Shown: piece by piece, positions 1 to 64,000 of the stretch | Layout of the letters: every line of letters starts with the position of its first letter | Numbering within the stretch: the stretch's first letter is position 1 | Assembly (NCBI GenBank): GCA_025450105.1 | Contig: JANWIA010000024.1 | Span: 229 to 64,228, forward strand | DNA from: Candidatus Doudnabacteria bacterium | GTDB taxonomy: Bacteria > Patescibacteriota > Doudnabacteria > UBA920 > O2-02-FULL-48-8 | Direction of reading: 5' to 3' | Length of the DNA stretch: 64,000 nt | Translations under genes and position numbers: made by a program | Notes under the pieces: generated by a model | Database searches by the model: none | Told to the model about the DNA's origin: nothing | Seen by the model: the letters and a program-made list of their open reading frames with translations, nothing else

Positions 1-81
1 AAAGCGGCGTTGGAAGCCGTGCCAAAAATAAAAGCATTAATCGCAAAGTATGAGCGGGAAAAAGTAATAGTCACAAAATAA
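1..81 (+). CDS. 3' end of an upstream CDS (partial; open frame ending in TAA at 79-81)
   Basis: Frame 1 is open from the window edge to TAA. It sits directly upstream of murC. Its identity is not determinable from 26 codons. Confidence 0.3.
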   Translation, partial: KAALEAVPKIKALIAKYEREKVIVTK

Positions 82-82
82 T

Positions 83-1480
83 ATGATCCAAGCAAAAAAT
101 ATTTACTTCATTGGAATCGGTGGGATTGGCATGTCAGCCCTTGCCAGGCTATTGCTGGGCCGGGGGCATAATATATCCGGTTCAGATATGCGCGATTCCG
201 CAACCGTACAAGAACTTATTGCGCTTGGAATAAAGGTCCATATTGGTCACGGTGAGGATAATATTACAGCCTCGCAACCCGAACTAGTCATTTATAGTGA
301 AGACATTACCCCTGAGGCCAAAGGGTTTGTAGAGTTGGCTAAAGCTCAGGATTTGAATATTAAAAAAATGACTTACGCAGAAGCGCTGGGCGAAATTATG
401 GCTGGCTCATTTGGTATTTCGGTAACCGGAACCAATGGTAAATCAACAACTACCGCCATACTTGGTTTGATTTTGGAAGCGGCAGATTTGGATCCAACTG
501 TTATCGTCGGTTCAAAATTATCGCCAAAAAACTCCAACGAAAAGTTTAAGGCTAACGCCCGCCTTGGCGGGAACAAATATTTTGTGGCCGAAGCAGACGA
601 ATACCATCGCCATATGATGTCACAAAAACCGAACGTGATTGTTTTAACCAATGTTGCGGAAGATCATTTGGATTACTATAAGGATATTATTGATATCAAA
701 AATGCTTTTTCAGAATTCATTGCTGGTTTACCAAAAGACGGTGTGGTTATTTACAACGCCGACGATCACAATTCAATTGAGGTCGGTCGGGCCGCTACTT
801 GCCACAAATTAACCTTTGGCATTCATCACTACGCTGATGTCCAGGCGGTCAACGTACACACGCATGAAGGTGGACAAAGTTTTGACGTCCACTTTAAGGA
901 TGAAAATATCGGGCGGGTGACCATGAGTGTGCCGGGCGCAATAAATGTTTCCAACGCCTTGGGCGCTGTTACTGCTGCGTTGCATTTAGGAGTTGCTTTT
1001 CCGATAATCCAAAAAACCTTGGAAAATTTTGCCGGGATTTGGCGTCGATTTGAAAAGGTTGGGGAACTTTATTCCGTTCCAGTGATTTCCGACTACGCGC
1101 ATCATCCGGCCGGTGTGGCCGCAACTATTCAGGCGACCAAAGAATTCTTTCCGGATAAGAAAATATTATTTGTTTTCCAACCCCATCACCGTAACCGCAC
1201 CAAAAAATTGCTCGGGGAATTTATTGAGGCTTTGTGCAATGCCGACGATTTGATATTACCGGAAATATATGACGTTGCCGGGCGCGAGCACGGTGAGGAT
1301 ATAAGTTCCGTGCAGTTGGTTGCAGAATTAAAAAACCGCCAGGTTCGGGCGCAGTTTGCCGCTGACCTTGCCGAAACGGAGCGTATGGTCAGGCTGGCTG
1401 CCAAAGACTTTGGCGTGATTGTCATGATGGGTGCGGGTGATATTGATTTAATTGCCAGAAAGCTTGTAAAAAATGCTTGA
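83..1480 (+). CDS. murC: UDP-N-acetylmuramate--L-alanine ligase
   Basis: The N-terminal IYFIGIGGIGMSALA motif and a Mur ligase central GTNGKSTT P-loop are present. The length is 465 aa. Confidence 0.9.
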   Translation: MIQAKNIYFIGIGGIGMSALARLLLGRGHNISGSDMRDSATVQELIALGIKVHIGHGEDNITASQPELVIYSEDITPEAKGFVELAKAQDLNIKKMTYAEALGEIMAGSFGISVTGTNGKSTTTAILGLILEAADLDPTVIVGSKLSPKNSNEKFKANARLGGNKYFVAEADEYHRHMMSQKPNVIVLTNVAEDHLDYYKDIIDIKNAFSEFIAGLPKDGVVIYNADDHNSIEVGRAATCHKLTFGIHHYADVQAVNVHTHEGGQSFDVHFKDENIGRVTMSVPGAINVSNALGAVTAALHLGVAFPIIQKTLENFAGIWRRFEKVGELYSVPVISDYAHHPAGVAATIQATKEFFPDKKILFVFQPHHRNRTKKLLGEFIEALCNADDLILPEIYDVAGREHGEDISSVQLVAELKNRQVRAQFAADLAETERMVRLAAKDFGVIVMMGAGDIDLIARKLVKNA

Positions 1481-2504
1481 TTTCAAAAAAGATGTTTCGC
1501 TAAAAATTCATACCACTTTTAAAACCGGTGGTTTGGCCAAATTTTTTGTTGAAGTAAAATCAATAGAGGAATTTCAAAAAGCGGCGGATTTTTCCAAGAA
1601 ACACAAATTGCCGATTTTTATTTTAGGCGGTGGCAGTAATGTCCTTATTTCCGATTCTGGTCTGGATGCGGTTGTGGTAAAAAATTCCATACGGGGAGTA
1701 TCGATTCAGGGTAACGATGTCACTGTCAGTTCGGGCGAGGATTGGAATCATTTTGTCGGGGTTGTAGTTGAGAAGAATTTGGCAGGTATTGAATGTTTAT
1801 CCGGAATTCCGGGTACTGTCGGTGGCGCAGTGGTGCAAAACATCGGTGCTTATGGCCAGACCATCGCCGATTCCATTAAATCGGTTGATGTTTGGAATTA
1901 TAAAACTGACAAATTGGAAACCTGGAATAAAACCGATTGCCAATTTGAATATCGCAATAGCTATTTTAAAAAACATCCCGATAAATTATTTGTGCTGGCG
2001 GTTAAGTTTCGTTTAAGTTTAGGTGGGCAGCCGACAACCAGTTATCCGGATGTCCAAAAGTTTTTGATCAATGCCGGTGCCACCAGTCTAAGCGACGTCC
2101 GAAAAGCAGTGATAGAGATCCGGGCAAAAAAAGGTTATGTCATTTTGCCGGGCTATAAGGCCTATAACAGCGCCGGTTCATTTTTTAAAAATCCAATTGT
2201 TGACCAAAAGACTTTTGAGTACTTACAAAATAAATTTGCGGATAGGACAAACACCTGGTTTTGGCCGGAAAAGAAAAAATATAAATTGGCCGCGGCATTT
2301 TTGCTTGGCCAGGCCGGTTTTGAAAAAGGTTATGTTTCCGGCAGGGTTGGAATATCCCCAAAACATTCTTTGGCCCTGATTAACATCAAAAACGCCACTT
2401 CCAAGGAAATTTTTGACCTAAGTAAAATGATCCAGAGTGCAGTTCATAATAGGTTTAACGTGATTCTGGAACCAGAAGTTCAAATTGTCGGGAAATTCGA
2501 TTGA
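1473..2504 (+). CDS. murB: UDP-N-acetylenolpyruvoylglucosamine reductase
   Basis: An FAD-binding MurB pattern (GGGSNVLISDSG) is present. The gene overlaps the murC stop by 8 nt. Confidence 0.88.
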   Translation: MLDFKKDVSLKIHTTFKTGGLAKFFVEVKSIEEFQKAADFSKKHKLPIFILGGGSNVLISDSGLDAVVVKNSIRGVSIQGNDVTVSSGEDWNHFVGVVVEKNLAGIECLSGIPGTVGGAVVQNIGAYGQTIADSIKSVDVWNYKTDKLETWNKTDCQFEYRNSYFKKHPDKLFVLAVKFRLSLGGQPTTSYPDVQKFLINAGATSLSDVRKAVIEIRAKKGYVILPGYKAYNSAGSFFKNPIVDQKTFEYLQNKFADRTNTWFWPEKKKYKLAAAFLLGQAGFEKGYVSGRVGISPKHSLALINIKNATSKEIFDLSKMIQSAVHNRFNVILEPEVQIVGKFD

Positions 2505-2551
2505 CGATTGCCCCGCGTCTGGTAGAATGAAAATAGAATTAATAAAATACC

Positions 2552-2890
2552 ATGAATATCAATATCAAGGGTACCAACGTTGATTTAACCCCGTCGATTA
2601 AACAATATGTCGAGGAAAAGATCGGTCATTTAGAAAAATTTTTGGGTAAAATTGAATCGGCTAAAGTAGAATTAGAGCGCGACCGCCACCATCACACCGG
2701 AAACGTCATGCGGGCCGAGGTTATGCTAATTGTGGGTGGGAAGGTCATGCGGGCCGATGCTTCGTCCGAAGATATGTACGCCTCGATTGATATGGTTGTC
2801 CCGAAACTTAAAGAACAAATTTCCAAATTTAAGGACAAACGAGTGACGCTCCAGAAGCGCGGTGGGCGAGATGCTAAGAAAAAAAGATAA
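2552..2890 (+). CDS. hpf: Ribosome hibernation promoting factor / RaiA family
   Basis: The N-terminus is typical of HPF/YfiA (MNINIKGTNVDLTPSIKQYVEEKIGHLEKF) and the length is 112 aa. Confidence 0.85.
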   Translation: MNINIKGTNVDLTPSIKQYVEEKIGHLEKFLGKIESAKVELERDRHHHTGNVMRAEVMLIVGGKVMRADASSEDMYASIDMVVPKLKEQISKFKDKRVTLQKRGGRDAKKKR

Positions 2891-2896
2891 CGAATA

Positions 2897-2925
2897 AAAA
2901 TTCTCCGAAAATTTTCGGAGAATTT
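2897..2925 (+). terminator. Intrinsic terminator after hpf
   Basis: A perfect hairpin ATTCTCCGAAAATTTTCGGAGAAT is followed by a T-run. Confidence 0.8.
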
Positions 2926-2940
2926 TTTTGCCAAAAGTTA

Positions 2941-2968
2941 TTGACAACTTTTGCAAAACGTTTACAAT
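2941..2968 (+). promoter_or_regulatory. Sigma70-like promoter (TTGACA-N16-TACAAT) for the polyamine cluster
   Basis: A consensus -35 box, a 16-nt spacer and a TACAAT -10 lie 18 nt upstream of the 2987 start. Confidence 0.6.
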
Positions 2969-2986
2969 TAACAGTAGAAATATTTT

Positions 2987-4393
2987 TTGTTAATCCGCGA
3001 GTTCGACGGAAGAGAAAAATCTGATTTGAAAAAAAATTTAAAGCGGCTTTGGAAACTCGGGGCCGAAGAGTACAATACTCAATACTTCGACATCAACAAA
3101 GGTGGCGAACTGGTGGTGAAGGAAGGGCACTACCAATATAATATTATCAACCTCGTAAAAAAATACGGCACGCCGACCGAAGTCTTTTTTCCGTATATTT
3201 TAGAGAACCGTGTGCGCGACATGATTGATCTTTTTAACGCTTACATTAAGATTAGCGGTTATAAGGGTCGTTTTTATTACCATTACGTCATGAAGGTTAA
3301 CCAGAATAAAGAGTTTGTTTTGCCGGCAATTGCGGAGGGCGCTCATATTGAAGTCTCATCTGCTAATGAACTTTATCTGGTTAAACGCATGATTGAACAG
3401 GATAAGTTCAATCGGCGCATCCGAGTCACCTGCAATGGCCCAAAAACCGAGCAGTATATTCAGTTGATCGAAGAATTGCGCAGCAAAGGACTGATTGTAA
3501 TCCCAATTATCGAAAACCACGAAGAGCTGGAGCGACTGAAGAAATTTAAGGGCGAGGTTGGGGTCCGCGTAAATTTAGATATTAAAATCCAGGCACACTG
3601 GGATAAAAAATTCAATCACTTTGGCTTTTCGGAAGACGAATTGTTGCGCATCGGAAAAATTCGCAACCTTTCGATTTTGCATTATCATATTTCTACCCAA
3701 ATTGAAAAAATTGACGGCTTCGTGAAGCCTCTAAAGCGGGCCATTAATTTGTACGCTAAACTAAAAGAAAAAAATCCGGGACTGGATACAATTGATTTTG
3801 GCGGCGGTGTTGGTGTCCCGTACGAAAAAAAGCGAAAATTATATTCTCTGAAGAATTTAGTCAATCAAATGATTAAAGCGGCCAAGAAGGAATCGGACAA
3901 GTTGGGGATTAAACACCCGAATTTGATTTCGGAATGGGGAAGCTACGTCGCTGCTCCCGCGCAAATCAGTATTTTTAAGGTCCAGGCCGAAAAACCAATT
4001 ACGGGCAAGGCTGACACTAAATGGTATTTTATTGACGGAAGTTTTATCACCAATCTAACCGACACCTGGTCAGTGCGCCGCCAAAAGTGGGAAATTATTC
4101 CAGCTAACCATATGGGTGCTGGACGCATGCAAAAAGTTTGGCTGGCCGGATCAACCTGTGACAGTGATGACCGTTATACCAATAGCGGTAGTTATTTGAT
4201 GCTTCCAAAGTTTACGGAAGATGTGACTGAACTCTACTTAGTGGTCATGGATACTGGAGCTTATCAGGATGCGCTTGGGAATCATCATTGTTTGTTGTCG
4301 TCTCCGGCAAAGGTCATTTGCCAAAATGGAGAAGTGAAATTGGCACGCCGCCGCGAAACTGCAGATGAAATTGGGAAACAGTTTGGATGGTAA
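2987..4393 (+). CDS. PLP-dependent decarboxylase of the Orn/DAP/Arg decarboxylase family (probable arginine decarboxylase)
   Basis: The 468-aa length and sequence fit the fold-type III decarboxylase family. Placement upstream of the DHS-like and agmatinase genes fits a polyamine pathway. The TTG start is taken from the ORF track and the true start is uncertain. Confidence 0.6.
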   Translation: MLIREFDGREKSDLKKNLKRLWKLGAEEYNTQYFDINKGGELVVKEGHYQYNIINLVKKYGTPTEVFFPYILENRVRDMIDLFNAYIKISGYKGRFYYHYVMKVNQNKEFVLPAIAEGAHIEVSSANELYLVKRMIEQDKFNRRIRVTCNGPKTEQYIQLIEELRSKGLIVIPIIENHEELERLKKFKGEVGVRVNLDIKIQAHWDKKFNHFGFSEDELLRIGKIRNLSILHYHISTQIEKIDGFVKPLKRAINLYAKLKEKNPGLDTIDFGGGVGVPYEKKRKLYSLKNLVNQMIKAAKKESDKLGIKHPNLISEWGSYVAAPAQISIFKVQAEKPITGKADTKWYFIDGSFITNLTDTWSVRRQKWEIIPANHMGAGRMQKVWLAGSTCDSDDRYTNSGSYLMLPKFTEDVTELYLVVMDTGAYQDALGNHHCLLSSPAKVICQNGEVKLARRRETADEIGKQFGW

Positions 4394-4400
4394 GTCGCCC

Positions 4401-4503
4401 GGTGCCGGAAAAAATTACCGGCTGTCAAAATTCTTCCGAATTTTGCAGCCTACGTTCTCGTCCCGCTTGAGCGGGACTGCGAAGGTTAATTTTTTCCGGC
4501 ACC
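4401..4503 (+). promoter_or_regulatory. Structured intergenic element (14-bp long-range inverted repeat enclosing local hairpins)
   Basis: GGTGCCGGAAAAAA at 4401-4414 pairs perfectly with TTTTTTCCGGCACC at 4490-4503. Inside are the hairpins GCCGG-aaaaaatta-CCGGC and GTCCCGC-ttga-GCGGGAC. The mutually exclusive pairings look attenuator-like. Confidence 0.5.
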
Positions 4504-4563
4504 TCGCTAAACAAAGAAAGCAAACCCCTGATTTTTATGGGATAATCATTAATAAGGAAATGT

Positions 4564-5553
4564 ATGGGAACAATTAAGAAATTTATCAAACACAACTACC
4601 GTCACTTTAATTCCGCGGTTGTTGTTGATGCGTCCGAGGCCTATGTCGATTTTTTGGCCAAGGGCAACAAAATGATGGTGACATTGGCTGGTGCCATGAG
4701 CACTGCGGAGCTGGGATTAACTTTGGCGGAAATGATCCGCCAGGACAAAGTTCATGCAATTACTTGCACTGGAGCCAATTTAGAGGAAGATATTTTCAAT
4801 TTGGTGGCGCACAATCATTACGTGCGGGTGCCTCATTACCGACAATTATCGTCACAGGATGAGGTCGACTTGCTAAATAAAGGTTTGAACCGCGTTACGG
4901 ATACGACAATTCCGGAAGAAGAAGCTATGCGCAAAATTGAACGCCACATTATTAAATTATGGAAACGGGCTGATGATGCCGGCGAAAGATTTTTTCCGTA
5001 TGAATTCATGTACCAGATGATCCGCGAGAACATGCTCAAGGACGAAATGCAGATTGATCCAAAAGATTCCTGGCTCATTGCGGCCTGTGAAAAGAATTTG
5101 CCGATTTGGACCCCAGGCTGGGAAGATTCCACACTCGGAAATATTTTTGTGGCACTGACCAAAGGCCGTGGCAAAAATTATTACGGCGAAAATATCAAAA
5201 ATATTTCCACTGTTAAGACCGGCTTGGAAGCAATGTCGTTTTTGATTGACTGGTATGTGGAAACTTCTAAGAAATCGGAAATCGGATTCTACCAAATTGG
5301 CGGCGGCATTGCCGGTGATTTCCCGATTTGTGTAGTACCGCTTATCCAGCAAGACTTAAAGCAGAAAGTAAGATTGTGGGGATATTTCTGCCAGATTTCC
5401 GATTCCACAACTTCTTACGGTTCCTACTCCGGCGCCGTACCGAATGAAAAAATCACTTGGGGCAAGCTTGATGTTAACACTCCGCGCTTCGTTATTGAAT
5501 CTGATGCCACAATTGTTGCACCGTTAATGTTCGCATACATCTTGAATCAATAA
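4564..5553 (+). CDS. Deoxyhypusine synthase-like protein (homospermidine synthase-like)
   Basis: The sequence shows DHS family similarity throughout its 329 aa. It lies between a decarboxylase and agmatinase. Confidence 0.7.
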   Translation: MGTIKKFIKHNYRHFNSAVVVDASEAYVDFLAKGNKMMVTLAGAMSTAELGLTLAEMIRQDKVHAITCTGANLEEDIFNLVAHNHYVRVPHYRQLSSQDEVDLLNKGLNRVTDTTIPEEEAMRKIERHIIKLWKRADDAGERFFPYEFMYQMIRENMLKDEMQIDPKDSWLIAACEKNLPIWTPGWEDSTLGNIFVALTKGRGKNYYGENIKNISTVKTGLEAMSFLIDWYVETSKKSEIGFYQIGGGIAGDFPICVVPLIQQDLKQKVRLWGYFCQISDSTTSYGSYSGAVPNEKITWGKLDVNTPRFVIESDATIVAPLMFAYILNQ

Positions 5554-5556
5554 CTA

Positions 5557-5592
5557 TTGTACAAAATTGGCCGATCGGTCGATTTTGTACAA
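5557..5592. promoter_or_regulatory. Palindromic element TTGTACAAAAT-N14-ATTTTGTACAA (operator or terminator-like)
   Basis: Perfect 11-bp arms flank a CCGATCGG core. The element lies between the DHS-like gene's stop and the agmatinase start, and there is no strong T-run. Confidence 0.5.
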
Positions 5593-5604
5593 TTAATGTA
5601 AAAA

Positions 5605-6516
5605 ATGGAAAAATTTAATATAACCGAATCTTACAAACCAAAAAACTTTACTGACCAATTTATTCCGCAGGAAGTAACTTTTGAAAATTCCCAAGCGGTG
5701 GTGGTGCCTTATGGTTATGAGGGCACTGTGACCTTTGGCCATGGCACGAACCGCGGGCCAAAAGCCTTGGTTGAAGCTTCGTGGCAAATTGAATCTTTTG
5801 ATGATGAATTATTGGATGATGTTCAGAATCAAGTTAAGATTTGGACCACACAACAGCCAAAAATTCCTAAAGACGCTTTAAAGGCGGCGGAAACCTTAAG
5901 CGAAATTGTCTGGCAAATTTTAGAAAGGAAAAAACTGCCTGTTGTCATTGGCGGAGAGCATTCCATTAGCTATGGTTTTGTTCAGGGCTTGGCGCAAAAG
6001 TACGACAACTTTGGTATTGTCGTTTTCGATTCCCATTTGGATTTAGGTGATCGCTATTCGGAAAAGGATTTCACCCATGCAGCGTGGTTGAAGTATTCTT
6101 TGGAATTGCCTCAGGTTAAAAATGCAACGCTGTTCGGTATTCGAAATTTTAATAAAATCGAGCATGAATACTGGCAAAACAGCAAAGGAAAAGTAAACGT
6201 CTATTTGGCCCGGGACAAAGACAATTGGGGGAGCATGGCCAAGATCATCAAGGCTTTACCAGAAAATATTTATTTAAGTTTCGATATTGATGCGTTTGAT
6301 CCATCAATCATGCCGGCAACGGGTACGCCTGAACCAGGCGGATTGCTTTGGGACGAGACCTTGAATTTAATTCGTGAAATTTCCAAGAAGAAAAACATTA
6401 TCGGTATGGATCTTGTCGAATTGGCTCCAATAAAAGATATGCACGCGCCGAGTTTTATTGCGGCCAAGCTTTTGGTCAAAATGATAATGTATGCGGTAAA
6501 AGGAAAGAATCTCTAA
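5605..6516 (+). CDS. speB: Agmatinase (arginase/agmatinase family)
   Basis: Ureohydrolase metal-binding motifs (GGEHSISYG, DSHLDL, SFDIDAFDP) are present. The length is 303 aa. Confidence 0.85.
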   Translation: MEKFNITESYKPKNFTDQFIPQEVTFENSQAVVVPYGYEGTVTFGHGTNRGPKALVEASWQIESFDDELLDDVQNQVKIWTTQQPKIPKDALKAAETLSEIVWQILERKKLPVVIGGEHSISYGFVQGLAQKYDNFGIVVFDSHLDLGDRYSEKDFTHAAWLKYSLELPQVKNATLFGIRNFNKIEHEYWQNSKGKVNVYLARDKDNWGSMAKIIKALPENIYLSFDIDAFDPSIMPATGTPEPGGLLWDETLNLIREISKKKNIIGMDLVELAPIKDMHAPSFIAAKLLVKMIMYAVKGKNL

Positions 6517-6517
6517 G

Positions 6518-6584
6518 CCCATCCTGACGAAAGTCAGGATCTGTTCAAAGTAGATCCTGAAACAAGTTCAGGATGGGGTTTTGG
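6518..6584 (+). terminator. Compound intrinsic terminator (two GGATCCTGA-type hairpins, the first with a GAAA tetraloop, then a T-run)
   Basis: The sequence is CCCATCCTGAcgaaagTCAGGAT ... GATCCTGAAacaagTTCAGGATGGGG followed by TTTTGG. Confidence 0.75.
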
Positions 6585-6729
6585 TATGGGTGATTGGCCA
6601 TATGCTCGGCCTTTCTTTTTGCCCGGAAATTCAGTATAATGACAAGGCTAATTTTAAATTTACCATTTCGAACGCAGTGAGAAATCCCTTTAAAAGGGAT
6701 CCCTCCGCTTCGGTCGGGATGGAATAAAA

Positions 6730-9378
6730 ATGTCTATATTTGGAAAATTATTTGGGAGTTCAAACGAAGGCGTTGTTAAACAATTCCAAAAAGTTGTTGA
6801 CCAGATCAATGCACTCGAGCCGGAATTCGAAAAGAAATCCCAAGACGAACTAAAGCAATTAACCGCCAATTGGAAAACCGGTTTGGCGGATTTGGATTTA
6901 GGTGAAACCAAAGAATATTTGGAAAAGATTTTACCGGAAGCATTTGCCGCAGTGCGCGAAGCCTCCAAGCGAACCATTGGCCAACGCCACTACGACGTCC
7001 AGTTAATTGGAGGTATTGCCCTGCATCGCGGTAATATTTCCGAAATGCGTACTGGTGAAGGAAAAACATTGGTCGCAACTTTGCCACTTTACCTCAATGC
7101 CCTAACCGGCCGCGGTGCACATTTGATTACAGTCAACGATTATTTGGCGCGCTGGCAAGCTTCTTGGATGGGACAAATTTATTACTACTTGGGCTTAAGC
7201 ACCGCTTCGATTCAACACGAACAGGCATTTCTATACGACCAGACTTTCCAGCCGGAAGAGGAAGAGGTTAAACAAATCGAATCGCAAGTCCAAGGTTTAG
7301 TCTTGGATGTAAAACACATGCGGCCAATCAATCGCCGCCAAGCTTACGCCGCGGATATTACTTATGGCACCAACAACGAATACGGTTTTGATTATTTGCG
7401 CGACAACATGGTCGTTGACCCGTCACAGATGGTCCAGCGCGATTTGCATTTTGCTATTGTTGACGAAGTCGATTCCATTTTGATTGACGAAGCCCGCACG
7501 CCGTTGATTATTTCCGCGCCCGACACTGAACCAACAGATAAGTATTATGATTTTGCCAAGATAGTCGACAAGCTGGACGAAAAAACGGATTACAATGTCG
7601 ATGAAAAACACCGCGCCGCAACCTTAACTGAAGCGGGAATTGTAAGATTGGAACAGTTGCTGAATATCAAAAACATTTACGATAAGGACGGTATCACGAC
7701 CATCCACCACATTGAACAGGCGTTGCGCGCCCGAACTTTATTTAAGAAAGACATTAATTACGTTGTTAAGGACAACGAGATTATTATTGTCGATGAATTC
7801 ACTGGCCGGTTAATGTATGGCCGCCGCTATTCGGAAGGCTTGCACCAGGCGATTGAAGCCAAGGAAAATGTAAAGATCCAACAGGAAAGCAAAACGTTGG
7901 CGACAATCACTTTCCAAAATTATTTCCGTTTGTACCACAAATTGGGTGGCATGACCGGTACTGCCGAAACAGAAGCCGAAGAATTCCACAAGATTTACAA
8001 TTTGGAAGTCGTGCAAATCCCGACCAACAAACCGATGGTTAGGAAAGATTTGCCGGATCAGGTTTTTAAGAATGTCCCTGGAAAATTTGACGCGGTCATT
8101 CAGGCCATCAAAGAAAAATACAAAACGGGACAGCCGGTTTTGGTTGGTACTATCAGCATTGAAAAGAATGAAATTTTGTCGCAGATGCTGACCCAAGCAG
8201 GCGTGCCACACGAATTATTGAACGCCAAAAACCACGAACGTGAAGCGCAGATTATTTCCCAAGCCGGGCGTTTGGGCGCCGTAACCTTGGCAACCAACAT
8301 TGCCGGCCGTGGTGTCGACATTATTTTGGGCGGCAATCCGGCCGATCCTAAAGAACAGGAAAAAGTTAAAGAACTCGGCGGTCTTTCGGTAATTGGTACC
8401 GAACGTCATGAATCGCGCCGCATAGACAATCAGTTGCGTGGACGCGCTGGCCGACAAGGCGATCCAGGTTCGTCACAATTTTTCTTGTCCTTGGAAGATG
8501 ATTTGATGCGCTTATTCGGCGGTGATCGTATTGGCCGCATGATGCAAACTCTTGGAATTCCAGATAACCAACCAATCGAAGCCGGATTAATTAACAAATC
8601 CATTCAATCCGCGCAGGGAAAAATTGAAGGGCTGAACTTTGATACCCGTAAACACGTTTTAGAATATGATGATGTCATGAACAAACAGCGTGGCGTCATT
8701 TACAAAAAGCGCCGCGAGATTTTGTCGCCCGAAAAGGATTTGACCGAACAGGTGTTGCAGGCCATTGAACAGGAAATTGCCGATGTGGTTAATTTCCACT
8801 TTGGTCAGGAAACAATTGACCGCAAGGAAATTTTTGAGGCAATTAATACTATCATGCCAATTAAGCCCGAAGATGTTGGTCAGGATTGGGATGACATTCA
8901 AACCATCAATCATTTGGTAGAAATGGCGCGAAATGCTTTTGAACAAAAAAAGACCAAACTTGGTCCGGATACAATGAAACAGATGCAGAGGTTTGTCTAT
9001 TTACGGATCATTGACCAGTTGTGGCAACAGCATTTGGACACCATGGAACATTTGCGCGACTCTGTACGTTTGCGCAGTTACGGCCAACGCGATCCGTTGC
9101 AGGAATTTAAGCGCGAAGGGTTCCAATTATTTGAAAATCTTTTAAAGGAAGTTGATAGCCAGGTTGTGCATACTATTTTTAAAGTTGATGTCGTGCAGCA
9201 ACCGGTAACTCGGAGGCAAGAGTCAGGAGGCAGGAGTCAAGCACTGGCAACTGACGGCTCAGAAATCGGCCGCAATGACCCATGCCCTTGTGGTAGTGGT
9301 AAGAAATATAAACGATGTGGATTGTTACAAACCGAGGAGCATAAAAATAATCTTGTCAAGATGCAAGGAACTATTTGA
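6730..9378 (+). CDS. secA: Preprotein translocase ATPase SecA
   Basis: DEAD-like motor motifs and a C-terminal zinc-binding CPCGSGKKYKRC are present. The length is 882 aa. Confidence 0.95.
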   Translation: MSIFGKLFGSSNEGVVKQFQKVVDQINALEPEFEKKSQDELKQLTANWKTGLADLDLGETKEYLEKILPEAFAAVREASKRTIGQRHYDVQLIGGIALHRGNISEMRTGEGKTLVATLPLYLNALTGRGAHLITVNDYLARWQASWMGQIYYYLGLSTASIQHEQAFLYDQTFQPEEEEVKQIESQVQGLVLDVKHMRPINRRQAYAADITYGTNNEYGFDYLRDNMVVDPSQMVQRDLHFAIVDEVDSILIDEARTPLIISAPDTEPTDKYYDFAKIVDKLDEKTDYNVDEKHRAATLTEAGIVRLEQLLNIKNIYDKDGITTIHHIEQALRARTLFKKDINYVVKDNEIIIVDEFTGRLMYGRRYSEGLHQAIEAKENVKIQQESKTLATITFQNYFRLYHKLGGMTGTAETEAEEFHKIYNLEVVQIPTNKPMVRKDLPDQVFKNVPGKFDAVIQAIKEKYKTGQPVLVGTISIEKNEILSQMLTQAGVPHELLNAKNHEREAQIISQAGRLGAVTLATNIAGRGVDIILGGNPADPKEQEKVKELGGLSVIGTERHESRRIDNQLRGRAGRQGDPGSSQFFLSLEDDLMRLFGGDRIGRMMQTLGIPDNQPIEAGLINKSIQSAQGKIEGLNFDTRKHVLEYDDVMNKQRGVIYKKRREILSPEKDLTEQVLQAIEQEIADVVNFHFGQETIDRKEIFEAINTIMPIKPEDVGQDWDDIQTINHLVEMARNAFEQKKTKLGPDTMKQMQRFVYLRIIDQLWQQHLDTMEHLRDSVRLRSYGQRDPLQEFKREGFQLFENLLKEVDSQVVHTIFKVDVVQQPVTRRQESGGRSQALATDGSEIGRNDPCPCGSGKKYKRCGLLQTEEHKNNLVKMQGTI

Positions 9379-9387
9379 AATAAACTT

Positions 9388-10596
9388 ATGCCAAACAGTA
9401 ATCTCAGTAGTGCAAAAAACGCAAAGAACGATGAGTTTTATACCCAGTACAGCGATATTCAAAAAGAGATTGAAGCGTATTTGGAATACAACCCAGATGT
9501 ATTCCGCGACAAGGTGGTGTATTGCAACTGTGACGATCCATATGAGAGTAATTTTTTTCGATATTTTGTGCTCAATTTCAAGAAACTTGGATTGAAGCAG
9601 CTTATTACTACTAGCTATAAACCTTCACCCGTTGCCAATACACAATTGGGATTGTTGGGTGATGATAAAACTCTTACGAAATCAAAAGGCCGTCCTAAGT
9701 TAACCGCCAACAAGTTCATTATCAACGAAGTGCATGATATAGATGGTAATGGTGAGTTCAACTTAAAAGATGTCGCTAAGCAGTTAAAGGCTAACAAACA
9801 TAACGAATGGACACCACTAGAAGGCGAAGGCGACTTCCGTAGCGACGAGTGTGTTGACCTGCTTAACCAATCCGATATCGTGGTAACGAATCCACCGTTC
9901 AGTCTGTTTCGCGAATATGTTAAACAACTTTTTGATTATAAAAAAAAGTTTGTGATTATTGGTAATAAAAACAACGTGACATCGAAGGAAATTTTTCCCT
10001 TGTTTAAAGCCAATAAAATGTGGTCAGGAAGAACAGAATGGTCTGGTGGGTTGTGGTTCGTAACGATGGATGACGGTGATGTTGACAAGGTGATTGATGG
10101 TGTCAACATGAAAAATGTGCCTGCTATTTGGTTGACAAATCTCGACCACGGACGTCGTCATCAACCATTGCCACTTATGACAATGGAAGAAAATTTGAAA
10201 CACAGCAAACACAAAGAAATTAAAGGTAAAAAGGCATATGATAAATATGACAATTACGATGCTATAGAAGTGTCATTTACAGATGCTATCCCAAGTGATT
10301 ATGACGGCGTAATGGGTGTACCGATTAGTTTTTTGGACAAATATAATCCCGACCAATTTGAAATTGTTGGTATAACTTCTGGAAGAGATGAATTTGAAAG
10401 TAGGCCTTCAAAAAAGTACTTAAACCCCCAACAACATAATCCGAATGGCACCATAACGAATGGAAGTAAAGCAAATACTCGTGCGACAATTCTGTTAAAG
10501 AATATTCCTTCCGATATTTATTACACCGCAGATAATGCGAGCGGACCCCTTATGATTGCGTATGCGAGAATTTTAATTAAGCATAAGAAAAAATAA
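9388..10596 (+). CDS. N6-adenine DNA methyltransferase, EcoRI-methylase-like family
   Basis: The N-terminus reads KNAKNDEFYTQ and the catalytic NPPF motif (VVTNPPFSLF) is present. The gene starts 9 nt after the secA stop. Confidence 0.8.
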   Translation: MPNSNLSSAKNAKNDEFYTQYSDIQKEIEAYLEYNPDVFRDKVVYCNCDDPYESNFFRYFVLNFKKLGLKQLITTSYKPSPVANTQLGLLGDDKTLTKSKGRPKLTANKFIINEVHDIDGNGEFNLKDVAKQLKANKHNEWTPLEGEGDFRSDECVDLLNQSDIVVTNPPFSLFREYVKQLFDYKKKFVIIGNKNNVTSKEIFPLFKANKMWSGRTEWSGGLWFVTMDDGDVDKVIDGVNMKNVPAIWLTNLDHGRRHQPLPLMTMEENLKHSKHKEIKGKKAYDKYDNYDAIEVSFTDAIPSDYDGVMGVPISFLDKYNPDQFEIVGITSGRDEFESRPSKKYLNPQQHNPNGTITNGSKANTRATILLKNIPSDIYYTADNASGPLMIAYARILIKHKKK

Positions 10597-10597
10597 T

Positions 10598-11770
10598 ATG
10601 ATAACAACTTTAAAAACAAACATTACTGTTAAAGATATTTGCGAAGGGTTCGTTTATAACGAACTGGAAGGTAAAGGTCTATTCGGTTTGTCTGGCAAGC
10701 TCACTATTCAGCCGGAGTATCAGCGTAACTATCTATATAAAGATGAAAAGCGAGAAGCTAGCGTTATTGAATCAATTCTCAAAAAATATCCAATAGGTTT
10801 GATTTACTTTAATAAAGTAAATAAGGATAAATTCGAAGTTTTGGATGGACAACAACGCATTACTAGTATTGGACGTTTTGTAACTGGTAAATTTCCTATA
10901 AAAGATGAAAATGGTCACGAGCAATATTTCGATGGCATGGCCCCAGAGAAACGAACTAGAATTGAGAATACCAAACTACTGATTTACGAATGTGAAGGAG
11001 AAGAAGCTGATATTATGAACTGGTTTGAAACTATCAATATTGCCGGGATTCCACTGAATGAACAAGAAAAAAACAATGCGGTATATTTTGGACCATTCGT
11101 AACACATGCCAAGCAAGAATTTAGTAACAGTAAAAATGCGAACATTCAGAAGTGGAACTCTTATATAAATGGTACTGCTAGACGTCAGGATTTTTTGCAT
11201 ACAGCTCTAGATTGGGTAAGTGCTTCTAAAGGTATTACTATCCGTGAATATATGAGTAGTCATCGTCGCGCTACAGATATAAAGGAATTAAAAACTTACT
11301 TTAATAATGTACTGGATTGGGTTTCTGGAGTGTTTACCGATGTAGAGACTGAGATGCGTGGGCTTGAATGGGGACGTTTATATGAAAAATTTCACAAGAA
11401 AAATTATAATCCTGAAAAACTTTCAGGAGAAGTACAGAAATTCCTAACTGACAGTTTTGTAACAGATCGAAAAGGTATTTTTGAATATATCCTTGGTGGG
11501 TCTCAAGACAAAAAATTACTCAATATAAGAGTTTTCAGTGAAGCTGTAAAGAAAGACACGTACTCAAAGCAAACTGCCGAAGCCGAAAAAAAAGGAAAAT
11601 CAAATTGCTCGTATTGTGCTATTGGACATGATGCCAACAAGAGTAAGATTTGGAAACTTTCCGAAATGGATGCTGATCATGTCACAGCTTGGAGTAAGGG
11701 AGGTAAAACAGCAATAAATAACTGTGAAATGTTATGTAAACCTCACAATCGTGCAAAGGGCAACAGGTAG
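10598..11770 (+). CDS. DUF262 (ParB-like nuclease/NTPase) plus C-terminal His-Me finger (DUF1524/HNH-like) nuclease, GmrSD/SspE-like architecture
   Basis: The N-terminal half has IQPEYQRNYLY and LDGQQRITSI. The C-terminal half has CSYCAIGHD ... DADHVTAWSKGG ... NNCEMLCKPHNRAKGN. The gene starts 1 nt after the methyltransferase stop. Confidence 0.75.
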   Translation: MITTLKTNITVKDICEGFVYNELEGKGLFGLSGKLTIQPEYQRNYLYKDEKREASVIESILKKYPIGLIYFNKVNKDKFEVLDGQQRITSIGRFVTGKFPIKDENGHEQYFDGMAPEKRTRIENTKLLIYECEGEEADIMNWFETINIAGIPLNEQEKNNAVYFGPFVTHAKQEFSNSKNANIQKWNSYINGTARRQDFLHTALDWVSASKGITIREYMSSHRRATDIKELKTYFNNVLDWVSGVFTDVETEMRGLEWGRLYEKFHKKNYNPEKLSGEVQKFLTDSFVTDRKGIFEYILGGSQDKKLLNIRVFSEAVKKDTYSKQTAEAEKKGKSNCSYCAIGHDANKSKIWKLSEMDADHVTAWSKGGKTAINNCEMLCKPHNRAKGNR

Positions 11771-11805
11771 GTAACTAGGTCAGTAAATAAATTTTTATTT
11801 TTTTT

Positions 11806-12177
11806 ATGAAACAGTTGTTATTGGAAAAAGCGGTGTATTATAACCCAAATCAAGGTCCCGAGCACGGGACTGATGTTACGGATGATTTAAGAGCCCAAAT
11901 TGTAGACGGAGCGCTATTCTATAACGGTATTTATAATAATATATTTCCTGATAACTTTAAAAGAATAGACAAAAAATTAAGAATAGAGCTAACGTATAGA
12001 GGGAAAAAGTATCTTAAAATTTATTCGGAAAATGAAAAAATAAACTTACCAAGAGATCTTGGTTCAGTAATTAATAAGTGGTGGGAAAGTAATTGGTTTC
12101 AAGTTTTTGTTTTTGTAAGTGCTATTTTGGGTGTTTTGGGTTTTATTATTACAATAGTTGGGCTAGTAAATAATTGA
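11806..12177 (+). CDS. Hypothetical small protein with C-terminal transmembrane helix
   Basis: The 123-aa protein ends in a hydrophobic tail (WFQVFVFVSAILGVLGFIITIVGLV). It follows the nuclease and has an SD-like context. Confidence 0.5.
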   Translation: MKQLLLEKAVYYNPNQGPEHGTDVTDDLRAQIVDGALFYNGIYNNIFPDNFKRIDKKLRIELTYRGKKYLKIYSENEKINLPRDLGSVINKWWESNWFQVFVFVSAILGVLGFIITIVGLVNN

Positions 12178-12199
12178 AGTATTGTTTACTATAATACTA

Positions 12200-12228
12200 A
12201 AAACCGCAGCTCGATTGCCGCGGTTTTT
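12200..12228. terminator. Bidirectional intrinsic terminator
   Basis: The hairpin AAAACCGCAGC-tcgatt-GCCGCGGTTTT is flanked by an A-run and a T-run. Confidence 0.75.
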
Positions 12229-12252
12229 AAGTTTTTGTTTTGAACGATCGCA

Positions 12253-12561
12253 TTAGATTTTAGAAATAATGCTTGAATAACGGTCTGAGTTGTTTGGATT
12301 GTAATCTAGTCTAATATCAAAAGTATTGTTAGTTACTTCGATACAAGTAATTTCAGAGACATTAAATCTTCTCCAAGCGGGAATTGATCCAGTTTGGCTA
12401 TATCCTTCCGTTTGATAACCATCAAATAGTGTTTTTCCAGTAGAACTTACATAGACTATGTATGGGTCGATGGTTCGACTCAAAGAATTTTCGTAATTTA
12501 CAATAATACTTTTTTGGTTTTCTATTGCAAATTGAATCTCGTTCTCAAATTTGTAATTCAT
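12253..12561 (-). CDS. Small WYL-like domain protein (hypothetical)
   Basis: The 102-aa protein has a WYL-like pattern (DPYIVYV ... AWRRFNVSEITCIEV). An SD-like AAAGGAG lies upstream. Confidence 0.4.
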   Translation of the reverse strand: MNYKFENEIQFAIENQKSIIVNYENSLSRTIDPYIVYVSSTGKTLFDGYQTEGYSQTGSIPAWRRFNVSEITCIEVTNNTFDIRLDYNPNNSDRYSSIISKI

Positions 12562-12743
12562 AAATATTTTTACTCCTTTCTTTTTTAATTCTCGACCTTT
12601 GCTAATTTTAATTTAGGTTTCTCTCACTAACCTAACAAAATTATTTAAGATTGTGGATTATTAAGCCGATTTTAGCATTAACTAGCGAAAAAATCAAGCA
12701 CCTGCCGGCTAGATTACAGCATAAACCAACAACCCTGCCAAGT

Positions 12744-12772
12744 TGACACTCTATTGAACCCACGGTAACATA
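12744..12772 (+). promoter_or_regulatory. Candidate promoter TTGACA-N17-TAACAT in an approximately 430-nt non-coding stretch
   Basis: There is no downstream ORF before the 12987 terminator. It could drive a roughly 230-nt small RNA. Confidence 0.3.
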
Positions 12773-12986
12773 GCCCAAGTATTGAAATGGTATAATTACT
12801 ACATAAGTTCATTCAAACTGAATAGTGACAATCAAAGTATTGCTTTAACTCGGTGTCTTTTTATTGATATTTACTTACTTATTTAGTTCTCGCGTGTTCG
12901 ACAGGCCACAACAAATTACAGAAGTTTGGGATGATCAACACCCAAGAACGTAAAAAGTTAATACCAAATAAATAGACAAAAGAAAA

Positions 12987-13019
12987 GAGCCCCATCCAGT
13001 TGCTGGATGGGGCTCTTTT
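12987..13019. terminator. Bidirectional intrinsic terminator at the left edge of the GC-rich island
   Basis: A perfect hairpin AGAGCCCCATCCAG-ttgc-TGGATGGGGCTCT is flanked by A-runs and T-runs. Confidence 0.8.
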
Positions 13020-13040
13020 TGGTTTCGGCGGCACATCGAC

Positions 13041-13262
13041 TTAGGCTGCGGCTTTGAGGGCGACGCCGCAGCAGAAACAGAACTTGAAGCTTGGATCTGC
13101 GGCCCACACGTGGTGGAACTCTTCGCAGCGCTCCAGTGCCGAGAACTTGGGATCGACTTCGGTGCCGCACTCCTTACAGAAGCGGCACGAGATCGAGTCG
13201 TCCTTCCTCGGCTTCTCCACGCGTTGGTGCAGGGCTACGTTGGCGCAGGTTGTTGCTGGCAT
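13041..13262 (-). CDS. Small Cys/His-rich protein (73 aa), hypothetical
   Basis: An ATG start follows a GAAGGA SD. The protein contains CRFCKECGT ... CEEFHH ... CFCCG. It lies 18 nt downstream of the 52-aa ORF in a GC-rich context. Confidence 0.5.
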   Translation of the reverse strand: MPATTCANVALHQRVEKPRKDDSISCRFCKECGTEVDPKFSALERCEEFHHVWAADPSFKFCFCCGVALKAAA

Positions 13263-13280
13263 TGCATCCTTCTTTCCTTG

Positions 13281-13439
13281 TTACGCGGCGGTGATGCCAA
13301 GACGCTTGGCCTTCTCGAGGTTCTTGTCGTGGTCGTGGTTGGTGACGCACTCGCAGGTGCCCTTGAGGCAGGCTTTGAGCCGCGCTCGCCAAATGGCAAG
13401 CCTGAGTGTTTCCAGGTCGAGCTTCTTAAGATGGCGCAC
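13281..13439 (-). CDS. Small protein (52 aa, GTG start), hypothetical
   Basis: An AAGGAGG SD lies 8 nt upstream of GTG. The protein reads VRHLKKLDLETLRLAIWRARLKACLKGTCECVTNHDHDKNLEKAKRLGITAA. It is absent from the ATG-only ORF track. Confidence 0.5.
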   Translation of the reverse strand: MRHLKKLDLETLRLAIWRARLKACLKGTCECVTNHDHDKNLEKAKRLGITAA

Positions 13440-13463
13440 TTTTCTATCCTCCTTGAATGACGG

Positions 13464-13495
13464 ATTATACTAGCATTTACTGGCCAAATTGTCAA
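13464..13495 (-). promoter_or_regulatory. Strong sigma70-like promoter (TTGACA-N17-TGcTAGTAT/TATAAT) driving the minus-strand small-protein operon
   Basis: Read on the minus strand, the sequence is TTGACAatttggccagtaaatgcTAGTATAAT. It is followed by an SD and the GTG start. Confidence 0.65.
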
Positions 13496-13532
13496 TCCAA
13501 GCGTAGAATAGGGATGAAGCAAGAGGTGGGTT

Positions 13533-13754
13533 ATGCCAACAATGACGCTTCGTCTCGTTACGGAAAAAGGAGAAGAGACCATTCGGGAATATCGCTGCGA
13601 TTGGCCGGGTCTTTGCCAGGACCTTGCAGTGACCTCTGTCGGTCTCAGTGAATTCGGAACGCTGATAAGCTTTTGCAGTAACCATCTGAAGATGTATGCC
13701 GAGCAGGGGGAGTCAGAAGGAGGTTTGGGTGCCCGAGATTACTATGACGATTGA
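13533..13754 (+). CDS. Small protein P1 (73 aa), paralog of P2, with a C-x-C/C-x2-H metal-binding-like motif
   Basis: An SD-like AAGAGGTG lies 4 nt upstream. The protein contains YRCDWPGLC ... FCSNH. Confidence 0.5.
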   Translation: MPTMTLRLVTEKGEETIREYRCDWPGLCQDLAVTSVGLSEFGTLISFCSNHLKMYAEQGESEGGLGARDYYDD

Positions 13755-13914
13755 AGTTGATGGGCAAGTGGATCGGATAAGTAAATATTTCTGCGATTCG
13801 CGGAATTGTCTGGAAGAGGCGAGTGAACTACATGTAATTGCGAGCCTGCGGCAAAGGGTTTTTCTTTGCCCCAAACACGCGCTCGAGCTCTATCACAGAC
13901 AGATGAGAAAATGA
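13729..13914 (+). CDS. Small protein P2 (61 aa, GTG start), paralog of P1
   Basis: A GAAGGAGG SD lies 5 nt upstream of GTG. The protein contains YFCDSRNC ... LCPKH. It overlaps the end of P1 by 26 nt, consistent with translational coupling. Confidence 0.5.
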   Translation: MPEITMTIEVDGQVDRISKYFCDSRNCLEEASELHVIASLRQRVFLCPKHALELYHRQMRK

Positions 13915-13949
13915 GGCTCAGCCAGCAATGGTTGGGCCTTTCTCTTAGG

Positions 13950-14090
13950 CAAAATAAAAAGGCGACTACGGTCTTCTGTAGTCGCCCTCTCGTGGAGTTG
14001 TGTTAGTGTCCGATGTGCTTCGCTGGTTGCCCTTATGGGTCCATGAATTCGTACATAGGCTTTCCTCCTGTCCTGGATAAATGATAAACC
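13950..14090 (-). ncRNA. Compact promoter-to-terminator unit (about 130 nt) carrying only a 7-codon ORF (MYEFMDP); candidate small RNA or leader peptide
   Basis: The promoter is at 14081-14109. An AGGAGG SD lies 7 nt upstream of the ATG at 14056 and the stop is at 14033-14035. The terminator is at 13951-13986. Confidence 0.35.
13951..13986 (-). terminator. Intrinsic terminator (hairpin GGCGACTACGG/CTGTAGTCGCC plus T-run on the minus strand)
   Basis: On the minus strand the hairpin is followed by TTTTTATTTT. It also lies just after the P2 stop on the plus strand. Confidence 0.7.
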
Positions 14091-14109
14091 TATGTAATAA
14101 ATTTTGCAA
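14081..14109 (-). promoter_or_regulatory. Sigma70-like promoter TTGCAA-N17-TATCAT
   Basis: Read on the minus strand, the sequence is TTGCAAaatttattacataggttTATCAT. Confidence 0.5.
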
Positions 14110-14120
14110 AAGCTCATTTT

Positions 14121-14190
14121 GTCATTGCGAGGAGCGGAGCGACGTGGCAATCTTCTAGAATAAGATTGCTTCGCTTCGCTCGCAATGACA
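14121..14190. repeat. Imperfect 70-nt palindrome built from two inverted copies of the motif GTCATTGCGAG...GCAATCTT
   Basis: The outer 11-bp arms are GTCATTGCGAG and CTCGCAATGAC. The inner arms are GCAATCTT and AAGATTGC. The motif recurs at 20963-20995. Confidence 0.6.
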
Positions 14191-14207
14191 GGGTAAGCAA
14201 AGTAAAA

Positions 14208-14237
14208 AGGGTCTCACCGTGTGGTGGACCCTTTTTT
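14208..14237 (-). terminator. Intrinsic terminator (GGGTC...GACCC hairpin plus T-run) overlapping the stop of the Zn-ribbon gene
   Basis: The sequence reads AAAAAGGGTCtcaccgtgtggtGGACCCTTTTTT. It is bidirectional. Confidence 0.7.
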
Positions 14238-14375
14238 GGCAGCAGCCAGTTCTTTGACTTCTGCCTTGTTCTTAAATTCCCGTTTGCATTTGCTGCACTG
14301 GACTGTGTTGTCCCAGAAGACAACCTCGCCGCCACATGTGGGGCAAGGTGTTTCGAGCCTGCCGTAATCATCCAT
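14214..14375 (-). CDS. Small zinc-ribbon protein (53 aa), hypothetical
   Basis: An AAGGAG SD lies 5 nt upstream of ATG. The protein reads MDDYGRLETPCPTCGGEVVFWDNTVQCSKCKREF and so on. Confidence 0.5.
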   Translation of the reverse strand: MDDYGRLETPCPTCGGEVVFWDNTVQCSKCKREFKNKAEVKELAAAKKGSTTR

Positions 14376-14384
14376 TTCTACTCC

Positions 14385-14564
14385 TTAACGAAAGATCGTG
14401 AATCGGGCGATTGCTAGGAACATGGTTCCAAAGATTAGTCCCGTTAGCAACCGCTGCCTGAAGCTTGAACAATCAAATTGCTTTTCGGCAATGTTCACAA
14501 CAAGCTGCCAGAGAAGCGCGTTCAGGCTTAGGAACAACAGCACACGAAGCGTTTCATCCGACAC
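14385..14564 (-). CDS. Small hydrophobic/membrane protein (59 aa, GTG start), hypothetical
   Basis: A GAGGTAGGTG SD is present. The stop overlaps the SD of the downstream Zn-ribbon gene. The protein is hydrophobic (LRVLLFLSLNALLWQLVV ... LLTGLIFGTMFLAIARF). Confidence 0.45.
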   Translation of the reverse strand: MSDETLRVLLFLSLNALLWQLVVNIAEKQFDCSSFRQRLLTGLIFGTMFLAIARFTIFR

Positions 14565-14578
14565 GATTCACCTACCTC

Positions 14579-14740
14579 TTACTTTATGGCTTGGTTGAGG
14601 GTTCTTGGTTTTTCCTTGTACCCTCCACAATCAACGCAGTCTTCACGTTTGCAGAGACGGATTGAGTTCGGGTTCTTTGGATCCAAGCGATAGTGGTCGC
14701 CTTCGGCGTGGCCGCATTCACAGTATTTCGCGAATTTCAA
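14579..14740 (-). CDS. Small zinc-ribbon protein (53 aa, TTG start), hypothetical
   Basis: An AAGGAGG SD lies 6 nt upstream of TTG. The protein reads MKFAKYCECGHAEGDHYRLD ... CKREDCVDCGGY. Confidence 0.45.
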   Translation of the reverse strand: MKFAKYCECGHAEGDHYRLDPKNPNSIRLCKREDCVDCGGYKEKPRTLNQAIK

Positions 14741-14841
14741 TTTTATCCTCCTTGATGAGAAAGCGTATCACGGATTGCTATGCAAATCAAGCTTCTATGG
14801 CGTGCAGGAATTCCAAAGTATATAATATTCAAGGACATTTT

Positions 14842-15672
14842 ATGGACACACTTTTTTCGATTATTACGCCAACCTACAACCGCGCCTACATTTTGCCAAA
14901 AGCAATTGAATCATTACTGGCCCAGACCTATAAGAATTGGGAAATGATAATTATTGATGACGGCTCAACCGATAACACCAAGGAAGTTGTCGGGCGGTTT
15001 AATGATCCGCGCATCAAATATTTTTATCAGAACAACCAAAAGCAATGCGCGGCCAGGAACAAAGGTTTGGAATTGGCGCAAGGTCAATGGGTTTGCTATT
15101 TGGACAGCGACAACGAATTATTTCCGAACTATTTGGAAACTATGCTGGCAGAAATTCAGGCAGATCCCAATGTGGTTTTGTTGTTGCCCAAGGGCCGGCA
15201 CACAAAAGAGCTTTACGAAAATGGCAAGCTGATTAAGTCGGTGGATGACGCGGAAAATTTTCCCGAAACGCTAACACTCAAAGATTTAGCGGACAGGAAA
15301 TTGCATGCTGATATGAATGGATCAATGCACCATCGAAAAATAATTTCCGATGGGATACGCTTTGACCAAGCGGCCAGTCCATTGGAAGATTGGGATTTAT
15401 TTTTATCGATCGGCCAGAAATATCCGGATAATTTTGTTTATGTGACTAAGGAACTCTATCATTATGTGCAGCGTCACGGCGGCGACGGATTAGTAGCAAA
15501 TACCGGTTTCCGGAATTTAGCAAAGACTTACGAATATATTTTTAATAAACACAAGGCCAGTAGTCTTCTGCAAGGGCAAACCTGGTATCCTCGGAAGGTT
15601 GAGGAATATAACCGCTTGGCTGAGGAATCGGAAAACGGATCGAGTGTGGGGCTCCACGAGAAAACTATATGA
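14842..15672 (+). CDS. Family 2 glycosyltransferase
   Basis: The N-terminus reads FSIITPTYNRAYILPKAIESLLAQTY ... IIDDGSTD. I chose the ATG at 14842 behind a TATAAT. The track's longer ORF from 14605 runs through the minus-strand small genes and I do not accept that extension. Confidence 0.75.
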   Translation: MDTLFSIITPTYNRAYILPKAIESLLAQTYKNWEMIIIDDGSTDNTKEVVGRFNDPRIKYFYQNNQKQCAARNKGLELAQGQWVCYLDSDNELFPNYLETMLAEIQADPNVVLLLPKGRHTKELYENGKLIKSVDDAENFPETLTLKDLADRKLHADMNGSMHHRKIISDGIRFDQAASPLEDWDLFLSIGQKYPDNFVYVTKELYHYVQRHGGDGLVANTGFRNLAKTYEYIFNKHKASSLLQGQTWYPRKVEEYNRLAEESENGSSVGLHEKTI

Positions 15673-16124
15673 AATACTTTCTCTTAAAATCGGAACCGGG
15701 CAGTTATTCAATCGACGACCTTAAGCGGGACAAAGAAACCGTTTGGACATCTATCCGTAATTATCGTGCCCGGAATATTATGCGCGACGAAATGCAGCCA
15801 GGTGATTTATTTTTATTTTATTATTCCATGTCTGACCCAACTGGTGTTGCCGGAGTTGGGAAAATTTTAGAAGTCGGGTTGCCAGACGTGACCGCGCTGG
15901 ATAAGAAGGATGATTATTACGATCCCAAAGCGACTAAGGAAAAGAATCCTTGGGTAGCACCGAAAGTTGGGTTTGTAAAAAAGTTTAAACGCATAGTAAC
16001 TTTGGATGAAATAAAAAAAGACAAGCAATTTGCCAATATGGTTCTTCTCAAAATTCCTAGACTGTCTGTTCAACCAGTTGAAGAAAAAGTGTATAATCTA
16101 ATAGTGAGGATGGGTAATAATTAA
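15669..16124 (+). CDS. EVE (PUA-like) domain protein
   Basis: The N-terminus is EVE-like (MKYFLLKSEPGSYSIDDL ... WTSIRNYRARNIMRDEMQPGDLFLFYYS). The gene overlaps the GT2 stop by 4 nt. Confidence 0.7.
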   Translation: MKYFLLKSEPGSYSIDDLKRDKETVWTSIRNYRARNIMRDEMQPGDLFLFYYSMSDPTGVAGVGKILEVGLPDVTALDKKDDYYDPKATKEKNPWVAPKVGFVKKFKRIVTLDEIKKDKQFANMVLLKIPRLSVQPVEEKVYNLIVRMGNN

Positions 16125-16133
16125 GAAACACCC

Positions 16134-16565
16134 ATGAATGATAAGAATAAGGTTAATTTAGTACTCGAGTTTATAAAAGGCCATAATTTAGGGGTATTAG
16201 CTACCGTTAACCGCGAAAATAAACCGGAAGCAGCTGTTATTGGTTTTTCGGAAACAGATGATTTTGAGATTTTATTCGCCACTTTTGAAAGTTCTCGCAA
16301 ATATAGTAACTTAAAAAAAGACGGTAACGTTGCTTTGGTCGTTGGTTGGGACCAGGGCAAGACTGTGCAACTTGAGGGTTTGGCGGAAGAAATTACTGAT
16401 CCGGCTAAGATTGAAAATTTTAAACGTGTTCATATGGCTAAGATTCCAACCGCTATTAAATGGTTAGGTCACAATGAGGAGAGGTTTTTTTCCATCAAAC
16501 CAAGATGGGCTCGATTTACGGATTTGGCTGTTGACCCATTTGAAATTTTTGAAATAAATTTTTAA
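16134..16565 (+). CDS. Pyridoxamine 5'-phosphate oxidase-like FMN-binding split-barrel protein
   Basis: The 143-aa protein has a PNPOx-like fold pattern. Confidence 0.55.
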   Translation: MNDKNKVNLVLEFIKGHNLGVLATVNRENKPEAAVIGFSETDDFEILFATFESSRKYSNLKKDGNVALVVGWDQGKTVQLEGLAEEITDPAKIENFKRVHMAKIPTAIKWLGHNEERFFSIKPRWARFTDLAVDPFEIFEINF

Positions 16566-16597
16566 AGGTCGGTATCTAAAAATAATTAACAAGTACT

Positions 16598-16786
16598 ATG
16601 AAACAAAAAGATTACTTATTGTGTAGTGCCTTTATTTTTTTGGCCTTGGCCGTTATGCATGCTTTGAGAATTTTAAATTCCTGGCCAGCAAGAATTGCGG
16701 AGTTTGATGTGCCAATGGCAGTGAGTTATTTTGCCTTGGTCATTGCCGCGTTTCTATCGTATACCGGTTTTAAGCTAAGCAAATAA
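16598..16786 (+). CDS. Small membrane protein (62 aa), hypothetical
   Basis: The protein has two hydrophobic segments. Confidence 0.4.
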   Translation: MKQKDYLLCSAFIFLALAVMHALRILNSWPARIAEFDVPMAVSYFALVIAAFLSYTGFKLSK

Positions 16787-16796
16787 ACCGTAATTG

Positions 16797-16822
16797 AAAA
16801 TACCAGGGAGACCTGGTATTTT
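16797..16822 (+). terminator. Intrinsic terminator (11-bp stem AAAATACCAGG/CCTGGTATTTT, GAGA loop)
   Basis: This is a perfect hairpin in a T-rich context. Confidence 0.8.
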
Positions 16823-16829
16823 AATTTGT

Positions 16830-17387
16830 ATGAATATAAAACAAAGAATTGCTGCACTAAACAAGATTGCCAAAGAGATTGCGTTTTGCAAAGCTTGCCG
16901 CCGAAACAAGGTCGGTTTGCCAGTGCCTGGGGAAGGTTCCGTAAACGCTAAAATTGCCTTTATTGGCGAGGCGCCAGGCAAAACGGAAGCAAATACCGGG
17001 CGCCCATTTGTGGGTCGTTCCGGACAGTTTTTACGCGCACTTATCCGGTCCCTGAAACTGGATGATCTGAAGGACGTTTATATTACCAGCCCGGTGAAAT
17101 ATTTGCCCAAGCATGGCACGCCAACACCGCAGGAAATTGCCCATGGTCGCAAACATTTGAATGAGCAATTGAATATTATCCAGCCAAAAATTATTGTTTT
17201 ACTTGGCAGTGTTGCGGTGCAAGCAGTCCTGGAAAAAAAATTGCCCATGATGCAACATCATGGGACCATTATCGAGCAGGATGGCAGAAAATACTTTTTA
17301 ACCTTGCATCCGGCCGCAGGCATCCGTTTTGTAAAGTTCAAAAAGATTATCGAAAAAGACTTTAAGAAAATGAAATCGAATCTATAA
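16830..17387 (+). CDS. Uracil-DNA glycosylase superfamily protein (family 4/5-like)
   Basis: A GEAPG motif and Cys pairs are present. I chose the ATG at 16830 because the track's TTG at 16794 lies inside the terminator. Confidence 0.7.
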   Translation: MNIKQRIAALNKIAKEIAFCKACRRNKVGLPVPGEGSVNAKIAFIGEAPGKTEANTGRPFVGRSGQFLRALIRSLKLDDLKDVYITSPVKYLPKHGTPTPQEIAHGRKHLNEQLNIIQPKIIVLLGSVAVQAVLEKKLPMMQHHGTIIEQDGRKYFLTLHPAAGIRFVKFKKIIEKDFKKMKSNL

Positions 17388-17663
17388 AAGAAGAACCGCC
17401 AATCGGTTCTTGTGGGGGAGAACGCATTCTCAACAGAATGTTTGGTCCACGACTCTTCTGCTTCGCACCGACACCAGTCGGTAACGGCAGACGACCAAAG
17501 GCTCCACGTCGATACACGATCGACTCACACCACAGTATTCCGGATTGGCGGGTAACCACCACACTACAGTTATTTATAGAAGCAGTCAAACTGCTGTATT
17601 AGTGTATAATTTATCTTTATTTCATAATATGTTTTATAATTAAGAGGCAATTAACTTTTACAT

Positions 17664-18452
17664 ATGAGATCAATTTGGACCGGTTCGCTAAGCTTTGGGC
17701 TAGTTAACATTCCCGTGCGGTTATATAGCGCCACAGCTGGGACAGAAATAAGCTTTAATATGCTTCACAAAAAGGATTTATCGCCAATTAAGTATGTCCG
17801 CATTTGCCGCAAGGACGGTAAGGAAGTGCCTTACGAGGAAATTGTAAAAGGCTACGAATACCAGAAAGGCGACTACGTGGTGCTGACTGAAGAGGATTTT
17901 AAGAAGATTAGCGCCAAAAAAACTAAGACCATCGACATTTTGGATTTTTCTATGGAGAGTGAAATCGACACAATTTATTTTGAAAAGCCTTATTATTTGG
18001 AACCGGAAAAAGGTGCAGAAAAAGCATACATTCTTTTGCGCGACGCCTTGAAGCAATCCAAGAAGGTTGGGATTGCGACATTTGTCATGCGCAACAAGGA
18101 ACACTTGGCCGCAATAAAAACATTTGAGGATGTTTTAGTTTTGAATCAGTTGCGTTTCCAGGACGAAATCCGAACACCAGATGAATTAAACCTACCGAAG
18201 GTTAAGGCCGCAGCAAAAGGCAAAGAAATAGAAATTGCCCTGTCGTTAATTGACCATTTAACGGGTAAGTTCAAACCGGAATCCTATAAAGATACTTACA
18301 AAAAGGATTTGGAAAAGATCATCAAAGCCAAGGCCAAGGGCAAGCCAATCAAGATTAAGGAAGAAAAAGAACCGCACGCCACAGAAGTTGCCGATATTAT
18401 GAAGTTGCTCAAGGAAAGTTTGGAAAAGGAACACGTTCGCGCCCGCGCATAA
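17664..18452 (+). CDS. ku: Ku protein (bacterial non-homologous end joining)
   Basis: The N-terminus reads MRSIWTGSLSFGLVNIPVRLYSAT and a Ku core is present. The length is 262 aa. Confidence 0.9.
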   Translation: MRSIWTGSLSFGLVNIPVRLYSATAGTEISFNMLHKKDLSPIKYVRICRKDGKEVPYEEIVKGYEYQKGDYVVLTEEDFKKISAKKTKTIDILDFSMESEIDTIYFEKPYYLEPEKGAEKAYILLRDALKQSKKVGIATFVMRNKEHLAAIKTFEDVLVLNQLRFQDEIRTPDELNLPKVKAAAKGKEIEIALSLIDHLTGKFKPESYKDTYKKDLEKIIKAKAKGKPIKIKEEKEPHATEVADIMKLLKESLEKEHVRARA

Positions 18453-18455
18453 TTC

Positions 18456-19064
18456 ATGAGCCTGGCTACATACAAGAAAAAACGAAAGTTCGATGCTACT
18501 CCGGAACCTTCTGGTAAGATTTTGAAGGGCAAAGGACCTCTCAAGTTTGTTATCCAAAAACATGCCGCTACTCGCCTGCATTATGATTTTCGAATTGAGC
18601 ACAAAGGGGTGTTAGTCAGCTGGGCTGTGCCAAAAGGGCCATCTCTCCGTGGGGAAGATAAACATTTGGCCATGTCGGTTGAAGACCATCCGCTCGATTA
18701 TATGAAGTTCGAGGGAGTTATCCCGGAAGGAAATTACGGGGCCGGTGTGGTAATTGTTTGGGATTTTGGAAATTATTTGGCTTTGGGTGCCCGAGACCGG
18801 GCGGAAAGCGAAAAATTGATTGCCGCCGGATTGAAATCCGGCCAAGTAAAAATTGTTTTGAATGGCGAAAAAGTTAAAGGTGGTTTTGCGTTTATCAAGC
18901 TTAAGAACGATAAAAAAGGGAATGCCTGGTTATTAATTAAAGAAAAAGACGCTTATCGGAAAAACGTCGATATCACTAAAAAAGATAAATCCGTATTGTC
19001 GGGAAAAAACTTGAAGCAGATGGAAAAAACAAAGAATCAATGGACTGGCCATGCCGCGCATTAA
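18456..19064 (+). CDS. LigD 3'-phosphoesterase domain protein
   Basis: The protein has the motifs HYDFRIEHKGVLVSWAVPKGPS and EGNYGAG. Confidence 0.85.
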   Translation: MSLATYKKKRKFDATPEPSGKILKGKGPLKFVIQKHAATRLHYDFRIEHKGVLVSWAVPKGPSLRGEDKHLAMSVEDHPLDYMKFEGVIPEGNYGAGVVIVWDFGNYLALGARDRAESEKLIAAGLKSGQVKIVLNGEKVKGGFAFIKLKNDKKGNAWLLIKEKDAYRKNVDITKKDKSVLSGKNLKQMEKTKNQWTGHAAH

Positions 19065-20970
19065 TTTATCAAATGCTCCGAGGGGTACAATGCCGCTAAA
19101 TGTTAAACCAATGTTGGCGACATTGGTGGACCAACCATTCGACGGACCCGAATGGTTGTTTGAAATAAAGTGGGATGGGTTTAGGACAATTGCACAAATC
19201 AAAAAGAAAAAAGTGGATTTGTATTCCCGCAATTTAGTTTCATTTACAGAACTCTTCACGCCAATCCAAAAAACTTTAAGCAAGTTGAATTTTGACGCAG
19301 TCTTGGATGGGGAAGTGGTTGTTGTCGACGACAAAGGCAAGTCCCATTTCCAGTTGTTGCAAAATTACAATAACACCGGCGAGGGTGCTGGCCGGCTAAT
19401 TTACTTTGTCTTCGATATTTTATATTTGGATGGCCGCGATCTTCGCGGACTTCCGCTGATTGAGCGCAAGGAGATTCTGAAGAAGATCTTACCGAAAACG
19501 AAAAACGTTCGATATTCAGACCATGTTTTGGAGCACGGAAAAAAGTTTTATCAGATCGCCCAAAAGCAGGATCTGGAAGGGATTATCGCCAAGAAGACTA
19601 CAAGCACTTATCAAATTGGCCGGCGTACAATGGACTGGTTAAAAATAAAATTGCACCATGAACAGGAAGCAGTGATTGTTGGCTTTACCGAACCCAAAGG
19701 AGGACGAAAGTATTTTGGCGCTTTGATTCTTGGGGTTTATGAAAATGCGAAACTAAAGTATGTCGGGCATACTGGCGGTGGATTCAATGAACAATTACTC
19801 AAAACCATTCACGGTAAATTAAAACCCTTAGTCCAAAAAGTATCGGCGTTTGAAACCATTCCCAAAACTAACGCGCCCGCAACTTGGGTCAAACCAAAAT
19901 TGATTGCCCAAGTAAAATTTGCCGAATGGACTGGCGACGGCCATATGCGCCAACCAATTTTTATTGGATTGCGAACCGATAAAAAACCAACTGCTGTTTC
20001 CAAGGAATTGCCAAAGGACATCAATCCCAAGTCTATGAAAACTTCAGGAAAGAAAAATTCAGAAGATCGAGAGTTAAAGATCAATAGTAATTTAGTAAAG
20101 ATTACACATTGGGACAAAGTCTACTGGCCAAAGGAAAAAATTACCAAAGGCCAGGTTATTGAATATTACAGAAAAATTTCCAAATACATTTTGCCGTACC
20201 TTAAGAACCGTCCGGAATCTTTGAACCGCCATCCGCACGGTATTGATGGGCAAAGTTTTTTCCAGAAGGATGTTGGCGACATGCCGCCGAAATGGGTTAA
20301 GACCCACAAAGTTTTTTCCGAATCCAACAACAAACATTTGAATTATTTGATTTGCCAGGATGAAGCCACGCTGGTTTACATGGCCAATCTGGGCTGCATT
20401 GAAATTAATCCGTGGAATTCCCATATTGGGAGTTTGGATAAACCAGATTATTTGATTGTCGATTTGGATCCTGAAGACATTTCATTTGATAAGGTTGTGG
20501 AGGCGGCACAGGTTACACATGAAGTCTTGAACAAACTTAAGGTCCCGAGCTACTGCAAAACATCCGGGGCAACTGGTTTACATATCTACATTCCGCTCGG
20601 GGCAAAATACACTTATGATCAGGCCAAACAATTTACCCAATTGGTCGTGACCATGGTCCATAATCGCTTGCCGAACACAACCAGTCTCGAGCGCCGACCA
20701 ATAAAGCGCCAGAAAAAAGTTTATTTGGATTTCTTGCAAAATCGCCGCGGGCAAACTCTGGCAGCCGCTTACAGCATCCGTCCAAAAGCAGGGGCAACCG
20801 TTTCCACGCCGCTGGATTGGAAAGAAGTAAAGAAAGGTTTGAGCCCAAAAAATTTCACCATGTTTAATATTTTTGACCGTCTGAAAAAGAAAAGCGATTT
20901 GTGGAAGCCGGTTTTAGGAAAAGGCGTAGATTTGAAAAAAGTTTTAGCGCGGCTTGAAAATTCAAAATGA
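19051..20970 (+). CDS. ligD: DNA ligase D, ligase plus primase-polymerase domains
   Basis: An ATP-dependent ligase signature (EIKWDGFR) is followed by a C-terminal LigD polymerase domain. The gene overlaps the PE ORF by 14 nt. Confidence 0.88.
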   Translation: MPRINLSNAPRGTMPLNVKPMLATLVDQPFDGPEWLFEIKWDGFRTIAQIKKKKVDLYSRNLVSFTELFTPIQKTLSKLNFDAVLDGEVVVVDDKGKSHFQLLQNYNNTGEGAGRLIYFVFDILYLDGRDLRGLPLIERKEILKKILPKTKNVRYSDHVLEHGKKFYQIAQKQDLEGIIAKKTTSTYQIGRRTMDWLKIKLHHEQEAVIVGFTEPKGGRKYFGALILGVYENAKLKYVGHTGGGFNEQLLKTIHGKLKPLVQKVSAFETIPKTNAPATWVKPKLIAQVKFAEWTGDGHMRQPIFIGLRTDKKPTAVSKELPKDINPKSMKTSGKKNSEDRELKINSNLVKITHWDKVYWPKEKITKGQVIEYYRKISKYILPYLKNRPESLNRHPHGIDGQSFFQKDVGDMPPKWVKTHKVFSESNNKHLNYLICQDEATLVYMANLGCIEINPWNSHIGSLDKPDYLIVDLDPEDISFDKVVEAAQVTHEVLNKLKVPSYCKTSGATGLHIYIPLGAKYTYDQAKQFTQLVVTMVHNRLPNTTSLERRPIKRQKKVYLDFLQNRRGQTLAAAYSIRPKAGATVSTPLDWKEVKKGLSPKNFTMFNIFDRLKKKSDLWKPVLGKGVDLKKVLARLENSK

Positions 20971-20995
20971 TTGTCATTGCGAGCGATTAGCGAAG
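20963..20995 (+). repeat. Copy of the TGTCATTGCGAGCGA(TT)AGCGAAGCAATCT motif
   Basis: About 28 of 30 nt match the reverse complement of 14166-14198. Confidence 0.6.
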
Positions 20996-21042
20996 CAATC
21001 TAAACTTTGGTATGATAAATACACCTATTGAAAGGAGTATGC

Positions 21043-21441
21043 ATGGACGACAAAGACATGCCAAAAACTGAGGACGAGTGGAAGAAAAAACTGACGCCAG
21101 AGCAGTATCGCATTTTGCGCGAAAAGGGAACAGAAGCACCTTTTTCCGGCGAGCTTAACGATTCCCACGAAAAAGGGATGTTTGTTTGTGCCGCTTGCGG
21201 CAACCAATTGTTTTCCTCGGACACCAAATTTGATTCCGGCACCGGCTGGCCATCGTTTACTGACCCAGTGAATTTACAAAACATTGAACTGCACGAAGAT
21301 AGTGACCACGGTATGCACCGCACCGAAGTCACCTGCAAGCGCTGCGGTTCCCATTTGGGTCACGTTTTTGACGACGGCCCGCAAGACAAAGGCGGAAAAC
21401 GTTACTGTATCAACTCCGCCTGTTTACTTTTAAAGAAATAA
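21043..21441 (+). CDS. msrB: Peptide-methionine (R)-S-oxide reductase
   Basis: Two CxxC pairs and the motifs GWPSF and [21 protein letters not shown] are present. An AAAGGAG SD lies 5 nt upstream of the ATG at 21043. Confidence 0.88.
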
Positions 21442-21452
21442 AATTTAATTAA

Positions 21453-23306
21453 TTGCTTATGAAATTCTTTTTGCTCCGAGTTGTTCCTGTTCTCGTGTTT
21501 TTGTTTTGTGCCTTTGCTTCCGCTAAAGTTGTTAATGCCCAAATTTTGGGTAGTACAAATATTACGGCACCAACCGAAGGGCAGGTTATTACGATTGGAA
21601 AAACTTTTGAAATCAAATGGGACAAAGAAACTTTTGAGGAGGATTTGGATATTAGTCTCCATGGCTACAATATCACTACTGGTGAATATGTTGGCGGTTT
21701 TATTAAGAGATCAGTTTCAAATACTGGATCTTATAAGTGGGACACTTCCAGGTCACTAACCGTGGATGATGATTTGTTAGGTGACTACACTACAAAATTA
21801 GGTACAGGATACTCATATAAAATTGTGATTCTCGGTGAGGCTAACACAGGGTCGAATTTTGGGTATACCAAAGAATTTTCGTTGTTGAAATCTGGTGATG
21901 ACCTAAGCTTGGTATCAAAACCAAGTATTAAGCTTCTCAGTCCAAATAATGGGGAGAGTTTCAAGATTGGAGATAAAATTCCGATTACTTGGGTTGGGTC
22001 ATATGTTAATCTTAGCTCTACTATGTATGTTGTAGCTTCGATTGGCGATACTTCGTTGTATATTGCCAAGGACGTTCCGATATCTACTGGTACCGTCTAT
22101 TGGGACACTACAAAAAGTTTCTTAAATCTTAAACAAGCTTATGAGATTGCAAAGCCCGGGGAATGGAAATTAGTGATTGGTGCAACAGATCTCACTGCCT
22201 ATGATTATGCCGACCAGGCAATTAAATTAACGGACGCTACCGGCGTGATCCCGAACGCAAAGCCTCGTAGTTTTGTCGACAATGTTGATGCTAGTGGGAT
22301 GTTAAATGGTTGGGCCTTTGATCCAGACTTTGTGAATTCGGCAATTAAAATCCATGTCTATTTTGACAGTCCTGCTGACCCAACAAAGACTTCTTCTTCA
22401 ACAACGACATTTGTCAGCCGCCCCGATGTAAACACAGCTTTTGGCTTAACCGGCAGTCATGGATTTAGACTTCCAATTCCTGAAATGTATCATGATGGCA
22501 AGATTCACAGGGCATATGTTTATGGAATTGATGGAAGTGACCCGGCGAATAATAACGCCATCGCATCCAATAGCCCATTCAGTTTTACAGTAAAGAATAA
22601 ACCACTCGCGCATGTCACGGATGGTGACTTGTTTGTTGATAACGGAACCATTTATGTTATTGAATATGGAGTGAAGCGACCATTTCCTTCAATGACTGTT
22701 TTTAACCAATATTATTATTCCCTAAAGAATGTTATTCCGGCTGATCTCTCCGGTATTACCTCAGGCGCGGTCATGGTTGCGAATGGTCGGCATCCGCGTG
22801 GAGCTGCTGTTCTTATTAACGGCACCGTCTACTTTATGGGTGCCAATAACAAGTATCCGTTCAATACCGAAACAGTTTTCAATCTTTGGGGTTTGAAGTT
22901 TGAGCAAGTTGTTAAAGCTAATGCCGCTGATCTTACGGTTCCGGATGGACCAATCATGACTCCGCCAGGAACAGCTGAGCCTGGGCAAATTTCGGTGAAT
23001 CCCGATAGCGGGTTGCCTCGTGATGCAAAGTCGCTTGCGGACGTGAGACAAATCATGACTGCCCTTGAACTGTACTGGAACGACCATAACACATATCCGA
23101 CTACTGCCATGGGATTAGCGGCCCTTGTTGTCGTGAACTACTTGAGTAGTGTCCCGGCCCCAACACCTGCCGGGTCCTGTACAGCTACAACATATCTCTA
23201 TACGAGTCCAATGCCGAATATGTATAGCATGAAGTTTTGTTTAGAAAACCCAAGTGGGGGCTTTGCCGCTGGCGAGCACTACGCTACTGAAGAAGGTCTG
23301 CAATAA
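21453..23306 (+). CDS. Large secreted protein with signal peptide and C-terminal type IV pilin-like globular domain
   Basis: The N-terminus has a signal peptide. The C-terminal region reads LELYWNDHNTYP. The length is 617 aa. Confidence 0.6.
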   Translation: MLMKFFLLRVVPVLVFLFCAFASAKVVNAQILGSTNITAPTEGQVITIGKTFEIKWDKETFEEDLDISLHGYNITTGEYVGGFIKRSVSNTGSYKWDTSRSLTVDDDLLGDYTTKLGTGYSYKIVILGEANTGSNFGYTKEFSLLKSGDDLSLVSKPSIKLLSPNNGESFKIGDKIPITWVGSYVNLSSTMYVVASIGDTSLYIAKDVPISTGTVYWDTTKSFLNLKQAYEIAKPGEWKLVIGATDLTAYDYADQAIKLTDATGVIPNAKPRSFVDNVDASGMLNGWAFDPDFVNSAIKIHVYFDSPADPTKTSSSTTTFVSRPDVNTAFGLTGSHGFRLPIPEMYHDGKIHRAYVYGIDGSDPANNNAIASNSPFSFTVKNKPLAHVTDGDLFVDNGTIYVIEYGVKRPFPSMTVFNQYYYSLKNVIPADLSGITSGAVMVANGRHPRGAAVLINGTVYFMGANNKYPFNTETVFNLWGLKFEQVVKANAADLTVPDGPIMTPPGTAEPGQISVNPDSGLPRDAKSLADVRQIMTALELYWNDHNTYPTTAMGLAALVVVNYLSSVPAPTPAGSCTATTYLYTSPMPNMYSMKFCLENPSGGFAAGEHYATEEGLQ

Positions 23307-23328
23307 ATGTAGCTTAAATTAGCCAAAA

Positions 23329-23372
23329 AACACCCCTAGGATCTTGACAAATGGGGTGTTTTTTGCTAGTAT
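23329..23372 (+). promoter_or_regulatory. Terminator hairpin (AACACCCC/GGGGTGTT plus T-run) with an embedded promoter TTGACA-N17-TAGTAT
   Basis: The -35 box lies in the hairpin loop. The promoter architecture matches that at 13464-13495. Confidence 0.6.
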
Positions 23373-23390
23373 TGGAGAAATTCAGAACCA

Positions 23391-23436
23391 CAGTATTGGC
23401 CGCAGTGTGTTTACAGTATTAGCCGCAGTGTGTTTA
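23391..23436 (+). repeat. Tandem 23-nt direct repeat (CAGTATTGGCCGCAGTGTGTTTA x2, one mismatch) in a 5' leader
   Basis: It lies immediately upstream of an AAGGAGG SD. Confidence 0.7.
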
Positions 23437-23448
23437 AGGAGGAGTATC

Positions 23449-23751
23449 TTGCACAATCGTCGCAATCGGCGCCGAGGTAGTCGAGCCCACTGGATCCACT
23501 GGGAAGTCATGTTTGATGGAGAGGCACACGAGACGTGGGCTCCAACCAAGAAGGCAGCCAAGAGCTTTGTGCGTCGGCGAGTTGCTGATGGCAAACGCCA
23601 CAAAATGTCGGACCTGTCACTGGACCAATTCACGGCGACTCCGACAGGGACGAAGCCGGGCACTCCCACTCCGTCGCGAGTCACCTCACCGGCAGCAATG
23701 CCAACCCCGGCCACTCGGCCGGTCGCGCAGCGCTTACTCTTTGAACTCTAA
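23449..23751 (+). CDS. Small basic protein with Pro/Thr-rich C-terminus (about 100 aa, TTG start), hypothetical, GC-rich
   Basis: An AAGGAGG SD lies 6 nt upstream of TTG. The protein reads HNRRNRRRGSRAHWIHWEVMFDGEAHETW ... TPTPSRVTSPAAMPTPATRP. Confidence 0.45.
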   Translation: MHNRRNRRRGSRAHWIHWEVMFDGEAHETWAPTKKAAKSFVRRRVADGKRHKMSDLSLDQFTATPTGTKPGTPTPSRVTSPAAMPTPATRPVAQRLLFEL

Positions 23752-23774
23752 AGGGTAAGCGCTGTTTTCTTTTG
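23729..23774 (+). terminator. Intrinsic terminator (9-bp stem AGCGCTTAC/GTAAGCGCT plus T-rich tract)
   Basis: The terminator overlaps the stop codon at 23749-23751. Confidence 0.65.
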
Positions 23775-23802
23775 TTTACGCAAAATATGGTACAATTAAT
23801 CC

Positions 23803-25440
23803 ATGAACATAAACGAGATTCGCGGGCTGATCAAAGGCGAAGTTTCGGATGATAAACTGGATCTGTTCAAGTACAGCCACGATGCGAGTATTTTTGAAAT
23901 CAAACCCCAATTAATAGTTTTTCCTAAAGACGCCGATGACATAAAGCGCCTTGTTCGTTATATCGGCGAGCGCAAGCAAAGCGATCCATCCTTGTCGCTG
24001 ACAGCGCGCGCCGGGGGATCGGATATGTCCGGCGGGCCGTTAAATGATTCTTTGGTATTGGATTTTACAAAACACATCAATGCAGTTTCGGAATTCCATG
24101 ACCAGACAGTTGTGGTTGAGCCCGGAGTTTTTTATCGCGACTTGGAAAAAATTATGGATCCAGCCGGGTTAATTTTTCCATCTTACCCGGCCTCAAAGGG
24201 TTTGTGCGCGCTTGGCGGCATGCTCGCCAATAATTCCGGCGGTGAAAAATCTTTATCATACGGCAAAACAGAAGATTATGTGGAAGAGTTAAGCGTGATT
24301 TTGTCCGATGGCAATGAATATCAATTCCGCGAACTGGATAAGACTGGATTGGACAAGAAAATGGCCCAGCAAAATTTTGAAGGTGAGGTTTACCGTAAAG
24401 TTTTTCAGTTGATCGAAGGTGATTACGATGCGATTAAAGCAGCCAAACCGAATGTCACTAAAAATTCCGCAGGATATTATTTGTGGAATGTTTGGGATCG
24501 CACGAAATTCAATATGGTCAAACTACTTGTAGGATCGCAAGGGACTTTAGGCTTGATCACGAAAGCCAAATTAAAATTAGTAAAACCAAAAACACATTCG
24601 GAACTTTTGGTTATGTTCCTGAAGGATTTAAAACCCTTGGCCGATATTGTCACCACACTTCGCCCGTACCATGCCGAAACCTTCGAATCATTTGATGACC
24701 ACACAATGGGGCTCGCGGTGAGATTCTTGCCAGACATGATCAAGAAAATGAAAGGGAACATTTTTAAATTAGGACTACAGTTTTTGCCGGAACTTTGGAT
24801 GCTTCTCACCGGCGGCTTACCAAAATTAATTTTAATCGCGGAATTCACGGGCGATTCCGAAGAAGAAGTTCTGAATAATTTGGCTAAAGCTCAAAAAGAA
24901 GTTAAAGAAAAATTCCATATCAAAACGCACGTCACCAAATCGCCGCAGGAAACCCAAAAATACTGGACTATCCGCCGGGAAAGTTTTAATCTGCTGCGCC
25001 AGCACAGTTCGGGATTAAATACCGCGCCATTCATTGACGATATTATTGTCCATCCCGCCGATCTGCCGGATTTCTTACCAAAACTCAACAAAATTTTTGC
25101 CAAGTATCCACACTTGATTTACACCATTGCCGGTCATGCCGGGGATGCCAACTTCCATATCATTCCACTAATGGATTTGAAAAAGGAAGACCAGCGCCAA
25201 ATTATCCCGGCGCTGTCCGACGAAGTCTATGATTTGGTTCTGCAATACAAAGGTTCGATTACGGGTGAGCACAATGACGGTTTAATCCGAACCCCATATT
25301 TGGAAAAAATGTATGGACCAAAAATTACCAGTTTGTTTAAGCAGGTTAAGGAGATTTTTGATCCGCAAAATATTTTTAATCCCCGCAAGAAAGTAGGCAC
25401 AGACATGAAATACGCTCTCGACCACATCAAACGCAACTAG
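23803..25440 (+). CDS. FAD-linked oxidase (GlcD / D-lactate dehydrogenase family)
   Basis: An FAD-binding PCMH domain signature and a C-terminal oxidase domain are present. The length is 545 aa. Confidence 0.75.
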   Translation: MNINEIRGLIKGEVSDDKLDLFKYSHDASIFEIKPQLIVFPKDADDIKRLVRYIGERKQSDPSLSLTARAGGSDMSGGPLNDSLVLDFTKHINAVSEFHDQTVVVEPGVFYRDLEKIMDPAGLIFPSYPASKGLCALGGMLANNSGGEKSLSYGKTEDYVEELSVILSDGNEYQFRELDKTGLDKKMAQQNFEGEVYRKVFQLIEGDYDAIKAAKPNVTKNSAGYYLWNVWDRTKFNMVKLLVGSQGTLGLITKAKLKLVKPKTHSELLVMFLKDLKPLADIVTTLRPYHAETFESFDDHTMGLAVRFLPDMIKKMKGNIFKLGLQFLPELWMLLTGGLPKLILIAEFTGDSEEEVLNNLAKAQKEVKEKFHIKTHVTKSPQETQKYWTIRRESFNLLRQHSSGLNTAPFIDDIIVHPADLPDFLPKLNKIFAKYPHLIYTIAGHAGDANFHIIPLMDLKKEDQRQIIPALSDEVYDLVLQYKGSITGEHNDGLIRTPYLEKMYGPKITSLFKQVKEIFDPQNIFNPRKKVGTDMKYALDHIKRN

Positions 25441-25490
25441 CCGTTTCGATATGGAAAAAATCAGGCGAATAATGTAGAATAAATCAGCTT

Positions 25491-26144
25491 ATGGAGACAC
25501 TAGTTAATTACATCAAACAACTTGGTGATCCGGATCAGCTGATTTTGTTGTTAAAGTCCCTTTTTTCCGGCCATCTTAGCTATCTTTTTTTATTTGCGGT
25601 GATTTTTGCCGAAACCGGATTGCTGATCGGTTTTATTTTGCCCGGGGATTCGTTCCTTTTCACAGTTGGGGTCGTTGCCGGTGCCGGGGAATTGAACATT
25701 TTGCTAATTAACATCATCCTTATTGCTGCGGCAATATTAGGTGACAGCGTAAACTACAGTTTAGGCCGGTTCATTGGCCAGAATGCTTACGCCCGTCCGC
25801 ACTCCGTATTTTTCAACAAGAAGCATTTAGAAAAAACCAAAAAGTTTTACGAAAAGCATGGAGTGAAAACAATTATCTACGCCCGGTTTCTGCCAGTTGT
25901 CCGGACCTTTGCGCCATTTGTTGCCGGTGTGGCCCAAATGAACTACAAGGAATTCCTAACTTACAATATTATCGGCGGCGTTGGTTGGGTAATTATTATG
26001 ACGATGCTCGGGTATTTCCTCGGCGACGTGCCATGGATCCGTGCGAATTTTGAAAAAGTAATTATCGGCATTATACTTACGTCATTCATTCCCCCGATTT
26101 ATGAGATGTTAAAGAAGGGCGAGAAGCCAACTTTAGAACCATGA
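25491..26144 (+). CDS. DedA/VTT family membrane protein
   Basis: The protein has hydrophobic segments and the pattern GYFLGD ... RFLPVVRTF. Confidence 0.7.
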   Translation: METLVNYIKQLGDPDQLILLLKSLFSGHLSYLFLFAVIFAETGLLIGFILPGDSFLFTVGVVAGAGELNILLINIILIAAAILGDSVNYSLGRFIGQNAYARPHSVFFNKKHLEKTKKFYEKHGVKTIIYARFLPVVRTFAPFVAGVAQMNYKEFLTYNIIGGVGWVIIMTMLGYFLGDVPWIRANFEKVIIGIILTSFIPPIYEMLKKGEKPTLEP

Positions 26145-27034
26145 AAGCACTTTTTTCTTTTCTAGTAACAATAACCGTTTTAGCCGCAGGCGCCATGTAC
26201 GTCCAATCTTTCAATGCGCCTTGTAATACGGTTCTAGAATACAGCGTCGGTTCCATTGACCCGCGCTTTGGACTAACCCAAAGTGATTTTTTGGCAGACA
26301 TCCAAAGTATGGAAACTGTTTGGGAACAACCGATGGGCCAGGAGTTATTCAAATATAATCCTGAAGCCGATTTCAAAATCAATTTAGTTTTTGATGAGCG
26401 TCAGCAAAAAACCCTGGATGAGCGCGATGCCCGCCAGGAAATAAACCTAAACGAACAATCGTATGCTGTGCTGGTTTCGCAATACAACAGTTTAAAGTAC
26501 CAACACGAACAAGCGGTTAAGAAATATAATTCGGATCAGGTTAGCTATGAAACCAGATTGGAAGCCTATAATGCCGAGGTTAACAAATTTAATAAAAACG
26601 GCGGCGCAACCCAGGATGATTACACCCGGTTAAGCGAGGAGAAAAAACTTTTGACCCAAATGGTCGTGCAATTGGAGCGTCAGCGCGTCGCCGTCAATTT
26701 GGAAGCCAAGAACTTGAATGATGTCGTGGATAGGATTAACGAAGTCGCGAGCAATTTAAATTTGGACGTTAATGACTACAACGGAAAATTCGGGACCTCA
26801 AAACAATTCGACCAAGGGGTATACACCGGCACTGCAATTAATATTTACCAGTTCAATGAAGAGACTGATTTGAAATTGGTGGTTGCCCACGAACTGGGGC
26901 ATGCCCTAAAATTGGAGCACGTGGAAGAACCAACCGGAATCATGTACTACTTGATGGGTCAGCAGGATTTGAGTAATATCCATTTAACGGCAGCAGATTT
27001 GTCTGAATTAAAAACCGTTTGTAAGGTAAAATAA
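26141..27034 (+). CDS. Membrane-anchored metzincin-like zinc metalloprotease with coiled-coil region
   Basis: A HELGHALKLEH motif (HExxHxxxxxH) and a Met-turn GIMYY are present, along with an N-terminal transmembrane segment. Confidence 0.6.
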   Translation: MKALFSFLVTITVLAAGAMYVQSFNAPCNTVLEYSVGSIDPRFGLTQSDFLADIQSMETVWEQPMGQELFKYNPEADFKINLVFDERQQKTLDERDARQEINLNEQSYAVLVSQYNSLKYQHEQAVKKYNSDQVSYETRLEAYNAEVNKFNKNGGATQDDYTRLSEEKKLLTQMVVQLERQRVAVNLEAKNLNDVVDRINEVASNLNLDVNDYNGKFGTSKQFDQGVYTGTAINIYQFNEETDLKLVVAHELGHALKLEHVEEPTGIMYYLMGQQDLSNIHLTAADLSELKTVCKVK

Positions 27035-27038
27035 TTTT

Positions 27039-27512
27039 ATGGACAAAAATTTGAAAGTTGTGGCAGTCAGTGGGGGATTTGATCCGGTGCATCCGGGCCA
27101 TGTCCGCATGTTCAAGGAAGCTAAAGCCCTTGGGGATAAATTAATTGTCATCCTCAATAATGATAATTGGTTGCACAAGAAAAAGGGTTATGTGTTTATG
27201 ACCGAAAAGGAACGGGCCGAAGTTATTCGGGCAATCAGATATGTTGATGAGGTATATGTTACTCAACACAAGGCCAATACTGATGATATGAGCGTGGTTG
27301 AAGCTTTGAAGAAAGTTAAACCGAATATTTTTGCCAATGGCGGCGATAGAAACAAAAAAAACGTCCCAGAAGTGGCCGTTTGTGAAGCAATAAAGTGCAA
27401 AATGGTTTTTAATGTCGGTTCTGGCGGAAAAATTCAGTCAAGTTCCGCGCTTGTTGATAAGGCTGCTAAAGAGGCGCCGCGCAAAGTCGCCATAAAAATC
27501 AAAGGAAAATAA
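27039..27512 (+). CDS. Cytidylyltransferase-like nucleotidyltransferase (HxGH family)
   Basis: The sequence contains GGFDPVHPGH. Confidence 0.65.
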   Translation: MDKNLKVVAVSGGFDPVHPGHVRMFKEAKALGDKLIVILNNDNWLHKKKGYVFMTEKERAEVIRAIRYVDEVYVTQHKANTDDMSVVEALKKVKPNIFANGGDRNKKNVPEVAVCEAIKCKMVFNVGSGGKIQSSSALVDKAAKEAPRKVAIKIKGK

Positions 27513-28034
27513 TTATCCCAATTTTTCGATGAAGTCCACCAATTGTTTGGTGGCTTTTTCTAATCCACCGGCCGCAAAAGAATTTTGAATCTCCAAATCA
27601 TAGTCGAGGACAAATTCGGCGCGCTTCAGATCCTCTTCCAAACGGTCAATGCCTCGGTAAACCTTTTGCATTTTTGGAATAATCTTAACGATTTTGACCG
27701 GATACTTAGCGTTGATCAGTGTTGTTACGCCTTCCTCAATCACAGCGGAAAGCAAATGTTGTTGTTTTAATTTACTGTCTAGTTCCGCAAATTCAAAACC
27801 ATATAAATTACCAGCATATTCGACCCGGTCCGCAAAGCCTTTTTGTGCATGAATGGCGTCGAACTCTTCCTTAGAAATTAAACGGTAAAAAATATCATCC
27901 TCTGCTGAACGGCGCGGTCTTGTGGTGGTGGAACGAAGCACCCCAATTTTATCGCCCAAAGCTTTCATGGTCTCGGACATGATTGCGGATTTGCCGCTGC
28001 CAGAAGGCCCGACCAAACAAATAATGTAATGCAT
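27513..28034 (-). CDS. Guanylate kinase-like P-loop kinase
   Basis: The motifs GPSGSGKS and TTTRPRR are present. Confidence 0.6.
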   Translation of the reverse strand: MHYIICLVGPSGSGKSAIMSETMKALGDKIGVLRSTTTRPRRSAEDDIFYRLISKEEFDAIHAQKGFADRVEYAGNLYGFEFAELDSKLKQQHLLSAVIEEGVTTLINAKYPVKIVKIIPKMQKVYRGIDRLEEDLKRAEFVLDYDLEIQNSFAAGGLEKATKQLVDFIEKLG

Positions 28035-28059
28035 ACATATAGTTTATCATAACAGTATT

Positions 28060-28110
28060 CAAAGGTGACCTTTGCAAAAGACAAAGGTCACCTTTGAATT
28101 CACCTTTGAA
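28060..28110. promoter_or_regulatory. Tandem palindromic operator-like sites (CAAAGGTGACCTTTG, CAAAGGTCACCTTTG, CACCTTTGAA) in a divergent intergenic region
   Basis: Two 15-nt perfect palindromes lie 7 nt apart, followed by a third half-site. Confidence 0.5.
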
Positions 28111-28186
28111 TTGATTGACCGCAAAGCTAATTAATGTTAAGCTGTGCTATCTTGAAATGTTATTTTTTTGCCAGTAAACTTCATAT

Positions 28187-29404
28187 ATGCCTAAAGTTTC
28201 CAAAGTTATCAAATCCCATAAAATTTTATTTAGCGTCCTTGGCGCCATTATTCTTGTTGGCGCTTTTTTGTATGTCTTCAATATCGATTTAAATGTCAGG
28301 GAAGGGCTTTTCGAAAAAAAGCCAGCACAAACCGCTCTTGGTGACAAAGAAGTGTCTGCTACCGCCAACGCCGTCCATTCGGAATGTGAGGCAAAGGCTC
28401 AACCAAGTGAAAAGTTTGATTGCTACGGCACAGAATTTGATACTTTTATGCGAGCCCAAGGCGGACGCAAGACTCTAGAATTATTGCAAAAGGTTAATGA
28501 CCTTGGTGGATATGCCCAAACCAATTGCCATCCGCTATCCCATGAAGTCGGTCACATTGCATTGCGAGTTTACAAAACCATTCCAGCCGCGGCTCCAGAA
28601 TACTTACCAACATGCAGCTCCGGTTATTACCACGGTTTGCTTGAAGAATATTTGGCCAATGTCCCAAGTTATGAGCAGGGGATTGCCGATGCCTGCGGCG
28701 ATCCGGAAAAAGAAATTTTCTTTAACTGGTTCCAATGCACCCACGGCGAAGGTCATGGCATTATGCAATTCCGCGACAATGAAGTCCCTCAATCTTTGGC
28801 GGACTGTGATTTATTGCCGGAAGCTAAGAATGCCCGTGAAATTTGTTACGGCGGCGTGTTCATGGAAAACATCACAACCGAAGAAAAAACTGGCCACGTT
28901 TCCAAATACATAAAAAAGAATGATCCAATCTACCCGTGCAACGGCAAGGAGATCGCGGAAAAATACCGCAGTGCCTGTTATTTCTTGGCCAGTTCGCAAA
29001 TCTTAAAGATTAATGGATATGATTTTCGCGATGCCAACAAATGGTGCGCCACAGTGGAAGATAATTACCGTTGGTTATGTTTTCAAAGCTTAGGTCGGGA
29101 CGTTTCCGGGGCAACCCTCCGCAATATCCCGCAGGTCATTGAAAAATGCCAATACGGCATTCCTAGCGATAATGCCAATTGTTTTTATGGTGCCGTTCGG
29201 GATTTTGTAAACGAGAAAGGGGAGTTTGATACCGGTATCGACCTTTGCAACCAGGTTCCAAATGATTACAAGAAAAATTGTTTCGAGGCAATATTTTTAG
29301 ATTTGGGATTGTATAAAACCGGCCAGGCTTTTTTGGACGTTTGCGACCGTACACCACAACCATACCGCGACCAATGCCGTGCCAAGCTTCCTCAAACCCC
29401 GTAA
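28187..29404 (+). CDS. Membrane-anchored Cys-rich extracytoplasmic protein, hypothetical
   Basis: There is an N-terminal transmembrane segment, and the 405-aa protein contains many Cys. Confidence 0.5.
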   Translation: MPKVSKVIKSHKILFSVLGAIILVGAFLYVFNIDLNVREGLFEKKPAQTALGDKEVSATANAVHSECEAKAQPSEKFDCYGTEFDTFMRAQGGRKTLELLQKVNDLGGYAQTNCHPLSHEVGHIALRVYKTIPAAAPEYLPTCSSGYYHGLLEEYLANVPSYEQGIADACGDPEKEIFFNWFQCTHGEGHGIMQFRDNEVPQSLADCDLLPEAKNAREICYGGVFMENITTEEKTGHVSKYIKKNDPIYPCNGKEIAEKYRSACYFLASSQILKINGYDFRDANKWCATVEDNYRWLCFQSLGRDVSGATLRNIPQVIEKCQYGIPSDNANCFYGAVRDFVNEKGEFDTGIDLCNQVPNDYKKNCFEAIFLDLGLYKTGQAFLDVCDRTPQPYRDQCRAKLPQTP

Positions 29405-29485
29405 TCGGCGACTATTGATATTTGGCGCGGAATTGCTATAATATTTTGGAAGTTGGGGAGAAATCCCTTTTAATATTGATTAATT

Positions 29486-30838
29486 ATGAAACGAAAAGGT
29501 CTTTACTTTAAATTTTTGGTTATCATTCTTTTGGCTGCTGGCGCCGGATATTTAGTTCACCCGGGTGGAAGCAAGATTAGCCTTAAGCCATTAGGGATCA
29601 ATTACGAAAAACAATATAACCTCAAACTTGGTCTCGATTTGCAGGGCGGCACGCACTTGGTTTACGAAGGGGATCTGAAGGATATTCCAAGCGATGCCCA
29701 GGCTGACGCCATGAATTCTGCGCGCGATGTCATTGAACGCCGCGTTAACGCTTTTGGTGTATCTGAACCGTTGGTTCAGGTTACCGGCACCAACCGTTTG
29801 ATTGTGGATTTGGCTGGCGTTAAGGATATCAATGAGGCTATCGATTTGATTGGACAAACCCCGTTTTTGGAATTTCGGGAAGAAAATCCTAATCCAACTT
29901 TGAAGCCAAATGAAAGCGGCGAGGTAACAATTTCACCAACCGATGCTTTTAGTGCCACTGACTTAACTGGAAAAGAATTTACCCGCGCGGTTTTGGAATT
30001 TGAACCAAACACTGGTGCCCCTCAAATTACATTAAATTTCAACGACGAAGGTACGAAGAAGTTTGCGGCAATCACCCAAAAAAATATCGGGAAGCGCGTG
30101 GCGATTTTCCTCGATGGTGACATTATTTCTGCCCCAACGGTACAAAGTGCCATTACCGATGGCAAGGCCGTAATTTCGGGCCAATTTAGCTTGGCAGAAG
30201 CCAAGGAATTGGTGACCCGATTGAATTCCGGGGCTTTGCCTGTGCCAATCAAACTGATCCAGCAACAGAACGTGGGCGCCACTTTGGGTTTGCTTTCGGT
30301 CAAGAAAAGTTTGGAAGCCGGGATCATCGGATTTATCATCGTCGCTTTGTTCATGATTATCTATTACCGATTGCCGGGTTTGCTCGCTGTCATTGCGTTG
30401 TCGATATATATTTTGATCAGCATCTCGTTGTTTAAGATTTTCGGCATCACACTAAGTCTTGCGGGCATTGCCGGTTTCATTTTGTCGATTGGTATGGCGG
30501 TTGACGCCAACGTTTTGATTTTTGAACGCACCAAAGAGGAATTGCGCAAAGGAAAAACTTTGCAGCAGGCAGTTGAGGACGGATTCAACCGGGCGTGGTT
30601 GTCGGTCCGCGATTCAAACGTCTCAAGTTTAATCACAACTTTTATTTTGGGATATTTCGGTACCAGCATTATCCGAGGATTCGCTATCACGTTGAGTTTG
30701 GGTATTTTGGTTTCCATGTTTACCGCTATTACCGTGACCCGAACTTTCTTGCGATTGTTGGTCGGCCACAACATTTTTGTAAATCACTGGTTATATGGAG
30801 TCCGTCACATGGCAGAGGAGAAACCACGCAATGCTTAA
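29486..30838 (+). CDS. secD: Protein translocase subunit SecD
   Basis: A SecD periplasmic domain is followed by a 6-transmembrane-segment C-terminus. Confidence 0.88.
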   Translation: MKRKGLYFKFLVIILLAAGAGYLVHPGGSKISLKPLGINYEKQYNLKLGLDLQGGTHLVYEGDLKDIPSDAQADAMNSARDVIERRVNAFGVSEPLVQVTGTNRLIVDLAGVKDINEAIDLIGQTPFLEFREENPNPTLKPNESGEVTISPTDAFSATDLTGKEFTRAVLEFEPNTGAPQITLNFNDEGTKKFAAITQKNIGKRVAIFLDGDIISAPTVQSAITDGKAVISGQFSLAEAKELVTRLNSGALPVPIKLIQQQNVGATLGLLSVKKSLEAGIIGFIIVALFMIIYYRLPGLLAVIALSIYILISISLFKIFGITLSLAGIAGFILSIGMAVDANVLIFERTKEELRKGKTLQQAVEDGFNRAWLSVRDSNVSSLITTFILGYFGTSIIRGFAITLSLGILVSMFTAITVTRTFLRLLVGHNIFVNHWLYGVRHMAEEKPRNA

Positions 30839-31730
30839 TATCATAAAATATTATAAATTTTGGTTTGCCGTTTCTGCGGTCATTTTTGTCATCGCGGTTT
30901 GGTCATTAGCTGTCCACGGCTTAAACATCGGTATTGATTTTAAAGGCGGCACTTTGTCGCAAATTAATTTTACTCAAGGCGTGCCTGCAAATGCTGAAAT
31001 TCAAGATATTCTGCGCCAAAATGATTATAACGATGCCATTATCCAGCCGTTGGAAGGCAACACAGTCATTATCCGAACCGGTCCGCAGGAAAAGGAACGT
31101 CACGACGCCATGATCAAAGTCCTGACCGATAAGTTTGGGGCTATTACCGAAGAGCAATTTAGTTCCATTGGACCAACAATCGGCAATGAATTACGCAGCA
31201 AGGCTTTTTATCAACTCGGCATTGTCAGTTTGGGGATTGTTTTCTACATTGCCTATGCATTTAGAAAAGTCGCCCGCCCCGTGTCGGCATGGAAGTTCGG
31301 TTGGGCCGCAATTATTGCGTTGGTCCACGATTTAGTCATTGTCATTGGGGTCTTCTCATTACTCGGAACATACTTTGGAGTGGAAATCGACAGTTTGTTC
31401 GTCACGGCGCTGTTAACAGTCTTAGGATTTTCGGTTCACGACACCATTGTCGTCTTTGACCGAATCCGCGAGAATTTGCGGGTGCGTGCTGGGCAATCTT
31501 TGCCAGACATCATCAACAGCAGCATCAATCAAACTTTGGTCCGATCCATCAATACTTCTTTAACCGTAGTTTTTGTACTGACATCAATGTTGCTGTTCGG
31601 TGGCGAAACAATCCGATGGTTTGTCATGGCGCTCCTGATTGGAATCGTTGCCGGAACCTACTCTTCGATTTTTATTGCCAGCCCAATTTTGATGGTTTGG
31701 CATAAGTGGGACATGAAGCGTAGGGGATAA
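30831..31730 (+). CDS. secF: Protein translocase subunit SecF
   Basis: SecF motifs are present. I chose the ATG at 30831, overlapping the secD stop. The track start at 30795 is also possible. Confidence 0.85.
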   Translation: MLNIIKYYKFWFAVSAVIFVIAVWSLAVHGLNIGIDFKGGTLSQINFTQGVPANAEIQDILRQNDYNDAIIQPLEGNTVIIRTGPQEKERHDAMIKVLTDKFGAITEEQFSSIGPTIGNELRSKAFYQLGIVSLGIVFYIAYAFRKVARPVSAWKFGWAAIIALVHDLVIVIGVFSLLGTYFGVEIDSLFVTALLTVLGFSVHDTIVVFDRIRENLRVRAGQSLPDIINSSINQTLVRSINTSLTVVFVLTSMLLFGGETIRWFVMALLIGIVAGTYSSIFIASPILMVWHKWDMKRRG

Positions 31731-31740
31731 CTTTATACGC

Positions 31741-31770
31741 AACCCGCCTAAAGTGGCGGGTTTTTCTTTT
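31741..31770 (+). terminator. Intrinsic terminator AACCCGCC-taaagt-GGCGGGTT plus T-run
   Basis: The hairpin is perfect. Confidence 0.8.
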
Positions 31771-31787
31771 GTGGAAAAGAGCTTGGC

Positions 31788-31816
31788 TTGACAATACGCA
31801 AATTTTGTGCTATACT
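31788..31816 (+). promoter_or_regulatory. Consensus sigma70 promoter TTGACA-N17-TATACT
   Basis: It lies 18 nt upstream of the ATG at 31834. Confidence 0.65.
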
Positions 31817-31833
31817 GATTGCGATAAATAGCC

Positions 31834-32961
31834 ATGTCTGAAGAAAATCGAGAAAACCAGGTAGGATCGAGTATTTTGGATACCATCATGGGCAGTCAGA
31901 CCCAAAGCAATTTGAATAGCTTTGAGCCAGCCCGGTTGGTCAGCCAAATTCTTACAAACCTCAAAGACCGTGACCGAGAAATTGTCACGAAGCGTTTTGG
32001 TTTGGACGGGAATGAAGTTGATACCCTGGAATCGATTGGGCAAAAGCACAATCTTACACGTGAACGGGTCCGCCAAATCGAAAAAGATTCTTTGGCCACC
32101 CTGAAGCAAAAGAAACTCAAAGACCTCGCCGAATCCTTACAACTTATTTTTGATACAATCGTTGAGCATGGCAATATTATTTCCGAAGACATGCTCATCC
32201 AAACGATTTTGGTCAATCGACCAGGTAACCGCGACGTAGCTGCGGTTAAATTTTTATTGAACCTGTCCGATCAAATTAAATTTATTAAAGAAACCGAAAA
32301 CTATCGGGCCTCATGGGCTGTAATTGGATTCGATACAAAAAAATTGGACGAAACCGTGGATGAATTGGTGAAAATACTTTCTTCATTCGGCAAAGTCATG
32401 CCGCAAGAAGATTTGTACAAGCGCCTTAAGCAATCCGAATACTTTGCTAAGCATTCTTTTGAATTGAATGATCGGGTAATCAAAAGTTATTTGGATGTTG
32501 CCAATAAAATTCAGATTAATCCGTTTATGGAAATCGGTCTGATGGATTGGACAGAAGTTAAGCCCCGCGACGTTGGGGATAAAGCTTATTTGGTCCTAAA
32601 ACATCACGGCAAACCGGAACATTATTCTCAAATCACCAAATTGATTAATGACCGGCACTTTGACGACCGAACCGCTTACCAGGAAACCGTCCACAATGAA
32701 TTAATTAAGGATTCACGATTCGTTTTGATTGGCCGTGGCACTTATGCCTTAACCGAATGGGGCTTTAAGAAGGGCGTAGTTGCCGATGTCATTCGCGATG
32801 TTTTGAAAGCATCAAATAAACCTTTAACCCGCGACGAGATTATTAACGAAGTTCTTAAGCAGCGCTTTGTTAAACGAAACACAATTCTGGTTGGATTGTC
32901 GAACAAAAAGTATTTTGTGAAAGTTGGCAAGGACAAGTACTCCCTCGTCGCTTCCGAATAA
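31834..32961 (+). CDS. Sigma-70 region 4-like HTH domain protein with long C-terminal extension
   Basis: The sequence contains VTKRFGLDGNEVDTLESIGQKHNLTRERVRQIEKDSL. Confidence 0.5.
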   Translation: MSEENRENQVGSSILDTIMGSQTQSNLNSFEPARLVSQILTNLKDRDREIVTKRFGLDGNEVDTLESIGQKHNLTRERVRQIEKDSLATLKQKKLKDLAESLQLIFDTIVEHGNIISEDMLIQTILVNRPGNRDVAAVKFLLNLSDQIKFIKETENYRASWAVIGFDTKKLDETVDELVKILSSFGKVMPQEDLYKRLKQSEYFAKHSFELNDRVIKSYLDVANKIQINPFMEIGLMDWTEVKPRDVGDKAYLVLKHHGKPEHYSQITKLINDRHFDDRTAYQETVHNELIKDSRFVLIGRGTYALTEWGFKKGVVADVIRDVLKASNKPLTRDEIINEVLKQRFVKRNTILVGLSNKKYFVKVGKDKYSLVASE

Positions 32962-32967
32962 AAATAA

Positions 32968-34302
32968 ATGCAATACATTTTTGAGTTTTTTGGAATACTT
33001 ACCAGCTCCTTGCTGGTAACAAGCTTGGCTGGTGCCATGTTTTTTGGCGCCGCGGTTTATATTTGGTATAAATTGCGCGTCCATGCCAAGCAAGTTGCGT
33101 ATGGCAAAAGCCTAAAGTTTATTTATTTGGAGGCGAAGATTGATCAATTAAATGAACGATCGCCCTTGGCCATGGAACAAATTTTTGCCTCTTTACACGC
33201 AATCTATTCCGGCTTCAGCTGGGGCGAAAAGTTTAACGGAAAATTTGTTTCTTCGACAACTTGTGAGTTAGTCAGTCTTGGTGGCCGTGTGTCCTATATT
33301 TTTAAAATCCAAGACCGTTATCGAAATTTATTAGAGAGCGCGATTTTTGCCCAATACCCGAAAGCGGAAATTATCGAGGTTGAAGACTATCTAAAACATT
33401 TGCCGCGATTTTATAATCCCGAGACTGCGGAATTTGATTTTTGGGGGACACAATTAAATAAGAGACTGGATGTATCAAAGTCCTGTTATCCAATCAGAAC
33501 TTACGGCGCGTTTGAGCATACCGAACAGGAAACCATTATCGATCCGTTATCATCAGTCATCGAGGTCATGAGCAACCTTCAGCCTTACGAGCTTATGGTC
33601 AGTCAAATTGTTTTTAAACCGGTTGATGAATCATGGAAAAAGAAAACCGAAGAAATTTTGCGCGGGTTGCGTGGCAATCCAAAGAAAAAATCGAAACCAG
33701 GAATTTTAGATGGTCTTTTGACAATACCCATGACCATCATTCACGAATTGGTCGGGATAGTTTTTCCAAAAGGTGAACCAGTAAAGCCGGAAAGAGCCAA
33801 AGAGGAACCGCCAAGTATGATCCAGCATTTGAGCGAAGGACAAAAGAATGTTTTGGCCGGAATTGAACACCAACTTTCTAAAATCAGTTACGAAGCAAAA
33901 ATTCGTTTGTTTTATTTGGCGCCAAAAGGTAAGCTCAACAAATCTCTTCGTATTCCGGAAATTATCGGGGCCTACAGAAATTTTGATGACCCGAGCATGA
34001 ACGGACTGAAGCCAGATTTGAAAAAAACCTGGACAGGCGTCAGCTATAAGTATTTTGAATCCTTAGAAAAACCGTGGCGTGACAGCCAGGAGCTGACCCG
34101 AAAAAGAAAATTTTTGATCGCATTCAAGGATCGCGACCACTTCAAGGGTTCGGGAAAATGTTATTATAATTCGGAAGAGATGGCTACACTTTTCCACTTC
34201 CCACAATCTCCAAATGCCCGTGTTAGCCAAGTTGAAAAGGTTGAAACGGTTAAGACTGCGCCGCCTTCTAATTTACCAGTTAGCGATATAGGACCCCTTT
34301 AA
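32968..34302 (+). CDS. Hypothetical membrane-associated protein (N-terminal transmembrane segment)
   Basis: The 444-aa protein sits upstream of the VirD4/TraD-like ATPase. Confidence 0.4.
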   Translation: MQYIFEFFGILTSSLLVTSLAGAMFFGAAVYIWYKLRVHAKQVAYGKSLKFIYLEAKIDQLNERSPLAMEQIFASLHAIYSGFSWGEKFNGKFVSSTTCELVSLGGRVSYIFKIQDRYRNLLESAIFAQYPKAEIIEVEDYLKHLPRFYNPETAEFDFWGTQLNKRLDVSKSCYPIRTYGAFEHTEQETIIDPLSSVIEVMSNLQPYELMVSQIVFKPVDESWKKKTEEILRGLRGNPKKKSKPGILDGLLTIPMTIIHELVGIVFPKGEPVKPERAKEEPPSMIQHLSEGQKNVLAGIEHQLSKISYEAKIRLFYLAPKGKLNKSLRIPEIIGAYRNFDDPSMNGLKPDLKKTWTGVSYKYFESLEKPWRDSQELTRKRKFLIAFKDRDHFKGSGKCYYNSEEMATLFHFPQSPNARVSQVEKVETVKTAPPSNLPVSDIGPL

Positions 34303-34312
34303 TAAAACAAAT

Positions 34313-36388
34313 ATGCCTGAACTAAACGACATCACAGTCTTCGCCAAAACCAGCTTCCGTAACCGGGAAGTGGCTTTTGGCATCCGCAGAGATGACCGCC
34401 GCCGCCATATGTATGTAATTGGAAAAACTGGTATGGGTAAAACCACTCTAATCGAAAATATGGTTATCCAGGACATTCTCAATGGCGAGGGTGTAGCCTT
34501 TGCGGACCCGCACGGCGATTCCGTGGAAAAGGTTTTGAATTACATTCCGTCCAACCGCATCAACGATGTCATTTACTTTAATCCGGCCGATACAGATTTC
34601 CCAATTGCCTTTAATCCGTTAGAAGCGGTTGACCCAAAGTACAAGCATTTGGTGGCATCTGGTTTGATGGGCGTCTTTACCAAAATCTGGGCTGGGGTCT
34701 GGAGCCCGCGCATGGAATATATTTTGAATAACACCATCCTGGCGCTTTTGGATTCTCCGGGCAACACCATGCTTGGTATCGCCCGCATGCTAGTCAACAA
34801 AACTTACCGCAAAAAAATTGTCGATAATATTAAGGATCCGGTTGTCCGGTCTTTCTGGGTCGATGAATTCGCCAATTACAACGATAAGTTCCGAACCGAG
34901 GCTATTGCACCGATCCAAAACAAAGTCGGACAATTTTTGTCATCGGCGATTATCCGTAACATTGTCGGACAAACCAAGAGTACGATTGATTTACGCCAAA
35001 TTATGGATGAACGCAAAATCTTTTTGCTTAATTTATCCAAGGGCCGCATTGGCGAGGACAGTTCGGCGTTGCTCGGAGCCATGATCATCACCAAATTGCA
35101 ATTGGCAGCCATGAGCCGGGTCGATGTACCAGAAGAAGAACGCAAGGATTTTTATTTGTATGTCGACGAATTCCAAAATTTTGCTACGGAATCTTTTGCT
35201 AGTATTTTATCTGAAGCCCGTAAATACCGCTTGAATTTGATTGTCGCCCACCAATATATCAACCAGTTGAGCAACGATAAGAACACCGTTGTCCGCGATG
35301 CGATCTTTGGCAACGTCGGGACATTGATTGTTTTCCGCGTCGGGGCTGATGACGCCGAGTTTCTGGAAAAAGAATTTGAACCGACCTATACTTTGAACGA
35401 TTTACTGAACCTGACCAAGTTCAACATCTATTTAAAATTAATGATCAACGGTGTCGCCTCAACTCCTTTTTCAGCACTGACCTTGCCGCCAATTTCCCAA
35501 CCAACACAAAACGAGGACACCGTGGTTAAGGTTTCGCGGGAACGCTACGGTACCGCCCGGCAAATTGTCGAGGAAAAAATCCACAAGTGGTTAGGTTCCG
35601 AATACCATGCCGAAGCCGCCCGTGTGGAAAGCGATTCGGTTAACGAAGATGATGCCCAGGAAAGTTTCCGGTTCAAGGAGCAAGTAAAACTGGATACCAA
35701 AACCGGTATGCCGGTTGCTGAAACTTTGAACCGCCCGGACCAAGTTACACCTTCAGCTCCTATGGCAGCTCCAAAACCTGCAACTCCTGTGCCTCCAAAA
35801 CCTGCAACGCCGCCACCCGCAGCTCGACCAATAGTACCTCCACCAAAACCAGTACCGCCGCGGCCAGCACAGCCAAAGGTAGAACGACCCCCAGAACAAC
35901 GTCCACAACAACAACCCGAACGCCGACAGCTTGAACGGAGATTCAAGCAGTCTTCTTCGCATCCGCAACGCCGCAGCACGGACAGGCAAAGCGAAAGACC
36001 AAAGCCTAAATCCAATAATCCGGTATGGGAAACAGTCAATAAACTTTCCCAGGACAAGCTTAAAGAAAGTGTTGAAAAGACTAACAGTGCTTTAGAATCA
36101 ATTAGTAAAACCTTAGAAACCTCCTTAAAAACGGAATTAAAAAAGGTAGAGGTCAACAAACCGGAACCGTGGCCAGAACCGGAACAAAGGATTTGGGAAC
36201 CAACACCAGAGCCAATGCCAACTATCCCTGAAGAGCAAGAGCAGGATAATGATCCATTCCCACCCGGCGGCAATGCACAGAGTCATTTGACTATGATTCC
36301 GCATAAAGACCACCCAGGAATAGCAGATGCCCTAAAAAAGGTCCCTAAGTTATCAAAAGTAAAACCGGGCGACAAGATTAAACTCTAA
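34313..36388 (+). CDS. VirD4/TraD/FtsK-HerA-like P-loop ATPase with Pro-rich low-complexity C-terminal tail
   Basis: Walker A is IGKTGMGKTT and Walker B is FYLYVDEFQNF. The tail contains PAPKPATPVPPKPATPPPAARP repeats. Confidence 0.6.
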   Translation: MPELNDITVFAKTSFRNREVAFGIRRDDRRRHMYVIGKTGMGKTTLIENMVIQDILNGEGVAFADPHGDSVEKVLNYIPSNRINDVIYFNPADTDFPIAFNPLEAVDPKYKHLVASGLMGVFTKIWAGVWSPRMEYILNNTILALLDSPGNTMLGIARMLVNKTYRKKIVDNIKDPVVRSFWVDEFANYNDKFRTEAIAPIQNKVGQFLSSAIIRNIVGQTKSTIDLRQIMDERKIFLLNLSKGRIGEDSSALLGAMIITKLQLAAMSRVDVPEEERKDFYLYVDEFQNFATESFASILSEARKYRLNLIVAHQYINQLSNDKNTVVRDAIFGNVGTLIVFRVGADDAEFLEKEFEPTYTLNDLLNLTKFNIYLKLMINGVASTPFSALTLPPISQPTQNEDTVVKVSRERYGTARQIVEEKIHKWLGSEYHAEAARVESDSVNEDDAQESFRFKEQVKLDTKTGMPVAETLNRPDQVTPSAPMAAPKPATPVPPKPATPPPAARPIVPPPKPVPPRPAQPKVERPPEQRPQQQPERRQLERRFKQSSSHPQRRSTDRQSERPKPKSNNPVWETVNKLSQDKLKESVEKTNSALESISKTLETSLKTELKKVEVNKPEPWPEPEQRIWEPTPEPMPTIPEEQEQDNDPFPPGGNAQSHLTMIPHKDHPGIADALKKVPKLSKVKPGDKIKL

Positions 36389-36394
36389 ACAAAA

Positions 36395-36421
36395 GGGTCA
36401 CTCAGATTAGGGTGACCCTTT
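36395..36421 (+). terminator. Intrinsic terminator AAAGGGTCAC-tcagattag-GGTGACCCTTT
   Basis: The hairpin is perfect. Confidence 0.75.
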
Positions 36422-36454
36422 CGAATTCTGCCCAAATTTGTTAGACTATCGTTT

Positions 36455-37546
36455 ATGAAAAAGTCAGCCAATAAAACCGTTGTCGTGGGAATGAGTGGGG
36501 GAGTTGATTCCTCTGTGACTGCTGCGCTGCTCAAAGAGCAGGGCTATGATGTTATTGGCATCTTCATGAAAAATTGGAGCGAGGATTTTGAAAATTTTGG
36601 TTGCACTTGGGCGGAAGATTCGGAAGATGCCCGTAAGGTTGCCAAGGTTTTGGACATTCCTTTTTACATTTGGAATTTCGAAAAGGAATATTACGATAAG
36701 GTTGTGGAATATTTTTTGCATGAATACAAAGCCGGTCGAACCCCGAATCCGGATGTCATGTGCAATTCCGAAATAAAATTTAAAGTTTTTTTGGAAAAGG
36801 CTTTGGCACTTGGTGCCGACTATGTGGCAACCGGGCATTATGCCAGGGTCAGCGAAAAGCGGAATGCGGAAGGCGAAAATTACTTTGCTTTACTCAAGGG
36901 TATTGATCCGGCCAAGGACCAAAGCTACTTTTTGTATACTCTTAAACAGTACCAGTTGGCCAAGATTATGTTCCCGATTGGCGACAAGAAGAAATCCGAA
37001 GTGCGTGAGCTAGCTCAAACATTTAATTTGCCAAATGCGGCAAAAAAAGATTCCCAGGGCATTTGTTTTATCGGTAAAATCAATGTAGGCGCATTTTTGC
37101 GTGAGAAAATCAAAGCCCGCGCCGGGGAAATTGTCACGTCCAGCGGACAAGTCATCGGCAACCACGAAGGTTTGCCATTCTACACCATTGGCCAACGCGA
37201 AGGCATTGGTATTGGTGGTACAGGACCCTATTATGTGGTCAGTAAGAATTTTGAATCCAACCAACTTCTTGTTAGTAACGATAAAAATGATTCCGGTTTA
37301 TGGAAAAGTGACTTTATAGTTACGGATATAAGCTGGACACATAAGGCCCCGAAATTACCTTTAAATGCAGGCGTTTCGATCCGTTATCATCACCCCGACT
37401 ATCCAGCCTTGATAAATTCCCAAAAAGGTGCTAATATTAGTGTCAGATTTGACGTACCTCAACGTGCGATAACGCCAGGTCAGTCAGCCGTGTTTTACCA
37501 GGGCGATGAACTGATTGGCGGCGGAGTAATCGACGCAATTTCATAG
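36455..37546 (+). CDS. mnmA: tRNA-specific 2-thiouridylase
   Basis: A PP-loop (VVVGMSGGVDSSV) is present and the length is typical. Confidence 0.9.
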   Translation: MKKSANKTVVVGMSGGVDSSVTAALLKEQGYDVIGIFMKNWSEDFENFGCTWAEDSEDARKVAKVLDIPFYIWNFEKEYYDKVVEYFLHEYKAGRTPNPDVMCNSEIKFKVFLEKALALGADYVATGHYARVSEKRNAEGENYFALLKGIDPAKDQSYFLYTLKQYQLAKIMFPIGDKKKSEVRELAQTFNLPNAAKKDSQGICFIGKINVGAFLREKIKARAGEIVTSSGQVIGNHEGLPFYTIGQREGIGIGGTGPYYVVSKNFESNQLLVSNDKNDSGLWKSDFIVTDISWTHKAPKLPLNAGVSIRYHHPDYPALINSQKGANISVRFDVPQRAITPGQSAVFYQGDELIGGGVIDAIS

Positions 37547-37557
37547 GGGGAATAACT

Positions 37558-37773
37558 ATGCCTGACCGGGTTTCGCGCAAGCCTCAACCGGTAAGCTATC
37601 CGGTTGGGCCAAGAGTCGGTTTCGGCGAACTGCTTCGGCAAGTGCCGACCACACCGACTGCAGAACAACTGCAAGAACTTTCCTGGGAAGGAAACGGACT
37701 CCCGCCCGCGCCCGGATACAAACACACTCCGGACGAGATGTTCGTCCTCCCAGTCCCGCGCCGGTTGATGTGA
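37558..37773 (+). CDS. Small Pro-rich protein (71 aa), hypothetical, GC-rich
   Basis: A GGGGGAA SD-like sequence lies 5 nt upstream. The gene sits between two strong terminators. Confidence 0.35.
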   Translation: MPDRVSRKPQPVSYPVGPRVGFGELLRQVPTTPTAEQLQELSWEGNGLPPAPGYKHTPDEMFVLPVPRRLM

Positions 37774-37804
37774 CCTGTTCCTGCCCGGAAGCGGTCACCA
37801 ATGA

Positions 37805-37876
37805 GGCTCTAGCAATGTGCTAGAGCCTCTTCTTTTTGTCTAAAAAACCCTGACCGATTTGGTCAGGGTTTTTAAG
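37805..37876. terminator. Two back-to-back intrinsic terminators
   Basis: The first is GAGGCTCTAGCA-atgt-GCTAGAGCCTC plus a T-run. The second is AAAAACCCTGACC-gattt-GGTCAGGGTTTTT. Confidence 0.8.
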
Positions 37877-37884
37877 TTTAGTTA

Positions 37885-39879
37885 TTAAACCAGTAATCCA
37901 ATGATCAATAAGGCGACAATATTTATAATCTTAATCATAGGATTTATGGCTGGGCCGGCAGTGTCTTTGTACGGATCGCCGACAGTATCACCGGTAACTG
38001 CGGCCTGATGCGCAAAAGATTTTTTGCCGCCATAATTGCCGTCTTCAATATATTTTTTTGCGTTGTCCCAAGCGGCTCCACCGGAAGTCATGGAAATAGC
38101 TACGAACAATCCGGTGACGATGGACCCAACGAGTAATCCGCCCAAAGCTTGAATGCCCAAGAACGGGGTGATGGCAACGAGAATCGGCACGGCAACCGGA
38201 ATCAAGGCTGGGATAATCATTTCCTTAATCGCGGCTTTGGTGACAATATCAACGGCGCGGCCATAATCTGGTTTGGTTGTGCCTTCCATAATACCTTTCA
38301 TTTCGCGGAATTGGCGGCGGACTTCTTCAACAACAGCGTGACCGGCTTTACCAACGGCTTGCATGGCAATGGAGCTGAACAAATATGGAAGTAAGCCTCC
38401 AATTAGTAATCCGGCCAATACTTTAACGTTGGATAAATCAAAAACTGTTGGTACGCCAAGTTTATTTAATTCTTCGGTGTAGGAAGCGAACAAGACAACT
38501 GCGGCCAAACCGGCAGAAGCAATGGCATAACCTTTTGTCACGGCTTTGGTGGTGTTACCAACGGCATCGAGCGCATCAGTTGATTTGCGGACATCATCTG
38601 GCAAACCGGCCATCTCGGCAATGCCGCCGGCGTTGTCAGTGATTGGGCCGAACGAATCAATGGCTACAATGATACCGGTCATGGACAACATTGAGACAAC
38701 AGCAATGGCTGAGCCATAAAGTCCGGCATAGTGGTAGGAAACTAAAATTCCACCGAGGATGGCTAAGACAGGCAATGCAGTGGATTGCATGGAAACTGCG
38801 AGTCCGGTGATGATGTTAGTGCCGTGGCCGGTTGTGGACGATTCGGCAATAGAACGAACCGGTCGGAAACTTTTTGAGGTATAGTAATCGGTAATGACAA
38901 CCATGGCTCCAGTGACAACTAAACCAACTAAGGTTGAGTAGAATAATCCCATTGCTGTGGCACCATCAAACAATTGGCTAGTGATGTAGTAAAAGGCAAT
39001 TGCGGCAAGGACGGCCGAGGCAATTAAACCTTTGTAGAGTGCGGTCATGATCGCAGTTCCAGACAGTCGAACAAAGAACGAGCCAATGATTGACGCAAAA
39101 ATTGAAACGGCACCAAGAGCTAACGGATAGAGCAGGTAAACCGGGTTGCCCGGGAATAAAATGCTGCCGAGCAACATTGCGGCAACTGTGGTTACGGCGT
39201 AGGTTTCGAAAAGGTCAGCGGCCATACCAGCACAGTCACCAACGTTGTCACCGACCAAGTCGGCAATAACAGCGGGGTTACGCGGGTCATCTTCTGGAAT
39301 TCCGGCTTCAATTTTTCCAACCAAATCCGCGCCAACGTCAGCGCCTTTGGTAAAGATACCGCCGCCCAAACGGGCAAAAACGGAAATCAAACTGGAACCG
39401 AATGCCAAACCTACCATGGCGGCAATGTCCATACTCCAGGCGTAAAACAATGATACGGAAAGTAATCCAAGCCCGACGACAAACAAACCGGTCACGGCAC
39501 CGCCCTTAAACGCTAAATCAAAAGCCTGGCTCAAACCACTCTTGGCTGCTTCGGCAGTGCGCAAATTGGCTCGAACCGAAACGTGCATGCCGACATATCC
39601 GGCCAAGGCCGAGGCAACAGCGCCGATCAAAAATCCTAAAGCAGTATTGAATCCTAAAAGGTACCAAATAACCAAAACCAAAATCACTGCAACAATGGCC
39701 ACGGTTTTGTATTGGCGGGCAAGGTAAGCAGTGGCGCCTTCCTGAATAGCATCGGCAATGCGCTTCATGTTGGCATCGCCAGTCGGCTTTTTAAGCAACC
39801 ATGAAATAATAAAAATTCCGTACAACAATGCGGCTGCACCGGCAACCACGGACAACCAAATGATACTCGATTCTGTCAT
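37885..39879 (-). CDS. hppA: Membrane-bound proton/sodium-translocating pyrophosphatase
   Basis: The 664-aa polytopic protein has GGG/DNVGD motifs. Confidence 0.9.
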
Positions 39880-40013
39880 AACAAATGATTAGTTAATTAA
39901 ATAAGCTTCGTAACGAAGCTGAGACAATTATATAGCAAATCCCCAATAAATTCAAATAAGGATTGTTGACCAAACGGTAATAAAAACGTATACTTATCCT
40001 CGTTGTAAAATTT

Positions 40014-41474
40014 ATGAACGAATCAGTAATTTTAAGATTTTCAGACGTCACTTTTGAATACATCCACGACAAACCTCTATTGGAAGAGGCCAGCTTTAGC
40101 GTGCGTAGTGGTAGTCGTGTTACTTTGATGGGACAAAATGGCGCGGGTAAAAGCACGTTGTTTAAGATGATCACCGGGGAGACTAAACCGCACGAGGGTG
40201 CAATTTACATGACTCCGAACGATGCGACCATTGCCATTGCCCGCCAAGTCATGCCGCAGGAGTCAATGGATTTAACCATCCGAGAATATTTTGCCACGGC
40301 GTTTAAGGAAAAGAAATATGATTTGGATAAACTAATCAAGGAAGTTTTTGAAGTCGTGAACGTTAACTTGCCGTTAGAGAAAATTGTTCGGGAATTATCC
40401 GGCGGCCAGCAGGCGCGATTATTGTTAGCTCATGCTTTGATTCAGAATCCGGATATCTTATTACTTGATGAGCCCACAAATAATTTGGATCAGGGCGGTA
40501 TTGAACACTTGACCGGATTTTTGATGATGTACGAAAAAACCGTGATTGTCATTTCCCACGATGCTGATTTTTTGAACGCTTTTAGCGACGGCGTTATTTA
40601 CCTCGATGTTTTTACTCATAAGATTGAGCAATACACCGGTAACTATTACGATGTGGTTGAAGAAATCAAGAATCGAATTGAACGCGAAAATTTGCAGAAC
40701 GCCCGTATGCAAACACAAATCAAGGAGAAGCGCGCACAAGCAGAAGTCTTTGCCCATAAGGGAGGTAAGCTTCGTGCGGTAGCTAAGCGTATGCGTGAGG
40801 CTGCAGAAGAAGCTGAAGAAGGTATGGTCAGTGTCCGCCAGGAAGACCGCACCATTCGCGAATTCGATATTCCGTCCCAGGAGTTTGATAAATTTTTCGA
40901 CGGCAAAGTATTAGAATTTACTTCTGTTTCGTCTTTCGTCAACCACAAGGAAGTGAAGAAAGAAATGGAATTGACTGTCCGAAAAGGGGAGCATGTCCTG
41001 ATTACCGGACCAAACGGCATTGGTAAAAGCACAATGTTAGAAAAATTAGCCCAAGGTAAAGGATCCGGATTTACACTCGTCAAGGACGTGAAGATTGGTT
41101 ACTACAAACAGGATTTTAGTAATTTTGATTTTGAACAAACTGCTTATGATGCGCTGAAAGACGTTATGCCAAAACATGATGACCAAGAGTTGCGTTCTAC
41201 TGCAGCAGGATTCTTATTGGATGGCAAATTGCTTGCGAGCCCGATTGGGTCGTTGTCTGAAGGCCAAAAAGGATTATTGTCCTTCTGTCGGTTGAAACTT
41301 CTTAAGCCAGGACTCTTGATACTGGACGAGCCTACTAACCACATCAATTTTCGCCACTTACCAATTATTGCTAAAGCCCTAAGTGATTTCGATGGCACAA
41401 TGGTAATGGTTTCCCACATCCCGGAATTTGTTAAGCAAATCCATATCGATCATACAGTCGATCTTTTAAATTGA
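40014..41474 (+). CDS. ABC-F family ATPase (two ABC domains, no transmembrane segment)
   Basis: There are two Walker A sites (GQNGAGKST and GPNGIGKST) and two signature motifs. Confidence 0.85.
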   Translation: MNESVILRFSDVTFEYIHDKPLLEEASFSVRSGSRVTLMGQNGAGKSTLFKMITGETKPHEGAIYMTPNDATIAIARQVMPQESMDLTIREYFATAFKEKKYDLDKLIKEVFEVVNVNLPLEKIVRELSGGQQARLLLAHALIQNPDILLLDEPTNNLDQGGIEHLTGFLMMYEKTVIVISHDADFLNAFSDGVIYLDVFTHKIEQYTGNYYDVVEEIKNRIERENLQNARMQTQIKEKRAQAEVFAHKGGKLRAVAKRMREAAEEAEEGMVSVRQEDRTIREFDIPSQEFDKFFDGKVLEFTSVSSFVNHKEVKKEMELTVRKGEHVLITGPNGIGKSTMLEKLAQGKGSGFTLVKDVKIGYYKQDFSNFDFEQTAYDALKDVMPKHDDQELRSTAAGFLLDGKLLASPIGSLSEGQKGLLSFCRLKLLKPGLLILDEPTNHINFRHLPIIAKALSDFDGTMVMVSHIPEFVKQIHIDHTVDLLN

Positions 41475-41523
41475 ATAGTTTAGTGAAAATTCGTATAATT
41501 ATATAGCCTTTAATCAGATATCA

Positions 41524-41598
41524 TGGGGAGTAGCCAAGCGGTAAGGCAACGGACTCTGAATCCGTCATTCGAAGGTTCGATCCCTTCCTCCCCAGCCA
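41524..41598 (+). tRNA. tRNA-Gln (anticodon CUG)
   Basis: The cloverleaf has a U1-A72 acceptor stem, anticodon loop CUCUGAA, T-loop TTCGATC and an encoded CCA. Confidence 0.8.
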
Positions 41599-41628
41599 AA
41601 AAATCATCACGGAAACGTGGTGGTTTTT

Positions 41629-42114
41629 TTAACAAAAAAAACTGCCAAAACCTGGGTAGGCTTTGGCAGTGTGGGTCATCTTGTCGTGGTCCACGGAGTT
41701 GAGGTAACGCACTAGGACCCAGTACCATCTATTGGCCTCATCTGGATCTCCGTTGGGATCAACGACCTTGATTTTTTGTCCTCTTTTGTTGTAGATGATT
41801 GCCCTCTCCAGCGTAACGTCCTCGATTGGAACAGGTAGGCCTGGCACGCGAGTTACGGTAACGCTGTACCAAAAGACCACGCCGCCCTTGTCGTGAAGGT
41901 TCTTGATCAGGCCGGTTTTGTGTCTGGTGGTTTTCATCCCACCATAGTAGGTAAACGGATCGATGAGCAGGTTCCTGACGTCGATCGGGGAAATCTTGGG
42001 CGCTTGAACCTGAACGGGTTTGGGTCGATTTGTCAGTTGGCTGACTCTCGGAGGTATGAGAAGTAGGCTCGCGACCAGGAATCCGAACATGAACACCACG
42101 TGGGATCGGTTCAT
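41629..42114 (-). CDS. Secreted or membrane-anchored hypothetical protein (161 aa), GC-rich
   Basis: An N-terminal hydrophobic segment is present. An AAGGAGG SD and a TTGACG-N17-TAGCAT promoter lie upstream. Confidence 0.5.
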   Translation of the reverse strand: MNRSHVVFMFGFLVASLLLIPPRVSQLTNRPKPVQVQAPKISPIDVRNLLIDPFTYYGGMKTTRHKTGLIKNLHDKGGVVFWYSVTVTRVPGLPVPIEDVTLERAIIYNKRGQKIKVVDPNGDPDEANRWYWVLVRYLNSVDHDKMTHTAKAYPGFGSFFC

Positions 42115-42137
42115 CGCATCCTCCTTATTCTGAACCT

Positions 42138-42166
42138 ATGCTAAGCTTTCAAAAAATTTTCGTCAA
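42138..42166 (-). promoter_or_regulatory. Promoter TTGACG-N17-TAGCAT (minus strand)
   Basis: The architecture matches the promoters at 13464-13495 and 23344-23372. Confidence 0.55.
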
Positions 42167-42207
42167 ACTTTAATCATGCTATAATTGGTCTACTTAACCC
42201 CACAAAC

Positions 42208-42477
42208 ATGTTTGGACAGCTCAAGGATATGTATAATTTGCGGAAACAGGCCCAAGAGATGCAAAAAATTATGGCCCAGGAAAGAGTCACTGGGTACTCT
42301 AACGACAAAACTTTTAGTATTGTATTAAATGGCAACCAGGAATTGCTCGAAGTCAACATTTCTCCTGAAATTAATTTGTCCCAACCGGAAATAGAAAAGA
42401 ACATTAAAGAAGCGTATGCCGATGCCCAGCAACAGTTGCGCTCGTTGATGGCCACTAAACTGCAAGGAATGATGTAA
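42208..42477 (+). CDS. ybaB: Nucleoid-associated protein YbaB/EbfC
   Basis: The 89-aa protein has a characteristic N-terminus. Confidence 0.8.
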   Translation: MFGQLKDMYNLRKQAQEMQKIMAQERVTGYSNDKTFSIVLNGNQELLEVNISPEINLSQPEIEKNIKEAYADAQQQLRSLMATKLQGMM

Positions 42478-42517
42478 TCACCGCCGAAAGGCGGTTTTAA
42501 AATGGTATAATTTAACT

Positions 42518-43468
42518 ATGCTTTTAAGTATAGTTATTTTTGTTGCCGCGCTTGTTTTGCTCTGGAAAGCGGCAGAATTGACCATTAAGGGAATCGAGAA
42601 ACTTTCTCGAAGCACTAAAGTCTCGTCTTTTGCCGCGTCCTTTTTGATTTTGGGAATTTTAACCTCGATTTCTGAAATTTCTGTTGGTGTAAACGCGCTG
42701 CTCGATAACACTCCAGAAGTTTTTGTGGGGAATTTAATCGGTGGTTCGTTTGTCCTCCTGCTTTTGATCATCCCAATCCTTGCAATTTTTAATAAAGGTG
42801 TGGTGCTCAAGAACCACCTTAATAAAGACCGCTTACTTTTCTTTTTGCTGTTACTGATCGCGCCAATGTTAGTAGCACTCGATGGAACGGTGACGCGCGC
42901 CAATGCAATTTTTATTTTGATTTTGTATGCACTGTTTGTTTATGTTTTTCAAAAGAATGAAGGGGTAGGGGACCGCATCAATTTTGAAAAACTAAACACA
43001 AAACTTGTCCTTGTAAATTTAACCAGAGTTGTGTTTGGAGCTGCCCTAATATTTATTGCCAGTCGGTTTTTGGTTGACCAAACGGTGAGCATTGCCACTG
43101 CAATCGGCATCCCATCTTTTTTGCTGAGCTTGTTGATCCTATCGCTGGGGACGAATCTTCCGGAATTGGTTATTACCATTGAATCTATTAAGCGTCGCCG
43201 TTCGGACATTGCCTTTGGGGATTATGTCGGTTCAGCTGCTGCAAATTCCATGCTCTTCGGGGTCTTTAGTTTGATCCACGGAACTTTTTCGGTGCCGACC
43301 AAGGGATTCTCACTGATTTTTTGGATTATGCTTATAGGGTACGTTTTCTTTTTCAAGTTCGGGAAATCAAAAAACCAAATTTCTGGCGCCGAAGGAATAT
43401 TGCTGATTTTAATCTACGTTTTGTTCTTGCTGACCCAAACAACGGAAATTATTTTATTCGCCAACTAA
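42518..43468 (+). CDS. Sodium/calcium exchanger (CaCA family) membrane protein
   Basis: Two alpha-repeat motifs are present (GNLIGGS and GTNLPELVIT). Confidence 0.8.
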   Translation: MLLSIVIFVAALVLLWKAAELTIKGIEKLSRSTKVSSFAASFLILGILTSISEISVGVNALLDNTPEVFVGNLIGGSFVLLLLIIPILAIFNKGVVLKNHLNKDRLLFFLLLLIAPMLVALDGTVTRANAIFILILYALFVYVFQKNEGVGDRINFEKLNTKLVLVNLTRVVFGAALIFIASRFLVDQTVSIATAIGIPSFLLSLLILSLGTNLPELVITIESIKRRRSDIAFGDYVGSAAANSMLFGVFSLIHGTFSVPTKGFSLIFWIMLIGYVFFFKFGKSKNQISGAEGILLILIYVLFLLTQTTEIILFAN

Positions 43469-43506
43469 TTGGCTAAAAATGTTATAATGAACCGCAAGGA
43501 GCACTA

Positions 43507-46188
43507 ATGGCAAATTCCATTTGGCACACAAAATCTGTTGATGAGATCATCAAGTATTACGAAAGTTCGATGCTTGGGTTGTCGGCTAAACAGATTGAGA
43601 AACAGAAACAAAAATACGGGACAAACACCTTGCCGCAAAAGAAACCGGACAGCTTGTGGCTGATTTTTTTGCGCCAGTTCCAAAGTTCCCTGATTTACAT
43701 TTTGGTTGCGGCCGGAATTTTGATTTTGTTTATCGGCGACGAAACGGATGCCGCGATTATTTTTGTTTTGTTGGCGTTTAATGCCATTGTCGGCACAATT
43801 CAGGAAGGCAAGGCGCGTGACACCTTGGCATCCCTAAAAAAGTTGGTAGAGACCAAGGCCACGGTTTTGCGCGACAGTGTTGAGGAAATTATTCCTGACA
43901 CCGAAGTTGTTGTTGGGGACATTTTAGTTTTGCATGAAGGCGATAAAATCCCGGCCGATGCCCGCGTTATTAATACCCATAATTTAATTGTTGACGAAGC
44001 CTCGCTGACCGGTGAATCACATCCGGTTTATAAAATGCCGGAAATTTTGGACAATGAAAAACTTCCGACAGCGGAACAGAAGAATATGCTGTTCAAAGGA
44101 ACGAATATTGTTTCCGGCTCCGGCCTAGCTATTGTTGTCGCAATTGGCGTCAACACAATCATTGGTGATATATCATTGGAAATTTCCACTATTGAATCCG
44201 AGGACCCGATCAAACGGGAGATCCGTAAACTTTCCAAAGTAATTATTTATATTACAATTGGGATTTGTACATTTTTATTTGTTGCCGGTCTTATTTCTGG
44301 TAAGAGTGTCGTCGAAATGTTTACCACCGTCGTATCCTTGTCGGTTTCGATTATTCCGGAAGGTTTGCCGATTGTCCTGACGTTGGTTTTGGCCACCGGT
44401 GTTTGGCGCATGAGTAAAAAGAACGCTTTGGTTAAAAAATTGCAGGCAGTGGAATCACTGGGCCAAGCGCAAATTATTGCTGTTGATAAAACCGGGACAA
44501 TCACCAAAAATGAGCTGACTGTCAGGGAGTTTTACACAGATGGTAACCTTTATGAAGTTACGGGCGATGGTTATGAACCAAAGGGCCAGATTTTATTAAA
44601 CGGTACGGCAATCGATACCACACATACTGCGCCGAATCTAATGGCCCGAATTTCGGCTCTGTGTAATAGCGCCCATGTAGCATTTTCCGAAGAAAAGAAA
44701 ATATGGCAAGTGGCTGGGGATCCAACCGAGGCGGCCTTAATAGTCTTTGCGGAAAAGCTCGGCCAAACTAAATCAAAAATCGAAACTGATAGCCCCGTAG
44801 TTGGGGAATTACCGTTTTCTTACCAAACAAAATTCCATGCAACCATGCACAAATCAAAGCATGGTAATGATTTAGAAATATTGGGAGCGCCGGAGGTTTT
44901 AATGCATTTATCAACAAGCATTTTAGCTGGGGATAAATCCAGGCACATGGCCAAAAATATTGTGGCCGAATTAGAAGAAGTAATCGCAAGAATGTCGAGC
45001 AAGGGTTTACGCGTGATTGGTGTGGCCACAAAAAATTCCAAAGAATCGGAATTGACTCAAGACCATGTAAAAGATTTAACCTTTGTCGGGTTAATTGGCA
45101 TGAAAGATGTTTTGCGTCCCGAAGTCAAAGAGTCCTTGGAGCGCGCACACGAAGCCGGCATTAAGGTTGTCATGATTACCGGTGACCATAAATTAACCGG
45201 GCAGGCATTGGCGCAGGAAGCAGGAATCTATAAACCGGGAGACATGGTCCTGACAGGTGAAGAAATTAACGGCATGGGTGACGCCACACTTTCCAGTGCA
45301 TTGGATAAGACTACGGTTTTTGCCCGGGTTACTCCAGCTCATAAGTTAAGAATTATCCGCGCCTACAAAGCGCGTGGCGAAATTATTGCCATGACCGGTG
45401 ACGGGGTCAACGACGCGCCGCCGCTGGTAGCCGCAGACCTTGGCGTGGCCATGGGGAAAATCGGGACCGAAGTCGCCAAAGAAGCCGCGGATATTGTTTT
45501 GCTTGACGATAATTTTGGGAGTATTGTTTCTGCAGTGGAGGAAGGCCGAAACATTTACAAGACTATCAAAAAAGTTATTTTATTTTTGTTCTCCACCAGC
45601 CTTGGCGAGGTCCTAACAATTACAATTTCGATTTTTTTGGGTTTTCCATTGCCGGTTTTGGCTTCGCAAATTATTTGGTTGAATTTTGTGACTGACGGAT
45701 TCTTGGATGTCTCGCTTGGCATGGAACCGAAAGAACCGGGGTTGCTGCATGAACCAATTCAAAAACAAAATTCATTTGTGGACTGGCTGATGGCCAAACG
45801 AATGGTGGTCATGGCACTACCGATGGCCATCGGAACATTGTGGTTATTTTCCAAGTATATGCATGGTGACCAAACTAAATCCTGGACGATTGCGTTAACC
45901 GTGCTTGCCGTGTATCAATGGTTCAACGCCTGGAACTGTCGCAGCGAAAAAGAATCATTGTTCTCTATGAGTCCGTTTCGAAATAAATATTTAGTTGCCG
46001 CGACAATGGTGGTTATCGGTTTGCATCTCCTTGCCGTTTACCATCCATTTTTCCAAGGGTTTTTGCGGACAACTGCTTTGAACCTAAACGAGTGGATAAT
46101 AATAGTTGTCCTGGCAAGCTCGGTGCTGTGGATTGAAGAAATTAGGAAATTATTGTCCAGAATTCGAGCAAAAAAAGTTGCTATTTAA
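43507..46188 (+). CDS. P-type cation-transporting ATPase (type IIA-like)
   Basis: The motifs DKTGTIT and TGDGVNDAP are present. The length is 893 aa. Confidence 0.92.
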   Translation: MANSIWHTKSVDEIIKYYESSMLGLSAKQIEKQKQKYGTNTLPQKKPDSLWLIFLRQFQSSLIYILVAAGILILFIGDETDAAIIFVLLAFNAIVGTIQEGKARDTLASLKKLVETKATVLRDSVEEIIPDTEVVVGDILVLHEGDKIPADARVINTHNLIVDEASLTGESHPVYKMPEILDNEKLPTAEQKNMLFKGTNIVSGSGLAIVVAIGVNTIIGDISLEISTIESEDPIKREIRKLSKVIIYITIGICTFLFVAGLISGKSVVEMFTTVVSLSVSIIPEGLPIVLTLVLATGVWRMSKKNALVKKLQAVESLGQAQIIAVDKTGTITKNELTVREFYTDGNLYEVTGDGYEPKGQILLNGTAIDTTHTAPNLMARISALCNSAHVAFSEEKKIWQVAGDPTEAALIVFAEKLGQTKSKIETDSPVVGELPFSYQTKFHATMHKSKHGNDLEILGAPEVLMHLSTSILAGDKSRHMAKNIVAELEEVIARMSSKGLRVIGVATKNSKESELTQDHVKDLTFVGLIGMKDVLRPEVKESLERAHEAGIKVVMITGDHKLTGQALAQEAGIYKPGDMVLTGEEINGMGDATLSSALDKTTVFARVTPAHKLRIIRAYKARGEIIAMTGDGVNDAPPLVAADLGVAMGKIGTEVAKEAADIVLLDDNFGSIVSAVEEGRNIYKTIKKVILFLFSTSLGEVLTITISIFLGFPLPVLASQIIWLNFVTDGFLDVSLGMEPKEPGLLHEPIQKQNSFVDWLMAKRMVVMALPMAIGTLWLFSKYMHGDQTKSWTIALTVLAVYQWFNAWNCRSEKESLFSMSPFRNKYLVAATMVVIGLHLLAVYHPFFQGFLRTTALNLNEWIIIVVLASSVLWIEEIRKLLSRIRAKKVAI

Positions 46189-46221
46189 TCCGATAAAAAA
46201 GCCCAGCACATCTGGGTTTTT

Positions 46222-46830
46222 TTATTTCAGAGGGACAAATGAAAATCCGGGGAACTCTGATGCCTCTACTTCGTCATCCGAAATCCGTAAAATTTGGTAT
46301 AAAGAATGCTGGATTGGAATTACCATGATACCACCGATTTTTAGTTGGGCAGTAAGGTCATGCGGCAAAGATTCTGCGGCAGCCGAAACCAGAACTCCAT
46401 CATAAGGCGCCTCGTTTGGATAGCCCAGGACTTCAGTGGCCAGTAACACATGTGTGTGTTTGTGCGGATATTTTTCGAGATTAATTTTTGTTAAATCCAA
46501 AATAGTTCGTTTGATTTCAGTGCCATAAATTTTTCCTTTAGGCCCAACACATTCTGCCAGAAGGGCAGTGGTCCAACCCGATCCGGTCCCAATATCTAGA
46601 ATTTTCTGATTTGGTTGTGGTTGAAGCAGCTCAAGCATAATGGCCACTGTTCGCGGTTGGGAGATAGTTGCACCGTCGACTAAAGGAAGTGGTTTATCCT
46701 CATAAGCAAAATCAATATGTTCTGGTAAAACAAAATCGCCTCGGTCAACGTTGAGAAAAGTTTCGATAATATGCGGGGTTTTTAGAACTTTTGTGCGGAT
46801 AAGTTCGGCAACCAATGCTTCATTGCTCAT
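46222..46830 (-). CDS. pcm: Protein-L-isoaspartate O-methyltransferase
   Basis: The sequence contains GTGSGWTTA. I took the start at MSNEALV, internal to the track ORF. Confidence 0.8.
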   Translation of the reverse strand: MSNEALVAELIRTKVLKTPHIIETFLNVDRGDFVLPEHIDFAYEDKPLPLVDGATISQPRTVAIMLELLQPQPNQKILDIGTGSGWTTALLAECVGPKGKIYGTEIKRTILDLTKINLEKYPHKHTHVLLATEVLGYPNEAPYDGVLVSAAAESLPHDLTAQLKIGGIMVIPIQHSLYQILRISDDEVEASEFPGFSFVPLK

Positions 46831-46903
46831 GCTATAAAAAATATCACAGTTGTATAAAAGGTCAATTGAACGGAAAAACAGAAGCGATAGGTGGAAATAA
46901 AAC

Positions 46904-46939
46904 AAGGGCTTAGTTAACGGGGTGCGTAACTAAGCCCTT
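46904..46939 (-). terminator. Intrinsic terminator (13-bp stem AAGGGCTTAGTTA/TAACTAAGCCCTT plus T-run on the minus strand)
   Basis: It terminates a minus-strand transcript coming from the GC-rich segment. Confidence 0.75.
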
Positions 46940-46978
46940 GAGCCACTTGTCTGTGTTATGACAAGCGGCTGCTTCTGT

Positions 46979-47155
46979 TCAATTTCTCTGATGCCGATTC
47001 CGGGCCGGATCGAAAGGCGGGGAATTGCTTCTGCGCCCGCGGCACACGCGTCGGATGCGGACCTGGTCGTCGGTGATCCTCGCGAAGAGGTTTCGTCGGG
47101 CCGAGAACAGGACCGGGTACCGGGCACTGTGGTTGCGAACGCAATCTGTTTGCAT
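46979..47155 (-). CDS. Small Arg-rich ORF (58 aa), hypothetical, GC-rich
   Basis: A GGAGGT SD lies 6 nt upstream of ATG. The protein has a very basic composition. Its coding status is uncertain. Confidence 0.3.
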   Translation of the reverse strand: MQTDCVRNHSARYPVLFSARRNLFARITDDQVRIRRVCRGRRSNSPPFDPARNRHQRN

Positions 47156-47208
47156 GCGTTTACCTCCGTACAGGTTTATCAGAAGCCGGAATGCCTCTGA
47201 TGGCTAAA

Positions 47209-47235
47209 ATTTAACACTTTTTTAGCAACAGGTCA
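47209..47235 (-). promoter_or_regulatory. Promoter TTGACC-N16-TGTTAAATT (minus strand)
   Basis: It is divergent from the plus-strand promoter at 47280-47308. Confidence 0.45.
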
Positions 47236-47279
47236 AAATGGCCAGGTTTTGTTTGTTATGAGTTATTTTAAGGCTTAAG

Positions 47280-47308
47280 ATTGACAAGATCCCAATATTT
47301 TGGTAATG
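47280..47308 (+). promoter_or_regulatory. Promoter TTGACA-N17-TAATGT
   Basis: The -35 box is consensus. Confidence 0.5.
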
Positions 47309-47314
47309 TTTGTA

Positions 47315-47823
47315 ATCATTGGCTGTGACTGGAACGCACAGTCGTGACGAGTCGGGACTGTCCCGCTCTGTATCCACGAACCACCGAACGTCCACTGTCC
47401 AGGAGGACATTTGAGGCCCATCCGAGACCACCCGTAATACGGTGACCCTGCTGAGGCCACCCGACACCGATCGTCACCAGATTCGCTCTAACCCAGCATT
47501 CTAGTGGAGGGCACCAGTGAAAAGCCCAGGACGCGCTCCGCCGTAATTAGGCAACGTTCTAGATCTGCGTGTGGGAACACTTTCATTCGACTGACTTTGA
47601 TATGCGACCAATGGCCGGTTCCTGGGTCAATGCATGACCGGGAACCGGCACAAACCTCAAGTAACAAAAGTTCATAATTCCTAACCATTAGGCAGACGCC
47701 GATCCCGCGAGTAGTCGCGACCGTGACGATGCGTAGTGGAGGGAAGGAAAGTGCGGTTATTACTGCACAGCTGGCCTTAACAGCATGAGCTTCGATGTCC
47801 TGCATCGGAGCTCATTTTTTATT
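47315..47823 (+). ncRNA. Candidate structured non-coding RNA (about 500 nt, GC-rich) bounded by a promoter and an intrinsic terminator
   Basis: No ORF with a start/SD context exceeds about 10 codons. Multiple local hairpins are present. The terminator at 47787-47813 is GAGCTTCGATG-tcctg-CATCGGAGCTC followed by ATTTTTTATT. Confidence 0.4.
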
Positions 47824-47881
47824 CCAAAAAAGTTTCCAAATAATATTCTTTTGCTATACTTTACTAAAGGAAATAAACACT

Positions 47882-48052
47882 ATGGATCAGCATTATGTGT
47901 GTACGGGGAGCTGCAATATGGTTTCGGACCACGAAAAAAATTGCGACTCCGAAGACTGCACCCACAAGGGTCAGCCCCTGGTTGCCTGCAGCTGCACTGA
48001 CGGTAACCATGACGAAGCTCACAAACGAGCTGGCACAGGCCTCGAGGTTTAG
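47882..48052 (+). CDS. Small Cys-rich protein (56 aa), hypothetical
   Basis: An AAAGGAA SD is present. The protein reads MDQHYVCTGSCNMVSDHEKNCDSEDCTHKGQPLVACSCTDGNHDEAH. Confidence 0.5.
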   Translation: MDQHYVCTGSCNMVSDHEKNCDSEDCTHKGQPLVACSCTDGNHDEAHKRAGTGLEV

Positions 48053-48093
48053 GTGCACCAAAAATAAAGGTCGATATTAAGGAAGGAAATTTT

Positions 48094-48522
48094 ATGGTAC
48101 CTGTAAATTATTGGGCGATTTTGGTTTGCGGTGTGGCAAGCATGGTTCTTGGATCAATCTGGTACGGTCCACTATTCGGCAAGACTTGGCAACAGTTAAT
48201 GGGCTGGGGCTCGGTCAGCGAAGAGCAAAAAAAGGCAATGATGGCAAAAATGAACCAGAGCTACATCCTGGCATTTTTGGGCGCTTTGGCCATGGCCTAT
48301 ATTCTTTCTCACTCTTTGACGTTCGCCCAGGCATATTTGAAATCTGAAGGCACGTCTGCCGCTTTTCAAACCGCATTTTGGAACTGGCTCGGTTTTATCG
48401 CTCCAGTGACATTGAGCACGATTTCATGGGAAGGTAAGTCTTGGAAGCTTTGGTTTTTGAACAACGCCTATTGGTTGATTTTGTTATTCATTATGGGTTT
48501 AATTTTGGTTAATTGGAAATAA
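48094..48522 (+). CDS. DUF1761-like membrane protein
   Basis: The 142-aa protein has 4 transmembrane segments. Confidence 0.55.
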   Translation: MVPVNYWAILVCGVASMVLGSIWYGPLFGKTWQQLMGWGSVSEEQKKAMMAKMNQSYILAFLGALAMAYILSHSLTFAQAYLKSEGTSAAFQTAFWNWLGFIAPVTLSTISWEGKSWKLWFLNNAYWLILLFIMGLILVNWK

Positions 48523-48579
48523 TCGGTTTTTGCAAAAAGGACAGTATACACTACTGTCTTTTTTGTTTATAATAATTTT

Positions 48580-48900
48580 ATGAAACTAACCGATAAAATT
48601 TGTGTGCCGTGCAGTGGCGATACGCCGCCCTTGAAACAAAGTGAAATTCAAAAACTCTTGAAGCAAATCAAGTCCGGCTGGAAGGTTCTTGATAATGTCA
48701 GGATTCAGAAGAAATTTAAATTTAATAGCTACCCGGAAACGATCGCCTTTGTAAACAAGGTCGCCTTGATTGCACAAGAGGAAGGTCATCATCCGGATCT
48801 TCAAGTCCATTACTATGACGTTGTCGTAGAATTTTCAACGCATGCCATAAAAGGTTTGTCGGAAAATGATTTTATCATGGCCGCAAAAATTGAAGCTTGA
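48580..48900 (+). CDS. Pterin-4a-carbinolamine dehydratase
   Basis: The EGHHPDL motif is present. Confidence 0.8.
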   Translation: MKLTDKICVPCSGDTPPLKQSEIQKLLKQIKSGWKVLDNVRIQKKFKFNSYPETIAFVNKVALIAQEEGHHPDLQVHYYDVVVEFSTHAIKGLSENDFIMAAKIEA

Positions 48901-50411
48901 CAATGCCTAAAACTACATTTGAAAAACTTAAGGAAAAAGTTTTAGAGATCGAACATATCAGTTCAGCCATCGGTCTGCTCGATTGGGACACCAATGTTTA
49001 TATGCCGCCGAAAAGCAGCGCGTTTAGGGGACAAACTTTAGCTACTCTCTCGGCTCTGGTCCACGAAAAATTTTTGGATAAGAATTTCGAAAAATTATTG
49101 ATGGTTTTAAAGAAGGACTTTGACGATAATAAATTGCCGGAAGACCAGCGCGTCTTTGTCAGGGAAATTTACCGGACATTCAAAAAAGAAAAAAAGTTGC
49201 CGTCAGAATTCGTAAAGGAATTATCTCAAGCAGTTTCCGAAGGGCATCATCTTTGGGTTGAGGCCAGGAAAACAAACGATTTTAATTTGTTCGCACCACA
49301 GCTAAGCAAAATTGTCGACCTTAAGCGCCAGCAAGCAAGGTACATTGGTTACGCTGCTTCGCCATACGACGTTTTGCTCGACGATTTTGAGCCTGGTTTA
49401 ACTTCAGAACAGGCATCGGCAATTTTTTATGAGCTTAAGAAGTTTTTGGTTCCGTTTATCCAAAAGATTGTAGGTAAGAATAAAAATTTTGACCAATCCT
49501 TGCTGTCAGGTAAATTTGATCCGACCAAGCAAAAAGAGCTGATGCACATTGTTGCGGCTAAACTTGGCTATGATTTGGAAGCGGGCAGAATTGACGAAAC
49601 AGCTCATCCGTTCATGTCCGGCATGAATCCTTATGATACGCGGGTAACAACCCATTATTTAGAAGATAATTTTTATTTTGCGTTTGGAAGCACTGTCCAC
49701 GAAGTTGGCCATGCTTTATATGAGCAAGGTCTGTTGCCGGAACATTTTGGCACGCCGCTTGGGACTTCTGTTTCTCTTGGTATTCATGAATCGCAGTCAC
49801 GCCTATGGGAAAATTTAGTCGGCAAGAGGCTGGCGTTTTGGAAATATTTTTTTCCGGTTGTCCAGGAATATTTCCCAGAGAAATACAATAAAGGTAATGT
49901 TGATGATTTTTATCAAGCACTAAACCAAGTTCAGCCTTCGTTAATTCGAATCAAATCCGACGAGGTCACTTACAACATGCACATCATCATCCGTTTTGAA
50001 ATCGAAAAGGAATTGATCGAAGGTTCAATTGATGTGAGGGATTTGCCAATAATTTGGAACAGCAAGCATAAAGAGTACTTAAATATTGACGTGCCAAATG
50101 ATGCCCAGGGTGTTTTGCAGGACGTGCACTGGTCTTCCGGTTTGTTTGGTTACTTCCCAACGTATACTTTGGGTAACCTTTATTCTGCTCAATTTTTTCA
50201 ACAGGCAAAGAAAGAAATCGTGAATTTAGACGAGTTGTTTGAAAAGGGGCAATTTTTACCGTTGAGAGAGTGGTTACGCAAAGCCATTCATCAACACGGT
50301 AAACTATATACAGCTGCGGAACTTTGCCAAAAAGTTACCGGTGAGGCGTTAAACAGTAAATATTACACACAATATCTTGAGGAAAAATTTGGGCAGTTGT
50401 ACAAACTATAA
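48897..50411 (+). CDS. Carboxypeptidase Taq (M32 family)
   Basis: An HEVGHALY zinc motif is present. The length is 504 aa. Confidence 0.88.
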   Translation: MTMPKTTFEKLKEKVLEIEHISSAIGLLDWDTNVYMPPKSSAFRGQTLATLSALVHEKFLDKNFEKLLMVLKKDFDDNKLPEDQRVFVREIYRTFKKEKKLPSEFVKELSQAVSEGHHLWVEARKTNDFNLFAPQLSKIVDLKRQQARYIGYAASPYDVLLDDFEPGLTSEQASAIFYELKKFLVPFIQKIVGKNKNFDQSLLSGKFDPTKQKELMHIVAAKLGYDLEAGRIDETAHPFMSGMNPYDTRVTTHYLEDNFYFAFGSTVHEVGHALYEQGLLPEHFGTPLGTSVSLGIHESQSRLWENLVGKRLAFWKYFFPVVQEYFPEKYNKGNVDDFYQALNQVQPSLIRIKSDEVTYNMHIIIRFEIEKELIEGSIDVRDLPIIWNSKHKEYLNIDVPNDAQGVLQDVHWSSGLFGYFPTYTLGNLYSAQFFQQAKKEIVNLDELFEKGQFLPLREWLRKAIHQHGKLYTAAELCQKVTGEALNSKYYTQYLEEKFGQLYKL

Positions 50412-50447
50412 GGTTATTAAAAGTTTTTATCTGATATACTTTGATTC

Positions 50448-50636
50448 ATGGAAGAGAAACTTGAGGAGTACTTAGGCTACGCAATATTAATTTTTTTGAT
50501 CTTTGGACTGTTTGTCTTCACAGTGCTGATTTTTAATTTAATCAGAACGGGAAATGTTGAGACTGTCGAAACGCCGGTATACCGTACCCCAAACATTTCT
50601 GATTTTACCCCAGTCGATAAATCGTTTATTTTCTAA
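50448..50636 (+). CDS. Small membrane protein (62 aa), hypothetical
   Basis: A single transmembrane segment is present. Confidence 0.35.
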   Translation: MEEKLEEYLGYAILIFLIFGLFVFTVLIFNLIRTGNVETVETPVYRTPNISDFTPVDKSFIF

Positions 50637-50645
50637 AAGAAATTT

Positions 50646-51854
50646 ATGAACCAAAATCTGAAGAATTTATTGATCGTAATTGTAGGAGGTTTAGTTTTAG
50701 TTGGCGTAATGTTTTACTGGCAGAATTTACGCGGAGTCGGCCCGGCAATCAACAAACCGCCACAGGATATTGTTGATATCATCGATGACCATAATTCTCA
50801 GCCCGGGGAAAATTCCACGACCTATCCGCTGAAAGTTCCGGACAATTTTAAGATTGAAATTTTTGCAAAGAATTTAGCGGGCGCGCGCGTGATTGAAATT
50901 GCACCGGGGAAAATGTATGTCAGCCAAACCTCACAAGGGCGCGTTAGTGCATTGACGGTTGGTAATGACGGCAAGGTGCAATCGCAGACTGTGGAAATAT
51001 CAGGCCTGAGAAATCCACATGGTCTGGCAATTGATCCGCAGGATCCTAACGTCCTGTTTGTTGCCGCAGAAAACCAAATCATTCGTCATGAAATTTCCAG
51101 CAAAAAAGATACCAAGATTGCAGACTTACCAACATCCGGCGGGGGACACTATACTCGGACAATTAAATTCGGCCCAGACGGTCGTATGTATGTTTCTATT
51201 GGGTCTTCCTGCAATGTTTGCCGCGAGAACGATCCACGACGTGCCGCGATTTACACTTTAAACAAAGACGGCTCCGATTTTAAAAGTTTTGCCATTGGAT
51301 TGCGCAATACTGTGTTCTTTACGTGGAGCGAAGTCGATGGTAGTATGTGGGGCAATGACATGGGTCGGGATTTACTTGGCGATAATATTCCGCCGGAGGA
51401 AATTAATATTTTAGCAGAAGGAAAAAACTATGGTTGGCCAATTTGTTACGGTAACAATATTCACGACGATAACTTCGACAAGAATGTTTACATCCGAAAT
51501 CCTTGTATGGAACCATTTGAAACACCACCGCACATAGAAATGCAAGCGCATTCCGCGCCACTTGGTTTAGATTTTGTCCCGGAAGAAGGTTGGCCAGAAG
51601 ACATGTGGTATGATCTTATCGTTGCATTCCATGGTTCCTGGAACCGCGCAGAACCAACTGGCTATAAATTGGTTCGCATCAAACTCGATGACAAGGGCAA
51701 TTACCAGGGCATGGAAGATTTTATTTCCGGTTGGTTGAGCAACGCCGGTGCGTTGGGTAGACCAGTGGATGTTCTGATCCAACCAGGCGGGACAATGTAT
51801 GTCTCTGACGATAAAGCAGGAGTGATCTATAAAATTACTTACAAGCGCGAATAA
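50646..51854 (+). CDS. Soluble quinoprotein glucose/sorbosone dehydrogenase-like beta-propeller protein
   Basis: The SGDH family pattern NPHGLAIDP ... GPDGRMYVS is present. Confidence 0.75.
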   Translation: MNQNLKNLLIVIVGGLVLVGVMFYWQNLRGVGPAINKPPQDIVDIIDDHNSQPGENSTTYPLKVPDNFKIEIFAKNLAGARVIEIAPGKMYVSQTSQGRVSALTVGNDGKVQSQTVEISGLRNPHGLAIDPQDPNVLFVAAENQIIRHEISSKKDTKIADLPTSGGGHYTRTIKFGPDGRMYVSIGSSCNVCRENDPRRAAIYTLNKDGSDFKSFAIGLRNTVFFTWSEVDGSMWGNDMGRDLLGDNIPPEEINILAEGKNYGWPICYGNNIHDDNFDKNVYIRNPCMEPFETPPHIEMQAHSAPLGLDFVPEEGWPEDMWYDLIVAFHGSWNRAEPTGYKLVRIKLDDKGNYQGMEDFISGWLSNAGALGRPVDVLIQPGGTMYVSDDKAGVIYKITYKRE

Positions 51855-52453
51855 TGTTTAAGCAGATATTTATTGTCCACGGTGGGAATACATTCGAGAA
51901 ATACGAAGAGTATTTAGCAAATCTCAAAACCAAAGATGTGTCTATTGAGAAACTACATTTTAAAGATTGGAAGCGCAATCTTTCGGAAACACTTGGCGAT
52001 GAGTACCAGGTAATTGCGCCCTCAATGCCTAATTCCCAAAACGCGCGCTTCATTGAATGGAAAATCTGGTTTGAAAGGTTTATGCCGTTTCTCAATGATC
52101 AAATTATTCTGATTGGTCATTCATTGGGTGGAATATTTCTTGCAAAGTACCTTTCGGAAAGTATTTTCCCAAAAAAGATTCGATCAACGTTTTTGGTGGC
52201 AGCACCATTTAAATCAGATAACGATGAATCACTTGTCGATTTTGAACTTGGGCAAGATTTGTCAAAATTGTCTGCTCAAGGTGGGGTGATTTTTTTGTTC
52301 CATAGCAAGGACGATCCTGTTGTTGAGTATCCTAATGTGCTTGAATATAAAAAAGCATTGCCCAATGCAATACTTCGAAGCCTGGATACTGGCCAACACT
52401 TTAATCAAGCTGAGTTTCCAGAGTTAGTTGAAGAGATTAAGAGTTTTAAATAA
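51854..52453 (+). CDS. Alpha/beta hydrolase (GHSLGG nucleophile elbow; RBBP9/YdeN-like)
   Basis: The ILIGHSLGG motif is present. Confidence 0.6.
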   Translation: MFKQIFIVHGGNTFEKYEEYLANLKTKDVSIEKLHFKDWKRNLSETLGDEYQVIAPSMPNSQNARFIEWKIWFERFMPFLNDQIILIGHSLGGIFLAKYLSESIFPKKIRSTFLVAAPFKSDNDESLVDFELGQDLSKLSAQGGVIFLFHSKDDPVVEYPNVLEYKKALPNAILRSLDTGQHFNQAEFPELVEEIKSFK

Positions 52454-52539
52454 AATAATCTGCTACTTTCCATCCTGAATTTATTTCAGGATCTCTAATA
52501 AAAATCCCGATAACTAAGTTCGGGATAGTTTGTTGTTGA

Positions 52540-53457
52540 CTAAACAAAGATCTTTGAATCAAGATTCTTTAATCCGTTGAGGAAGTCGCTGCCAGGCATT
52601 GCGGTTTTTCCTTCCGGCAGGACCTCTAGAATTTTCAGACTGTAATCTGAACATTTAACTAGTAAATCGTTTCCAATGCGGTAAATTTTTCCGGGCAGTT
52701 CAATTTTATTATCCTGTAAAACTTCGGCCCGGATAATTTTTACGGTTTTGTCATCGAGCTTGCTCCACGTTCCTGGTTCTGGATTGAGGGCTAGGACTTG
52801 CTGCTGGATTTCCTTGGCGGGTTTGGTCCACTCAATTCGCGCATCGTCCTTGCTGATCAATTTTGTAAATGTAGCACGAGAATGGTCTTGTGGAGTTGGC
52901 TCGCGCCGGCCGCTAATATATTTGGTAAGAATTTCTGAAGCGTTCTTAGCGGCCAGTTCTGAAAGTCGCTTATGAAGTGCAACAAAATTTTCCTTTGGCA
53001 ATATTTCTGTTTTGACGATACCGATGACCGGACCGTTGTCCATTTTTTCATCCATTTTAATGAATGTAATGCCGGTTTCTTTTTCGTCGTTGAGGATTGC
53101 CGCCTGAATGGGACTGGCACCGCGGTACTTGGGTAAAATGGAACCATGGATATTTATAGAGCCGCGCTTAGGTGTTTCGAGTACGGATTTCGGAATGATT
53201 TGTCCGTAGGCCGCGACAAGCATGACATCGGCCTGGACCTCGGCAATTTTTTCTTTGACCTCCGCAATTTTTTCTGGCTGCACGACAGGGATGTTGTTTT
53301 TTTGGGCCCAAACTTTAATCGGTGGGGGAGTTAAGACTTGTTTCCGTCCAAACGGACGATCCGGTTGGGTAATAACTAGAACAATCTCAAAACTACTCTT
53401 GAGGTTTTCAAGAGTAGGGATTCCAAACTCAGTTGTGCCGGCAAAAATAAGTTTCAT
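52540..53457 (-). CDS. fmt: Methionyl-tRNA formyltransferase
   Basis: Formyltransferase N-terminal and C-terminal domains are present. Confidence 0.88.
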   Translation of the reverse strand: MKLIFAGTTEFGIPTLENLKSSFEIVLVITQPDRPFGRKQVLTPPPIKVWAQKNNIPVVQPEKIAEVKEKIAEVQADVMLVAAYGQIIPKSVLETPKRGSINIHGSILPKYRGASPIQAAILNDEKETGITFIKMDEKMDNGPVIGIVKTEILPKENFVALHKRLSELAAKNASEILTKYISGRREPTPQDHSRATFTKLISKDDARIEWTKPAKEIQQQVLALNPEPGTWSKLDDKTVKIIRAEVLQDNKIELPGKIYRIGNDLLVKCSDYSLKILEVLPEGKTAMPGSDFLNGLKNLDSKIFV

Positions 53458-53466
53458 ATTGTTATG

Positions 53467-53943
53467 TTACATCTTCTCATCCGGGTCGCCCGGAGTTTGT
53501 CTGGTCATTTTAGAAGTAAATAGAATTCCATCGAGGTGGTCGATCTCATGTTGGATTACTCGCGACAGCAAGCCGTCGGCTTTAAAGGAAATTTCTTTAC
53601 CGTCTAAATTTTGAGCGTCAACCGTAACTTTTTCCGGACGTTTTACCATTCCGTAAATTCCGGGGATGGACAAGCAACCTTCTTCCATTTCTACCTTGCG
53701 CCAAGATTTCTTTGTGATTTTTGGGTTGACCAGCGCAAACGGCGGCAAGCCTATGTGCTCAAGATTAATAATGCACAGACGGATAGATTTACCCACTTGG
53801 GGCGCCGCTAATCCAATCCCATTTGCTTTGCGACAAGTAGAAAGCATTTCCGCGACCAATTCAACAGTTTCTTGGTCGATTTTTTTAAGGGGTGAAGTTT
53901 TCTTGTTTAAAATTGGATCTGGTACGGTAACGATTTTAAGCAT
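53467..53943 (-). CDS. def: Peptide deformylase
   Basis: The motifs GIGLAAPQVG, EGCLS and HEIDHL are present. I took the start at MLKIVTV. Confidence 0.88.
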   Translation of the reverse strand: MLKIVTVPDPILNKKTSPLKKIDQETVELVAEMLSTCRKANGIGLAAPQVGKSIRLCIINLEHIGLPPFALVNPKITKKSWRKVEMEEGCLSIPGIYGMVKRPEKVTVDAQNLDGKEISFKADGLLSRVIQHEIDHLDGILFTSKMTRQTPGDPDEKM

Positions 53944-54199
53944 TGGCTTTATGTTCAGTGTTAAATTGTTTGACCTTGAAGGCAAATAGCCGACCAGGAT
54001 TTTCGACTTTCTTTTCCAGAACCTCACCCGCCAAGCGGCGTAAAACTTTATGATCTGTTCGTGTGGCAATCCCCAAATAGAATTGAAAATTCTCAGGTTC
54101 GTTAAACATCAAGCGAAGTTCGTCTGCGAGCAAATGGGCAGGGGAGTGAAGCTTCGGAGATTTTTTGATTTTCTGGACGTAGTCGCCTTTTATTTCCAT
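53936..54199 (-). CDS. Hypothetical small protein (87 aa)
   Basis: The ORF lies upstream of def and overlaps its start by 8 nt. Confidence 0.35.
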   Translation of the reverse strand: MEIKGDYVQKIKKSPKLHSPAHLLADELRLMFNEPENFQFYLGIATRTDHKVLRRLAGEVLEKKVENPGRLFAFKVKQFNTEHKANA

Positions 54200-54240
54200 G
54201 TCACCAGTATACCAAAAACATGCTATAATTTAAAGGATTT

Positions 54241-54771
54241 ATGAGATTATTTTCCGCGATTCCAATTCCAGAAGAAGTAAAAAATAAGTTGATTGAAATT
54301 ACACGGGGCAAATTGCCGGTGCCGTACCTTAGCCTTACCAACGCTCATATTACTCTAAACTTTTTTGGAGAGCTTGATTCTGATAAAACCAAGTTTGTTA
54401 CTGAACAATTTGCTGTTGCTGCAAATGGCCATAAGAAATTTAGAATCGAATTTGATAAAATCATCAGATTTCAGCACCAACTTCATTTAACTGTTAAGCC
54501 AACAAAGGATTTAAAGGAGTTACAGTTGAATTTACAGGAAGCATACGAGAGAATTGGTTTTAAGTTTCAGGATCGGGAATATTATGCCCACGTGACTTTA
54601 GCCAGAATGCATTTGGATAACCATATGTTTCGCGACAGAAAAGTTGAAGCTTTTGATAACGAATTACTAGGCCAATTAACTTTTGATGCAGACCGGGTGA
54701 TATTGTACGAAAGCAAATTATTGTTGCATCATGCACACCACATACCTTTAATTGAAGTTCCATTAAGTTAA
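54241..54771 (+). CDS. thpR: RNA 2',3'-cyclic phosphodiesterase (2H family)
   Basis: Two H-x-T-x motifs are present (AHITLNF and AHVTLAR). Confidence 0.8.
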   Translation: MRLFSAIPIPEEVKNKLIEITRGKLPVPYLSLTNAHITLNFFGELDSDKTKFVTEQFAVAANGHKKFRIEFDKIIRFQHQLHLTVKPTKDLKELQLNLQEAYERIGFKFQDREYYAHVTLARMHLDNHMFRDRKVEAFDNELLGQLTFDADRVILYESKLLLHHAHHIPLIEVPLS

Positions 54772-54774
54772 TTT

Positions 54775-55581
54775 ATGAGAGTTGATGTTGCCGGCGTTTT
54801 TGTAGACGCAATCACAAAACAAGAAACATTAAATATAATTTCTGAATATGTTGCTTCAGGGCAACCCCATTTAATTGTAACTACATATTCGGAATTTGTT
54901 GTTTTTGCGAGCAAGGATTCTGAATACCAAAATGTTTTAAATTCAGCGACGCTTTCTTTGCCTGATGGAATTGGGATTCTGTGGGCGGCAAAATACCTCA
55001 GCTTGAGCACTTCCAATAGATTTCAAGCACTTGGGCAAATTATATATTCCGGTGCCTCGCTGATTTTTAACCCAAGTTATTGCCGTACTGTAATTCCAGA
55101 AACAGTAACAGGCAGCCGGTTAGTTTGGGATATTGCTCAACAAGCATCAGAGAAGAATTATTCATTAGCTCTTGTAGGTGGAACAAACGGTGTTGCTCAA
55201 ACCGCTGCCAACGAACTGAAAAAGAAATATCCAAATTTGAAAGTTAAGTTGGCTGTTTCTGATAATAAGTTCGATCAGGAAACAGTTAACAGGATCGCTT
55301 CAAGTAATTCTGATATACTATTAATTGCTTACCAGCCGCCGCTTCAGGAAAAATGGCTGACACAGAATTTGAATCAATTTAATGTTAAGGTCGCCATAGG
55401 CCTGGGCGGGACGTTTGATTATCTCGCAGGCAAACGTTTGTCGGCGCCAAAATTTATTAGCACAATTGGTTTGGAATGGCTATGGCGTTTGATCACCCAA
55501 CCATGGCGTATTGTTAGAATTTGGAACGCAATTATTGTTTTTATAAAAATAGTTTATCGTTATAAGATCATAAAAACATGA
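54775..55581 (+). CDS. WecB/TagA/CpsF family glycosyltransferase
   Basis: The sequence shows family similarity. The length is 268 aa. Confidence 0.75.
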   Translation: MRVDVAGVFVDAITKQETLNIISEYVASGQPHLIVTTYSEFVVFASKDSEYQNVLNSATLSLPDGIGILWAAKYLSLSTSNRFQALGQIIYSGASLIFNPSYCRTVIPETVTGSRLVWDIAQQASEKNYSLALVGGTNGVAQTAANELKKKYPNLKVKLAVSDNKFDQETVNRIASSNSDILLIAYQPPLQEKWLTQNLNQFNVKVAIGLGGTFDYLAGKRLSAPKFISTIGLEWLWRLITQPWRIVRIWNAIIVFIKIVYRYKIIKT

Positions 55582-57065
55582 GCAAAACAGTTCGAACTAG
55601 AATGGCGCCGTCGCCAACTGGATTTTTACACATTGGTGGTTTGCGCACCGCACTTTTTGATTATTTATACGCCCGTAAAACCGGCGGCAAGTTTGTTTTA
55701 CGGATTGAAGATACTGATCGCCAGCGATTAGTAGAAGGAGCCTTGGAAAACATTGTCCAATCGCTGCATGATTTTGGAATCGAAGCAGACGAAGGTTTCT
55801 ATTGGAAGAATAAGATTGACCAGCGCGGTGAACATGGGCCGTACATGCAATCAGAACGTTTAGATATCTATGCCAAGCACGCCCAAGAATTAATTGATAA
55901 AAGGGCAGCGTACTATTGTTTTTGTACTTCCGAGAGATTGGCAGAACTGCGCAAATCCCAGGAAGCACAGAAGGTTCCGCCAAAGTACGACAAACACTGT
56001 TTGAATTTGCCAAAGGATGAGATTGATCAGAAAATACAGAACAATGAGCCGCACGTGGTTCGTTTGAATGTGCCCACTGGCCAGCAGATTGTTTTTGAAG
56101 ATGTAGTTCACGGGAAAATTGAAATTTCTTCCAATGATGTCGATGATCAAGTCTTGCTCAAGTCCGACGGCTTTCCAACCTATCATCTAGCAGTTGTGGT
56201 TGATGATCATCTCATGGAAATTACCCATGTCATCCGTGGTGACGAGTGGATTCCGTCCACACCAAAACACATTTTGCTGTACCAGGCATTCAGATGGGAA
56301 TTACCAGTCTTCGTTCATCTACCATTACTGCTTTCCAAATCCCGTAAAAAACTTTCTAAGCGTGACGGCGACGTTTCGGTAAAAGATTTTTTGGCGCAAG
56401 GATACTTGCCGGAGGCTCTACTGAACTTTGTCGCATTCCTTGGCTGGAATCCAAAAACCGAGCAGGAAGTTTTTAGTCTCAAAGAACTTGTAGAAAATTT
56501 TGATCTGGAAAAAATCAACAAGTCCGGCGCTGTCTTCGACTTGGACAAGCTCGATTGGATCAATGGGCTTTATATCCGAAAAATGGATACGGAATTGCTT
56601 TTGGAAAAGCTGGTGCCGTATATGGATCATGATATGAAGGTTTTTCCAAAGGAATTTTTTATCAAAATTGTTTCCCACGAAAAAAAAAGGTTAAAGAAGT
56701 TATCCGAAATAGGGGAGAGGGTAGGCTATTTCTTTAAGCAACCAGAATATGAAGGGGAGTTATTGGTCTGGAAAAAAGCGGACAAAAACGATGCTAAGGA
56801 AAAAATTTCCAAATTAATTGAAGTAATAAATTCAGTTGATGAAAAAATACTAGCTGATGCAAAACAGTCAGAAACTTTTTTCAAAAACTTTATCAATGAA
56901 AATAAACTTGATACTGGCGCGGTCCTCTGGCCTCTTCGTGTTGCCCTTTCGGGTCGCCAGGCCAGTCCGGGTCCGTTTGAGTTAATGGAAGTTTTTGCGA
57001 CATTAAAAAATGGTCGCGATGAAATTATTTCCCGATTAAATTTCGCTCTCAAGTTACTGTCTTAA
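55578..57065 (+). CDS. gltX: Glutamyl-tRNA synthetase
   Basis: The HIGG motif and a KMSKS-like LSKRDG are present. Confidence 0.92.
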   Translation: MSKTVRTRMAPSPTGFLHIGGLRTALFDYLYARKTGGKFVLRIEDTDRQRLVEGALENIVQSLHDFGIEADEGFYWKNKIDQRGEHGPYMQSERLDIYAKHAQELIDKRAAYYCFCTSERLAELRKSQEAQKVPPKYDKHCLNLPKDEIDQKIQNNEPHVVRLNVPTGQQIVFEDVVHGKIEISSNDVDDQVLLKSDGFPTYHLAVVVDDHLMEITHVIRGDEWIPSTPKHILLYQAFRWELPVFVHLPLLLSKSRKKLSKRDGDVSVKDFLAQGYLPEALLNFVAFLGWNPKTEQEVFSLKELVENFDLEKINKSGAVFDLDKLDWINGLYIRKMDTELLLEKLVPYMDHDMKVFPKEFFIKIVSHEKKRLKKLSEIGERVGYFFKQPEYEGELLVWKKADKNDAKEKISKLIEVINSVDEKILADAKQSETFFKNFINENKLDTGAVLWPLRVALSGRQASPGPFELMEVFATLKNGRDEIISRLNFALKLLS

Positions 57066-57107
57066 GTCTTTACTAACAGCCCGTTTTGTGGTAGAATATA
57101 CCTACTT

Positions 57108-58403
57108 ATGTTCTACACTACGAAACAAAAACTAAATACCAAAAGAATAATTGTTTTCATGCTAGGTTTAAGCCTAGCTTTTGGCTTTTTACCGAGTGTT
57201 GCAGGACAGACAAATGATTTACTAGCCAAACTTCGTCAAGAGAAACAACAACAGCTGGATAGTTTGAATAAAAAAATCAGCGACTACCAGACTCAGATTA
57301 AACAACGTCAAGCAATTGCCGGTTCGTTAAAGAACGAGCTTGGAATTCTTGATTTACAAATATCCCAAACAGAAGCACAAATTGAGGCTACTAACGCCCA
57401 AATTGATGCGACCAACCTTGATATTGCCGAAACCACTGACCAGATTGTTAAAACTCAACAACAGATTGATAAGCAAAAAGTTCTGCTTAAGAATTTGATT
57501 GGCCAGATTAACGAGCTCGACCAAATGTCGCCATTGGAAATTGCCCTTGAGAATGATAACTTCACGGAATTTTTGGACCAGCTCCAATACACAACAAATG
57601 TCCAAGAGCGAAGCCAAGAAGTCTTAAATGAAATCAAAGTCCTCAAAACCCAGTTGGATCAAAAGAATCTCGATCTGAAGAAACAAAAGGCTGATTTGGA
57701 CAGTTATAAGGAATCATTAGAGGTTACTGAAGACAGTTTGGCCAAGCAGCGTAAGGATAAGGCTGCTATTTTGAGCCAGACGCGTGGCCAGGAAGCGGCA
57801 TACCAAAAACTTCTGACTGATTCAGAAAAACTAGAAGGACAACTGGAAAAAGAAATTAACGATTTAGACAGTCAGATTGCCGGCAAACTTGGTGACCGCA
57901 AGCAACGACCAGTTAAAGGACTGTTTGCATGGCCAATGGATGGTGTCCTAACTCAAGGTTACGGCAACACTGGATTTACCTCGCTTGGTTATAATTTCCA
58001 TAATGGTATTGATATTGCCGCCCCAGCTGGTACGACAATTTACGCAGCAGCAGATGGAGTCGTGCTTGGAACAGGTTCGGGTAACGGCGCCTACGGAAAC
58101 TGGGCCACCATTAAGCACACCTTAGCCAACGGTCGTGGTCTGGTGAGCTTATATGGTCACATGAGCAAGGTTGCGGTCCGGGTCGGTCAATCGGTTAAGC
58201 AAAATGATATTGTTGGTTACGAGGGCAATACCGGAAATACCACTCGCTTGCTTTATGGTCCACACCGTGGTTATCATTTACACTTTACCGTCTTTGATCT
58301 GGAAGGCTATGGCGTTGCTGCTGGAACTCTAACAAAAATTTATGGACCATATCAGGTTCCATACGGTGCAACTTATAATCCACTAGAATACCTCAACAAG
58401 TAA
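57108..58403 (+). CDS. M23 family peptidase with N-terminal coiled-coil (EnvC-like)
   Basis: A signal/transmembrane segment is followed by Q/L-rich coiled-coil and a C-terminal LytM domain (HNGIDIAA ... GHMS). Confidence 0.8.
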   Translation: MFYTTKQKLNTKRIIVFMLGLSLAFGFLPSVAGQTNDLLAKLRQEKQQQLDSLNKKISDYQTQIKQRQAIAGSLKNELGILDLQISQTEAQIEATNAQIDATNLDIAETTDQIVKTQQQIDKQKVLLKNLIGQINELDQMSPLEIALENDNFTEFLDQLQYTTNVQERSQEVLNEIKVLKTQLDQKNLDLKKQKADLDSYKESLEVTEDSLAKQRKDKAAILSQTRGQEAAYQKLLTDSEKLEGQLEKEINDLDSQIAGKLGDRKQRPVKGLFAWPMDGVLTQGYGNTGFTSLGYNFHNGIDIAAPAGTTIYAAADGVVLGTGSGNGAYGNWATIKHTLANGRGLVSLYGHMSKVAVRVGQSVKQNDIVGYEGNTGNTTRLLYGPHRGYHLHFTVFDLEGYGVAAGTLTKIYGPYQVPYGATYNPLEYLNK

Positions 58404-58451
58404 ATTATTTTCCCCTGCCCGATAGGGAAGTGGTCAGCAAAAACCAAAATC

Positions 58452-58485
58452 CGACCAAGCAGGTCGGATTTATTTTTTGTAAAAT
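58452..58485 (+). terminator. Intrinsic terminator AATCCGACC-aagca-GGTCGGATT plus T-run
   Basis: The hairpin is perfect. Confidence 0.8.
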
Positions 58486-58667
58486 AGTACCGCGCGGATT
58501 TTACGATAACAATATTATGAGTCAGAATAGGTTGTCGTAACAATCCGCGCAAACTTATGCGATGCTTACTAATTATGCTTTAAATACGGTAAGCGTCGCA
58601 TAAGTGCCATTGTGCGACTAGCTCCTATTCTCGATTCTTTGGGCTGTTTAACCACTTCCCCTTAGGT
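58486..58667 (-). promoter_or_regulatory. Structured 5' leader of dus with nested long inverted repeats
   Basis: CTTATGCGATGCTTAC pairs with GTAAGCGTCGCATAAG (16 bp, 1 mismatch). GCGCGGATTTTACGATAACA pairs with TGTCGTAACAATCCGCGC. Confidence 0.4.
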
Positions 58668-59669
58668 CTAATCACCTCTGTTGAGCTCTATTGGGTCGAG
58701 TTTAGGTACCTCTATATCCGGATAATACTTCTGTGTTGTATTAATAACTTCCTTAGCGGATTTTGTTTGGAATAATTCGTTACGTAATTCTTTGGCGCCA
58801 TCGAATCCGGTTACATAGGCTTTATAATGTTTTTTCATGACATCAAAGCTCTTGCGGCCACTAAAAAGCGATTCAAACAGTAAAGTGTGCTCAAGCATGA
58901 CCTCAAGTTGGGTCTTTAAGGACACCCGATCCTTACCTTGAGTCCGGTTAAAGACCCAAGGGTTGCCAAAGATGCCTCGACCGATCATTATCCCATCCAG
59001 TTCATACTCTTTGGCCTTAGCTTCGGCCTCGGCTAAATTTTGGACATCGCCATTGCCCAAAACTAAAATATTTTTATTTATTAATTTAATTAATTTAGCT
59101 CCCTCACCAATTATGTCCCAATGCGCGGGGACCAAGGACATTTCTTTACGGGTTCGGCCGTGGATGGTTATAGCAACCGGCTCGGCTTCAGCCAGATTCT
59201 TGAGCCAGTCTAAAGTTACTTGGTTATACCCTATCCGCGTTTTTACAGAAACCGGCAAGTTAGGGGCGCCGCGCTTTGTTGCCGCAATAATTTCTTTGGC
59301 TAAATTAAATTCTTTTATTAATGCCGCACCGCCACCTTGTTTTTCGACTTTGCGGTCGGGACAGCCCATATTGATATCAATGCCATCAAAACCGAGTTTG
59401 GCGATGAGTTTGGCGACCTCTTCAAAGTTTTGAGGTTTGGACCCGAAGATCTGAGCAATAATCGGTCTCTCCCCTTCGGTATACCAAAAATCGGTCAGTA
59501 ATTTTTTCCGTCCCTGTTCCGAACACAAGCCGTCGACAGAAACAAATTCCGTCCAAAAAATATCTGGTTTGCCATATTTGGCAATTATAAACCTAAAGGC
59601 CGCGTCTGTAACGTCGGCCATTGGTGCGCAAACAATTATTGGTTTTTTTAATTTGGACCAAAAATTCAT
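58668..59669 (-). CDS. dus: tRNA-dihydrouridine synthase
   Basis: A Dus TIM-barrel signature is present, including the catalytic Cys region. Confidence 0.88.
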   Translation of the reverse strand: MNFWSKLKKPIIVCAPMADVTDAAFRFIIAKYGKPDIFWTEFVSVDGLCSEQGRKKLLTDFWYTEGERPIIAQIFGSKPQNFEEVAKLIAKLGFDGIDINMGCPDRKVEKQGGGAALIKEFNLAKEIIAATKRGAPNLPVSVKTRIGYNQVTLDWLKNLAEAEPVAITIHGRTRKEMSLVPAHWDIIGEGAKLIKLINKNILVLGNGDVQNLAEAEAKAKEYELDGIMIGRGIFGNPWVFNRTQGKDRVSLKTQLEVMLEHTLLFESLFSGRKSFDVMKKHYKAYVTGFDGAKELRNELFQTKSAKEVINTTQKYYPDIEVPKLDPIELNRGD

Positions 59670-60844
59670 TAAAGAGTTTTAATTGCTTCGATTAGTTGGT
59701 CGAGATCTTTGGCGCTGTTAGATTTGGCGATTGAGACGCGGACCGTGGCCGCTTCCCTATCAGTGATTTTTCCTAGAGCATTAATAACATGACTTGGTTT
59801 GGTTGATCCGGAAACGCAGGCGCTGCCGGTAGAGACGGCAATTCCCGCCAAATCGAGCTTGGCAATAACCATTTCCTGGTCTTTGTTGAGAATGGAAAAA
59901 TTAAGGATGTCCGGACAAGATTGTTCTAGATCAGTTGAGCCATTAATGTCGATTAGATTAAACTGTTTCAATCCTTCCAGTAATTGAGATTTCATTTTGC
60001 GAATTGCATTACCAGATGCTTGGCGATCTTCCAATGAGCCCAAATTCTCATAAGCCTTGGCCATGCCAATGATTCCGGTGGAATTTTGGGTGCCGGGTCG
60101 TAAGCCGTATTCCTGGGATCCGCCGAATACCAAATTGGCGAGCTTGGTGCCGGACTTAACGTATAATCCGCCAATCCCCTTTGGTCCATTAATTTTGTGT
60201 GCAGAAAAAGTTAACAGATCAATGCCCAATTTTTGCACATTTAGGTTATAGTGCTTGACCGCTTGTACTGCATCGGTGTGAAAAATAATTTTGTAGTGAC
60301 TGGATTTATTGACGTCCACCAGTTGCTTGCCCAGCTCCCGAATTGGCAGGACCGTTCCAATTTCATTGGAAACAAAGATAAGGGAAATCAAAACAGTGTT
60401 ATCTTTGATTTCCCGAATTATTTGGTCGGCGGTGATTAACCCGTCTTTTGTGGGTTTGATATAACTCGCTTCAATAATCCCCTTTTTTTCCAGTTCCTTA
60501 ACGGTGTTATAAACGGATTGGTGTTCCAACATTGTCGTAATTACATGCGGCTTCATGTTGTAGGCAGAAACGTATTCAGAAACAACTCCTTGAATAGCCA
60601 AATTATTTGATTCAGTGGCACCGGAAGTAAAAATTATTTCTTGGGGCTTACACGAAAAAAAAGCTGCCAAGTTTTGCCTGGCAAAATCAATTTGCGCCCG
60701 AGCTTCCTGCCCTTCGCGGTGAATTGAGTTCGGGTTGCCAAAGTAATGAGCCTCGAATTCGGTTATAGCCTTACTCACCGTCTTGTCGATTGGGGTAGTT
60801 GCGGCGTTGTCTAAATAGATGCGTTTGGTCTTCATAAATCCCAA
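59669..60844 (-). CDS. Cysteine desulfurase (class V aminotransferase, IscS/NifS-like)
   Basis: The PLP-Lys region FSAHKINGPKG and an active-site Cys loop are present. Confidence 0.88.
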   Translation of the reverse strand: MGFMKTKRIYLDNAATTPIDKTVSKAITEFEAHYFGNPNSIHREGQEARAQIDFARQNLAAFFSCKPQEIIFTSGATESNNLAIQGVVSEYVSAYNMKPHVITTMLEHQSVYNTVKELEKKGIIEASYIKPTKDGLITADQIIREIKDNTVLISLIFVSNEIGTVLPIRELGKQLVDVNKSSHYKIIFHTDAVQAVKHYNLNVQKLGIDLLTFSAHKINGPKGIGGLYVKSGTKLANLVFGGSQEYGLRPGTQNSTGIIGMAKAYENLGSLEDRQASGNAIRKMKSQLLEGLKQFNLIDINGSTDLEQSCPDILNFSILNKDQEMVIAKLDLAGIAVSTGSACVSGSTKPSHVINALGKITDREAATVRVSIAKSNSAKDLDQLIEAIKTL

Positions 60845-60880
60845 CTATTTTAACAGATTTTGCTTTGTTCGGCTATTCTC

Positions 60881-61276
60881 CTATCTTCCCGATTTTCTAA
60901 AGCCGGCCGCCACGGCCTGCTTCTCATTATCAAAACAAATTTCAGCGGCAACACGTTTGTAAAAGCTGCCGGTTGGAATATGGTAAACGCGATCATTCCC
61001 ACTACCAAGGTTGCCTTTGATTTTACCGTTGCATTCACCATCAACAGATAATTGCACTAAAAGTGGTTCCGGCTTGCCCGAAGCGTTTAAGTTTGATTGC
61101 ACTTCGGCTAAATTTTCGCTATTATTTGGAGGCGAAAAGACTTCTTCAATGCGGATCGGTTCAGTGTTTTGGTCCGGGTAGATTTTTCCCAAAGCAAAGC
61201 CAAAAATTAGGACGCAAACGTATCCGATTGCAAGAATTATTGTTTGTTGATGTTTTTTTAGATCATTTAATGTCAT
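60881..61276 (-). CDS. Membrane-anchored hypothetical protein with C-terminal YH-x-P-x-G-x-FY ... AAGFRKS motif
   Basis: There is an N-terminal transmembrane segment. The family assignment is uncertain. Confidence 0.4.
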   Translation of the reverse strand: MTLNDLKKHQQTIILAIGYVCVLIFGFALGKIYPDQNTEPIRIEEVFSPPNNSENLAEVQSNLNASGKPEPLLVQLSVDGECNGKIKGNLGSGNDRVYHIPTGSFYKRVAAEICFDNEKQAVAAGFRKSGR

Positions 61277-61290
61277 AGACTTTAAGGAGG

Positions 61291-62691
61291 TTGAAAGTCG
61301 TTTTTTATTTTATGCAATACGCATTTATATTGGGACGGGTCTATACCCTATCTTTGGCCGAATTAATCGCGGTCTTTAAGATTATGGGTGTGGAATTTAA
61401 AATTTTGGCCTGCGCCCCAGAAGTTATCGTTTTAGAAACAAATAAGGCTTTGGATGTTAAGATCCTGCAGGCTCGCTTAGGCGGCGTCATCAAGATTATA
61501 AAAATTTTAGATATTTTTCAGAAAAAAGGAAAAGAATATCCGTCACAGGTTTTAGAAACATATTTCAATTTCAAGCGCATCAATAAAGATTTTTTTACCG
61601 AATACTCAGGTAAGAAGCAATTTGGTGTATCTATCTACAATCTCGATCCAACTGTGCGCTTTAAGGAAGAAGCCCAGCGGATCGCGTTTTTTATTAAGAA
61701 AATTTTGCAGGATGAATCGCAAAGCGTCAGGGCGGTTATTGCCCAATTCCCTTCTCAGGCCTTGTCATCGGTTCTCGTTAACGAAAACCACTTGCTGACC
61801 AAAGGGGCGGAAATCGTTATTATTTCCGGCAATCAAAAACTGTTCGTCGGTAAAACCATGACTGTGCAAAATTATGAGGATTATGGCCGCCGCGACTATC
61901 AACGTCCAGCCCGTGATGAACGCACGGGTATGGTTCCACCAAAAGTCGCCCAAATCATGATTAATCTTGCCGGTAACTTCAAACCGCTTGATTATATCCT
62001 TGATCCCTTCTGCGGATCCGGGACAATTTTGCAGGAAGCAACCTTGATGGGGTACCGGGCTGTTGGCTCTGATTTGGATAAAAAGGCTGTGGAAAATTCC
62101 GAAATTAATTTGGAATGGTTCCGAAATCGCTACCATGTTGCACCTGGCCGATACAAACTTTTTCATTCCCATGCCGCGGAAATTTCCCTGCAACTGCCAA
62201 ACTACAAAATTTCGGCTGTGGTCACCGAAGGAACCTTGGGTCCAATCTATGGTAAGGTCCCTAAGAAACCGGAAATGGTTGCTAACTTTAAGGGCCTATC
62301 CAAACTTTACGACCAAGTTTTTAAGGAATTTGCCAAGTTCCTGTCCCCTGGCAGTAGAGTGGTCATGTGTTTGCCTGCATATAAAGTCGGCCATGTTGAT
62401 TATGCCTATATGCCCGATCTTGACTTTGCGACGCAAAATGGGTATACTGTTCAAGCTCCAATTAGTTCAGAAATCAAGACTAAGTATAAGTTTTTGAAAG
62501 TCACTGAGCGCAATTCCATTGTCTATGACAGGAAAGATCAAATTGTAGCACGGGAGATTATTATTTTTCAAAACGGTCCATCTGTGGATGAATCGGAACC
62601 CGCTTCCCTTGTCGAGGAAGCCCAAAACACTAATTCGGAAACTGCATTAGCAGATGTTAGCTCATCGAAGGCAGAATCCGATAACACCTAA
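61291..62691 (+). CDS. Putative SAM-dependent RNA/DNA methyltransferase (DPFCGSGT motif I) with N-terminal extension
   Basis: Motif I is [14 protein letters not shown]. The start is uncertain. The TTG at 61291 abuts the SD, and the ATG at 61312 is an alternative. Confidence 0.55.
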
Positions 62692-62696
62692 CTTCA

Positions 62697-62978
62697 ATGG
62701 CACATAAGAAAGCCGGCGGTTCAACCGCCCTTGGCCGCGATTCTCAATCGAAGCGACTCGGAATCAAATTGTTCGGCGGCCAGCAAGCTAAAATTGGTAA
62801 CATCATTGTTAAACAACGTGGTACCAAATGGCACCCAGGTAAAAATGTCCGAATCGGTGGCGATGATTCTATCTACGCTGTCGCAACCGGAACCGTAAAA
62901 TTTACTAGCAAGAAAGTTAAAGGATTCGACGGCAGTTTGCACTTACGAAAGTTTGTCCACGTTCTCCCAACAAAGTAA
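62697..62978 (+). CDS. rpmA: 50S ribosomal protein L27
   Basis: The sequence is the characteristic L27 [10 protein letters not shown] ... GNIIVRQRGTK. Confidence 0.92.
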
Positions 62979-62980
62979 AT

Positions 62981-63010
62981 TTAAAAACAGCCCAAGCGGG
63001 CTGTTTTTTT
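62981..63010. terminator. Bidirectional intrinsic terminator AAAAACAGCCC-aagc-GGGCTGTTTTTTT
   Basis: The hairpin is perfect. Confidence 0.8.
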
Positions 63011-63016
63011 GTGTGT

Positions 63017-64000
63017 TTATTTCTTTCCCTTGATGGAGGCTTTGATGAAGTCTCGGAAAAGTGGACCAGGCGCTAGTGGGCGGGATTTGAATTCCGGATG
63101 GAACTGTACGCCAACAAAGAATGGATGATCCGGTAATTCGATAATTTCTACTAATTGTCCATCTGGTGTCGTGCCTGAGAACACAAAACCTTTAGCTTCA
63201 AATTGCTTGCGGAATTTATTATTGAATTCATAGCGATGACGATGGCGTTCCATGACTTTCTTTTCGCCATAAGCTTGCAGTGCTCGTGAACCAGGTTTGA
63301 GGACACATGGCCAGGCACCTAAGCGCATTGTTGCGCCATATTCTCTTTTCAAAAGTTTCTTTTCCTGTTCCGGCATGACGTGGATGACTGGGAATTTGGT
63401 TTGCGGATCAACTTCCGTGGTGTTGGCGCCTTTAAGTTTCAAGACATTGCGGGCGAATTCGATGGTGGCCATTTGCATGCCGTAGCACAACCCCAGGTAT
63501 GGAACCTTTTTGGTTCGGGCATAAGTAATGGCCGAAATCATGCCCTCGACTCCTCGTTTGCCAAACCCTGGGGTAATGACAATGCCGTCCATGCCCTTGA
63601 GCAGTTCTGTGCCTTCTTTTTCGAGCTTCTCGCTGTCGATCCAGTGTAGCTGGGGTTTGACCCGGTTTGACCAGGAAGCCGCCTTTAAAGCCTCAATAAT
63701 CGACACGTAGACGTCCGAAAGGTTGTAGTTGCCTGTGCCAAAGTATTTGCCAACAACCGCCACGTTCACAACCTTGGAAACAGTCTTGCGGGTGCGCATC
63801 AAGCTACGCCAGGACTTTAAGTCTTTACCGCCGGTTGGCATATCAAACTTGGCCAAAATTTTCTCGCCAAGTTTTTGGGATTGCATAACAATAGGCACTT
63901 CGTAAATAGAGTCTAAATCCGGATTGGAAATAACATCTTCTTTTTTGACGTTGCAGAATAATGCAATGCGCTCTTTTCTCTTATCATCAACGTAGTGTTC
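63017..64000 (-). CDS. pyrG: CTP synthase (partial; N-terminus beyond window end)
   Basis: A C-terminal glutamine amidotransferase domain is present (GLCYGMQ ... HRHRYE). The frame is open to the window edge. Confidence 0.88.
   Translation of the reverse strand, partial: EHYVDDKRKERIALFCNVKKEDVISNPDLDSIYEVPIVMQSQKLGEKILAKFDMPTGGKDLKSWRSLMRTRKTVSKVVNVAVVGKYFGTGNYNLSDVYVSIIEALKAASWSNRVKPQLHWIDSEKLEKEGTELLKGMDGIVITPGFGKRGVEGMISAITYARTKKVPYLGLCYGMQMATIEFARNVLKLKGANTTEVDPQTKFPVIHVMPEQEKKLLKREYGATMRLGAWPCVLKPGSRALQAYGEKKVMERHRHRYEFNNKFRKQFEAKGFVFSGTTPDGQLVEIIELPDHPFFVGVQFHPEFKSRPLAPGPLFRDFIKASIKGKK

Follow-up and report, generated by a model that had tools for sequence, protein, structure and literature searches.

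The window analysed here, the whole 64,000-nucleotide stretch of Candidatus Doudnabacteria DNA, carries an AT-rich island directly downstream of secA, in which a methylase gene (M) is followed by a nuclease gene (R), a short ORF encoding a transmembrane (TM) helix and, convergently, a WYL-like ORF. The four ORFs described in the initial annotation are all borne out, and they and their features lie as follows.

6730-9378, + strand: secA, the ORF directly upstream of M
9388..10596, + strand: M, EcoRI-family (gamma-class) N6-adenine DNA methyltransferase, 402 aa (Pfam, PADLOC, motifs)
9628..9822, + strand: variable insert 1 of M (aa 81-145), occurring as 2-3 alternative types
9889..9900, + strand: NPPF catalytic motif IV of M (aa 168-171); T167, N168, P170 and F171 invariant across partners and genuine M.EcoRI
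10363..10566, + strand: hypervariable, recombinationally exchanged cassette of M (aa 326-393), with anchors NP[DE]QFEI.G and Y.RI.IKHKK
10598..11770, + strand: R, DUF262 (ParB/Srx-fold) plus HNH nuclease, 390 aa, putative restriction component (PADLOC, Pfam)
10703..11089, + strand: DUF262/GmrSD_N domain of R (aa 36-164; Pfam E=7e-20)
10844-10858, + strand: DGQQR of R (aa 83-87), with D83-G84-Q85-Q86-R87 invariant
11606..11767, + strand: HNH nuclease domain of R (aa 337-390) with CCCH zinc site (Pfam HNH PF01844, invariant residues)
11806-12177, + strand: 123-aa ORF with C-terminal TM helix, a neighbour outside the module (no family match)
12199..12229, no strand assigned: hairpin between the convergent TM and WYL-like ORFs, with A-/T-run flanks
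12253-12561, - strand: stand-alone WYL-domain protein, 102 aa, lacking an HTH, a neighbour outside the module (family-level WYL matches)

The GC content of M is 0.380, that of R 0.356, that of the TM ORF 0.312 and that of the WYL-like ORF 0.311, compared with 0.450 for secA and 0.430 for the whole window; only 3.8% of 1.2-kb segments have a GC content of 0.37 or less, and all of these fall within 9.9-13.2 kb. The ORFs, their spacing and their composition thus confirm an AT-rich pair that begins 9 nt after the secA stop codon (AATAAACTT), with a single nucleotide between M and R. The TM helix of the 123-aa ORF spans residues 100-118 (VFVFVSAILGVLGFIITIV; mean Kyte-Doolittle 2.87), and no family match to this ORF was found in any library searched. 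The hairpin, read from the sequence (aaaaaCCGCaGCtcgattGCcGCGGttttt), is likely a bidirectional terminator. The 102-aa ORF alone matches WYL below threshold (E=0.022); its family, with 520 representatives at E<=1e-3, mostly of about 100 aa, does so more clearly, as 27 of 46 members match Pfam WYL PF13280 and the family profile matches the WYL domain of 7qfz (E=0.004). The protein has no HTH and no DNA-binding domain. The description of a small convergent WYL-like protein therefore stands at the level of the family; the single ORF is sub-threshold, lacks an HTH and is not linked to the pair.

Mobility and boundaries of the M-R pair

No M-R genes were found downstream of secA in any of 80 other secA loci; the nearest secA sequences sampled are 47-61% identical to that of the window, the closest at about 55-60%, and synteny is not conserved. 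Insertion after secA, as initially proposed, would agree with the absence of the pair from these loci. No flanking direct or inverted repeats, att sites, tRNA genes or other RNA genes were found near the island. Because the secA relatives are too distant and lack synteny, module boundaries were taken from DNA homology to relatives of the M-R pair. The closest relative (R 92% and M 78% identical) carries the pair at a different genomic site, and nucleotide homology to it is confined to 9382-10365 and 10567-11769, the outer limits of which are the ends of the two ORFs. Low GC content, absence from the 80 secA loci, the other site in the closest relative and confinement of homology to the pair all uphold the view that this is an acquired two-gene operon. 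Positions 9388-11770 of the window very probably form a two-gene restriction-modification module that is complete in itself and moves horizontally, and that belongs to a family catalogued as 'type II'.

Methylase, nuclease and their linkage

M matches Pfam EcoRI_methylase (PF13651; E=4.7e-119) and, over its full length, the PADLOC MTase_II model PDLC03297 (E=1e-94), and is approximately 43% identical to genuine plasmid-borne M.EcoRI over aa 15-335. The motifs DEFYT, CDDP, GDGDFRS and TNPPFSLF are intact and conserved with genuine M.EcoRI, and the KNAKNDEFYTQ and TNPPFS sequences are both found; the Pfam match and the motifs thus agree with the original identification of M, from KNAKNDEFYTQ and NPPF, as a methylase of the M.EcoRI family. 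M belongs by sequence to the M.EcoRI-like gamma-class N6-adenine methyltransferases, and its activity is predicted. Variable insert 1 occurs as two main types and a singleton (mean pairwise identity 0.41) and co-varies with the N-terminus of M (rho 0.79).

The PADLOC model PDLC03418 (REase_II, "Type II restriction enzyme") spans R from end to end, aligning residues 7-389 of R with positions 6-371 of the model's 372 at E=3.6e-87. The DUF262 domain of R contains an invariant QPEYQRN (aa 38-44), and its C-terminal domain matches Pfam HNH PF01844 (E=2.8e-7; 31 bits, with the cut-off at 21.4) as well as PHROG HNH endonuclease families, with C337, C340, D360, H361, N375, C380, H383 and N384, a zinc-finger HNH set, all invariant. 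R gave no match to DUF1524 at E<=0.1. Of the domain architecture first assigned to R, the N-terminal DUF262 half and the C-terminal His-Me-finger half are retained, with the latter being HNH PF01844, not DUF1524; likewise, the Pfam check proposed for both proteins returned EcoRI_methylase and GmrSD_N/DUF262 as expected and HNH instead of DUF1524. Sequence searches of the PDB with M and R returned nothing meaningful. The AlphaFold models are of moderate quality (pLDDT 69.5 and 67.6), and Foldseek returned nothing at E<=0.001 for either, so that fold matches are weak corroboration only; the top ranks for R were BrxU, CTP-bound ParB, Noc, PadC, SspE and sulfiredoxin (best E=0.019).

Among the first 32 loci collected, an EcoRI-family M lies upstream of R on the same strand for 28 of 28 full-length R genes, and two further loci (L117 and L118) have the same arrangement, giving 30 of 30 intact R genes examined. 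Nearly all loci have R starting at -4 to +9 nt from the M stop. R lacks an M only where it is truncated by a contig end (L027, L030) or is a decayed 3' remnant (L031, L032); no intact R without M was found among the loci examined, and this survey of homologous neighbourhoods, suggested at the outset as a possible refutation, thus favors a genuine pairing. No third gene recurs between M and R: L020, L117 and L118 have inserts there, but these are mutually unrelated. Relatives of R that are 65-92% identical occur across phyla, in bacteria, an archaeon, plasmids and a phage, and the R family numbers thousands of members; annotated examples of the pair come from a Moraxella plasmid, E. faecium plasmids, a Flavobacterium phage and an L. 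pentosus plasmid. The M-R family is already catalogued as 'type II' and the pairing is common: with 30 of 30 intact R genes paired, thousands of members and an existing PADLOC model, the coupling of a methylase to a DUF262 protein is not unusual, as it had been called. REBASE lists DUF262 proteins as putative type II restriction endonucleases, one of them as the endonuclease of an RTCAGG system (PMC13091528). Literature searches found no biochemically characterised member of the M-R family and no paper on the pairing, and no characterised REBASE prototype is named in the type II reviews and fold classification searched, which treat MluCI and other AATT cutters as EcoRI-like mosaics and not as HNH enzymes.

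Exchange of the C-terminal cassette of M

DNA homology to the closest relative is interrupted at 10366-10566, which corresponds to the M cassette. The cassette is of at least 13 types in 21 loci, and of at least 14 unrelated types in 120 close homologues with near-identical backbones; within its own type it is conserved, and it is predicted to be folded and beta-rich (AlphaFold model, moderate confidence). In a quartet test, the M cassette had 21 cassette-following positions against 0 lineage-following positions, whereas R had 68 lineage-following positions against 1 cassette-following position. A mutual-information scan for R residues that track the M cassette was unconvincing, its maximum being reached by 72 of 2000 shuffles. 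One locus (L010) carries a cassette of the M.EcoRI type (23 of 31 residues identical), while that of the window is 17% identical to the cassette of M.EcoRI after the anchor. The cassette is exchanged by recombination and, as judged from these alignments, without a matching change in R. Such swapping would be compatible with R being guided to its target by M, but is no proof of this.

Proposed mechanism and relation to known systems

M would methylate adenine at N6 within a short recognition site, thereby marking host DNA as self; judging from its family, M probably targets an AATT-core site, although the variable cassette makes this uncertain. R would be produced from the same transcript, probably through translational coupling, and would bind a nucleotide through its ParB/Srx-fold DUF262 domain (DGQQR) and cut unmarked DNA through its zinc-stabilised HNH domain; we infer both that methylation blocks R and that R uses a nucleotide. 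The pair would also act as an addiction cassette, because loss of M with R persisting would be lethal, and such behaviour would help to explain the spread of the pair via plasmids, a phage and many phyla.

Like the putative type II systems of REBASE and PADLOC, both proteins match their models (PDLC03297 and PDLC03418) over the full length, with M preceding R, tight spacing and separate polypeptides as in the 30 related loci; within its own family, this copy is set apart only by where it lies, after secA, and by which M cassette it has. The intact methylase, the adjacent, co-oriented nuclease with conserved linkage and the curated-model matches argue for the type II assignment. The family departs from textbook type IIP systems in the ParB/Srx-fold nucleotide-binding domain of R and the shuffled cassette of M, and the intact nucleotide-binding DUF262 domain together with cassette swapping without a change in R argues, indirectly, against a simple picture in which R recognises the sequence read by M on its own and needs no NTP. 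From the EcoRI system itself, whose methylase belongs to the same Pfam family and shares its catalytic motifs, the module differs in its nuclease (DUF262 plus HNH, unrelated to the PD-(D/E)xK nuclease of EcoRI), in gene order (M then R, whereas in genuine systems 'type-2 restriction enzyme EcoRI' is encoded ahead of the methylase) and in an M that is approximately 75 aa longer than M.EcoRI, with two inserts.

In logic, the module resembles Type III systems (Mod/Res, e.g., EcoP15I), in which a methylase gene likewise comes first and a nuclease gene second, tightly coupled; M has a shuffled variable segment and R, with its putative NTPase and nuclease domains, is conserved and does not co-vary with it. 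However, R lacks an SF2 helicase ATPase and a PD-(D/E)xK nuclease, and M is of the EcoRI family and not a beta-class Mod, so that the resemblance is one of evolutionary pattern and not of membership, and a complex of M and R is hypothetical. That M supplies the specificity of R and that R reads the cutting site itself are rated alike, each at somewhat below an even chance. On a tentative reading, put slightly lower than either, the M-R family may, instead of being classical type II, be a two-component, Type III-like class of restriction-modification system, in which the M cassette sets the target and the ParB-fold NTPase/HNH protein is a specificity-free, nucleotide-switched effector recruited or licensed by M at unmethylated sites.

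A different polarity, in which R is a self-mark-activated or modification-dependent nuclease that follows the logic of SspE or GmrSD and is not blocked by m6A, is unlikely. Host m6A would then stimulate R to attack incoming DNA, as phosphorothioate stimulates SspE, or R would be a type IV enzyme directed against other phage modifications, with M being separately useful. R does resemble these proteins in having an N-terminal domain of Pfam GmrSD_N type with DGQQR intact, followed by a C-terminal His-Me-finger nuclease, but that nuclease is HNH where theirs is DUF1524, and R has 390 aa against roughly 560-770. BrxU is the top structural match to R and SspE ranks high, both weakly, and JGI annotators have labelled close R relatives 'McrA'; against this, no GmrSD-, BrxU- or SspE-named model is among the 13 PADLOC matches listed for R at E<=0.1, whereas REase_II matches at E=3.6e-87. 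To our knowledge, all characterised DUF262 nucleases (GmrSD, BrxU, SspE) are modification-dependent or -stimulated, and this polarity, opposite to that proposed for R, counts against the main reading. The unusual conservation of R and its indifference to the M cassette speak for the modification-dependent alternative, as they would be expected if R read a generic feature. GmrSD, BrxU and SspE, however, are stand-alone or associated with BREX or Ssp and require no cognate base methylase, whereas every intact R examined has its cognate adenine methylase alongside, which implies a methylation-blocked and not a modification-dependent action: a nuclease that cuts m6A DNA would kill a host with a linked methylase, linkage in 30 of 30 cases with tight, probably coupled spacing is typical of protective methylases, and carriage on small plasmids fits a post-segregational-killing restriction-modification pair. 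The initial placing of R in the GmrSD/SspE/BrxU architecture is therefore abandoned.

More improbable still is that the module is a decaying or inactive remnant, its genes present but the system non-functional, as when the methylase is an orphan or silent. There is precedent in an EcoRI-family M with an adjacent endonuclease in Prevotella intermedia that yielded no detectable methylation (PMC5608340), and the decayed copies L031 and L032 show that the module can degrade, but here both ORFs are full length, retain all of the invariant catalytic residues of the family, are 78-92% identical to intact relatives and preserve the 1-nt spacing. The window displays no site avoidance, as a remnant might; AATT-core palindromes are not depleted (AATT ratio 1.02, GAATTC 1.20), a point against the main reading too, but uninformative for a recent arrival. 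Least credible is a four-gene system, in which the TM protein would be an effector or sensor and the WYL protein a ligand-sensing regulator of M and R. The genes are adjacent and share a low GC content (0.31-0.38), and WYL regulators (BrxR, CapW, PafBC-type) do control some defence loci and share with the 102-aa family the WYL domain matched in 7qfz; unlike them, the 102-aa protein is a bare WYL domain lacking HTH or WCX, and in the loci examined its gene is conserved beside neither M-R nor another defence operon that could be recognised. Neither the TM nor the WYL ORF lies beside any other M-R locus examined, where quite different cargo occupies the same flanking positions; both proteins remain singletons when clustered at 90%; DNA homology to the closest relative ends at the R stop codon; and the WYL ORF is convergent, with the terminator-like hairpin between it and the operon. 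Comparative data have thus largely refuted the four-gene reading, and the TM and WYL ORFs, first taken for parts of the system, are unrelated island cargo.

The locus is accordingly a further copy of a mobile restriction-modification cassette that is very common, and the initial over-reading is corrected on two points: its four genes are not one system and its pairing of methylase and nuclease is not unusual. Its wider value lies in the family, which has thousands of copies in bacteria, archaea, plasmids and phages, and of which apparently no member has been studied. The ParB/Srx-fold domain is known from CTP-switch clamps and modification-dependent nucleases; this family joins such a nucleotide-binding domain to a protective methylase and displays a specificity-shuffling signature in M alongside an unchanging R. 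If the Type III-like reading is true, swapping a cassette of ~25-65 aa would re-target the system with the nuclease untouched, and an R directed by M would represent a new mechanistic class of restriction enzyme in a compact system that is re-targetable by exchanging the cassette. Should M not direct R, the family, in a field for which we know of no structure of how EcoRI-type methylases read DNA, would still supply naturally occurring methylase variants with which DNA reading by EcoRI-type enzymes could be mapped.

Gene map and domain content of the locus

Downstream of secA, the coordinates reported in the initial annotation agree with the open reading frame (ORF) map computed here.

Genes of the locus (window coordinates, strand, identity)
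6730–9378, +, secA
9388–10596, +, M, EcoRI-family adenine methylase (402 aa)
10598–11770, +, R, DUF262 and HNH nuclease (390 aa)
11806–12177, +, 123-aa ORF
12253–12561, −, 102-aa ORF, convergent

In the window sequence, secA and M are separated by 9 nt and M and R by 1 nt. GC content is 0.450 in secA, 0.380 in M, 0.356 in R, 0.312 in the 123-aa ORF and 0.311 in the 102-aa ORF, against a window mean of 0.430; all 1.2-kb windows with GC ≤0.37 lie within 9.9–13.2 kb of the window, and past the low-GC ORFs GC rises to 0.505 in 13041–14750. This GC-rich block, which lacks a long ORF and is bounded by a perfect 17-bp hairpin terminator (12983–13019), may be a separate inserted element; it holds several ORFs of 53–73 aa with CxxC pairs and only sub-threshold zinc-ribbon matches, and one of these ORFs faintly matches a Lar-like restriction-alleviation protein in PHROG (E = 0.004). 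An EVE-domain protein (PF01878, E = 8e-47) is encoded ~4 kb past the M-R pair, at 15669–16124 (+); its ORF starts 4 nt before the end of a family-2 glycosyltransferase ORF (ending at 15672), with which it is apparently co-transcribed. EVE domains have a PUA-like fold and read modified bases.

M matches the Pfam EcoRI_methylase family (E = 4.7e-119) and the PADLOC model MTase_II (E = 1e-94). It is ~43% identical to genuine M.EcoRI (encoded on E. coli plasmids next to "type-2 restriction enzyme EcoRI") and retains its DEFYT, CDDP, GDGDFRS, and TNPPFSLF motifs; the shared motifs and this level of identity argue that M should methylate N6 of adenine in DNA. In the M of a Lactiplantibacillus pentosus plasmid (pBGM48-4; L036:1934–2980), motif IV reads TNEPFSLF rather than TNPPFSLF, and this methylase may be inactive or altered; its partner nuclease is a more distant DUF262 protein, ~40% identical to R and intact.

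R matches Pfam GmrSD_N/DUF262 (E = 7e-20) and, above the cut-off, HNH (PF01844, E = 2.8e-7). It keeps the DUF262 signature motifs QPEYQRN and DGQQR together with a complete HNH site, in which C337, C340, D360-H361, N375, C380, and H383-N384 are invariant (family alignment columns). The C-terminal half had been described as DUF1524-like, which is right as to the His-Me-finger superfamily but not as to the family, the domain being a classical zinc-finger HNH. The structure model of R is moderate (pLDDT 69.5), and its top-ranked fold matches were BrxU, CTP-bound ParB, Noc, PadC, SspE, and sulfiredoxin, none of them significant; the DGQQR pocket of such DUF262/ParB-fold proteins binds nucleoside triphosphates.

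Linkage and extent of the M-R pair

R aligned over residues 7–389 to the PADLOC "Type II restriction enzyme" model (PDLC03418, E = 3.6e-87), with no GmrSD, BrxU, or SspE model among the PADLOC matches listed at E ≤ 0.1. The R family yielded at least 8000 scored candidates, every one significant, of which the best 120 (71–92% identical) come from Patescibacteria, Anaerolineae, Kazan, Margulisbacteria, and Bacteroidales; annotated records carry the M-then-R pair on a 9-kb Moraxella plasmid, large E. faecium plasmids, an L. pentosus plasmid, actinobacterial plasmids, and in a Flavobacterium phage. Known carriers, which between them represent different cassettes, include Moraxella osloensis NBRC 115781 (pSKB0120-6), Enterococcus faecium BN83 (pBN83-1), Algibacter pectinivorans DSM 25730, Cytophaga aurantiaca DSM 3654, Lactiplantibacillus pentosus BGM48, and Flavobacterium phage laban6-1. 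Across 26 reference-genome loci and six further loci, an EcoRI-family M lies upstream on the same strand for all full-length R (28/28), nearly always with −4 to +9 nt between the two genes. M is missing from four loci: in two the copy is truncated by the contig, and the other two are decayed 3′ remnants lacking an intact ORF. These remnants (L031:6001–6222 and L032:5749–6129) encode only the last 43–73 aa of the R HNH domain, fused in L032 to an unrelated N-terminus, and are dead copies of the module, since no methylase lies nearby. The module also occurs in a Candidatus Absconditabacterales MAG (L026), where both ORFs are broken under table 11; UGA is reportedly a sense codon in this lineage, and the copy may yet be intact under that alternative code.

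The coupling of M to R had been proposed as unusual, a claim at odds with the catalogued PADLOC models, the size of the family, the 28/28 linkage, and a precedent in REBASE, where a "DUF262 domain-containing protein" is already entered as the type II restriction enzyme of an RTCAGG system in Bifidobacterium (PMC13091528). The locus belongs to this catalogued "type II" group of DUF262-HNH nucleases with EcoRI-family methylases. It is not an EcoRI system, in which the nuclease is of another type and the gene order is opposite; nor is it a member of the GmrSD/BrxU/SspE group, since R resembles GmrSD-type enzymes in domain order but lacks DUF1524, is always accompanied by a methylase, and gave none of these models among the PADLOC matches listed.

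In the closest relative by R (R 92% and M 78% identical), found on groundwater contigs at a different locus, the pair is flanked on one side by a 270-aa TIR-like gene and on the other by a DUF5677 gene, after which comes Phd/ParE. DNA homology between the two covers window 9382–10365 and 10567–11769 and nothing further, extending from 6 nt ahead of the M start codon to the R stop codon; on these sequence boundaries, the mobile unit is exactly two genes, M and R. M, R, and the two small ORFs are absent from all 80 of 80 metagenomic secA loci, and no flanking repeats, tRNA, or other RNA genes were found at the site. The bounded homology, the different site in the closest relative, and the absence at 80 secA loci bear out the earlier proposal of an acquired two-gene operon, here read as restriction-modification.

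M-then-R order is kept in three relatives that carry cargo between the two genes, two of them (L117 and L118) found via the closest M relatives.

Cargo between M and R
L117:1474–4061, Trypsin_2 protease, RhuM, and GIY-YIG protein
L118:1413–2825, 470-aa unknown
L020:4635–5999, DUF2130 gene

Because these three relatives are split by mutually unrelated cargo, the M-R junction seems to be an insertion hot spot, a situation like that of defense genes nested inside type I restriction-modification loci.

A strong hydrophobic helix lies at the C-terminus of the 123-aa ORF, which has no family match in any library searched. The 102-aa ORF is a real gene: its family has 520 representatives (full HMMER scan), nearly all of ~100 aa, with a Pfam WYL match in 27 of 46 scanned members, and the family profile matches that domain in 7qfz, a WYL protein of solved structure (E = 0.004). 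A four-gene system with a WYL regulator, as the initial annotation implied, is not upheld: both ORFs are missing from the other M-R loci examined, each protein is a singleton at 90% clustering, and the 102-aa ORF consists of a WYL domain alone, lacks a helix-turn-helix, and converges on the M-R operon with a hairpin terminator (~12199–12229) in between. Module copies elsewhere have very different flanking cargo, often defense-like, and the two ORFs are best seen as neighboring island content, that is, as bystanders.

A variable methylase cassette beside an unchanging nuclease

R is better conserved than M: pairwise identities average 0.72 in R, against 0.56 in the core of M and 0.20 in its C-terminal segment. 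M carries a hypervariable cassette (window M aa 326–393; length range ~17–65 aa) that is flanked on both sides by conserved anchors, NP[DE]QFEI.G and Y.RI.IKHKK; the 21 loci show at least 13 unrelated versions of it, and at least 14 occur among 120 proteins each ≥68% identical to window M. One version is common to the Moraxella plasmid, the Flavobacterium phage, CPR bacteria, Algibacter, and a Woesearchaeon, whose M cores are only ~50–60% identical; the window's version was seen again in a Flavobacterium MAG (71%) and, as a faint match, in E. faecium, but nowhere else. In a related locus (L010), the M backbone is 42% identical to genuine M.EcoRI and the cassette plus tail 74% (23/31). Two further stretches of M vary: aa 81–145 (window 9628–9822), whose two main types co-vary with the N-terminus (rho 0.79), and aa ~214–247 (~10027–10128), where genuine M.EcoRI, L010, and the window lineage differ from one another.

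Because the M and R trees are discordant, whole-gene reassortment within the family also seems to occur: the window's nearest R (92%) is paired with an M that is 78% identical and has a different cassette, and its nearest M relatives (85–89%, same cassette) are paired with R only 68–71% identical. Identity in the cassette correlates neither with that in the rest of M (rho 0.03–0.20) nor with that in R (rho −0.07). A natural two-by-two arrangement is provided by the window and a related locus, L004, whose M has a "QRGCHD" cassette (R 92% identical, different cassettes), and by two other related loci, L018 and L003 (R 88%, the same two cassettes); no R residues convincingly track cassette type.

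Counts in the two-by-two comparison (following lineage; following cassette; control partition)
R, whole protein: 68; 1; 0
M aa 1–325: 65; 1; 0
M aa 326–393: 0; 21; 0

The pair most likely works as a restriction-modification and addiction cassette in which M would be the protective methylase and R a nuclease blocked by methylation; this inferred arrangement agrees with the strict linkage of the two genes, with their order and probable translational coupling, and with carriage on small plasmids. The prototype of the methylase family acts on GAATTC; no depletion of AATT-core palindromes was found within the 64-kb window. If the cassette leaves specificity unaltered, the family would be one isoschizomer set and its diversity would have another cause. 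The cassette is predicted to be folded and beta-rich (block pLDDT 78, 84, 63, 87, 84, and 60) and is well conserved inside its own type, which argues that it is not a junk linker, and it occupies the region C-terminal to motif VIII where gamma-class methylases have their target-recognition domain. Should it alter specificity while R stays unchanged, R would have no fixed sequence specificity of its own and would have to be M-directed. We tentatively entertain, as somewhat short of probable, that the cassette sets specificity and that M directs or licenses R in the way Mod does Res in Type III systems; the locus has no helicase-type Res and is not a Type III member, but is alike in evolutionary pattern, with a variable M cassette and an unchanging R. 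The main interest lies in this pattern of cassette versus nuclease: the family as a whole is uncharacterized, and its mode of action may depart from that of textbook type II enzymes.

Follow-up and report, generated by a model that had tools for sequence, protein, structure and literature searches.

A GC-rich island at positions 12987-14760 of the window, the 64-kb stretch of a Patescibacteria (CPR) genome analysed here, consists of four compact promoter-to-terminator units. These carry seven small ORFs, A to G, of 52-73 aa, six of which are Cys/His-rich while the seventh, F, is a predicted membrane peptide. The island differs from its host in both composition and translation signals, its ORFs are orphans, and its ORF-bearing transcripts have the character of mRNAs rather than of RNA genes. 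Judged by these sequence features, it looks horizontally imported and real. We consider it fairly probable that the island is a set of horizontally acquired, moron-like cassettes for orphan Cys/His mini-proteins and a two-helix membrane peptide, lying at a variable locus next to a type II restriction-modification (R-M) system.

At 50.7% GC the island is the top-ranked stretch of the window, whose mean is 43.0%, and none of 1245 windows of the same size reaches its value. A preliminary description had singled out this stretch at about 55% GC; its standing is upheld, and a value of that order is found only in 12987-13532 (56.2%), the other segments having 50.0% (13533-13950), 44.9% (13951-14204) and 48.6% (14205-14760). 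The flanks have 33.4% (11000-12986) and 40.3% (14761-16760), with 33-35% just upstream of the island. GC content and translation signals shift abruptly at the island edges. At codon positions 1, 2 and 3, GC is 0.60, 0.40 and 0.79 in A and 0.55, 0.49 and 0.77 in B, against 0.49, 0.35 and 0.45 in the host; among the island ORFs, codon periodicity is clearly positive in A, B and G only. Promoter-like sites number 8 in the island versus 3.0 +/- 1.7 in shuffles. In the records for the source contig, exact-sequence gene products are matched by C and D only.

The preliminary description had divided the island into three operons, where we find four units: A-B (minus strand), C-D (plus strand), a short unit with a 7-codon ORF (minus strand) and E-F-G (minus strand). 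Its account of seven small Cys/His-motif-bearing or hydrophobic ORFs, some with GTG or TTG starts behind strong Shine-Dalgarno (SD) sequences, arranged in compact transcription units, was borne out; promoters and terminators surround each unit, with 10/12, 9/12 and 9/12 consensus matches for three of the promoters and an inferred promoter for E-F-G. The island had also been described as bounded by perfect terminator hairpins. This is the case at the left edge, which has a 17-bp stem, but the right edge is the 5' end of a unit, with a weak inferred promoter.

The A-B unit is read from a promoter at 13467-13495 on the minus strand (TTGACA, 17 nt, TG-TAGTAT; 10/12). ORF A (13281-13439, minus strand; 52 aa, GC 0.60) has a GTG start with the SD AAGGAGG 8 nt upstream and a C-x4-C-x-C-x3-H-x-H motif. 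ORF B (13041-13262, minus strand; 73 aa, GC 0.60), behind the SD AAGAAGGA, contains 9 Cys and 3 His (CRFCKECG ... CFCCG). The unit ends, at the left edge of the island, in a bidirectional intrinsic terminator (12983-13019) whose perfect hairpin is 100% complementary and has T-runs on both strands. Divergent from the A-B promoter and overlapping it is that of the C-D unit (13481-13509, plus strand; TGGCCA, 17 nt, TAGAAT; 9/12). ORF C (13533-13754, plus strand; 73 aa), annotated in the source record, follows the SD AGAGGTGG and has a C..C...C..H pattern, and ORF D (13729-13914, plus strand), which overlaps the end of C by 26 nt, is 61 aa long from a GTG with the SD GAAGGAGGT 5 nt upstream, or 72 aa from an upstream ATG. 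C and D had been proposed as paralogues, and they are weak ones (BLASTP E = 0.001-0.002), alike at the protein level and not at the DNA level.

In the E-F-G unit, the candidate promoter at the right edge of the island (14762-14790, minus strand; TTGATT, 17 nt ending in TGA, TACGCT) is weak and was read from the sequence, the promoter scan not having called it. ORF E (14579-14740, minus strand; 53 aa) has a TTG start, the SD AAGGAGG in a 15-nt leader nearly identical to that of A, and the pattern CxCxH-x4-H ... C-x4-C-x2-C. ORF F (14385-14564, minus strand; 59 aa, GTG start) has its SD, GAGGTAGGTG, directly after the E stop, and two hydrophobic segments can be read at about residues 7-25 and 39-56. 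ORF G (14214-14375, minus strand; 53 aa) has a four-Cys zinc-ribbon motif (CPTCGG ... CSKCK), and its SD, TAAGGAG, contains the TAA stop of F. These stop/SD overlaps, and a terminator hairpin over the last stop codon (about 14204-14238, minus strand, on the TGA of G, with A/T runs on both sides), agree with what had been described earlier. E-F-G would be a translationally coupled three-part module around a membrane peptide.

The promoter-to-terminator unit with only a 7-codon ORF, which had also been described, was found between C-D and E-F-G. Its promoter (14081-14110, minus strand) has TTGCAA or TTTGCA, 17-18 nt and TATCAT (9/12), and its terminator (13956-13991, minus strand), a 14-bp hairpin with a T-run, lies about 40 nt past the D stop codon. 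Within this unit of about 125 nt, the ORF (14033-14056, minus strand; MYEFMDP) stands behind the SD AGGAGG. The unit could be a small RNA, a micropeptide gene or a decayed cassette. Pairing of the short RNA with the island start regions is not above background: its value with the F start region is -27.2 kcal/mol, the background being -17.1 +/- 5.4 with a minimum of -30.5. Next to this unit, at 14118-14190, lies an imperfect palindrome in which a 33-nt motif, tGTCATTGCGAGGAGCGnAGCGACGnGGCAATC, occurs twice, the two copies being inverted relative to each other. The motif is widespread in GC-rich viral contigs: its exact core was counted at least 142 times, on no fewer than 120 IMG/VR contigs (mean GC 0.60), and one copy is present in a Nitrospirae genome. 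In a blastn comparison of the island with phages and plasmids, the sole match was a 36-nt repeat motif. Our literature search found no paper on the 33-nt motif, and no transposase was seen associated with it. The palindrome resembles REP or MITE-like repeats in being an inverted pair with dispersed copies; however, REPs are species-specific, whereas this motif crosses phyla at near-identity and has no transposase in view.

Translation signals provide a second, independent line of evidence for the foreign origin that the preliminary description had suggested, beside the high-GC codons of A and B. An SD precedes all 8 island starts, with duplex energies of -5.5 to -12.4 kcal/mol, although the starts were chosen partly for their SD, which inflates the 8/8. 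Host starts have a median of -0.2 kcal/mol, and 7% are at or below -6. An SD occurs near the N-terminus of 6 of 41 host ORFs, versus 10 of 41 internal control sites, which is no enrichment. In seven related CPR loci, 0-8% of starts are at or below -6, compared with 43% in a Clostridia control. The island holds 4 of the 14 AGGAGG sites in the window, and all 4 precede a start codon; likewise, of the 20 small ORFs with an SD in the window, 7 lie in the island, which makes up 2.8% of the sequence. We found nothing relevant in the literature on SD use in Patescibacteria.

The proteins belong to no recognised family, as had been stated: the searches gave nothing above threshold and no homologue. 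With tblastn, A-G had nothing at E <= 1 in phage and plasmid collections, and scans of IMG/VR viral contigs with B, G, E, a C/D profile, A and F yielded no relatives. For B, C and E, searches of billions of proteins detected no homologue; among 5.8 billion, none shares three 5-residue words with B and C retrieves itself only, and E has no match at E <= 0.001 among 1.84 billion representatives. Neither A nor F matches Pfam, PHROG, NCBIfam or PADLOC families, and A-F match no PADLOC defence protein. C reaches 15.3 bits (E = 0.014) against DUF7455 (PF24254), under the gathering score of 27, and D does not match it. Sequence searches of the PDB with A, C and E gave nothing meaningful; a PCNA match in the searches with E, C and A was rejected as an artificial triple fusion with no significant stretch. 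Because no homologue was found for any ORF, there is no evidence from conservation for their translation or selection.

The zinc-ribbon character proposed earlier holds at the level of motifs. Two Cys knuckles are present in B (CRFCKEC ... CFCC) and in G (CPTC, 12 residues, CSKC), but zinc-ribbon profiles (Pfam DZR, Zn_ribbon_6, YjdM-type and others) all match B and G below their gathering scores, at best with 18.4 bits against cut-offs of 25-27.3; this best score is that of B with DZR (cut-off 27.3), and all 28 zinc-ribbon-type Pfam matches of G are under the cut-off. The AlphaFold models of C (with D as its alignment; pLDDT 47.6) and E (pLDDT 61.8) are of low confidence, and a Foldseek search of the PDB with the E model gave no match at E <= 0.001. 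The zinc-ribbon label is only motif-level, and the six mini-proteins probably bind zinc. The Lar family (PF14354 / TIGR03655) was rejected for G, which scores 13.9 bits versus 28.6 in Pfam and 11.5 versus 39.6 in NCBIfam; these matches, and that to PHROG 599 (Lar; E = 0.0036), reflect generic CxxC knuckles only. A match of G to PADLOC PDC-S64 (E = 5.7e-6) covers just 35 residues, a zinc-ribbon segment, and is not counted as a defence-system match. Ribosomal or rubredoxin-like proteins and a hidden long gene had been named as findings that would make the island ordinary, and neither was found, nor was a structured-RNA signal: L31, L32, L33, L36, S14 and rubredoxin families have no match at E <= 1 for A-F, and a rubrerythrin-like match of G has 14 bits against a cut-off of 32.

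The island locus lies downstream of secA, its neighbours being secA, the R-M pair, GT2, EVE, UDG and Ku. The adjoining low-GC type II R-M pair comprises an EcoRI-type methylase and a type II restriction enzyme, with G about 2.4 kb away. In the closest relative, L001 (SecA 74% identical), gene order is common up to secA and again at the EVE gene, while the genes between them are unrelated to those of the window, marking a variable locus. A SecA-based genome scan gave no relative whose matching borders either enclose the island or lack it, and when metagenomes were scanned with the GT2 protein nothing close was recovered, the best match having 56% identity and lying on a 1-kb contig. Marks of an insertion event (an integrase, direct repeats at the flanks, att-like sites, phage genes) were not found at the island. 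It is also not unique in the window, where similar cassettes occur at 23.3, 37.6 and 47.0 kb.

These further cassettes, of which there are at least three, in intergenic gaps (23344-23775, 37558-37773 and 46979-47155), are what one would expect if the island were made of native GC-rich micro-genes specific to the lineage, such as genes for regulators or factors of host interaction, with selection for special expression preserving their SD and composition. We regard this reading as rather unlikely. L001 has a 57-aa CxxC...CxxC ORF directly after secA that is GC-rich (GC +0.12, GC3 0.72), SD-led and terminator-bounded; the island promoters match the host's own sigma-70-type promoters; and an SD is present in front of some host genes as well (msrB and a P-type ATPase). 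However, the cassettes showed no sequence similarity to one another, nor the window peptides to L001, the locus is not syntenic with that of L001, and a GC3 of 0.77-0.79 is hard to keep in a 43% GC genome without recent import.

An assembly chimera, in which a 1.8-kb piece of another organism's DNA was joined in during metagenome assembly, is very unlikely. The source is a 64.6-kb MAG contig, the signals change abruptly at the island edges, and a cross-phylum repeat motif lies inside; but two joins would be needed, the repeat is internal and not at an edge, and the edges coincide with a terminator common to the flank and with a promoter directed away from GT2. A number of other islets, moreover, fit neatly into intergenic gaps.

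In AT-rich genomes, GC-rich islands often encode structured non-coding RNAs, and chance ORFs of 50-75 codons are not rare at 50-60% GC. That the small ORFs here are incidental to such RNAs is nonetheless highly improbable. The short unit (13945-14076, minus strand) does fold with z = -3.6, but the three ORF-bearing transcripts fold like shuffled sequence (z = -1.15, -0.37 and -1.52), and Rfam at a permissive threshold gave terminator-like hairpins only. All ORFs have a correctly spaced SD and paired Cys motifs, and GC3 is far above GC2 in A and B. Elsewhere in the window, a GC-rich stretch of about 500 nt without ORFs at 47.3 kb looks like an RNA gene, a resemblance that this reading can claim.

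The island had been said to contain no long ORF; ORFs of 115-139 aa do exist in its 60%-GC part, though these resemble antisense or shadow frames and match nothing in Pfam. Equally improbable is that the small ORFs descend from one or two longer genes that have decayed through stops or frameshifts, for although A and B, and likewise F and G, can be read in one frame with a single TAA between each pair, and the 7-codon unit could be a truncated cassette, chance alone would produce two shared frames in about one case in nine, every downstream ORF comes with an SD of its own at the upstream stop, as is typical of translational coupling, and a hidden long gene was rejected since neither the read-through fusions A+B and F+G nor the 115-139 aa ORFs gain a Pfam match.

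Under the reading that we favour, horizontally acquired moron-like cassettes, the island would comprise four self-contained cassettes, each running from a promoter through a short leader with a strong SD and between one and three tiny ORFs to an intrinsic terminator. They would have been taken up from GC-richer, SD-using donors, most plausibly the mobilome, and would now occupy the hypervariable accessory locus that follows secA. Besides the composition and translation signals, the 33-nt motif common on GC-rich viral contigs and the R-M neighbours speak for this reading; the lack of homologues and of insertion marks speaks against it. Translation of the ORFs would yield six orphan mini-proteins rich in Cys and His, 52-73 aa long and probably Zn-binding, and a 59-aa two-helix membrane peptide. 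Like phage morons and small zinc-finger proteins, they may be small factors that bind or modulate nucleic-acid or protein targets, possibly linked to defence, counter-defence or host interaction. The anti-defence, regulatory or toxin/antitoxin-like roles that had been proposed earlier are guesses.

What defines a moron is that it has a promoter and a terminator to itself and that its GC content deviates (PMC3594210). The island is like those of phages and prophages in these respects, in its small accessory genes and in its horizontally acquired look. Unlike them, it is not inside a recognisable prophage, with no phage genes nearby and no phage or viral homologue found, and it consists of four cassettes back to back in a host lineage without SD use. 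One-domain small zinc-finger micro-proteins with C(P)XCG motifs are described from Haloferax volcanii (PMC6562870, PMC11241148). The island proteins share with these a size of <75 aa and paired Cys knuckles (CPTCG in G, CKECG in B); but the archaeal proteins are native and scattered over the genome, whereas those of the island are clustered, compositionally foreign orphans in a bacterium, with only one canonical C(P)XCG per protein and metal binding predicted from motifs. G resembles Lar-type and other small zinc-ribbon proteins of mobile elements in being a 53-aa four-Cys ribbon-type protein near a type II R-M pair, although its profile scores are far below the Lar threshold. F, with 59 aa, two hydrophobic helices and a compact unit, is like type I toxin-antitoxin and holin-like peptides, but no antisense RNA, antitoxin partner or family match was found for it, the promoter scan showed no antisense promoter opposite F, and its coupling between two Cys-rich proteins is not a described toxin-antitoxin layout.

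On present evidence the island is an accessory islet, and a new mechanism is not implied. A bolder proposal, which we hold to be improbable, is that an SD-less CPR lineage repeatedly captures and keeps tiny GC-rich, SD-led, self-transcribed cassettes from GC-richer bacteria or phages, possibly its own bacterial host, with at least four islets in 64 kb and one in the closest relative; these would form an undescribed class of orphan Cys/His mini-proteins that serve in defence or between symbiont and host, and SD-dependent translation would give them a regulatory channel of their own. Provided that its ORFs are translated, the island contributes seven micro-proteins that are unannotated or orphans, and since it adjoins an R-M system, it is a reasonable place to look for new small modulators of defence or anti-defence. 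It is also a clean and checkable example of foreign gene cassettes in a CPR genome of ultra-small size, recognised by two independent signals, GC content and SD use. The presence of an SD in an SD-less lineage may be a cheap genome-wide marker of recent imports.

The island at 12987-14760 has a GC content of 50.7% against a window mean of 43.0%, a value unmatched by any other segment of 1774 nt (1245 tested). The preliminary description put this contrast at about 55% vs about 40%; the contrast is real, but the figures were somewhat overstated. The excess is unevenly spread, with 56.2% at 12987-13532, 50.0% at 13533-13950, 44.9% at 13951-14204 and 48.6% at 14205-14760. The upstream flank (11000-12986) is unusually AT-rich at 33.4% GC, and the downstream flank is host-like at 40.3%. 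Terminators had been proposed at both borders, but the right edge is instead a 5' end with no terminator.

An ORF call recovered all seven proposed small ORFs, including those with non-ATG starts. On the minus strand lie A (13281-13439, 52 aa, GTG start) and B (13041-13262, 73 aa, ATG), followed on the plus strand by C (13533-13754, 73 aa, ATG) and D (13729-13914, 61 aa, GTG), and again on the minus strand by E (14579-14740, 53 aa, TTG), F (14385-14564, 59 aa, GTG) and G (14214-14375, 53 aa, ATG). Of the seven, only C and D have, in the sequences tested here, a matching gene product in the source contig's record. The island region contains eight promoter-like sites, compared with 3.0 ± 1.7 in shuffles, and three of these occupy unit-driving positions: the A-B promoter (13495-13467, minus strand, TTGACA-17-TG-TAGTAT), the divergent C-D promoter that overlaps it (13481-13509, plus strand), and a minus-strand promoter at 14110-14081 for a unit of ~125 nt whose sole ORF has 7 codons. 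A weaker putative promoter for E-F-G, TTGATT-17-TACGCT with an extended -10 (14790-14762, minus strand), was read by eye and was not called by the promoter scan. Transcription units end at a perfect 17-bp hairpin with T-runs on both strands (12983-13019), a 14-bp hairpin (13956-13991) and a hairpin at about 14204-14238 that contains the stop codon of G. Within E-F-G, the Shine-Dalgarno (SD) site of F directly follows the TAA stop of E, and that of G (TTAAGGAG) contains the TAA stop of F. A and E have almost the same 15-nt leader (TCAAGGAGGATAGAA and TCAAGGAGGATAAAA, repeat family D4). The units are thus as compact as had been described, but they number four rather than three.

At the GC content of the island, ORF length alone is weak evidence for genes. 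Its 60%-GC part also holds overlapping ORFs of 115-139 aa, which lack a family match and resemble shadow frames. Other features argue more strongly for genes. Every island start is preceded by a correctly spaced SD, with duplex energies to the canonical anti-SD from -5.5 (B) to -12.4 (D) kcal/mol. Of the 14 copies of AGGAGG on the two strands of the window, four are in the island, and all of these lie 6-9 nt 5' of a start codon; the island, 2.8% of the sequence, holds 7 of the 20 SD-led small ORFs counted across the window. The coding pattern of A and B is that of textbook high-GC genes, with GC at codon positions 1/2/3 of 0.60/0.40/0.79 and 0.55/0.49/0.77, respectively. C and D, proposed to be paralogues, indeed align from end to end and conserve the Y-x-C-D, C and C-x2-H positions (BLASTP E = 0.001-0.002); their DNA shows no detectable similarity, as expected of diverged protein paralogues. 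Paired Cys knuckles are found in B (CRFCKECG and CFCCG), G (CPTCGG and CSKCK) and E (CECGH-x4-H ... C-x4-C-x2-C). Predicted folding of the three transcripts that carry ORFs is no stronger than that of shuffled sequence (fold z of -1.15, -0.37 and -1.52), and an Rfam search of the island returned terminator-like matches only. By generic periodicity scores, the proposed frame stands out clearly in A, B and G only. On this sequence evidence we grade translation of the island ORFs as no more than likely.

The use of SD sites sets the island apart from its host and is the most telling of the new findings. SD sites are not enriched in host genes: an SD-led start falls within the first 80 codons of only 6 of 41 long ORFs, vs 10 of 41 internal controls, and the duplex energy upstream of host starts has a median of -0.2 kcal/mol, with 7% at or below -6. 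In seven related loci of the CPR (Patescibacteria; L001, the closest relative's locus, and L002, L004-L006, L011 and L016), 0-8% of starts reach this value. A Clostridia control gave 43% vs 7% at internal sites, so this crude method recovers SD use. Since neither the host nor the seven CPR loci show SD enrichment, the eight SD-led starts of the island are atypical of the lineage as a whole, independent of GC. The GC excess, this SD use and the high-GC codon pattern of A and B support the foreign origin that had been suggested. The island promoters resemble those of the host and are therefore not diagnostic of origin. A few host genes, msrB and a P-type ATPase, do carry an SD, so the host ribosome is presumably able to use one.

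Anti-SD pairing upstream of starts in the window and the CPR loci is even weaker than at internal sites. Many starts in this Patescibacteria lineage lie a few bases 3' of a TATAAT-like box, a sign that the mRNAs may be leaderless or have short leaders.

The island lies in a locus that differs from that of the closest relative. SecA (6730-9378) places the contig in the Patescibacteria, with its best match in a soil MAG (L001, 74% identity) and the next matches, ~56% identical, in Kerfeldbacteria-like and other CPR MAGs. Gene order is shared with L001 up to secA and again from the EVE-domain gene; between the two, L001 has a membrane protein and a nuclease. Here the gap holds an EcoRI-type adenine methylase (9388-10596) and a type II restriction enzyme with GmrSD_N and HNH domains (10598-11770; PADLOC REase_II, E = 3.6e-87). 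The island is preceded by a 123-aa unknown and a 102-aa, weakly WYL-like ORF (PADLOC E = 1e-4, 31% GC, own SD), and followed by a GT2 glycosyltransferase gene. We therefore regard the secA-EVE gap as a variable accessory locus whose pieces have at least three different compositions. The stretch upstream of the island, 9388-12561, which carries the methylase, the restriction enzyme, the 123-aa unknown and the WYL-like ORF, is a low-GC block (33-35%).

The proteins were said to belong to no recognised family, and the searches agree. No Pfam, PHROG, NCBIfam or PADLOC model reached threshold for any of A-G; below threshold, B and G had many zinc-ribbon matches, C matched DUF7455, and G matched 35 residues of the PADLOC candidate PDC-S64. 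C found only itself among 5.8 billion proteins, a large protein search gave no candidate at all for B, and E found nothing at E <= 0.001 among 1.84 billion representatives. None of the seven had a tblastn match in phage or plasmid records, and IMG/VR contained no viral relative of the six peptides tried (including G, and D only via the C/D profile). As queries of 50-70 aa reach fairly close relatives only, A-G are orphans in the sense of lacking a close family. AlphaFold models were too poor for use (pLDDT 47.6 for C with D, 61.8 for E), and Foldseek with the E model found no match.

The short unit carries an SD (AGGAGG) and the peptide MYEFMDP ahead of its terminator (13991-13956), which dominates its fold z of -3.6. 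Its RNA showed no outlying complementarity to island start regions, and the unit may be a small RNA, a micropeptide gene or a decayed cassette. Next to it, 14118-14190 consists of two copies of a 33-nt motif, tGTCATTGCGAGGAGCGnAGCGACGnGGCAATCc, in inverted orientation. The core of this motif is present at least 142 times, on at least 120 IMG/VR contigs, some of which carry several. The motif is dispersed at near-identity over these viral contigs (L161-L280), which are unrelated and mostly GC-rich (mean 60% GC among the matches listed); about a quarter of copies among the matches listed (about 23%) are paired with an inverted copy at a distance of 67-140 nt. A copy in a Nitrospirae MAG (L028, 6163-6235) is 82% identical over 73 nt. 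An Rfam search gave no family for the motif, and we found no literature on it. Through the motif's spread on GC-rich viral contigs, the island is loosely linked with a pool of GC-rich mobile genes. The motif is also present in two gut 'Bacteriophage sp.' records.

The window has three further instances of the island design: a GC excess of ~+0.18, an SD, a small ORF, a terminator and, in most cases, a promoter of its own. The plus-strand cassette at 23344-23775 (GC 0.61) has a promoter with the same hexamers as A-B (TTGACA-17-TG-TAGTAT), a leader with two 23-nt direct repeats (ACAGTATTrGCCGCAGTGTGTTT, about 23388-23433), an AAGGAGG SD, an Arg-rich 100-aa ORF that begins with TTG at 23449 and, at 23727-23765, a terminator. 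Two more are intergenic and followed by hairpin terminators: an SD-led 71-aa ORF at 37558-37773 (plus strand, +0.18 GC over the window mean) and an SD-led 58-aa ORF at 46979-47155 (minus strand, +0.19 GC), the latter with a promoter at 47236-47208 (minus strand). L001 has a comparable 57-aa ORF (12625-12798, minus strand) directly downstream of, and convergent with, secA, with a hydrophobic N-terminus, CxxC...CxxC, GC +0.12, third-position GC of 0.72, the SD CAGGAGGAG and a hairpin terminator at its end. None of these four has a Pfam match. This recurrence either strengthens the case for repeated import or points to a native gene class.

Several other elements were seen in the window. At 47281-47825 (plus strand), a TTGACA-17-TAATGT promoter precedes ~500 nt of 57% GC without a credible ORF, ending in a 14-bp terminator (47785-47815); with a fold z of -3.3, no Rfam match at E <= 1 and no tmRNA, its sequence makes it a candidate structured RNA of no known family. 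At 17400-17589 (minus strand), in the UDG-Ku gene gap, a TTGACT-17-TAGTGT promoter precedes GC-rich GGTGGTTACCCGCCAATCC..., which may be a non-coding RNA. Another small RNA may span 12743-13019 (plus strand), where promoter-like TTGACA-17-TAACAT (12743-12771) and TGGTATAAT (about 12788) are followed by an AT-rich stretch of ~200 nt that has no credible ORF and runs up to the bidirectional hairpin at 12983-13019. A TrwB/VirD4-type type IV secretion coupling protein with a long Pro-rich tail lies at 34313-36388 (plus strand), and 41524-42114 holds an SD-led 161-aa unknown ORF (41629-42114, minus strand, GC 0.51) adjoining tRNA-Gln.

The island thus comprises four autonomous cassettes of foreign composition and translation style in a variable locus beside a restriction-modification system. 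In the mechanism we propose, the cassettes would be transcribed constitutively from sigma-70-type promoters, their translation would be SD-driven and partly coupled, the mini-proteins would bind Zn and serve as small binders or modulators, and F would be a membrane peptide with an activity linked to E and G. We also weighed anti-restriction (Lar-like), toxin-antitoxin and defence roles; no membership test placed the proteins in any of these classes. The closest concept is the phage moron, a unit that brings its own promoter and terminator and differs in GC content from its surroundings (PMC3594210). The island shares these features, but the phage context that defines a moron is absent, so we describe it as working like a set of morons and not as one. 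For the proteins, the closest analogy is the small C(P)XCG zinc-finger micro-proteins of Haloferax (PMC6562870, PMC11241148). The preliminary observation stands, and its reading is supported in part, namely for architecture, foreign origin and the absence of a known family; the functions it suggested are conjectural. We think it reasonably probable that this is a real, horizontally acquired cassette cluster encoding orphan Cys/His mini-proteins, and would give any specific function little credence. The island is a well-formed, functionally opaque accessory islet, and its main interest lies in the discordance of both GC and SD use within an SD-less CPR lineage, together with the recurrence of the design elsewhere in the window.

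Follow-up and report, generated by a model that had tools for sequence, protein, structure and literature searches.

Phage morons are autonomous gene units that carry their own promoter and terminator and whose GC content deviates from that of their surroundings (Cumby, Davidson & Maxwell 2012, PMC3594210). Together with small genomic islets or orphan accessory genes found at recombination hot spots, they are the units with which we compare the GC-rich cassettes described here. The window—the whole 64-kb stretch of DNA that was analysed—is host chromosome of a member of the Patescibacteria (candidate phyla radiation) and carries secA, Ku/LigD and mnmA as well as genes for H+-PPase, an ABC-F protein, a P-type ATPase and PCMT. 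The nearest relatives of the ABC-F protein have 75–81% identity, and Doudnabacteria, Parcubacteria and Patescibacteria are among the names they bear. In the intergenic gaps of this backbone lie five discrete segments that look foreign by composition and are mutually unrelated, in keeping with the preliminary description of this DNA. We consider it likely that these are moron-like accessory orphan units served by generic sigma-70 promoters, with a horizontal origin as the most plausible one.

Cassettes 1, 2 and 4 had been described as sharing nearly the same promoter, and for these three the description is correct. The promoter of the left operon of cassette 1, which is the focal site, lies at 13467–13495 on the minus strand (its start was first given as 13464, which is 3 nt off) and reads TTGACA-17-(tgc)TAGTAT. 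The promoter of cassette 2 (23344–23372, plus strand) also reads TTGACA-17-(tgc)TAGTAT, and that of cassette 4 (42138–42166, minus strand) reads TTGACG-17-(gct)TAGCAT. The first two sites have the form TTGACA-N14-TGC-TAGTAT and the third has the form TTGACG-N17-TAGCAT, with the TG of an extended −10 element present in two of the three. Each site is followed by an AAGGAGG Shine–Dalgarno sequence, as had been claimed, at 13448–13454 (minus strand), 23436–23442 (plus strand) and 42120–42126 (minus strand). The start codons behind the sites are GTG 13439, TTG 23449 and ATG 42114, and the promoter-to-start distance is 23–76 nt. The similarity does not extend to the remaining cassettes: in cassette 3 an own promoter is missing, and the promoters of cassette 5 have other −10 boxes.

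Cassette 1 (12987–14760) is a mosaic of four transcription units. In the left operon (minus strand), the AAGGAGG sequence lies 8 nt 5′ of the GTG codon of a 52-aa Cys/His-containing ORF (13281–13439; GC 0.60, GC3 0.79), which is followed by a 73-aa zinc-ribbon-like ORF (13041–13262; GC3 0.77) and by an intrinsic terminator with a 17-bp stem (12983–13019). GC3 is ∼0.78 in this operon versus 0.48–0.57 elsewhere in the cassette. The focal promoter overlaps, back to back, a divergent promoter (TGGCCA-17-TAGAAT; 13481–13509, plus strand) that would serve a plus-strand gene pair. This pair consists of two overlapping small ORFs (13533–13754 and 13729–13914), each with a Shine–Dalgarno sequence and a Cx4–5C...CxxH pattern; for domain scans, the second was taken in its longer reading, 13696–13914. 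By eye, the two ORFs look paralogous. A mini transcription unit on the minus strand (13956–14109) is composed of a promoter (TTGCAA-17-TATCAT, 14081–14109), an AGGAGGA sequence, a 7-codon ORF (14033–14056) and a terminator with a 14-bp stem (13956–13991). The fourth unit, also on the minus strand, is a three-gene small-protein operon (14214–14740) with a Shine–Dalgarno sequence before each gene; its predicted products are a 53-aa Cys/His-rich protein, a 59-aa hydrophobic protein (possibly a membrane protein) and a 53-aa zinc ribbon. Cassette 1 is adjoined by a low-GC restriction–modification island, which encodes an EcoRI-like methylase as well as a GmrSD/HNH nuclease.

The −35 box of the cassette 2 promoter sits in the loop of a hairpin 3′ of the upstream gene. 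The 5′ leader contains two tandem 23-nt repeats (ACAGTATTRGCCGCAGTGTGTTT; 23390–23435, plus strand) directly before the AAGGAGG sequence, which is followed by a 100-aa basic Pro/Thr-rich ORF (23449–23751, plus strand; GC 0.60) of flat GC1/2/3 and uncertain coding status. An intrinsic terminator with a 17-bp stem (23727–23765, plus strand) ends the unit. Cassette 3 is a 71-aa Pro-rich ORF (37558–37773, plus strand; GC 0.60) directly 3′ of mnmA, with a weak ribosome-binding site and with terminators on its 3′ side at 37803–37829 and 37843–37873.

Cassette 4 (41629–42114, minus strand; GC3 0.63) encodes a putative orphan protein of 161 aa, which has a hydrophobic segment at its N terminus and for which the predicted structure is poor (pLDDT 46.5). 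The terminator of the cassette is located at 41641–41670 on the same strand, its promoter overlaps that of the divergent ybaB gene (TGCTATAAT, 42177–42185), and a tRNA-Gln gene adjoins the cassette. Cassette 5 (46940–47823) has a left and a right part. Cassette 5-left has the promoter TTGACC-17-(tgt)TAAATT (47208–47236, minus strand) and a 58-aa Arg-rich ORF (46979–47155, minus strand; GC3 0.71) with a GGAGGT ribosome-binding site. Cassette 5-right (47281–47825, plus strand) has the promoter TTGACA-17-(tgg)TAATGT (47281–47309), ∼500 nt of GC-rich sequence and a terminator (47785–47815). A promoter and a factor-independent terminator of their own are found in cassettes 1, 2, 4, 5-left and 5-right.

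The cassettes stand apart from the backbone in composition, expression signals and strand. In 300-nt windows, the GC content of cassettes 1–5 is 0.48–0.54, 0.57, 0.59, 0.52 and 0.50–0.54, respectively, against a background of ∼43%, which agrees with the GC-rich segments first described. Overall, the GC content of the cassettes is 47–62%, and GC3 reaches 0.79, compared with ∼0.45 in the backbone (0.42–0.50). A Shine–Dalgarno core that matches AAGGAGGTGA over 5 nt or more precedes 10 of the 11 cassette ORFs but only 8 of the 57 backbone genes (Fisher p = 1.4e-6), and the minus strand carries 7 of the 11 cassette ORFs versus 10 of the 57 backbone genes (p = 0.0035). Since many backbone −10 boxes lie 6–7 nt before the ATG codon, leaderless mRNAs are predicted for these genes. 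The cassettes end in the longest hairpins of the scanned regions, with 12- to 17-bp stems, in line with the strong terminators noted previously. The general picture of units equipped with strong promoters, Shine–Dalgarno sites and terminators thus holds, with the promoterless cassette 3 as the exception. Taken together, strand, GC3, the Shine–Dalgarno sequence, strong terminators and the presence of a full −35 box tell accessory orphan genes from the backbone. In practice, they could be used to spot small genes that have been acquired or evolve fast and that escape annotation pipelines.

Searches for relatives of the cassettes were negative. In a search of 5.8 billion clusters, the 161-aa protein matched only itself, and when 1.84 billion representatives were scanned exhaustively with HMMER, no true homologue beyond the protein itself was returned. 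The sole extra HMMER match (P0002) proved to be a 10-fold repeat artefact. The 73-aa ORF of cassette 1 found no match in a word-indexed protein database, which holds no entry for the ORF itself either. Scans of IMG/VR with three cassette proteins gave no viral relatives, two motif patterns of cassette 5-right turned up nothing but chance matches in viral contigs, and Pfam, PHROGs and PADLOC yielded nothing significant for the cassette proteins, with zinc-ribbon noise below threshold. As the searched cassette proteins have no homologues, no donor lineage can be named, and the case for a horizontal origin is therefore made solely by the contrasts in composition, signals and strand.

A common origin of the cassettes had also been suggested but finds no support here. 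The cassettes share neither sequence nor terminal repeats: blastn-short against the window gave only chance matches of 11–15 nt between them. The inverted repeats at the ends of cassette 1 are the terminator hairpins only. Across all cassettes, blastn-short found only terminator palindromes at the ends, with no flanking direct repeats or att-like sites, and the cassette proteins scanned contain no recombinase (integrase or transposase) domains.

In the reading we prefer, each focal promoter would most likely fire constitutively, and a short leader with a strong Shine–Dalgarno sequence and one to three small genes would be transcribed from it until transcription ends at a long GC-rich intrinsic terminator. 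The units would thus be complete in themselves—promoter, ribosome-binding site, gene or genes, and terminator—and would occupy variable intergenic slots; most backbone genes would be transcribed from extended −10 promoters, with leaders that are very short or absent, and would have no Shine–Dalgarno sequence. The units most plausibly came, at different times, from a GC-richer, Shine–Dalgarno-using pool such as phage or other mobile DNA. Import from such a pool is favoured but unproven, and its main rival is that the cassettes are native, fast-evolving, lineage-specific genes.

To compare the contents of the intergenic slots, we used contig JAXOUH010040077.1 of assembly GCA_034680565.1 (P0004; L081 in the following), which matches the window from 30.3 to 50.9 kb and thus covers the slots of cassettes 3, 4 and 5, with the slots of cassettes 1 and 2 lying outside. 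L081 was the only one of five ABC-F relatives examined to show synteny. A scan of species genomes with the H+-PPase gave, among the matches listed, relatives of at most 70% identity and no synteny, and a metagenome scan with the DUF8128 protein gave two short contigs only, at 50% identity. Between the window and L081, the backbone is 65–76% identical in DNA and 68–91% identical in protein, and no alignment is obtained in the intergenic slots.

The slot between mnmA and the H+-PPase gene, which holds cassette 3 in the window, is occupied in L081 by a 144-aa gene (GC3 0.72) that is unrelated to cassette 3 and runs on the opposite strand, with the signals TTGAAA-17-tgcCATACT and AGGAGGA and a terminator. 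In the slot divergent from ybaB, where the window has cassette 4, L081 has a 166-aa ORF (GC 0.50) behind TTGACC-17-TATTAT and AAGGGGGA; its product likewise has a hydrophobic segment at the N terminus. BLASTP aligns the cassette 4 protein and this ORF at 30% over 74 aa (E = 4e-4), a weak but significant match, and the score is reached by 1 of 2000 shuffles (p ∼5e-4), with the hydrophobic segment in or out. After PCMT, the 58-aa ORF of cassette 5-left, which starts MQTDCVRNH, has as its counterpart in L081 a 58-aa ORF (17798–17974) that starts MQSQCVRPH and has the signals TTGACT-17-tgcTATTGT and AGGAGGG (E = 8e-4; 9 of 2000 shuffles reach the score, p ∼4.5e-3). Cassette 5-right is absent from L081, where PCMT is followed by other genes, among them a Mu Gam-like one (GC3 0.61). 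We also considered cassettes 3 and 5-right as remnants of the L081 slot genes, and tblastn gave no support for this.

Judged by sequence, cassettes 4 and 5-left probably have orthologues, though very diverged ones, in the 166-aa and 58-aa ORFs of L081. At least these two cassettes are therefore probably older than the split from L081 and would not represent recent insertions. The intergenic slots appear to be hot spots for GC-rich self-contained units, some of which seem to be old and to evolve much more rapidly than the genes around them. Relative to L081, synonymous sites have probably come close to saturation, yet cassettes 4 and 5-left are still GC-rich, and this retention in the shared cassettes fits poorly with simple recent import plus amelioration.

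The main rival holds that the cassettes are native, lineage-specific and fast-evolving genes (e.g., for surface or interaction proteins) and that their GC-richness, strong ribosome-binding sites and full promoters reflect selected high or special expression in a genome whose translation is otherwise independent of Shine–Dalgarno sequences. In L081, cassettes 4 and 5-left have very diverged positional counterparts whose promoters are laid out in the same way, GC-richness is kept in both lineages, and the N-terminal hydrophobic segment of the cassette 4 protein would fit export. Nevertheless, a synonymous-site GC3 of up to 0.79 is hard to attribute to protein function, the contents of the cassette 3 and 5-right slots are wholly different in L081, and one of the L081 slots holds a phage-type Gam gene. 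Also, the minus-strand bias and the neighbouring restriction–modification island are typical of acquired DNA. We regard a native origin as rather unlikely, while giving it some weight.

Where a genome is AT-richer, islands of high GC content are a classic signature of non-coding RNA, and some of the GC-rich segments might accordingly be structured RNAs and not small-protein genes. Cassette 5-right, which has a promoter and a terminator, contains no convincing ORF in any frame and no long one with TGA read as sense (code 4), and its folding z-score is −2.9; its ∼0.5 kb (47316–47820) could be a non-coding RNA, and we consider it a candidate. The region of cassette 3 has a folding z-score of −4.1 with the terminator and −2.1 without it, and cassettes 2 and 3 may not be protein genes, since both lack codon-position GC periodicity. 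However, Rfam gave no credible match in cassette 2 or cassette 5 (5-right included) at E-values up to 5, only tRNA-Gln passes at the gathering threshold, and no homologues were found for covariation analysis. In cassettes 1, 4 and 5-left, moreover, correctly spaced starts after strong Shine–Dalgarno sequences, several of them combined with high GC3, indicate that the ORFs are coding. That some of the segments are RNA genes in place of small-protein genes is thus quite unlikely.

It is similarly doubtful, though conceivable, that the lineage runs two expression styles: a conserved backbone with extended −10 promoters, no Shine–Dalgarno sequences and often leaderless mRNAs versus GC-rich orphan units that turn over fast at fixed intergenic positions and have full promoters, strong Shine–Dalgarno sequences and strong terminators. 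The anti-Shine–Dalgarno motif has been reported missing in about half of Parcubacteria 16S rRNAs (PMC9297842). If the 16S rRNA of the host had no anti-Shine–Dalgarno tail, the AAGGAGG sites would be leftovers from a foreign donor; with two expression styles, they could alternatively form a switchable class of translation, and the cassette 4 protein, which looks secreted, could be a factor that interacts with a host and evolves rapidly. The pattern raises the question of whether Shine–Dalgarno sequences are functional in a lineage that does not use them for its own genes.

For the reading we prefer, that of generic promoters on accessory units, the ordinary genes of the window are the reference. 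The unbiased version of the motif, TTGAC-N17-TAnnnT, occurs at 12 sites in the window against 2.1 expected, and 5 of the 12 are at cassettes. At least three others lie immediately 5′ of ordinary genes: 28115 (TTGACC-17-TGT-TAAGCT, serving gene 28187), 31788 (TTGACA-17-TGC-TATACT, gene 31834) and 39966 (TTGACC-17-TATACT, gene 40014). With the spacer widened to 16–18 bp, the window contains 20 TTGAC-type sites, 5 of them at cassettes; backbone promoters with a 16-bp spacer are found at 2501 (TTGACG-16-TGG-TAGAAT, gene 2552) and 2941 (TTGACA-16-TACAAT, gene 2987). All five of these backbone promoters serve genes of ∼43% GC, and the one at 31788 is kept nearly base for base at position 1551 of L081. 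TAG-initial −10 boxes (TAGAAT, TAGACT) are frequent at backbone genes, and an extended −10 element (TGnTA...) is found just 5′ of many backbone starts.

For 7 cassette units and 57 backbone genes, we scored the best −35/−10 pair on the 5′ side in a uniform manner. The cassette promoters score 9.5–11.5, which is within the backbone range (up to 12.5), and backbone promoters with equal or higher scores include 31788 and TTGATA-16-TGC-TATAAT 5′ of gene 29486. TTGAC-type promoters are present in 5 of 8 cassette units versus 7 of 57 backbone genes (p = 0.004), and versus 7 of the 31 backbone genes that are first in their unit (p = 0.08), which amounts to a weak enrichment at most. An alignment of nine promoters (the three focal ones, two from cassette 5, backbone promoter 31788 and three from L081) shows nothing conserved beyond TTGAC and the −10 region. 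The L081 promoters that correspond to those of cassettes 4 and 5-left keep the TTGAC-17 arrangement but not TAGYAT (TATTAT and TATTGT, respectively).

On sequence grounds, then, we identify the three sites as putative canonical sigma-70-type housekeeping promoters and not as a special signal. They would resemble one another because all of them are near the same consensus, by convergence and not as copies, with no shared regulator. The preliminary description had proposed co-regulation through a special promoter and had itself cautioned that the motif might be the generic promoter of the organism, present before low-GC genes as well; our results essentially agree with the caution and not with the proposal. 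A dedicated regulon, in which one factor or an alternative sigma factor would read the TAG(T/C)AT −10 box together with the −35 box, is highly improbable: the exact pattern TTGACR-N17-TAGYAT has exactly three matches in the window, all at GC-rich cassettes, against 0.02 expected from shuffles, and two of the sites have 15 specified bases in common (TTGACA...TGCTAGTAT), but the pattern was defined post hoc from sites already seen, its hexamers are one or two bases from the sigma-70 consensus and from backbone promoters, the nine-promoter alignment contains no common operator-like sequence, the motif is missing from cassettes 3 and 5 and from the probable orthologous promoters of L081, and it has just one match among 87 comparison loci and none in L081.

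Compared with the sigma-70 promoter with an extended −10 element, the three sites are alike in the −35 box (TTGACA, TTGACA and TTGACG, for a consensus of TTGACA), the 17-bp spacer, the TAnnnT form of the −10 box and, in two of the three, the TGn element. There are no structural differences, and the G at position 3 of the −10 box is likewise found in several backbone promoters here. Since it follows the textbook sigma-70 consensus, the promoter itself is of little interest; the value of the locus is that of a clear-cut case in an uncultured bacterium of the candidate phyla, with a relative that fills the same slots with different units.

The cassettes resemble phage morons in being add-ons between conserved neighbours, in having a GC content unlike that of the flanking genes, and in carrying their own sigma-70 promoter and factor-independent terminator. 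As to slot content in the relative, cassettes 3 and 5-right are replaced or absent there, and cassettes 4 and 5-left have diverged counterparts. In contrast to morons, they lie in the chromosome backbone (secA, mnmA, H+-PPase, ABC-F, P-type ATPase and PCMT), outside any phage or prophage; cassette 3 also differs in having no promoter of its own, and two of the cassettes differ in being common to the relative L081 in highly diverged form. With genomic islets and orphan accessory genes at recombination hot spots, the cassettes have in common the variable content at fixed positions, the neighbouring tRNA gene (cassette 4) and restriction–modification island (cassette 1), the atypical composition, the atypical strand bias and the homologue-free proteins among those searched. 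They differ from islets in being very small (0.2–1.8 kb) and in that no integrase, transposase, direct repeats or att-like sites were found. By this comparison, the cassettes are new orphan examples of known autonomous accessory gene units.

Shine-Dalgarno sites are nearly absent from the backbone genes, the ordinary chromosomal genes (~43% GC) outside the GC-rich cassettes, across the whole window. Many of these genes instead carry an extended -10 box (TGnTAnnnT) that ends 6-7 nt 5' of the ATG, as seen at the starts at 23803, 36455, 42518, 48580 and 50448, and at 28034 and 46830 on the minus strand. Since a -10 box this close to the start codon predicts leaderless mRNAs, such transcripts are expected to be widespread in this Patescibacteria genome.

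Cassette 1 directly adjoins a low-GC island (9388-12561, 30-38% GC). Besides an EcoRI-like adenine methylase and a GmrSD/HNH nuclease, the island carries a pair of small unknown genes, one of which has a weak WYL-like match. Given this immediate adjacency of a methylase/nuclease island, we identify the island and cassette 1 together as a variable or defence region. Inside the cassette, a tiny transcription unit (13956-14109, minus strand) consists of a promoter, an AGGAGGA sequence, a 7-codon ORF (MYEFMDP) and a terminator with a 14-bp stem. Its folding z-score, terminator included, is -4.0, and the unit may act as a small RNA or encode a leader peptide. The 73-aa zinc-ribbon ORF at 13041-13262 (minus strand) finds no self-match in a protein database that holds other proteins of the same contig, and it has apparently been left unannotated. 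Annotation may instead have picked a shadow ORF of 139 aa that runs along the opposite strand at 13054-13473 (GC3 0.75).

At 23324-23435, the promoter of cassette 2 has its -35 box within the loop of a hairpin 3' of the upstream gene, AAAAAACACCCC...GGGGTGTTTTTT, and two 23-nt tandem repeats directly precede the Shine-Dalgarno site in the 5' leader. No stable fold is predicted (z = +1.4). Cassette 5-right (47281-47825, plus strand) is a GC-rich orphan unit of ~0.5 kb with a consensus promoter, a terminator with a 14-bp stem and a folding z-score of -2.9. It contains no credible ORF, has no match in Rfam and has no counterpart in the syntenic relative L081 (GCA_034680565.1, contig JAXOUH010040077.1). 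The unit includes two TAGTGGAGGG motifs spaced by 232 nt, each followed by a GTG and a 9-codon mini-ORF, one of which has the C-terminus ...GRAPP-stop.

The palindrome GTCATTGCGAG...CTCGCAATGAC, which would spuriously translate as 'LRFARNDR', is located at 14118-14190, with a half copy 3' of ligD (20972-21001). Similar sequence in another Patescibacteria contig (L034, about 1875-1971 and about 4952-4984) marks it as a dispersed family of short repeats. The window also encodes a full non-homologous end joining set (17664-20970), comprising Ku, LigD phosphoesterase and LigD ligase/primase-polymerase. That this set provides a route for capturing foreign DNA fragments is conceivable, but pure speculation.

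Alignment with L081 breaks at 35672-36200 (plus strand), where a T4SS coupling-protein-like gene has a low-complexity, Pro-rich C-terminal region that is C-rich and strongly skewed (GC 0.57, GC skew -0.29). A Cys/His-rich protein of 56 aa (MDQHYVCTGSCNMVSDH..., 47882-48052, plus strand) has no match in Pfam and is kept in L081 at 18966-19110 (71% DNA identity); it is a conserved small protein with a putative metal-binding role. The block of ybaB and the divergent cassette 4 gene (41524-42477) is inverted relative to L081 (11584-12714), where it is situated on the opposite side of a tRNA-Gln gene whose orientation is the same in both, a local rearrangement around the tRNA gene.

Follow-up and report, generated by a model that had tools for sequence, protein, structure and literature searches.

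The locus examined here is an intergenic gap of ~1,050 nt within a 64,000-nt stretch of Candidatus Doudnabacteria DNA, which was analysed as a whole and is referred to below as the window. On one side the gap is bounded by a minus-strand gene for a PCMT methyltransferase (46222-46830) and on the other by a small Cys-rich ORF on the plus strand, which is followed by genes for a DUF1761 protein, a pterin-4a-carbinolamine dehydratase and an M32 carboxypeptidase. The gap contains a GC-rich islet of ~0.9 kb (46945-47825; 55-62% GC as against 43% in the genome) made up of two GC-rich blocks, and the AT-rich zone between these carries two divergent promoters (Table 1). The left block belongs to a unit with a small Arg-rich ORF on the minus strand (the left unit). 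The right half of the islet, the subject of this study, is characterized, as read from the sequence, by a promoter, a GC-rich non-coding body of ~470 nt and an intrinsic terminator (the right unit). The original prediction for this region was a TTGACA-N17-TAATGT promoter followed by about 500 nt of roughly 55% GC and an intrinsic terminator. All three elements were recovered: the promoter lies one base further along than had been proposed, the GC content of 47316-47780 is 0.55 compared with 0.43 window-wide, and the terminator was found with a strongly negative folding z-score (Table 1). These features support the reading of the right unit as a non-coding stretch between a predicted promoter and a predicted terminator.

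Table 1. Features of the islet, of its neighbours and of the units compared with it (positions are those of the window; rows marked L021 give positions in that relative)
Feature	Position	Strand	Description	Measurement or basis
Left terminator	46898-46946	-	14-nt perfect arms, then T run	dG -22.4, z -5.3
Left block	46945-47200		57-62% GC
Left ORF	46979-47155	-	58 aa, Arg-rich; GGAGGT, 6 nt, ATG
Left promoter	47208-47236	-	TTGACC, 17 nt, TGt-TAAATT; divergent from right promoter
Right promoter	47281-47309	+	TTGACA, 17-nt spacer, TGg-TAATGT (extended -10)	direct sequence reading
Right block	47310-47790		51-56% GC
Right body	47316-47784	+	GC-rich (55%), non-coding	composition, period-3, folding
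Mini-ORF 1	47411-47437	+	AGGAGG, 4 nt, TTG, 8 codons (MRPIRDHP), TAA
Mini-ORF 2	47517-47546	+	TAGTGGAGGG, 6 nt, GTG, 9 codons (MKSPGRAPP), TAA
Internal hairpin	47614-47649	+	15-pair stem, AUGCA loop; inverted repeat	dG -26.9 kcal/mol, z -5.0
Mini-ORF 3	47751-47780	+	TAGTGGAGGG, 8 nt, GTG, 9 codons (MRLLLHSWP), TAA
Right terminator	47785-47823	+	14-pair stem (47785-47815), then TTTTTTATT	terminator scan; dG -20.7 kcal/mol, z -5.7
Promoter-like site of Cys-rich gene	47833-47860	+	TTTCCA, 16 nt, TGc-TATACT
Cys-rich small gene	47882-48052	+	56 aa, conserved; right border of islet	translation, period-3 z 5.6
Islet A	13041-13439	-	two SD-led small ORFs: 52 aa and 73-aa zinc-ribbon-like protein; operon
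Islet A promoter	13495-13467	-	TTGACA-N17-TGcTAGTAT
Islet B	23449-23751 (wider 23330-23780)		AAGGAGG-TTG, 100-aa basic Pro/Thr-rich ORF, terminator
Islet C	37558-37773 (to 37835)		60% GC; 71-aa orphan ORF directly after 36455-37546 gene
L021 promoter	4064-4092		TTGACA-N17-TGaTATTGT
L021 ORF	4124-4336		70 codons, AGGAGGG-led	GC3 0.89; period-3 z 9.2
L021 terminator	4745-4768		stem plus T8

The right promoter combines a perfect TTGACA (47281-47286) with a -10 hexamer (47304-47309) that is directly preceded by TGg and agrees with TATAAT at three of six positions; because of the latter, the site is absent from the list of the consensus scanner. A pattern count over the window gave six sites of the form TTGACA-N16-18-TANNNT where 1.95 are expected. 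Every one of the six is intergenic, and three of them, besides that of the right unit, precede other GC-rich or non-coding units. At the sequence level, the right unit displays what defines an sRNA-type gene: a promoter of its own, an intrinsic terminator and no translatable ORF. Like the bacterial intergenic sRNA genes with a sigma-70 promoter and a Rho-independent terminator, it is stand-alone, intergenic, ORF-less and insulated from its neighbours. It differs from them in its length of ~500 nt, most of these sRNAs measuring 50-300 nt, and in a GC content that looks foreign for its genome.

The body of the right unit lacks a period-3 signal (z -1.3) and codon-position bias in any of its frames. 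The original prediction that no SD-led sense ORF exceeds about 10 codons was borne out, the longest having nine, and the sense ORFs of 31, 33 and 57 aa are all devoid of an SD. The SD-led frames are three mini-ORFs (Table 1), which all terminate in Pro-TAA; the second and third have the 10-mer TAGTGGAGGG in common, and the third ends 4 nt before the terminator stem. The sense strand contains three copies of GGAGG, where 0.55 would be expected (P 0.018), and the antisense strand none; each copy is followed, 4-8 nt downstream, by a start codon and then by a truncated frame. On the antisense strand, the frame 47805-47275 is broken by a single TAG; gene prediction for the source record had picked out its first 105 codons. 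This ORF, as had also been anticipated for the antisense frames, is preceded by neither an SD nor a promoter, and its codon-position composition is unbiased (chi-square p 0.84). HMMER against 1.84 billion protein representatives returned only the ORF itself and four repeat proteins; we discarded the latter as noise, since summed repeat scores inflate their significance. No match was obtained with Pfam for ten ORFs of the region, with PHROGs for the 105-aa antisense ORF or the small ORFs, or with NCBIfam for the region's small ORFs. A derivation of the right unit from a decayed CYTH or SIMPL gene of the operon seen in relatives was ruled out by tblastn. By start context, codon periodicity and homologues, the right unit does not behave as a protein-coding gene on either strand. 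One of the other GC-rich islets of the window, islet B, carries an apparently real SD-led gene of 100 codons that is nevertheless aperiodic; hence, missing periodicity in such islets is not absolute proof of non-coding status, although in the right unit the absence of a long SD-led frame also speaks for it.

Folding energies were expressed as z-scores relative to dinucleotide-preserving shuffles. The whole right unit scores -3.59 with its terminator included, a value that is mostly due to the terminator: without it, the body yields -1.4 on the plus strand and -1.2 on the minus strand. The 5' half, which is C-rich (C/G 1.4) and poorly structured, folds worse than the shuffles (z +1.25), and the score of the 3' half (z -2.4) is due to the single hairpin at 47614-47649. 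This is the sole internal hairpin of the unit that is clearly beyond chance, and a U.G pair within it favours the plus strand. In the MFE structure the 5' and 3' ends of the unit are paired together. The GC-rich coding islets of the same window, with z-scores of -1.1 to -2.1, are similar to the body. The folding energy of the body is not clearly below that of the shuffles, whereas that of a generic structured ncRNA would be. The region had been described as dense in local hairpins: the hairpins that were named do exist, the long one ~5 nt away from where it had been placed, but a hairpin density beyond chance was not borne out.

The search for known RNA families was comparably negative. With Rfam at gathering thresholds, only a tRNA-Gln was found in the whole window, and at E<=10 the segments 46700-48100 and 47305-47830 produced noise only (E 5.9-8), so that the Rfam and Infernal scan that the original prediction had recommended gave no family match. 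The Rfam 15 families covered, with the covariance-model gathering score as the criterion, include RNase P, tmRNA, SRP, 6S, OLE, GOLLD, ROOL, HEARO and raiA as well as riboswitches, ribozymes and introns. ARAGORN detected in the window only the tRNA-Gln (41524-41598) and no tmRNA. Recurrence of the element near other loci or in phage contigs, a further proposal, was likewise not observed. Within the window, the right unit has no paralogue, and a scan of diagonals tolerant to adenine changes found no second copy differing only at adenines, as would a DGR template repeat. The attributes of an IS or MITE, namely terminal inverted repeats, multiple copies and a transposase, were not found: there is no second copy in the window, and the inverted repeats at the ends of the islet are weak (80-86% over 14-15 nt). 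Beyond the window, blastn against phage and plasmid collections recovered no DNA similar to the right unit, two DNA patterns gave seed-only chance matches in viral contigs, codon-degenerate scans of viral contigs and JGI metagenomes with the pseudo-peptides of the unit found no relatives, and a contig search with the neighbouring protein as query returned only a distant Bacteroidota locus. These homologue searches depend on a called ORF or on nearly exact words of 8 residues or 14 bases and reach close relatives only; a diverged RNA family could therefore be missed, and the negative is not exhaustive.

The original prediction saw in the right unit a candidate large structured ncRNA, a claim that it made dependent on conservation outside this genome. 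With folding within chance, no Rfam match and no conservation found outside the contig by searches that reach close relatives only, the claim currently falls by that standard, and the label of large structured ncRNA is not supported. In comparison to the large ncRNAs (OLE, GOLLD, ROOL, HEARO and raiA, along with RNase P, tmRNA and 6S), the right unit is of comparable size and has a GC content above the genome average; it differs from them in having no covariance-model match at E<=10, a body that folds no better than shuffles and no homologues among the sequences searched.

The left unit has the same overall layout of promoter, GC-rich block and terminator, and also possesses a 5' hairpin. Its ORF has a GC3 of 0.71 and a borderline period-3 signal (z 2.0, p 0.05), and it is an orphan: no relative was found in families, by tblastn against phages and plasmids, in viral contigs or in JGI metagenomes. 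A direct repeat of 16 nt (14 of 16 identical) connects 47108-47123 in the left ORF with 47633-47648 in the 3' arm of the right unit's hairpin, so that the left mRNA and the right RNA might base-pair along these 16 nt; by our estimate, such a repeat is expected about 0.1-0.2 times by chance.

At the right border of the islet, 66 nt separate the right terminator from the ATG of the Cys-rich small gene, which has a promoter-like site of its own within this interval. Uncalled homologues of the gene were detected in two relatives, L003 (4223-4378) and L021 (4824-4976), in both upstream of CYTH-DUF1761. The resulting family of Cys/His-rich proteins of 50-56 aa shares the motif HYVC-x2-C ... C-x3-C-H-x-G ... 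C-x-C-T-D-x2-H, and its members are probably metal-binding and zinc-ribbon-like. The protein has no match in Pfam or NCBIfam, and neither tblastn of the ORF against phages and plasmids nor codon-degenerate scans of viral contigs and JGI metagenomes recovered a relative. The best named relatives of the neighbouring DUF1761 protein come from Candidatus Kaiserbacteria, Doudnabacteria and Parcubacteria/Patescibacteria, and the closest protein other than itself is 70% identical, from which it follows that the lineage, Patescibacteria-like, is poorly sampled.

The slot upstream of the Cys-rich gene differs between the relatives. In L003, the Cys-rich ORF starts 4 nt after the preceding gene, with neither an insert nor a leader. 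In L021, the slot upstream of the orthologous gene is occupied by a promoter, a GC-rich block of 645 nt (up to 71% GC) and a terminator, and this block contains an SD-led ORF of 70 codons (Table 1). Similarity of the right unit to the L021 block is not above that of shuffles at the nucleotide or the peptide level (p about 0.09), nor does the block resemble the left unit in its nucleotide or peptide sequence. The promoters of the right unit and L021, which align at 23 of 33 positions, are the sole aligning part, and this is suggestive at most. In the other DUF1761 contexts (L002, L004, L005, L020 and L022-L027), no Cys-rich gene was found beside a comparable unit. The tail that follows the 70-codon ORF in L021 (4338-4742) comprises 400 nt of GC-rich sequence with four long imperfect hairpins, whose arms measure 13-25 nt. 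Its MFE z-score is -6.9 on the plus strand and -5.75 on the minus strand, and it is structured much more convincingly than the right unit; Rfam gave no match to the L021 block or its tail.

Several further GC-rich islets, of 55-61% GC, are present in the window. Islet A is an operon of two small genes with a GC3 of 0.77-0.79 and a period-3 z of 10.4, which ends at a bidirectional terminator near 12990-13020. Islet B has a TTGACA-N17-TGcTAGTAT promoter, the -35 element of which lies inside the loop of the terminator of the upstream gene. The ORF of islet C is followed by two terminator-like hairpins. Taking islets A-C together with the left unit, a GC-rich block between promoter and terminator is therefore in this window usually a small orphan gene and not an RNA gene. 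The islet of the right unit resembles acquired islets with small ORFan genes in its GC anomaly (55-62% versus 43%), in that its presence or absence varies among relatives at the same locus, and in that its sister islets here carry small orphan ORFs, some of high GC3. It departs from them in that its right half has no ORF, and no donor, integrase, repeats or target-site duplication were identified.

Our tentatively favoured reading is that the right unit is an acquired, lineage-specific cassette transcript that lacks an intact ORF, rather than a conserved large structured RNA. It is favoured because the sister cassettes carry small ORFs while the right unit keeps only three mini-ORFs with an SD and a start codon, and because the slot is empty in L003 and in L021 contains a GC-rich cassette of unrelated sequence. 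Under this reading, strong promoters of the host type would drive the islet as two divergent units, the left ORF and the right unit. We infer that the latter is transcribed: RNA polymerase would start at about 47316 and stop at 47785-47823, yielding an RNA of ~505 nt that has no intact frame and contains the three mini-ORFs, a single stable hairpin and a 5' half that is rich in C and folds weakly. The base composition of the islet points to a foreign origin, although no donor was found, and the payload may either have lost a small ORF or never have had one, being in the first case a decayed small-gene cassette and in the second a stretch of donor DNA that does not code. Neither residual codon periodicity nor similarity of peptides connects the right unit with any ORF, that of L021 included, so it is the architecture only that suggests such a loss. 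The RNA would arise as a by-product or, at the most, be a regulatory RNA that is young and unconstrained. Against this reading, the intact promoter, the terminator and the 15-pair hairpin are equally expected of a functional RNA gene.

It is possible but doubtful that the right unit, ~500 nt long and equipped with a promoter and a terminator, is indeed a functional novel ncRNA, regulatory or structured, that works in trans or serves as a scaffold. A strong promoter and terminator around a non-coding body, the very stable internal hairpin with its strand-specific U.G pair, the joining of the 5' and 3' ends in the MFE structure and the strongly structured tail of the analogous L021 unit (z -6.9) are all as this would have it; however, the body and its 5' half fold no better than the coding islets or the shuffles, the searches made yielded no Rfam match, homologue or paralogue, it has no sequence in common with the L021 unit, and L003 has no such unit at all. 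A bolder extension of the cassette reading, which we consider unlikely, is that the slot upstream of the Cys-rich gene is a hypervariable hot spot for expressed cassettes in this Patescibacteria lineage, with the right unit as one allele. In that case, GC-rich payloads unrelated in sequence would be installed between a strong promoter of a conserved type and a terminator and subsequently expressed: in the window an Arg-rich ORF together with a non-coding RNA, in L021 an ORF with an array of hairpins, and in L003 nothing. Such payloads might stem from the capture of host or phage DNA, or the locus might be a conflict system based on RNA.

The remaining alternatives turn on translation. The right unit could serve as an mRNA for micropeptides, encoded by the mini-ORFs of 8-9 codons or the SD-less sense ORFs of 31, 33 or 57 codons; the enrichment of GGAGG on the sense strand, with a start codon 4-8 nt downstream of each copy, is in keeping with this, as is the likeness of two mini-ORFs in the 10-mer TAGTGGAGGG, the GTG start, the nine codons and the TAA. 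The lack of coding periodicity, the lack of an SD before the longer ORFs and our estimate that a 10-mer repeat is expected about 0.1 times by chance within 500 nt tell against it, and we regard it as very unlikely. It is highly improbable that the right unit acts on the Cys-rich/DUF1761 operon downstream as a long leader or attenuator, in which a ribosome finishing mini-ORF 3 (stop 47778-47780) would cover the 5' arm of the terminator and so allow read-through. In the sequence, mini-ORF 3 does have a good SD and does stop 4 nt before the terminator stem, so that, as in the leader-peptide attenuators of the pyrBI, trp and his type, a short SD-led ORF is found immediately before a terminator in front of an operon; Pro-TAA closes all three mini-ORFs, and the terminator is 66 nt away from the ATG of the Cys-rich gene. 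Unlike in those attenuators, however, the codon content of the mini-ORF has no link to the function of the operon, no antiterminator pairing was identified and the arrangement is not conserved at the orthologous gene: the L003 orthologue, 4 nt after its upstream gene, has no leader, and the unit upstream of the L021 gene is unrelated and bears a real 70-codon ORF. Moreover, the downstream gene owns a TG-extended promoter-like site past the terminator, and 470 nt is unusually long for a leader. A minus-strand protein gene in the frame 47805-47275 is close to refuted. By our calculation this frame has one stop in ~177 codons where ~7 are expected, and its ORF is already a called gene in a public collection; yet its ATG falls inside the loop of the plus-strand terminator, no SD or promoter precedes it, its codon positions are unbiased and the protein searches returned nothing beyond itself and repeat noise.

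If the reading as an acquired cassette is correct, the right unit would be an ordinary, orphan transcript from acquired DNA, and it would mainly warn against taking every GC-rich island in an AT-rich genome of an uncultivated bacterium for a structured RNA. It is modestly interesting that several GC-rich islets with near-identical strong promoters are found within 64 kb. Together with these, the different GC-rich payload in the same slot of L021 suggests that foreign high-GC DNA may have been captured and expressed repeatedly in this Patescibacteria lineage, and such a recurrent GC-rich cassette slot is a more intriguing thread than the right unit itself.

Further elements were observed elsewhere in the window. 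A second ORF-less unit on the plus strand (12743-13020), with TTGACA-N17-TAACAT at 12743-12771 followed by ~230 nt of AT-rich sequence, has no plus-strand ORF of at least 35 aa and ends at the bidirectional terminator near 12990-13020; it is another candidate sRNA. Around islet A extends a zone of ~2 kb of small ORFs (12560-14740), with more small CxxC ORFs at 13533-13754, 13696-13914, 14214-14375 and 14579-14740; all small ORFs of this zone are orphans with respect to Pfam and PHROGs. The 5' UTR of islet B contains two tandem copies of a 23-nt repeat, cagtattRgccgcagtgtgttta (23392-23437), which is possibly an operator. The most extreme C excess of the window (C/G up to 3) is seen on the plus strand at 35650-36050, within the gene 34313-36388, where it probably encodes a Pro-rich linker. 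Finally, a palindromic element of the type 'GTCATTGCGAG...GCGAAGC...CTCGCAATGAC' / 'GTCATTCTGAG...CAGGATGAC' is present at 14120-14195 of the window and at 3790-3850 of L021, and adjoins GC-rich islets in both genomes; we take it to be a repeat of many genomes of uncultivated bacteria that gives rise to spurious 'LRFARNDR'-like ORFs.
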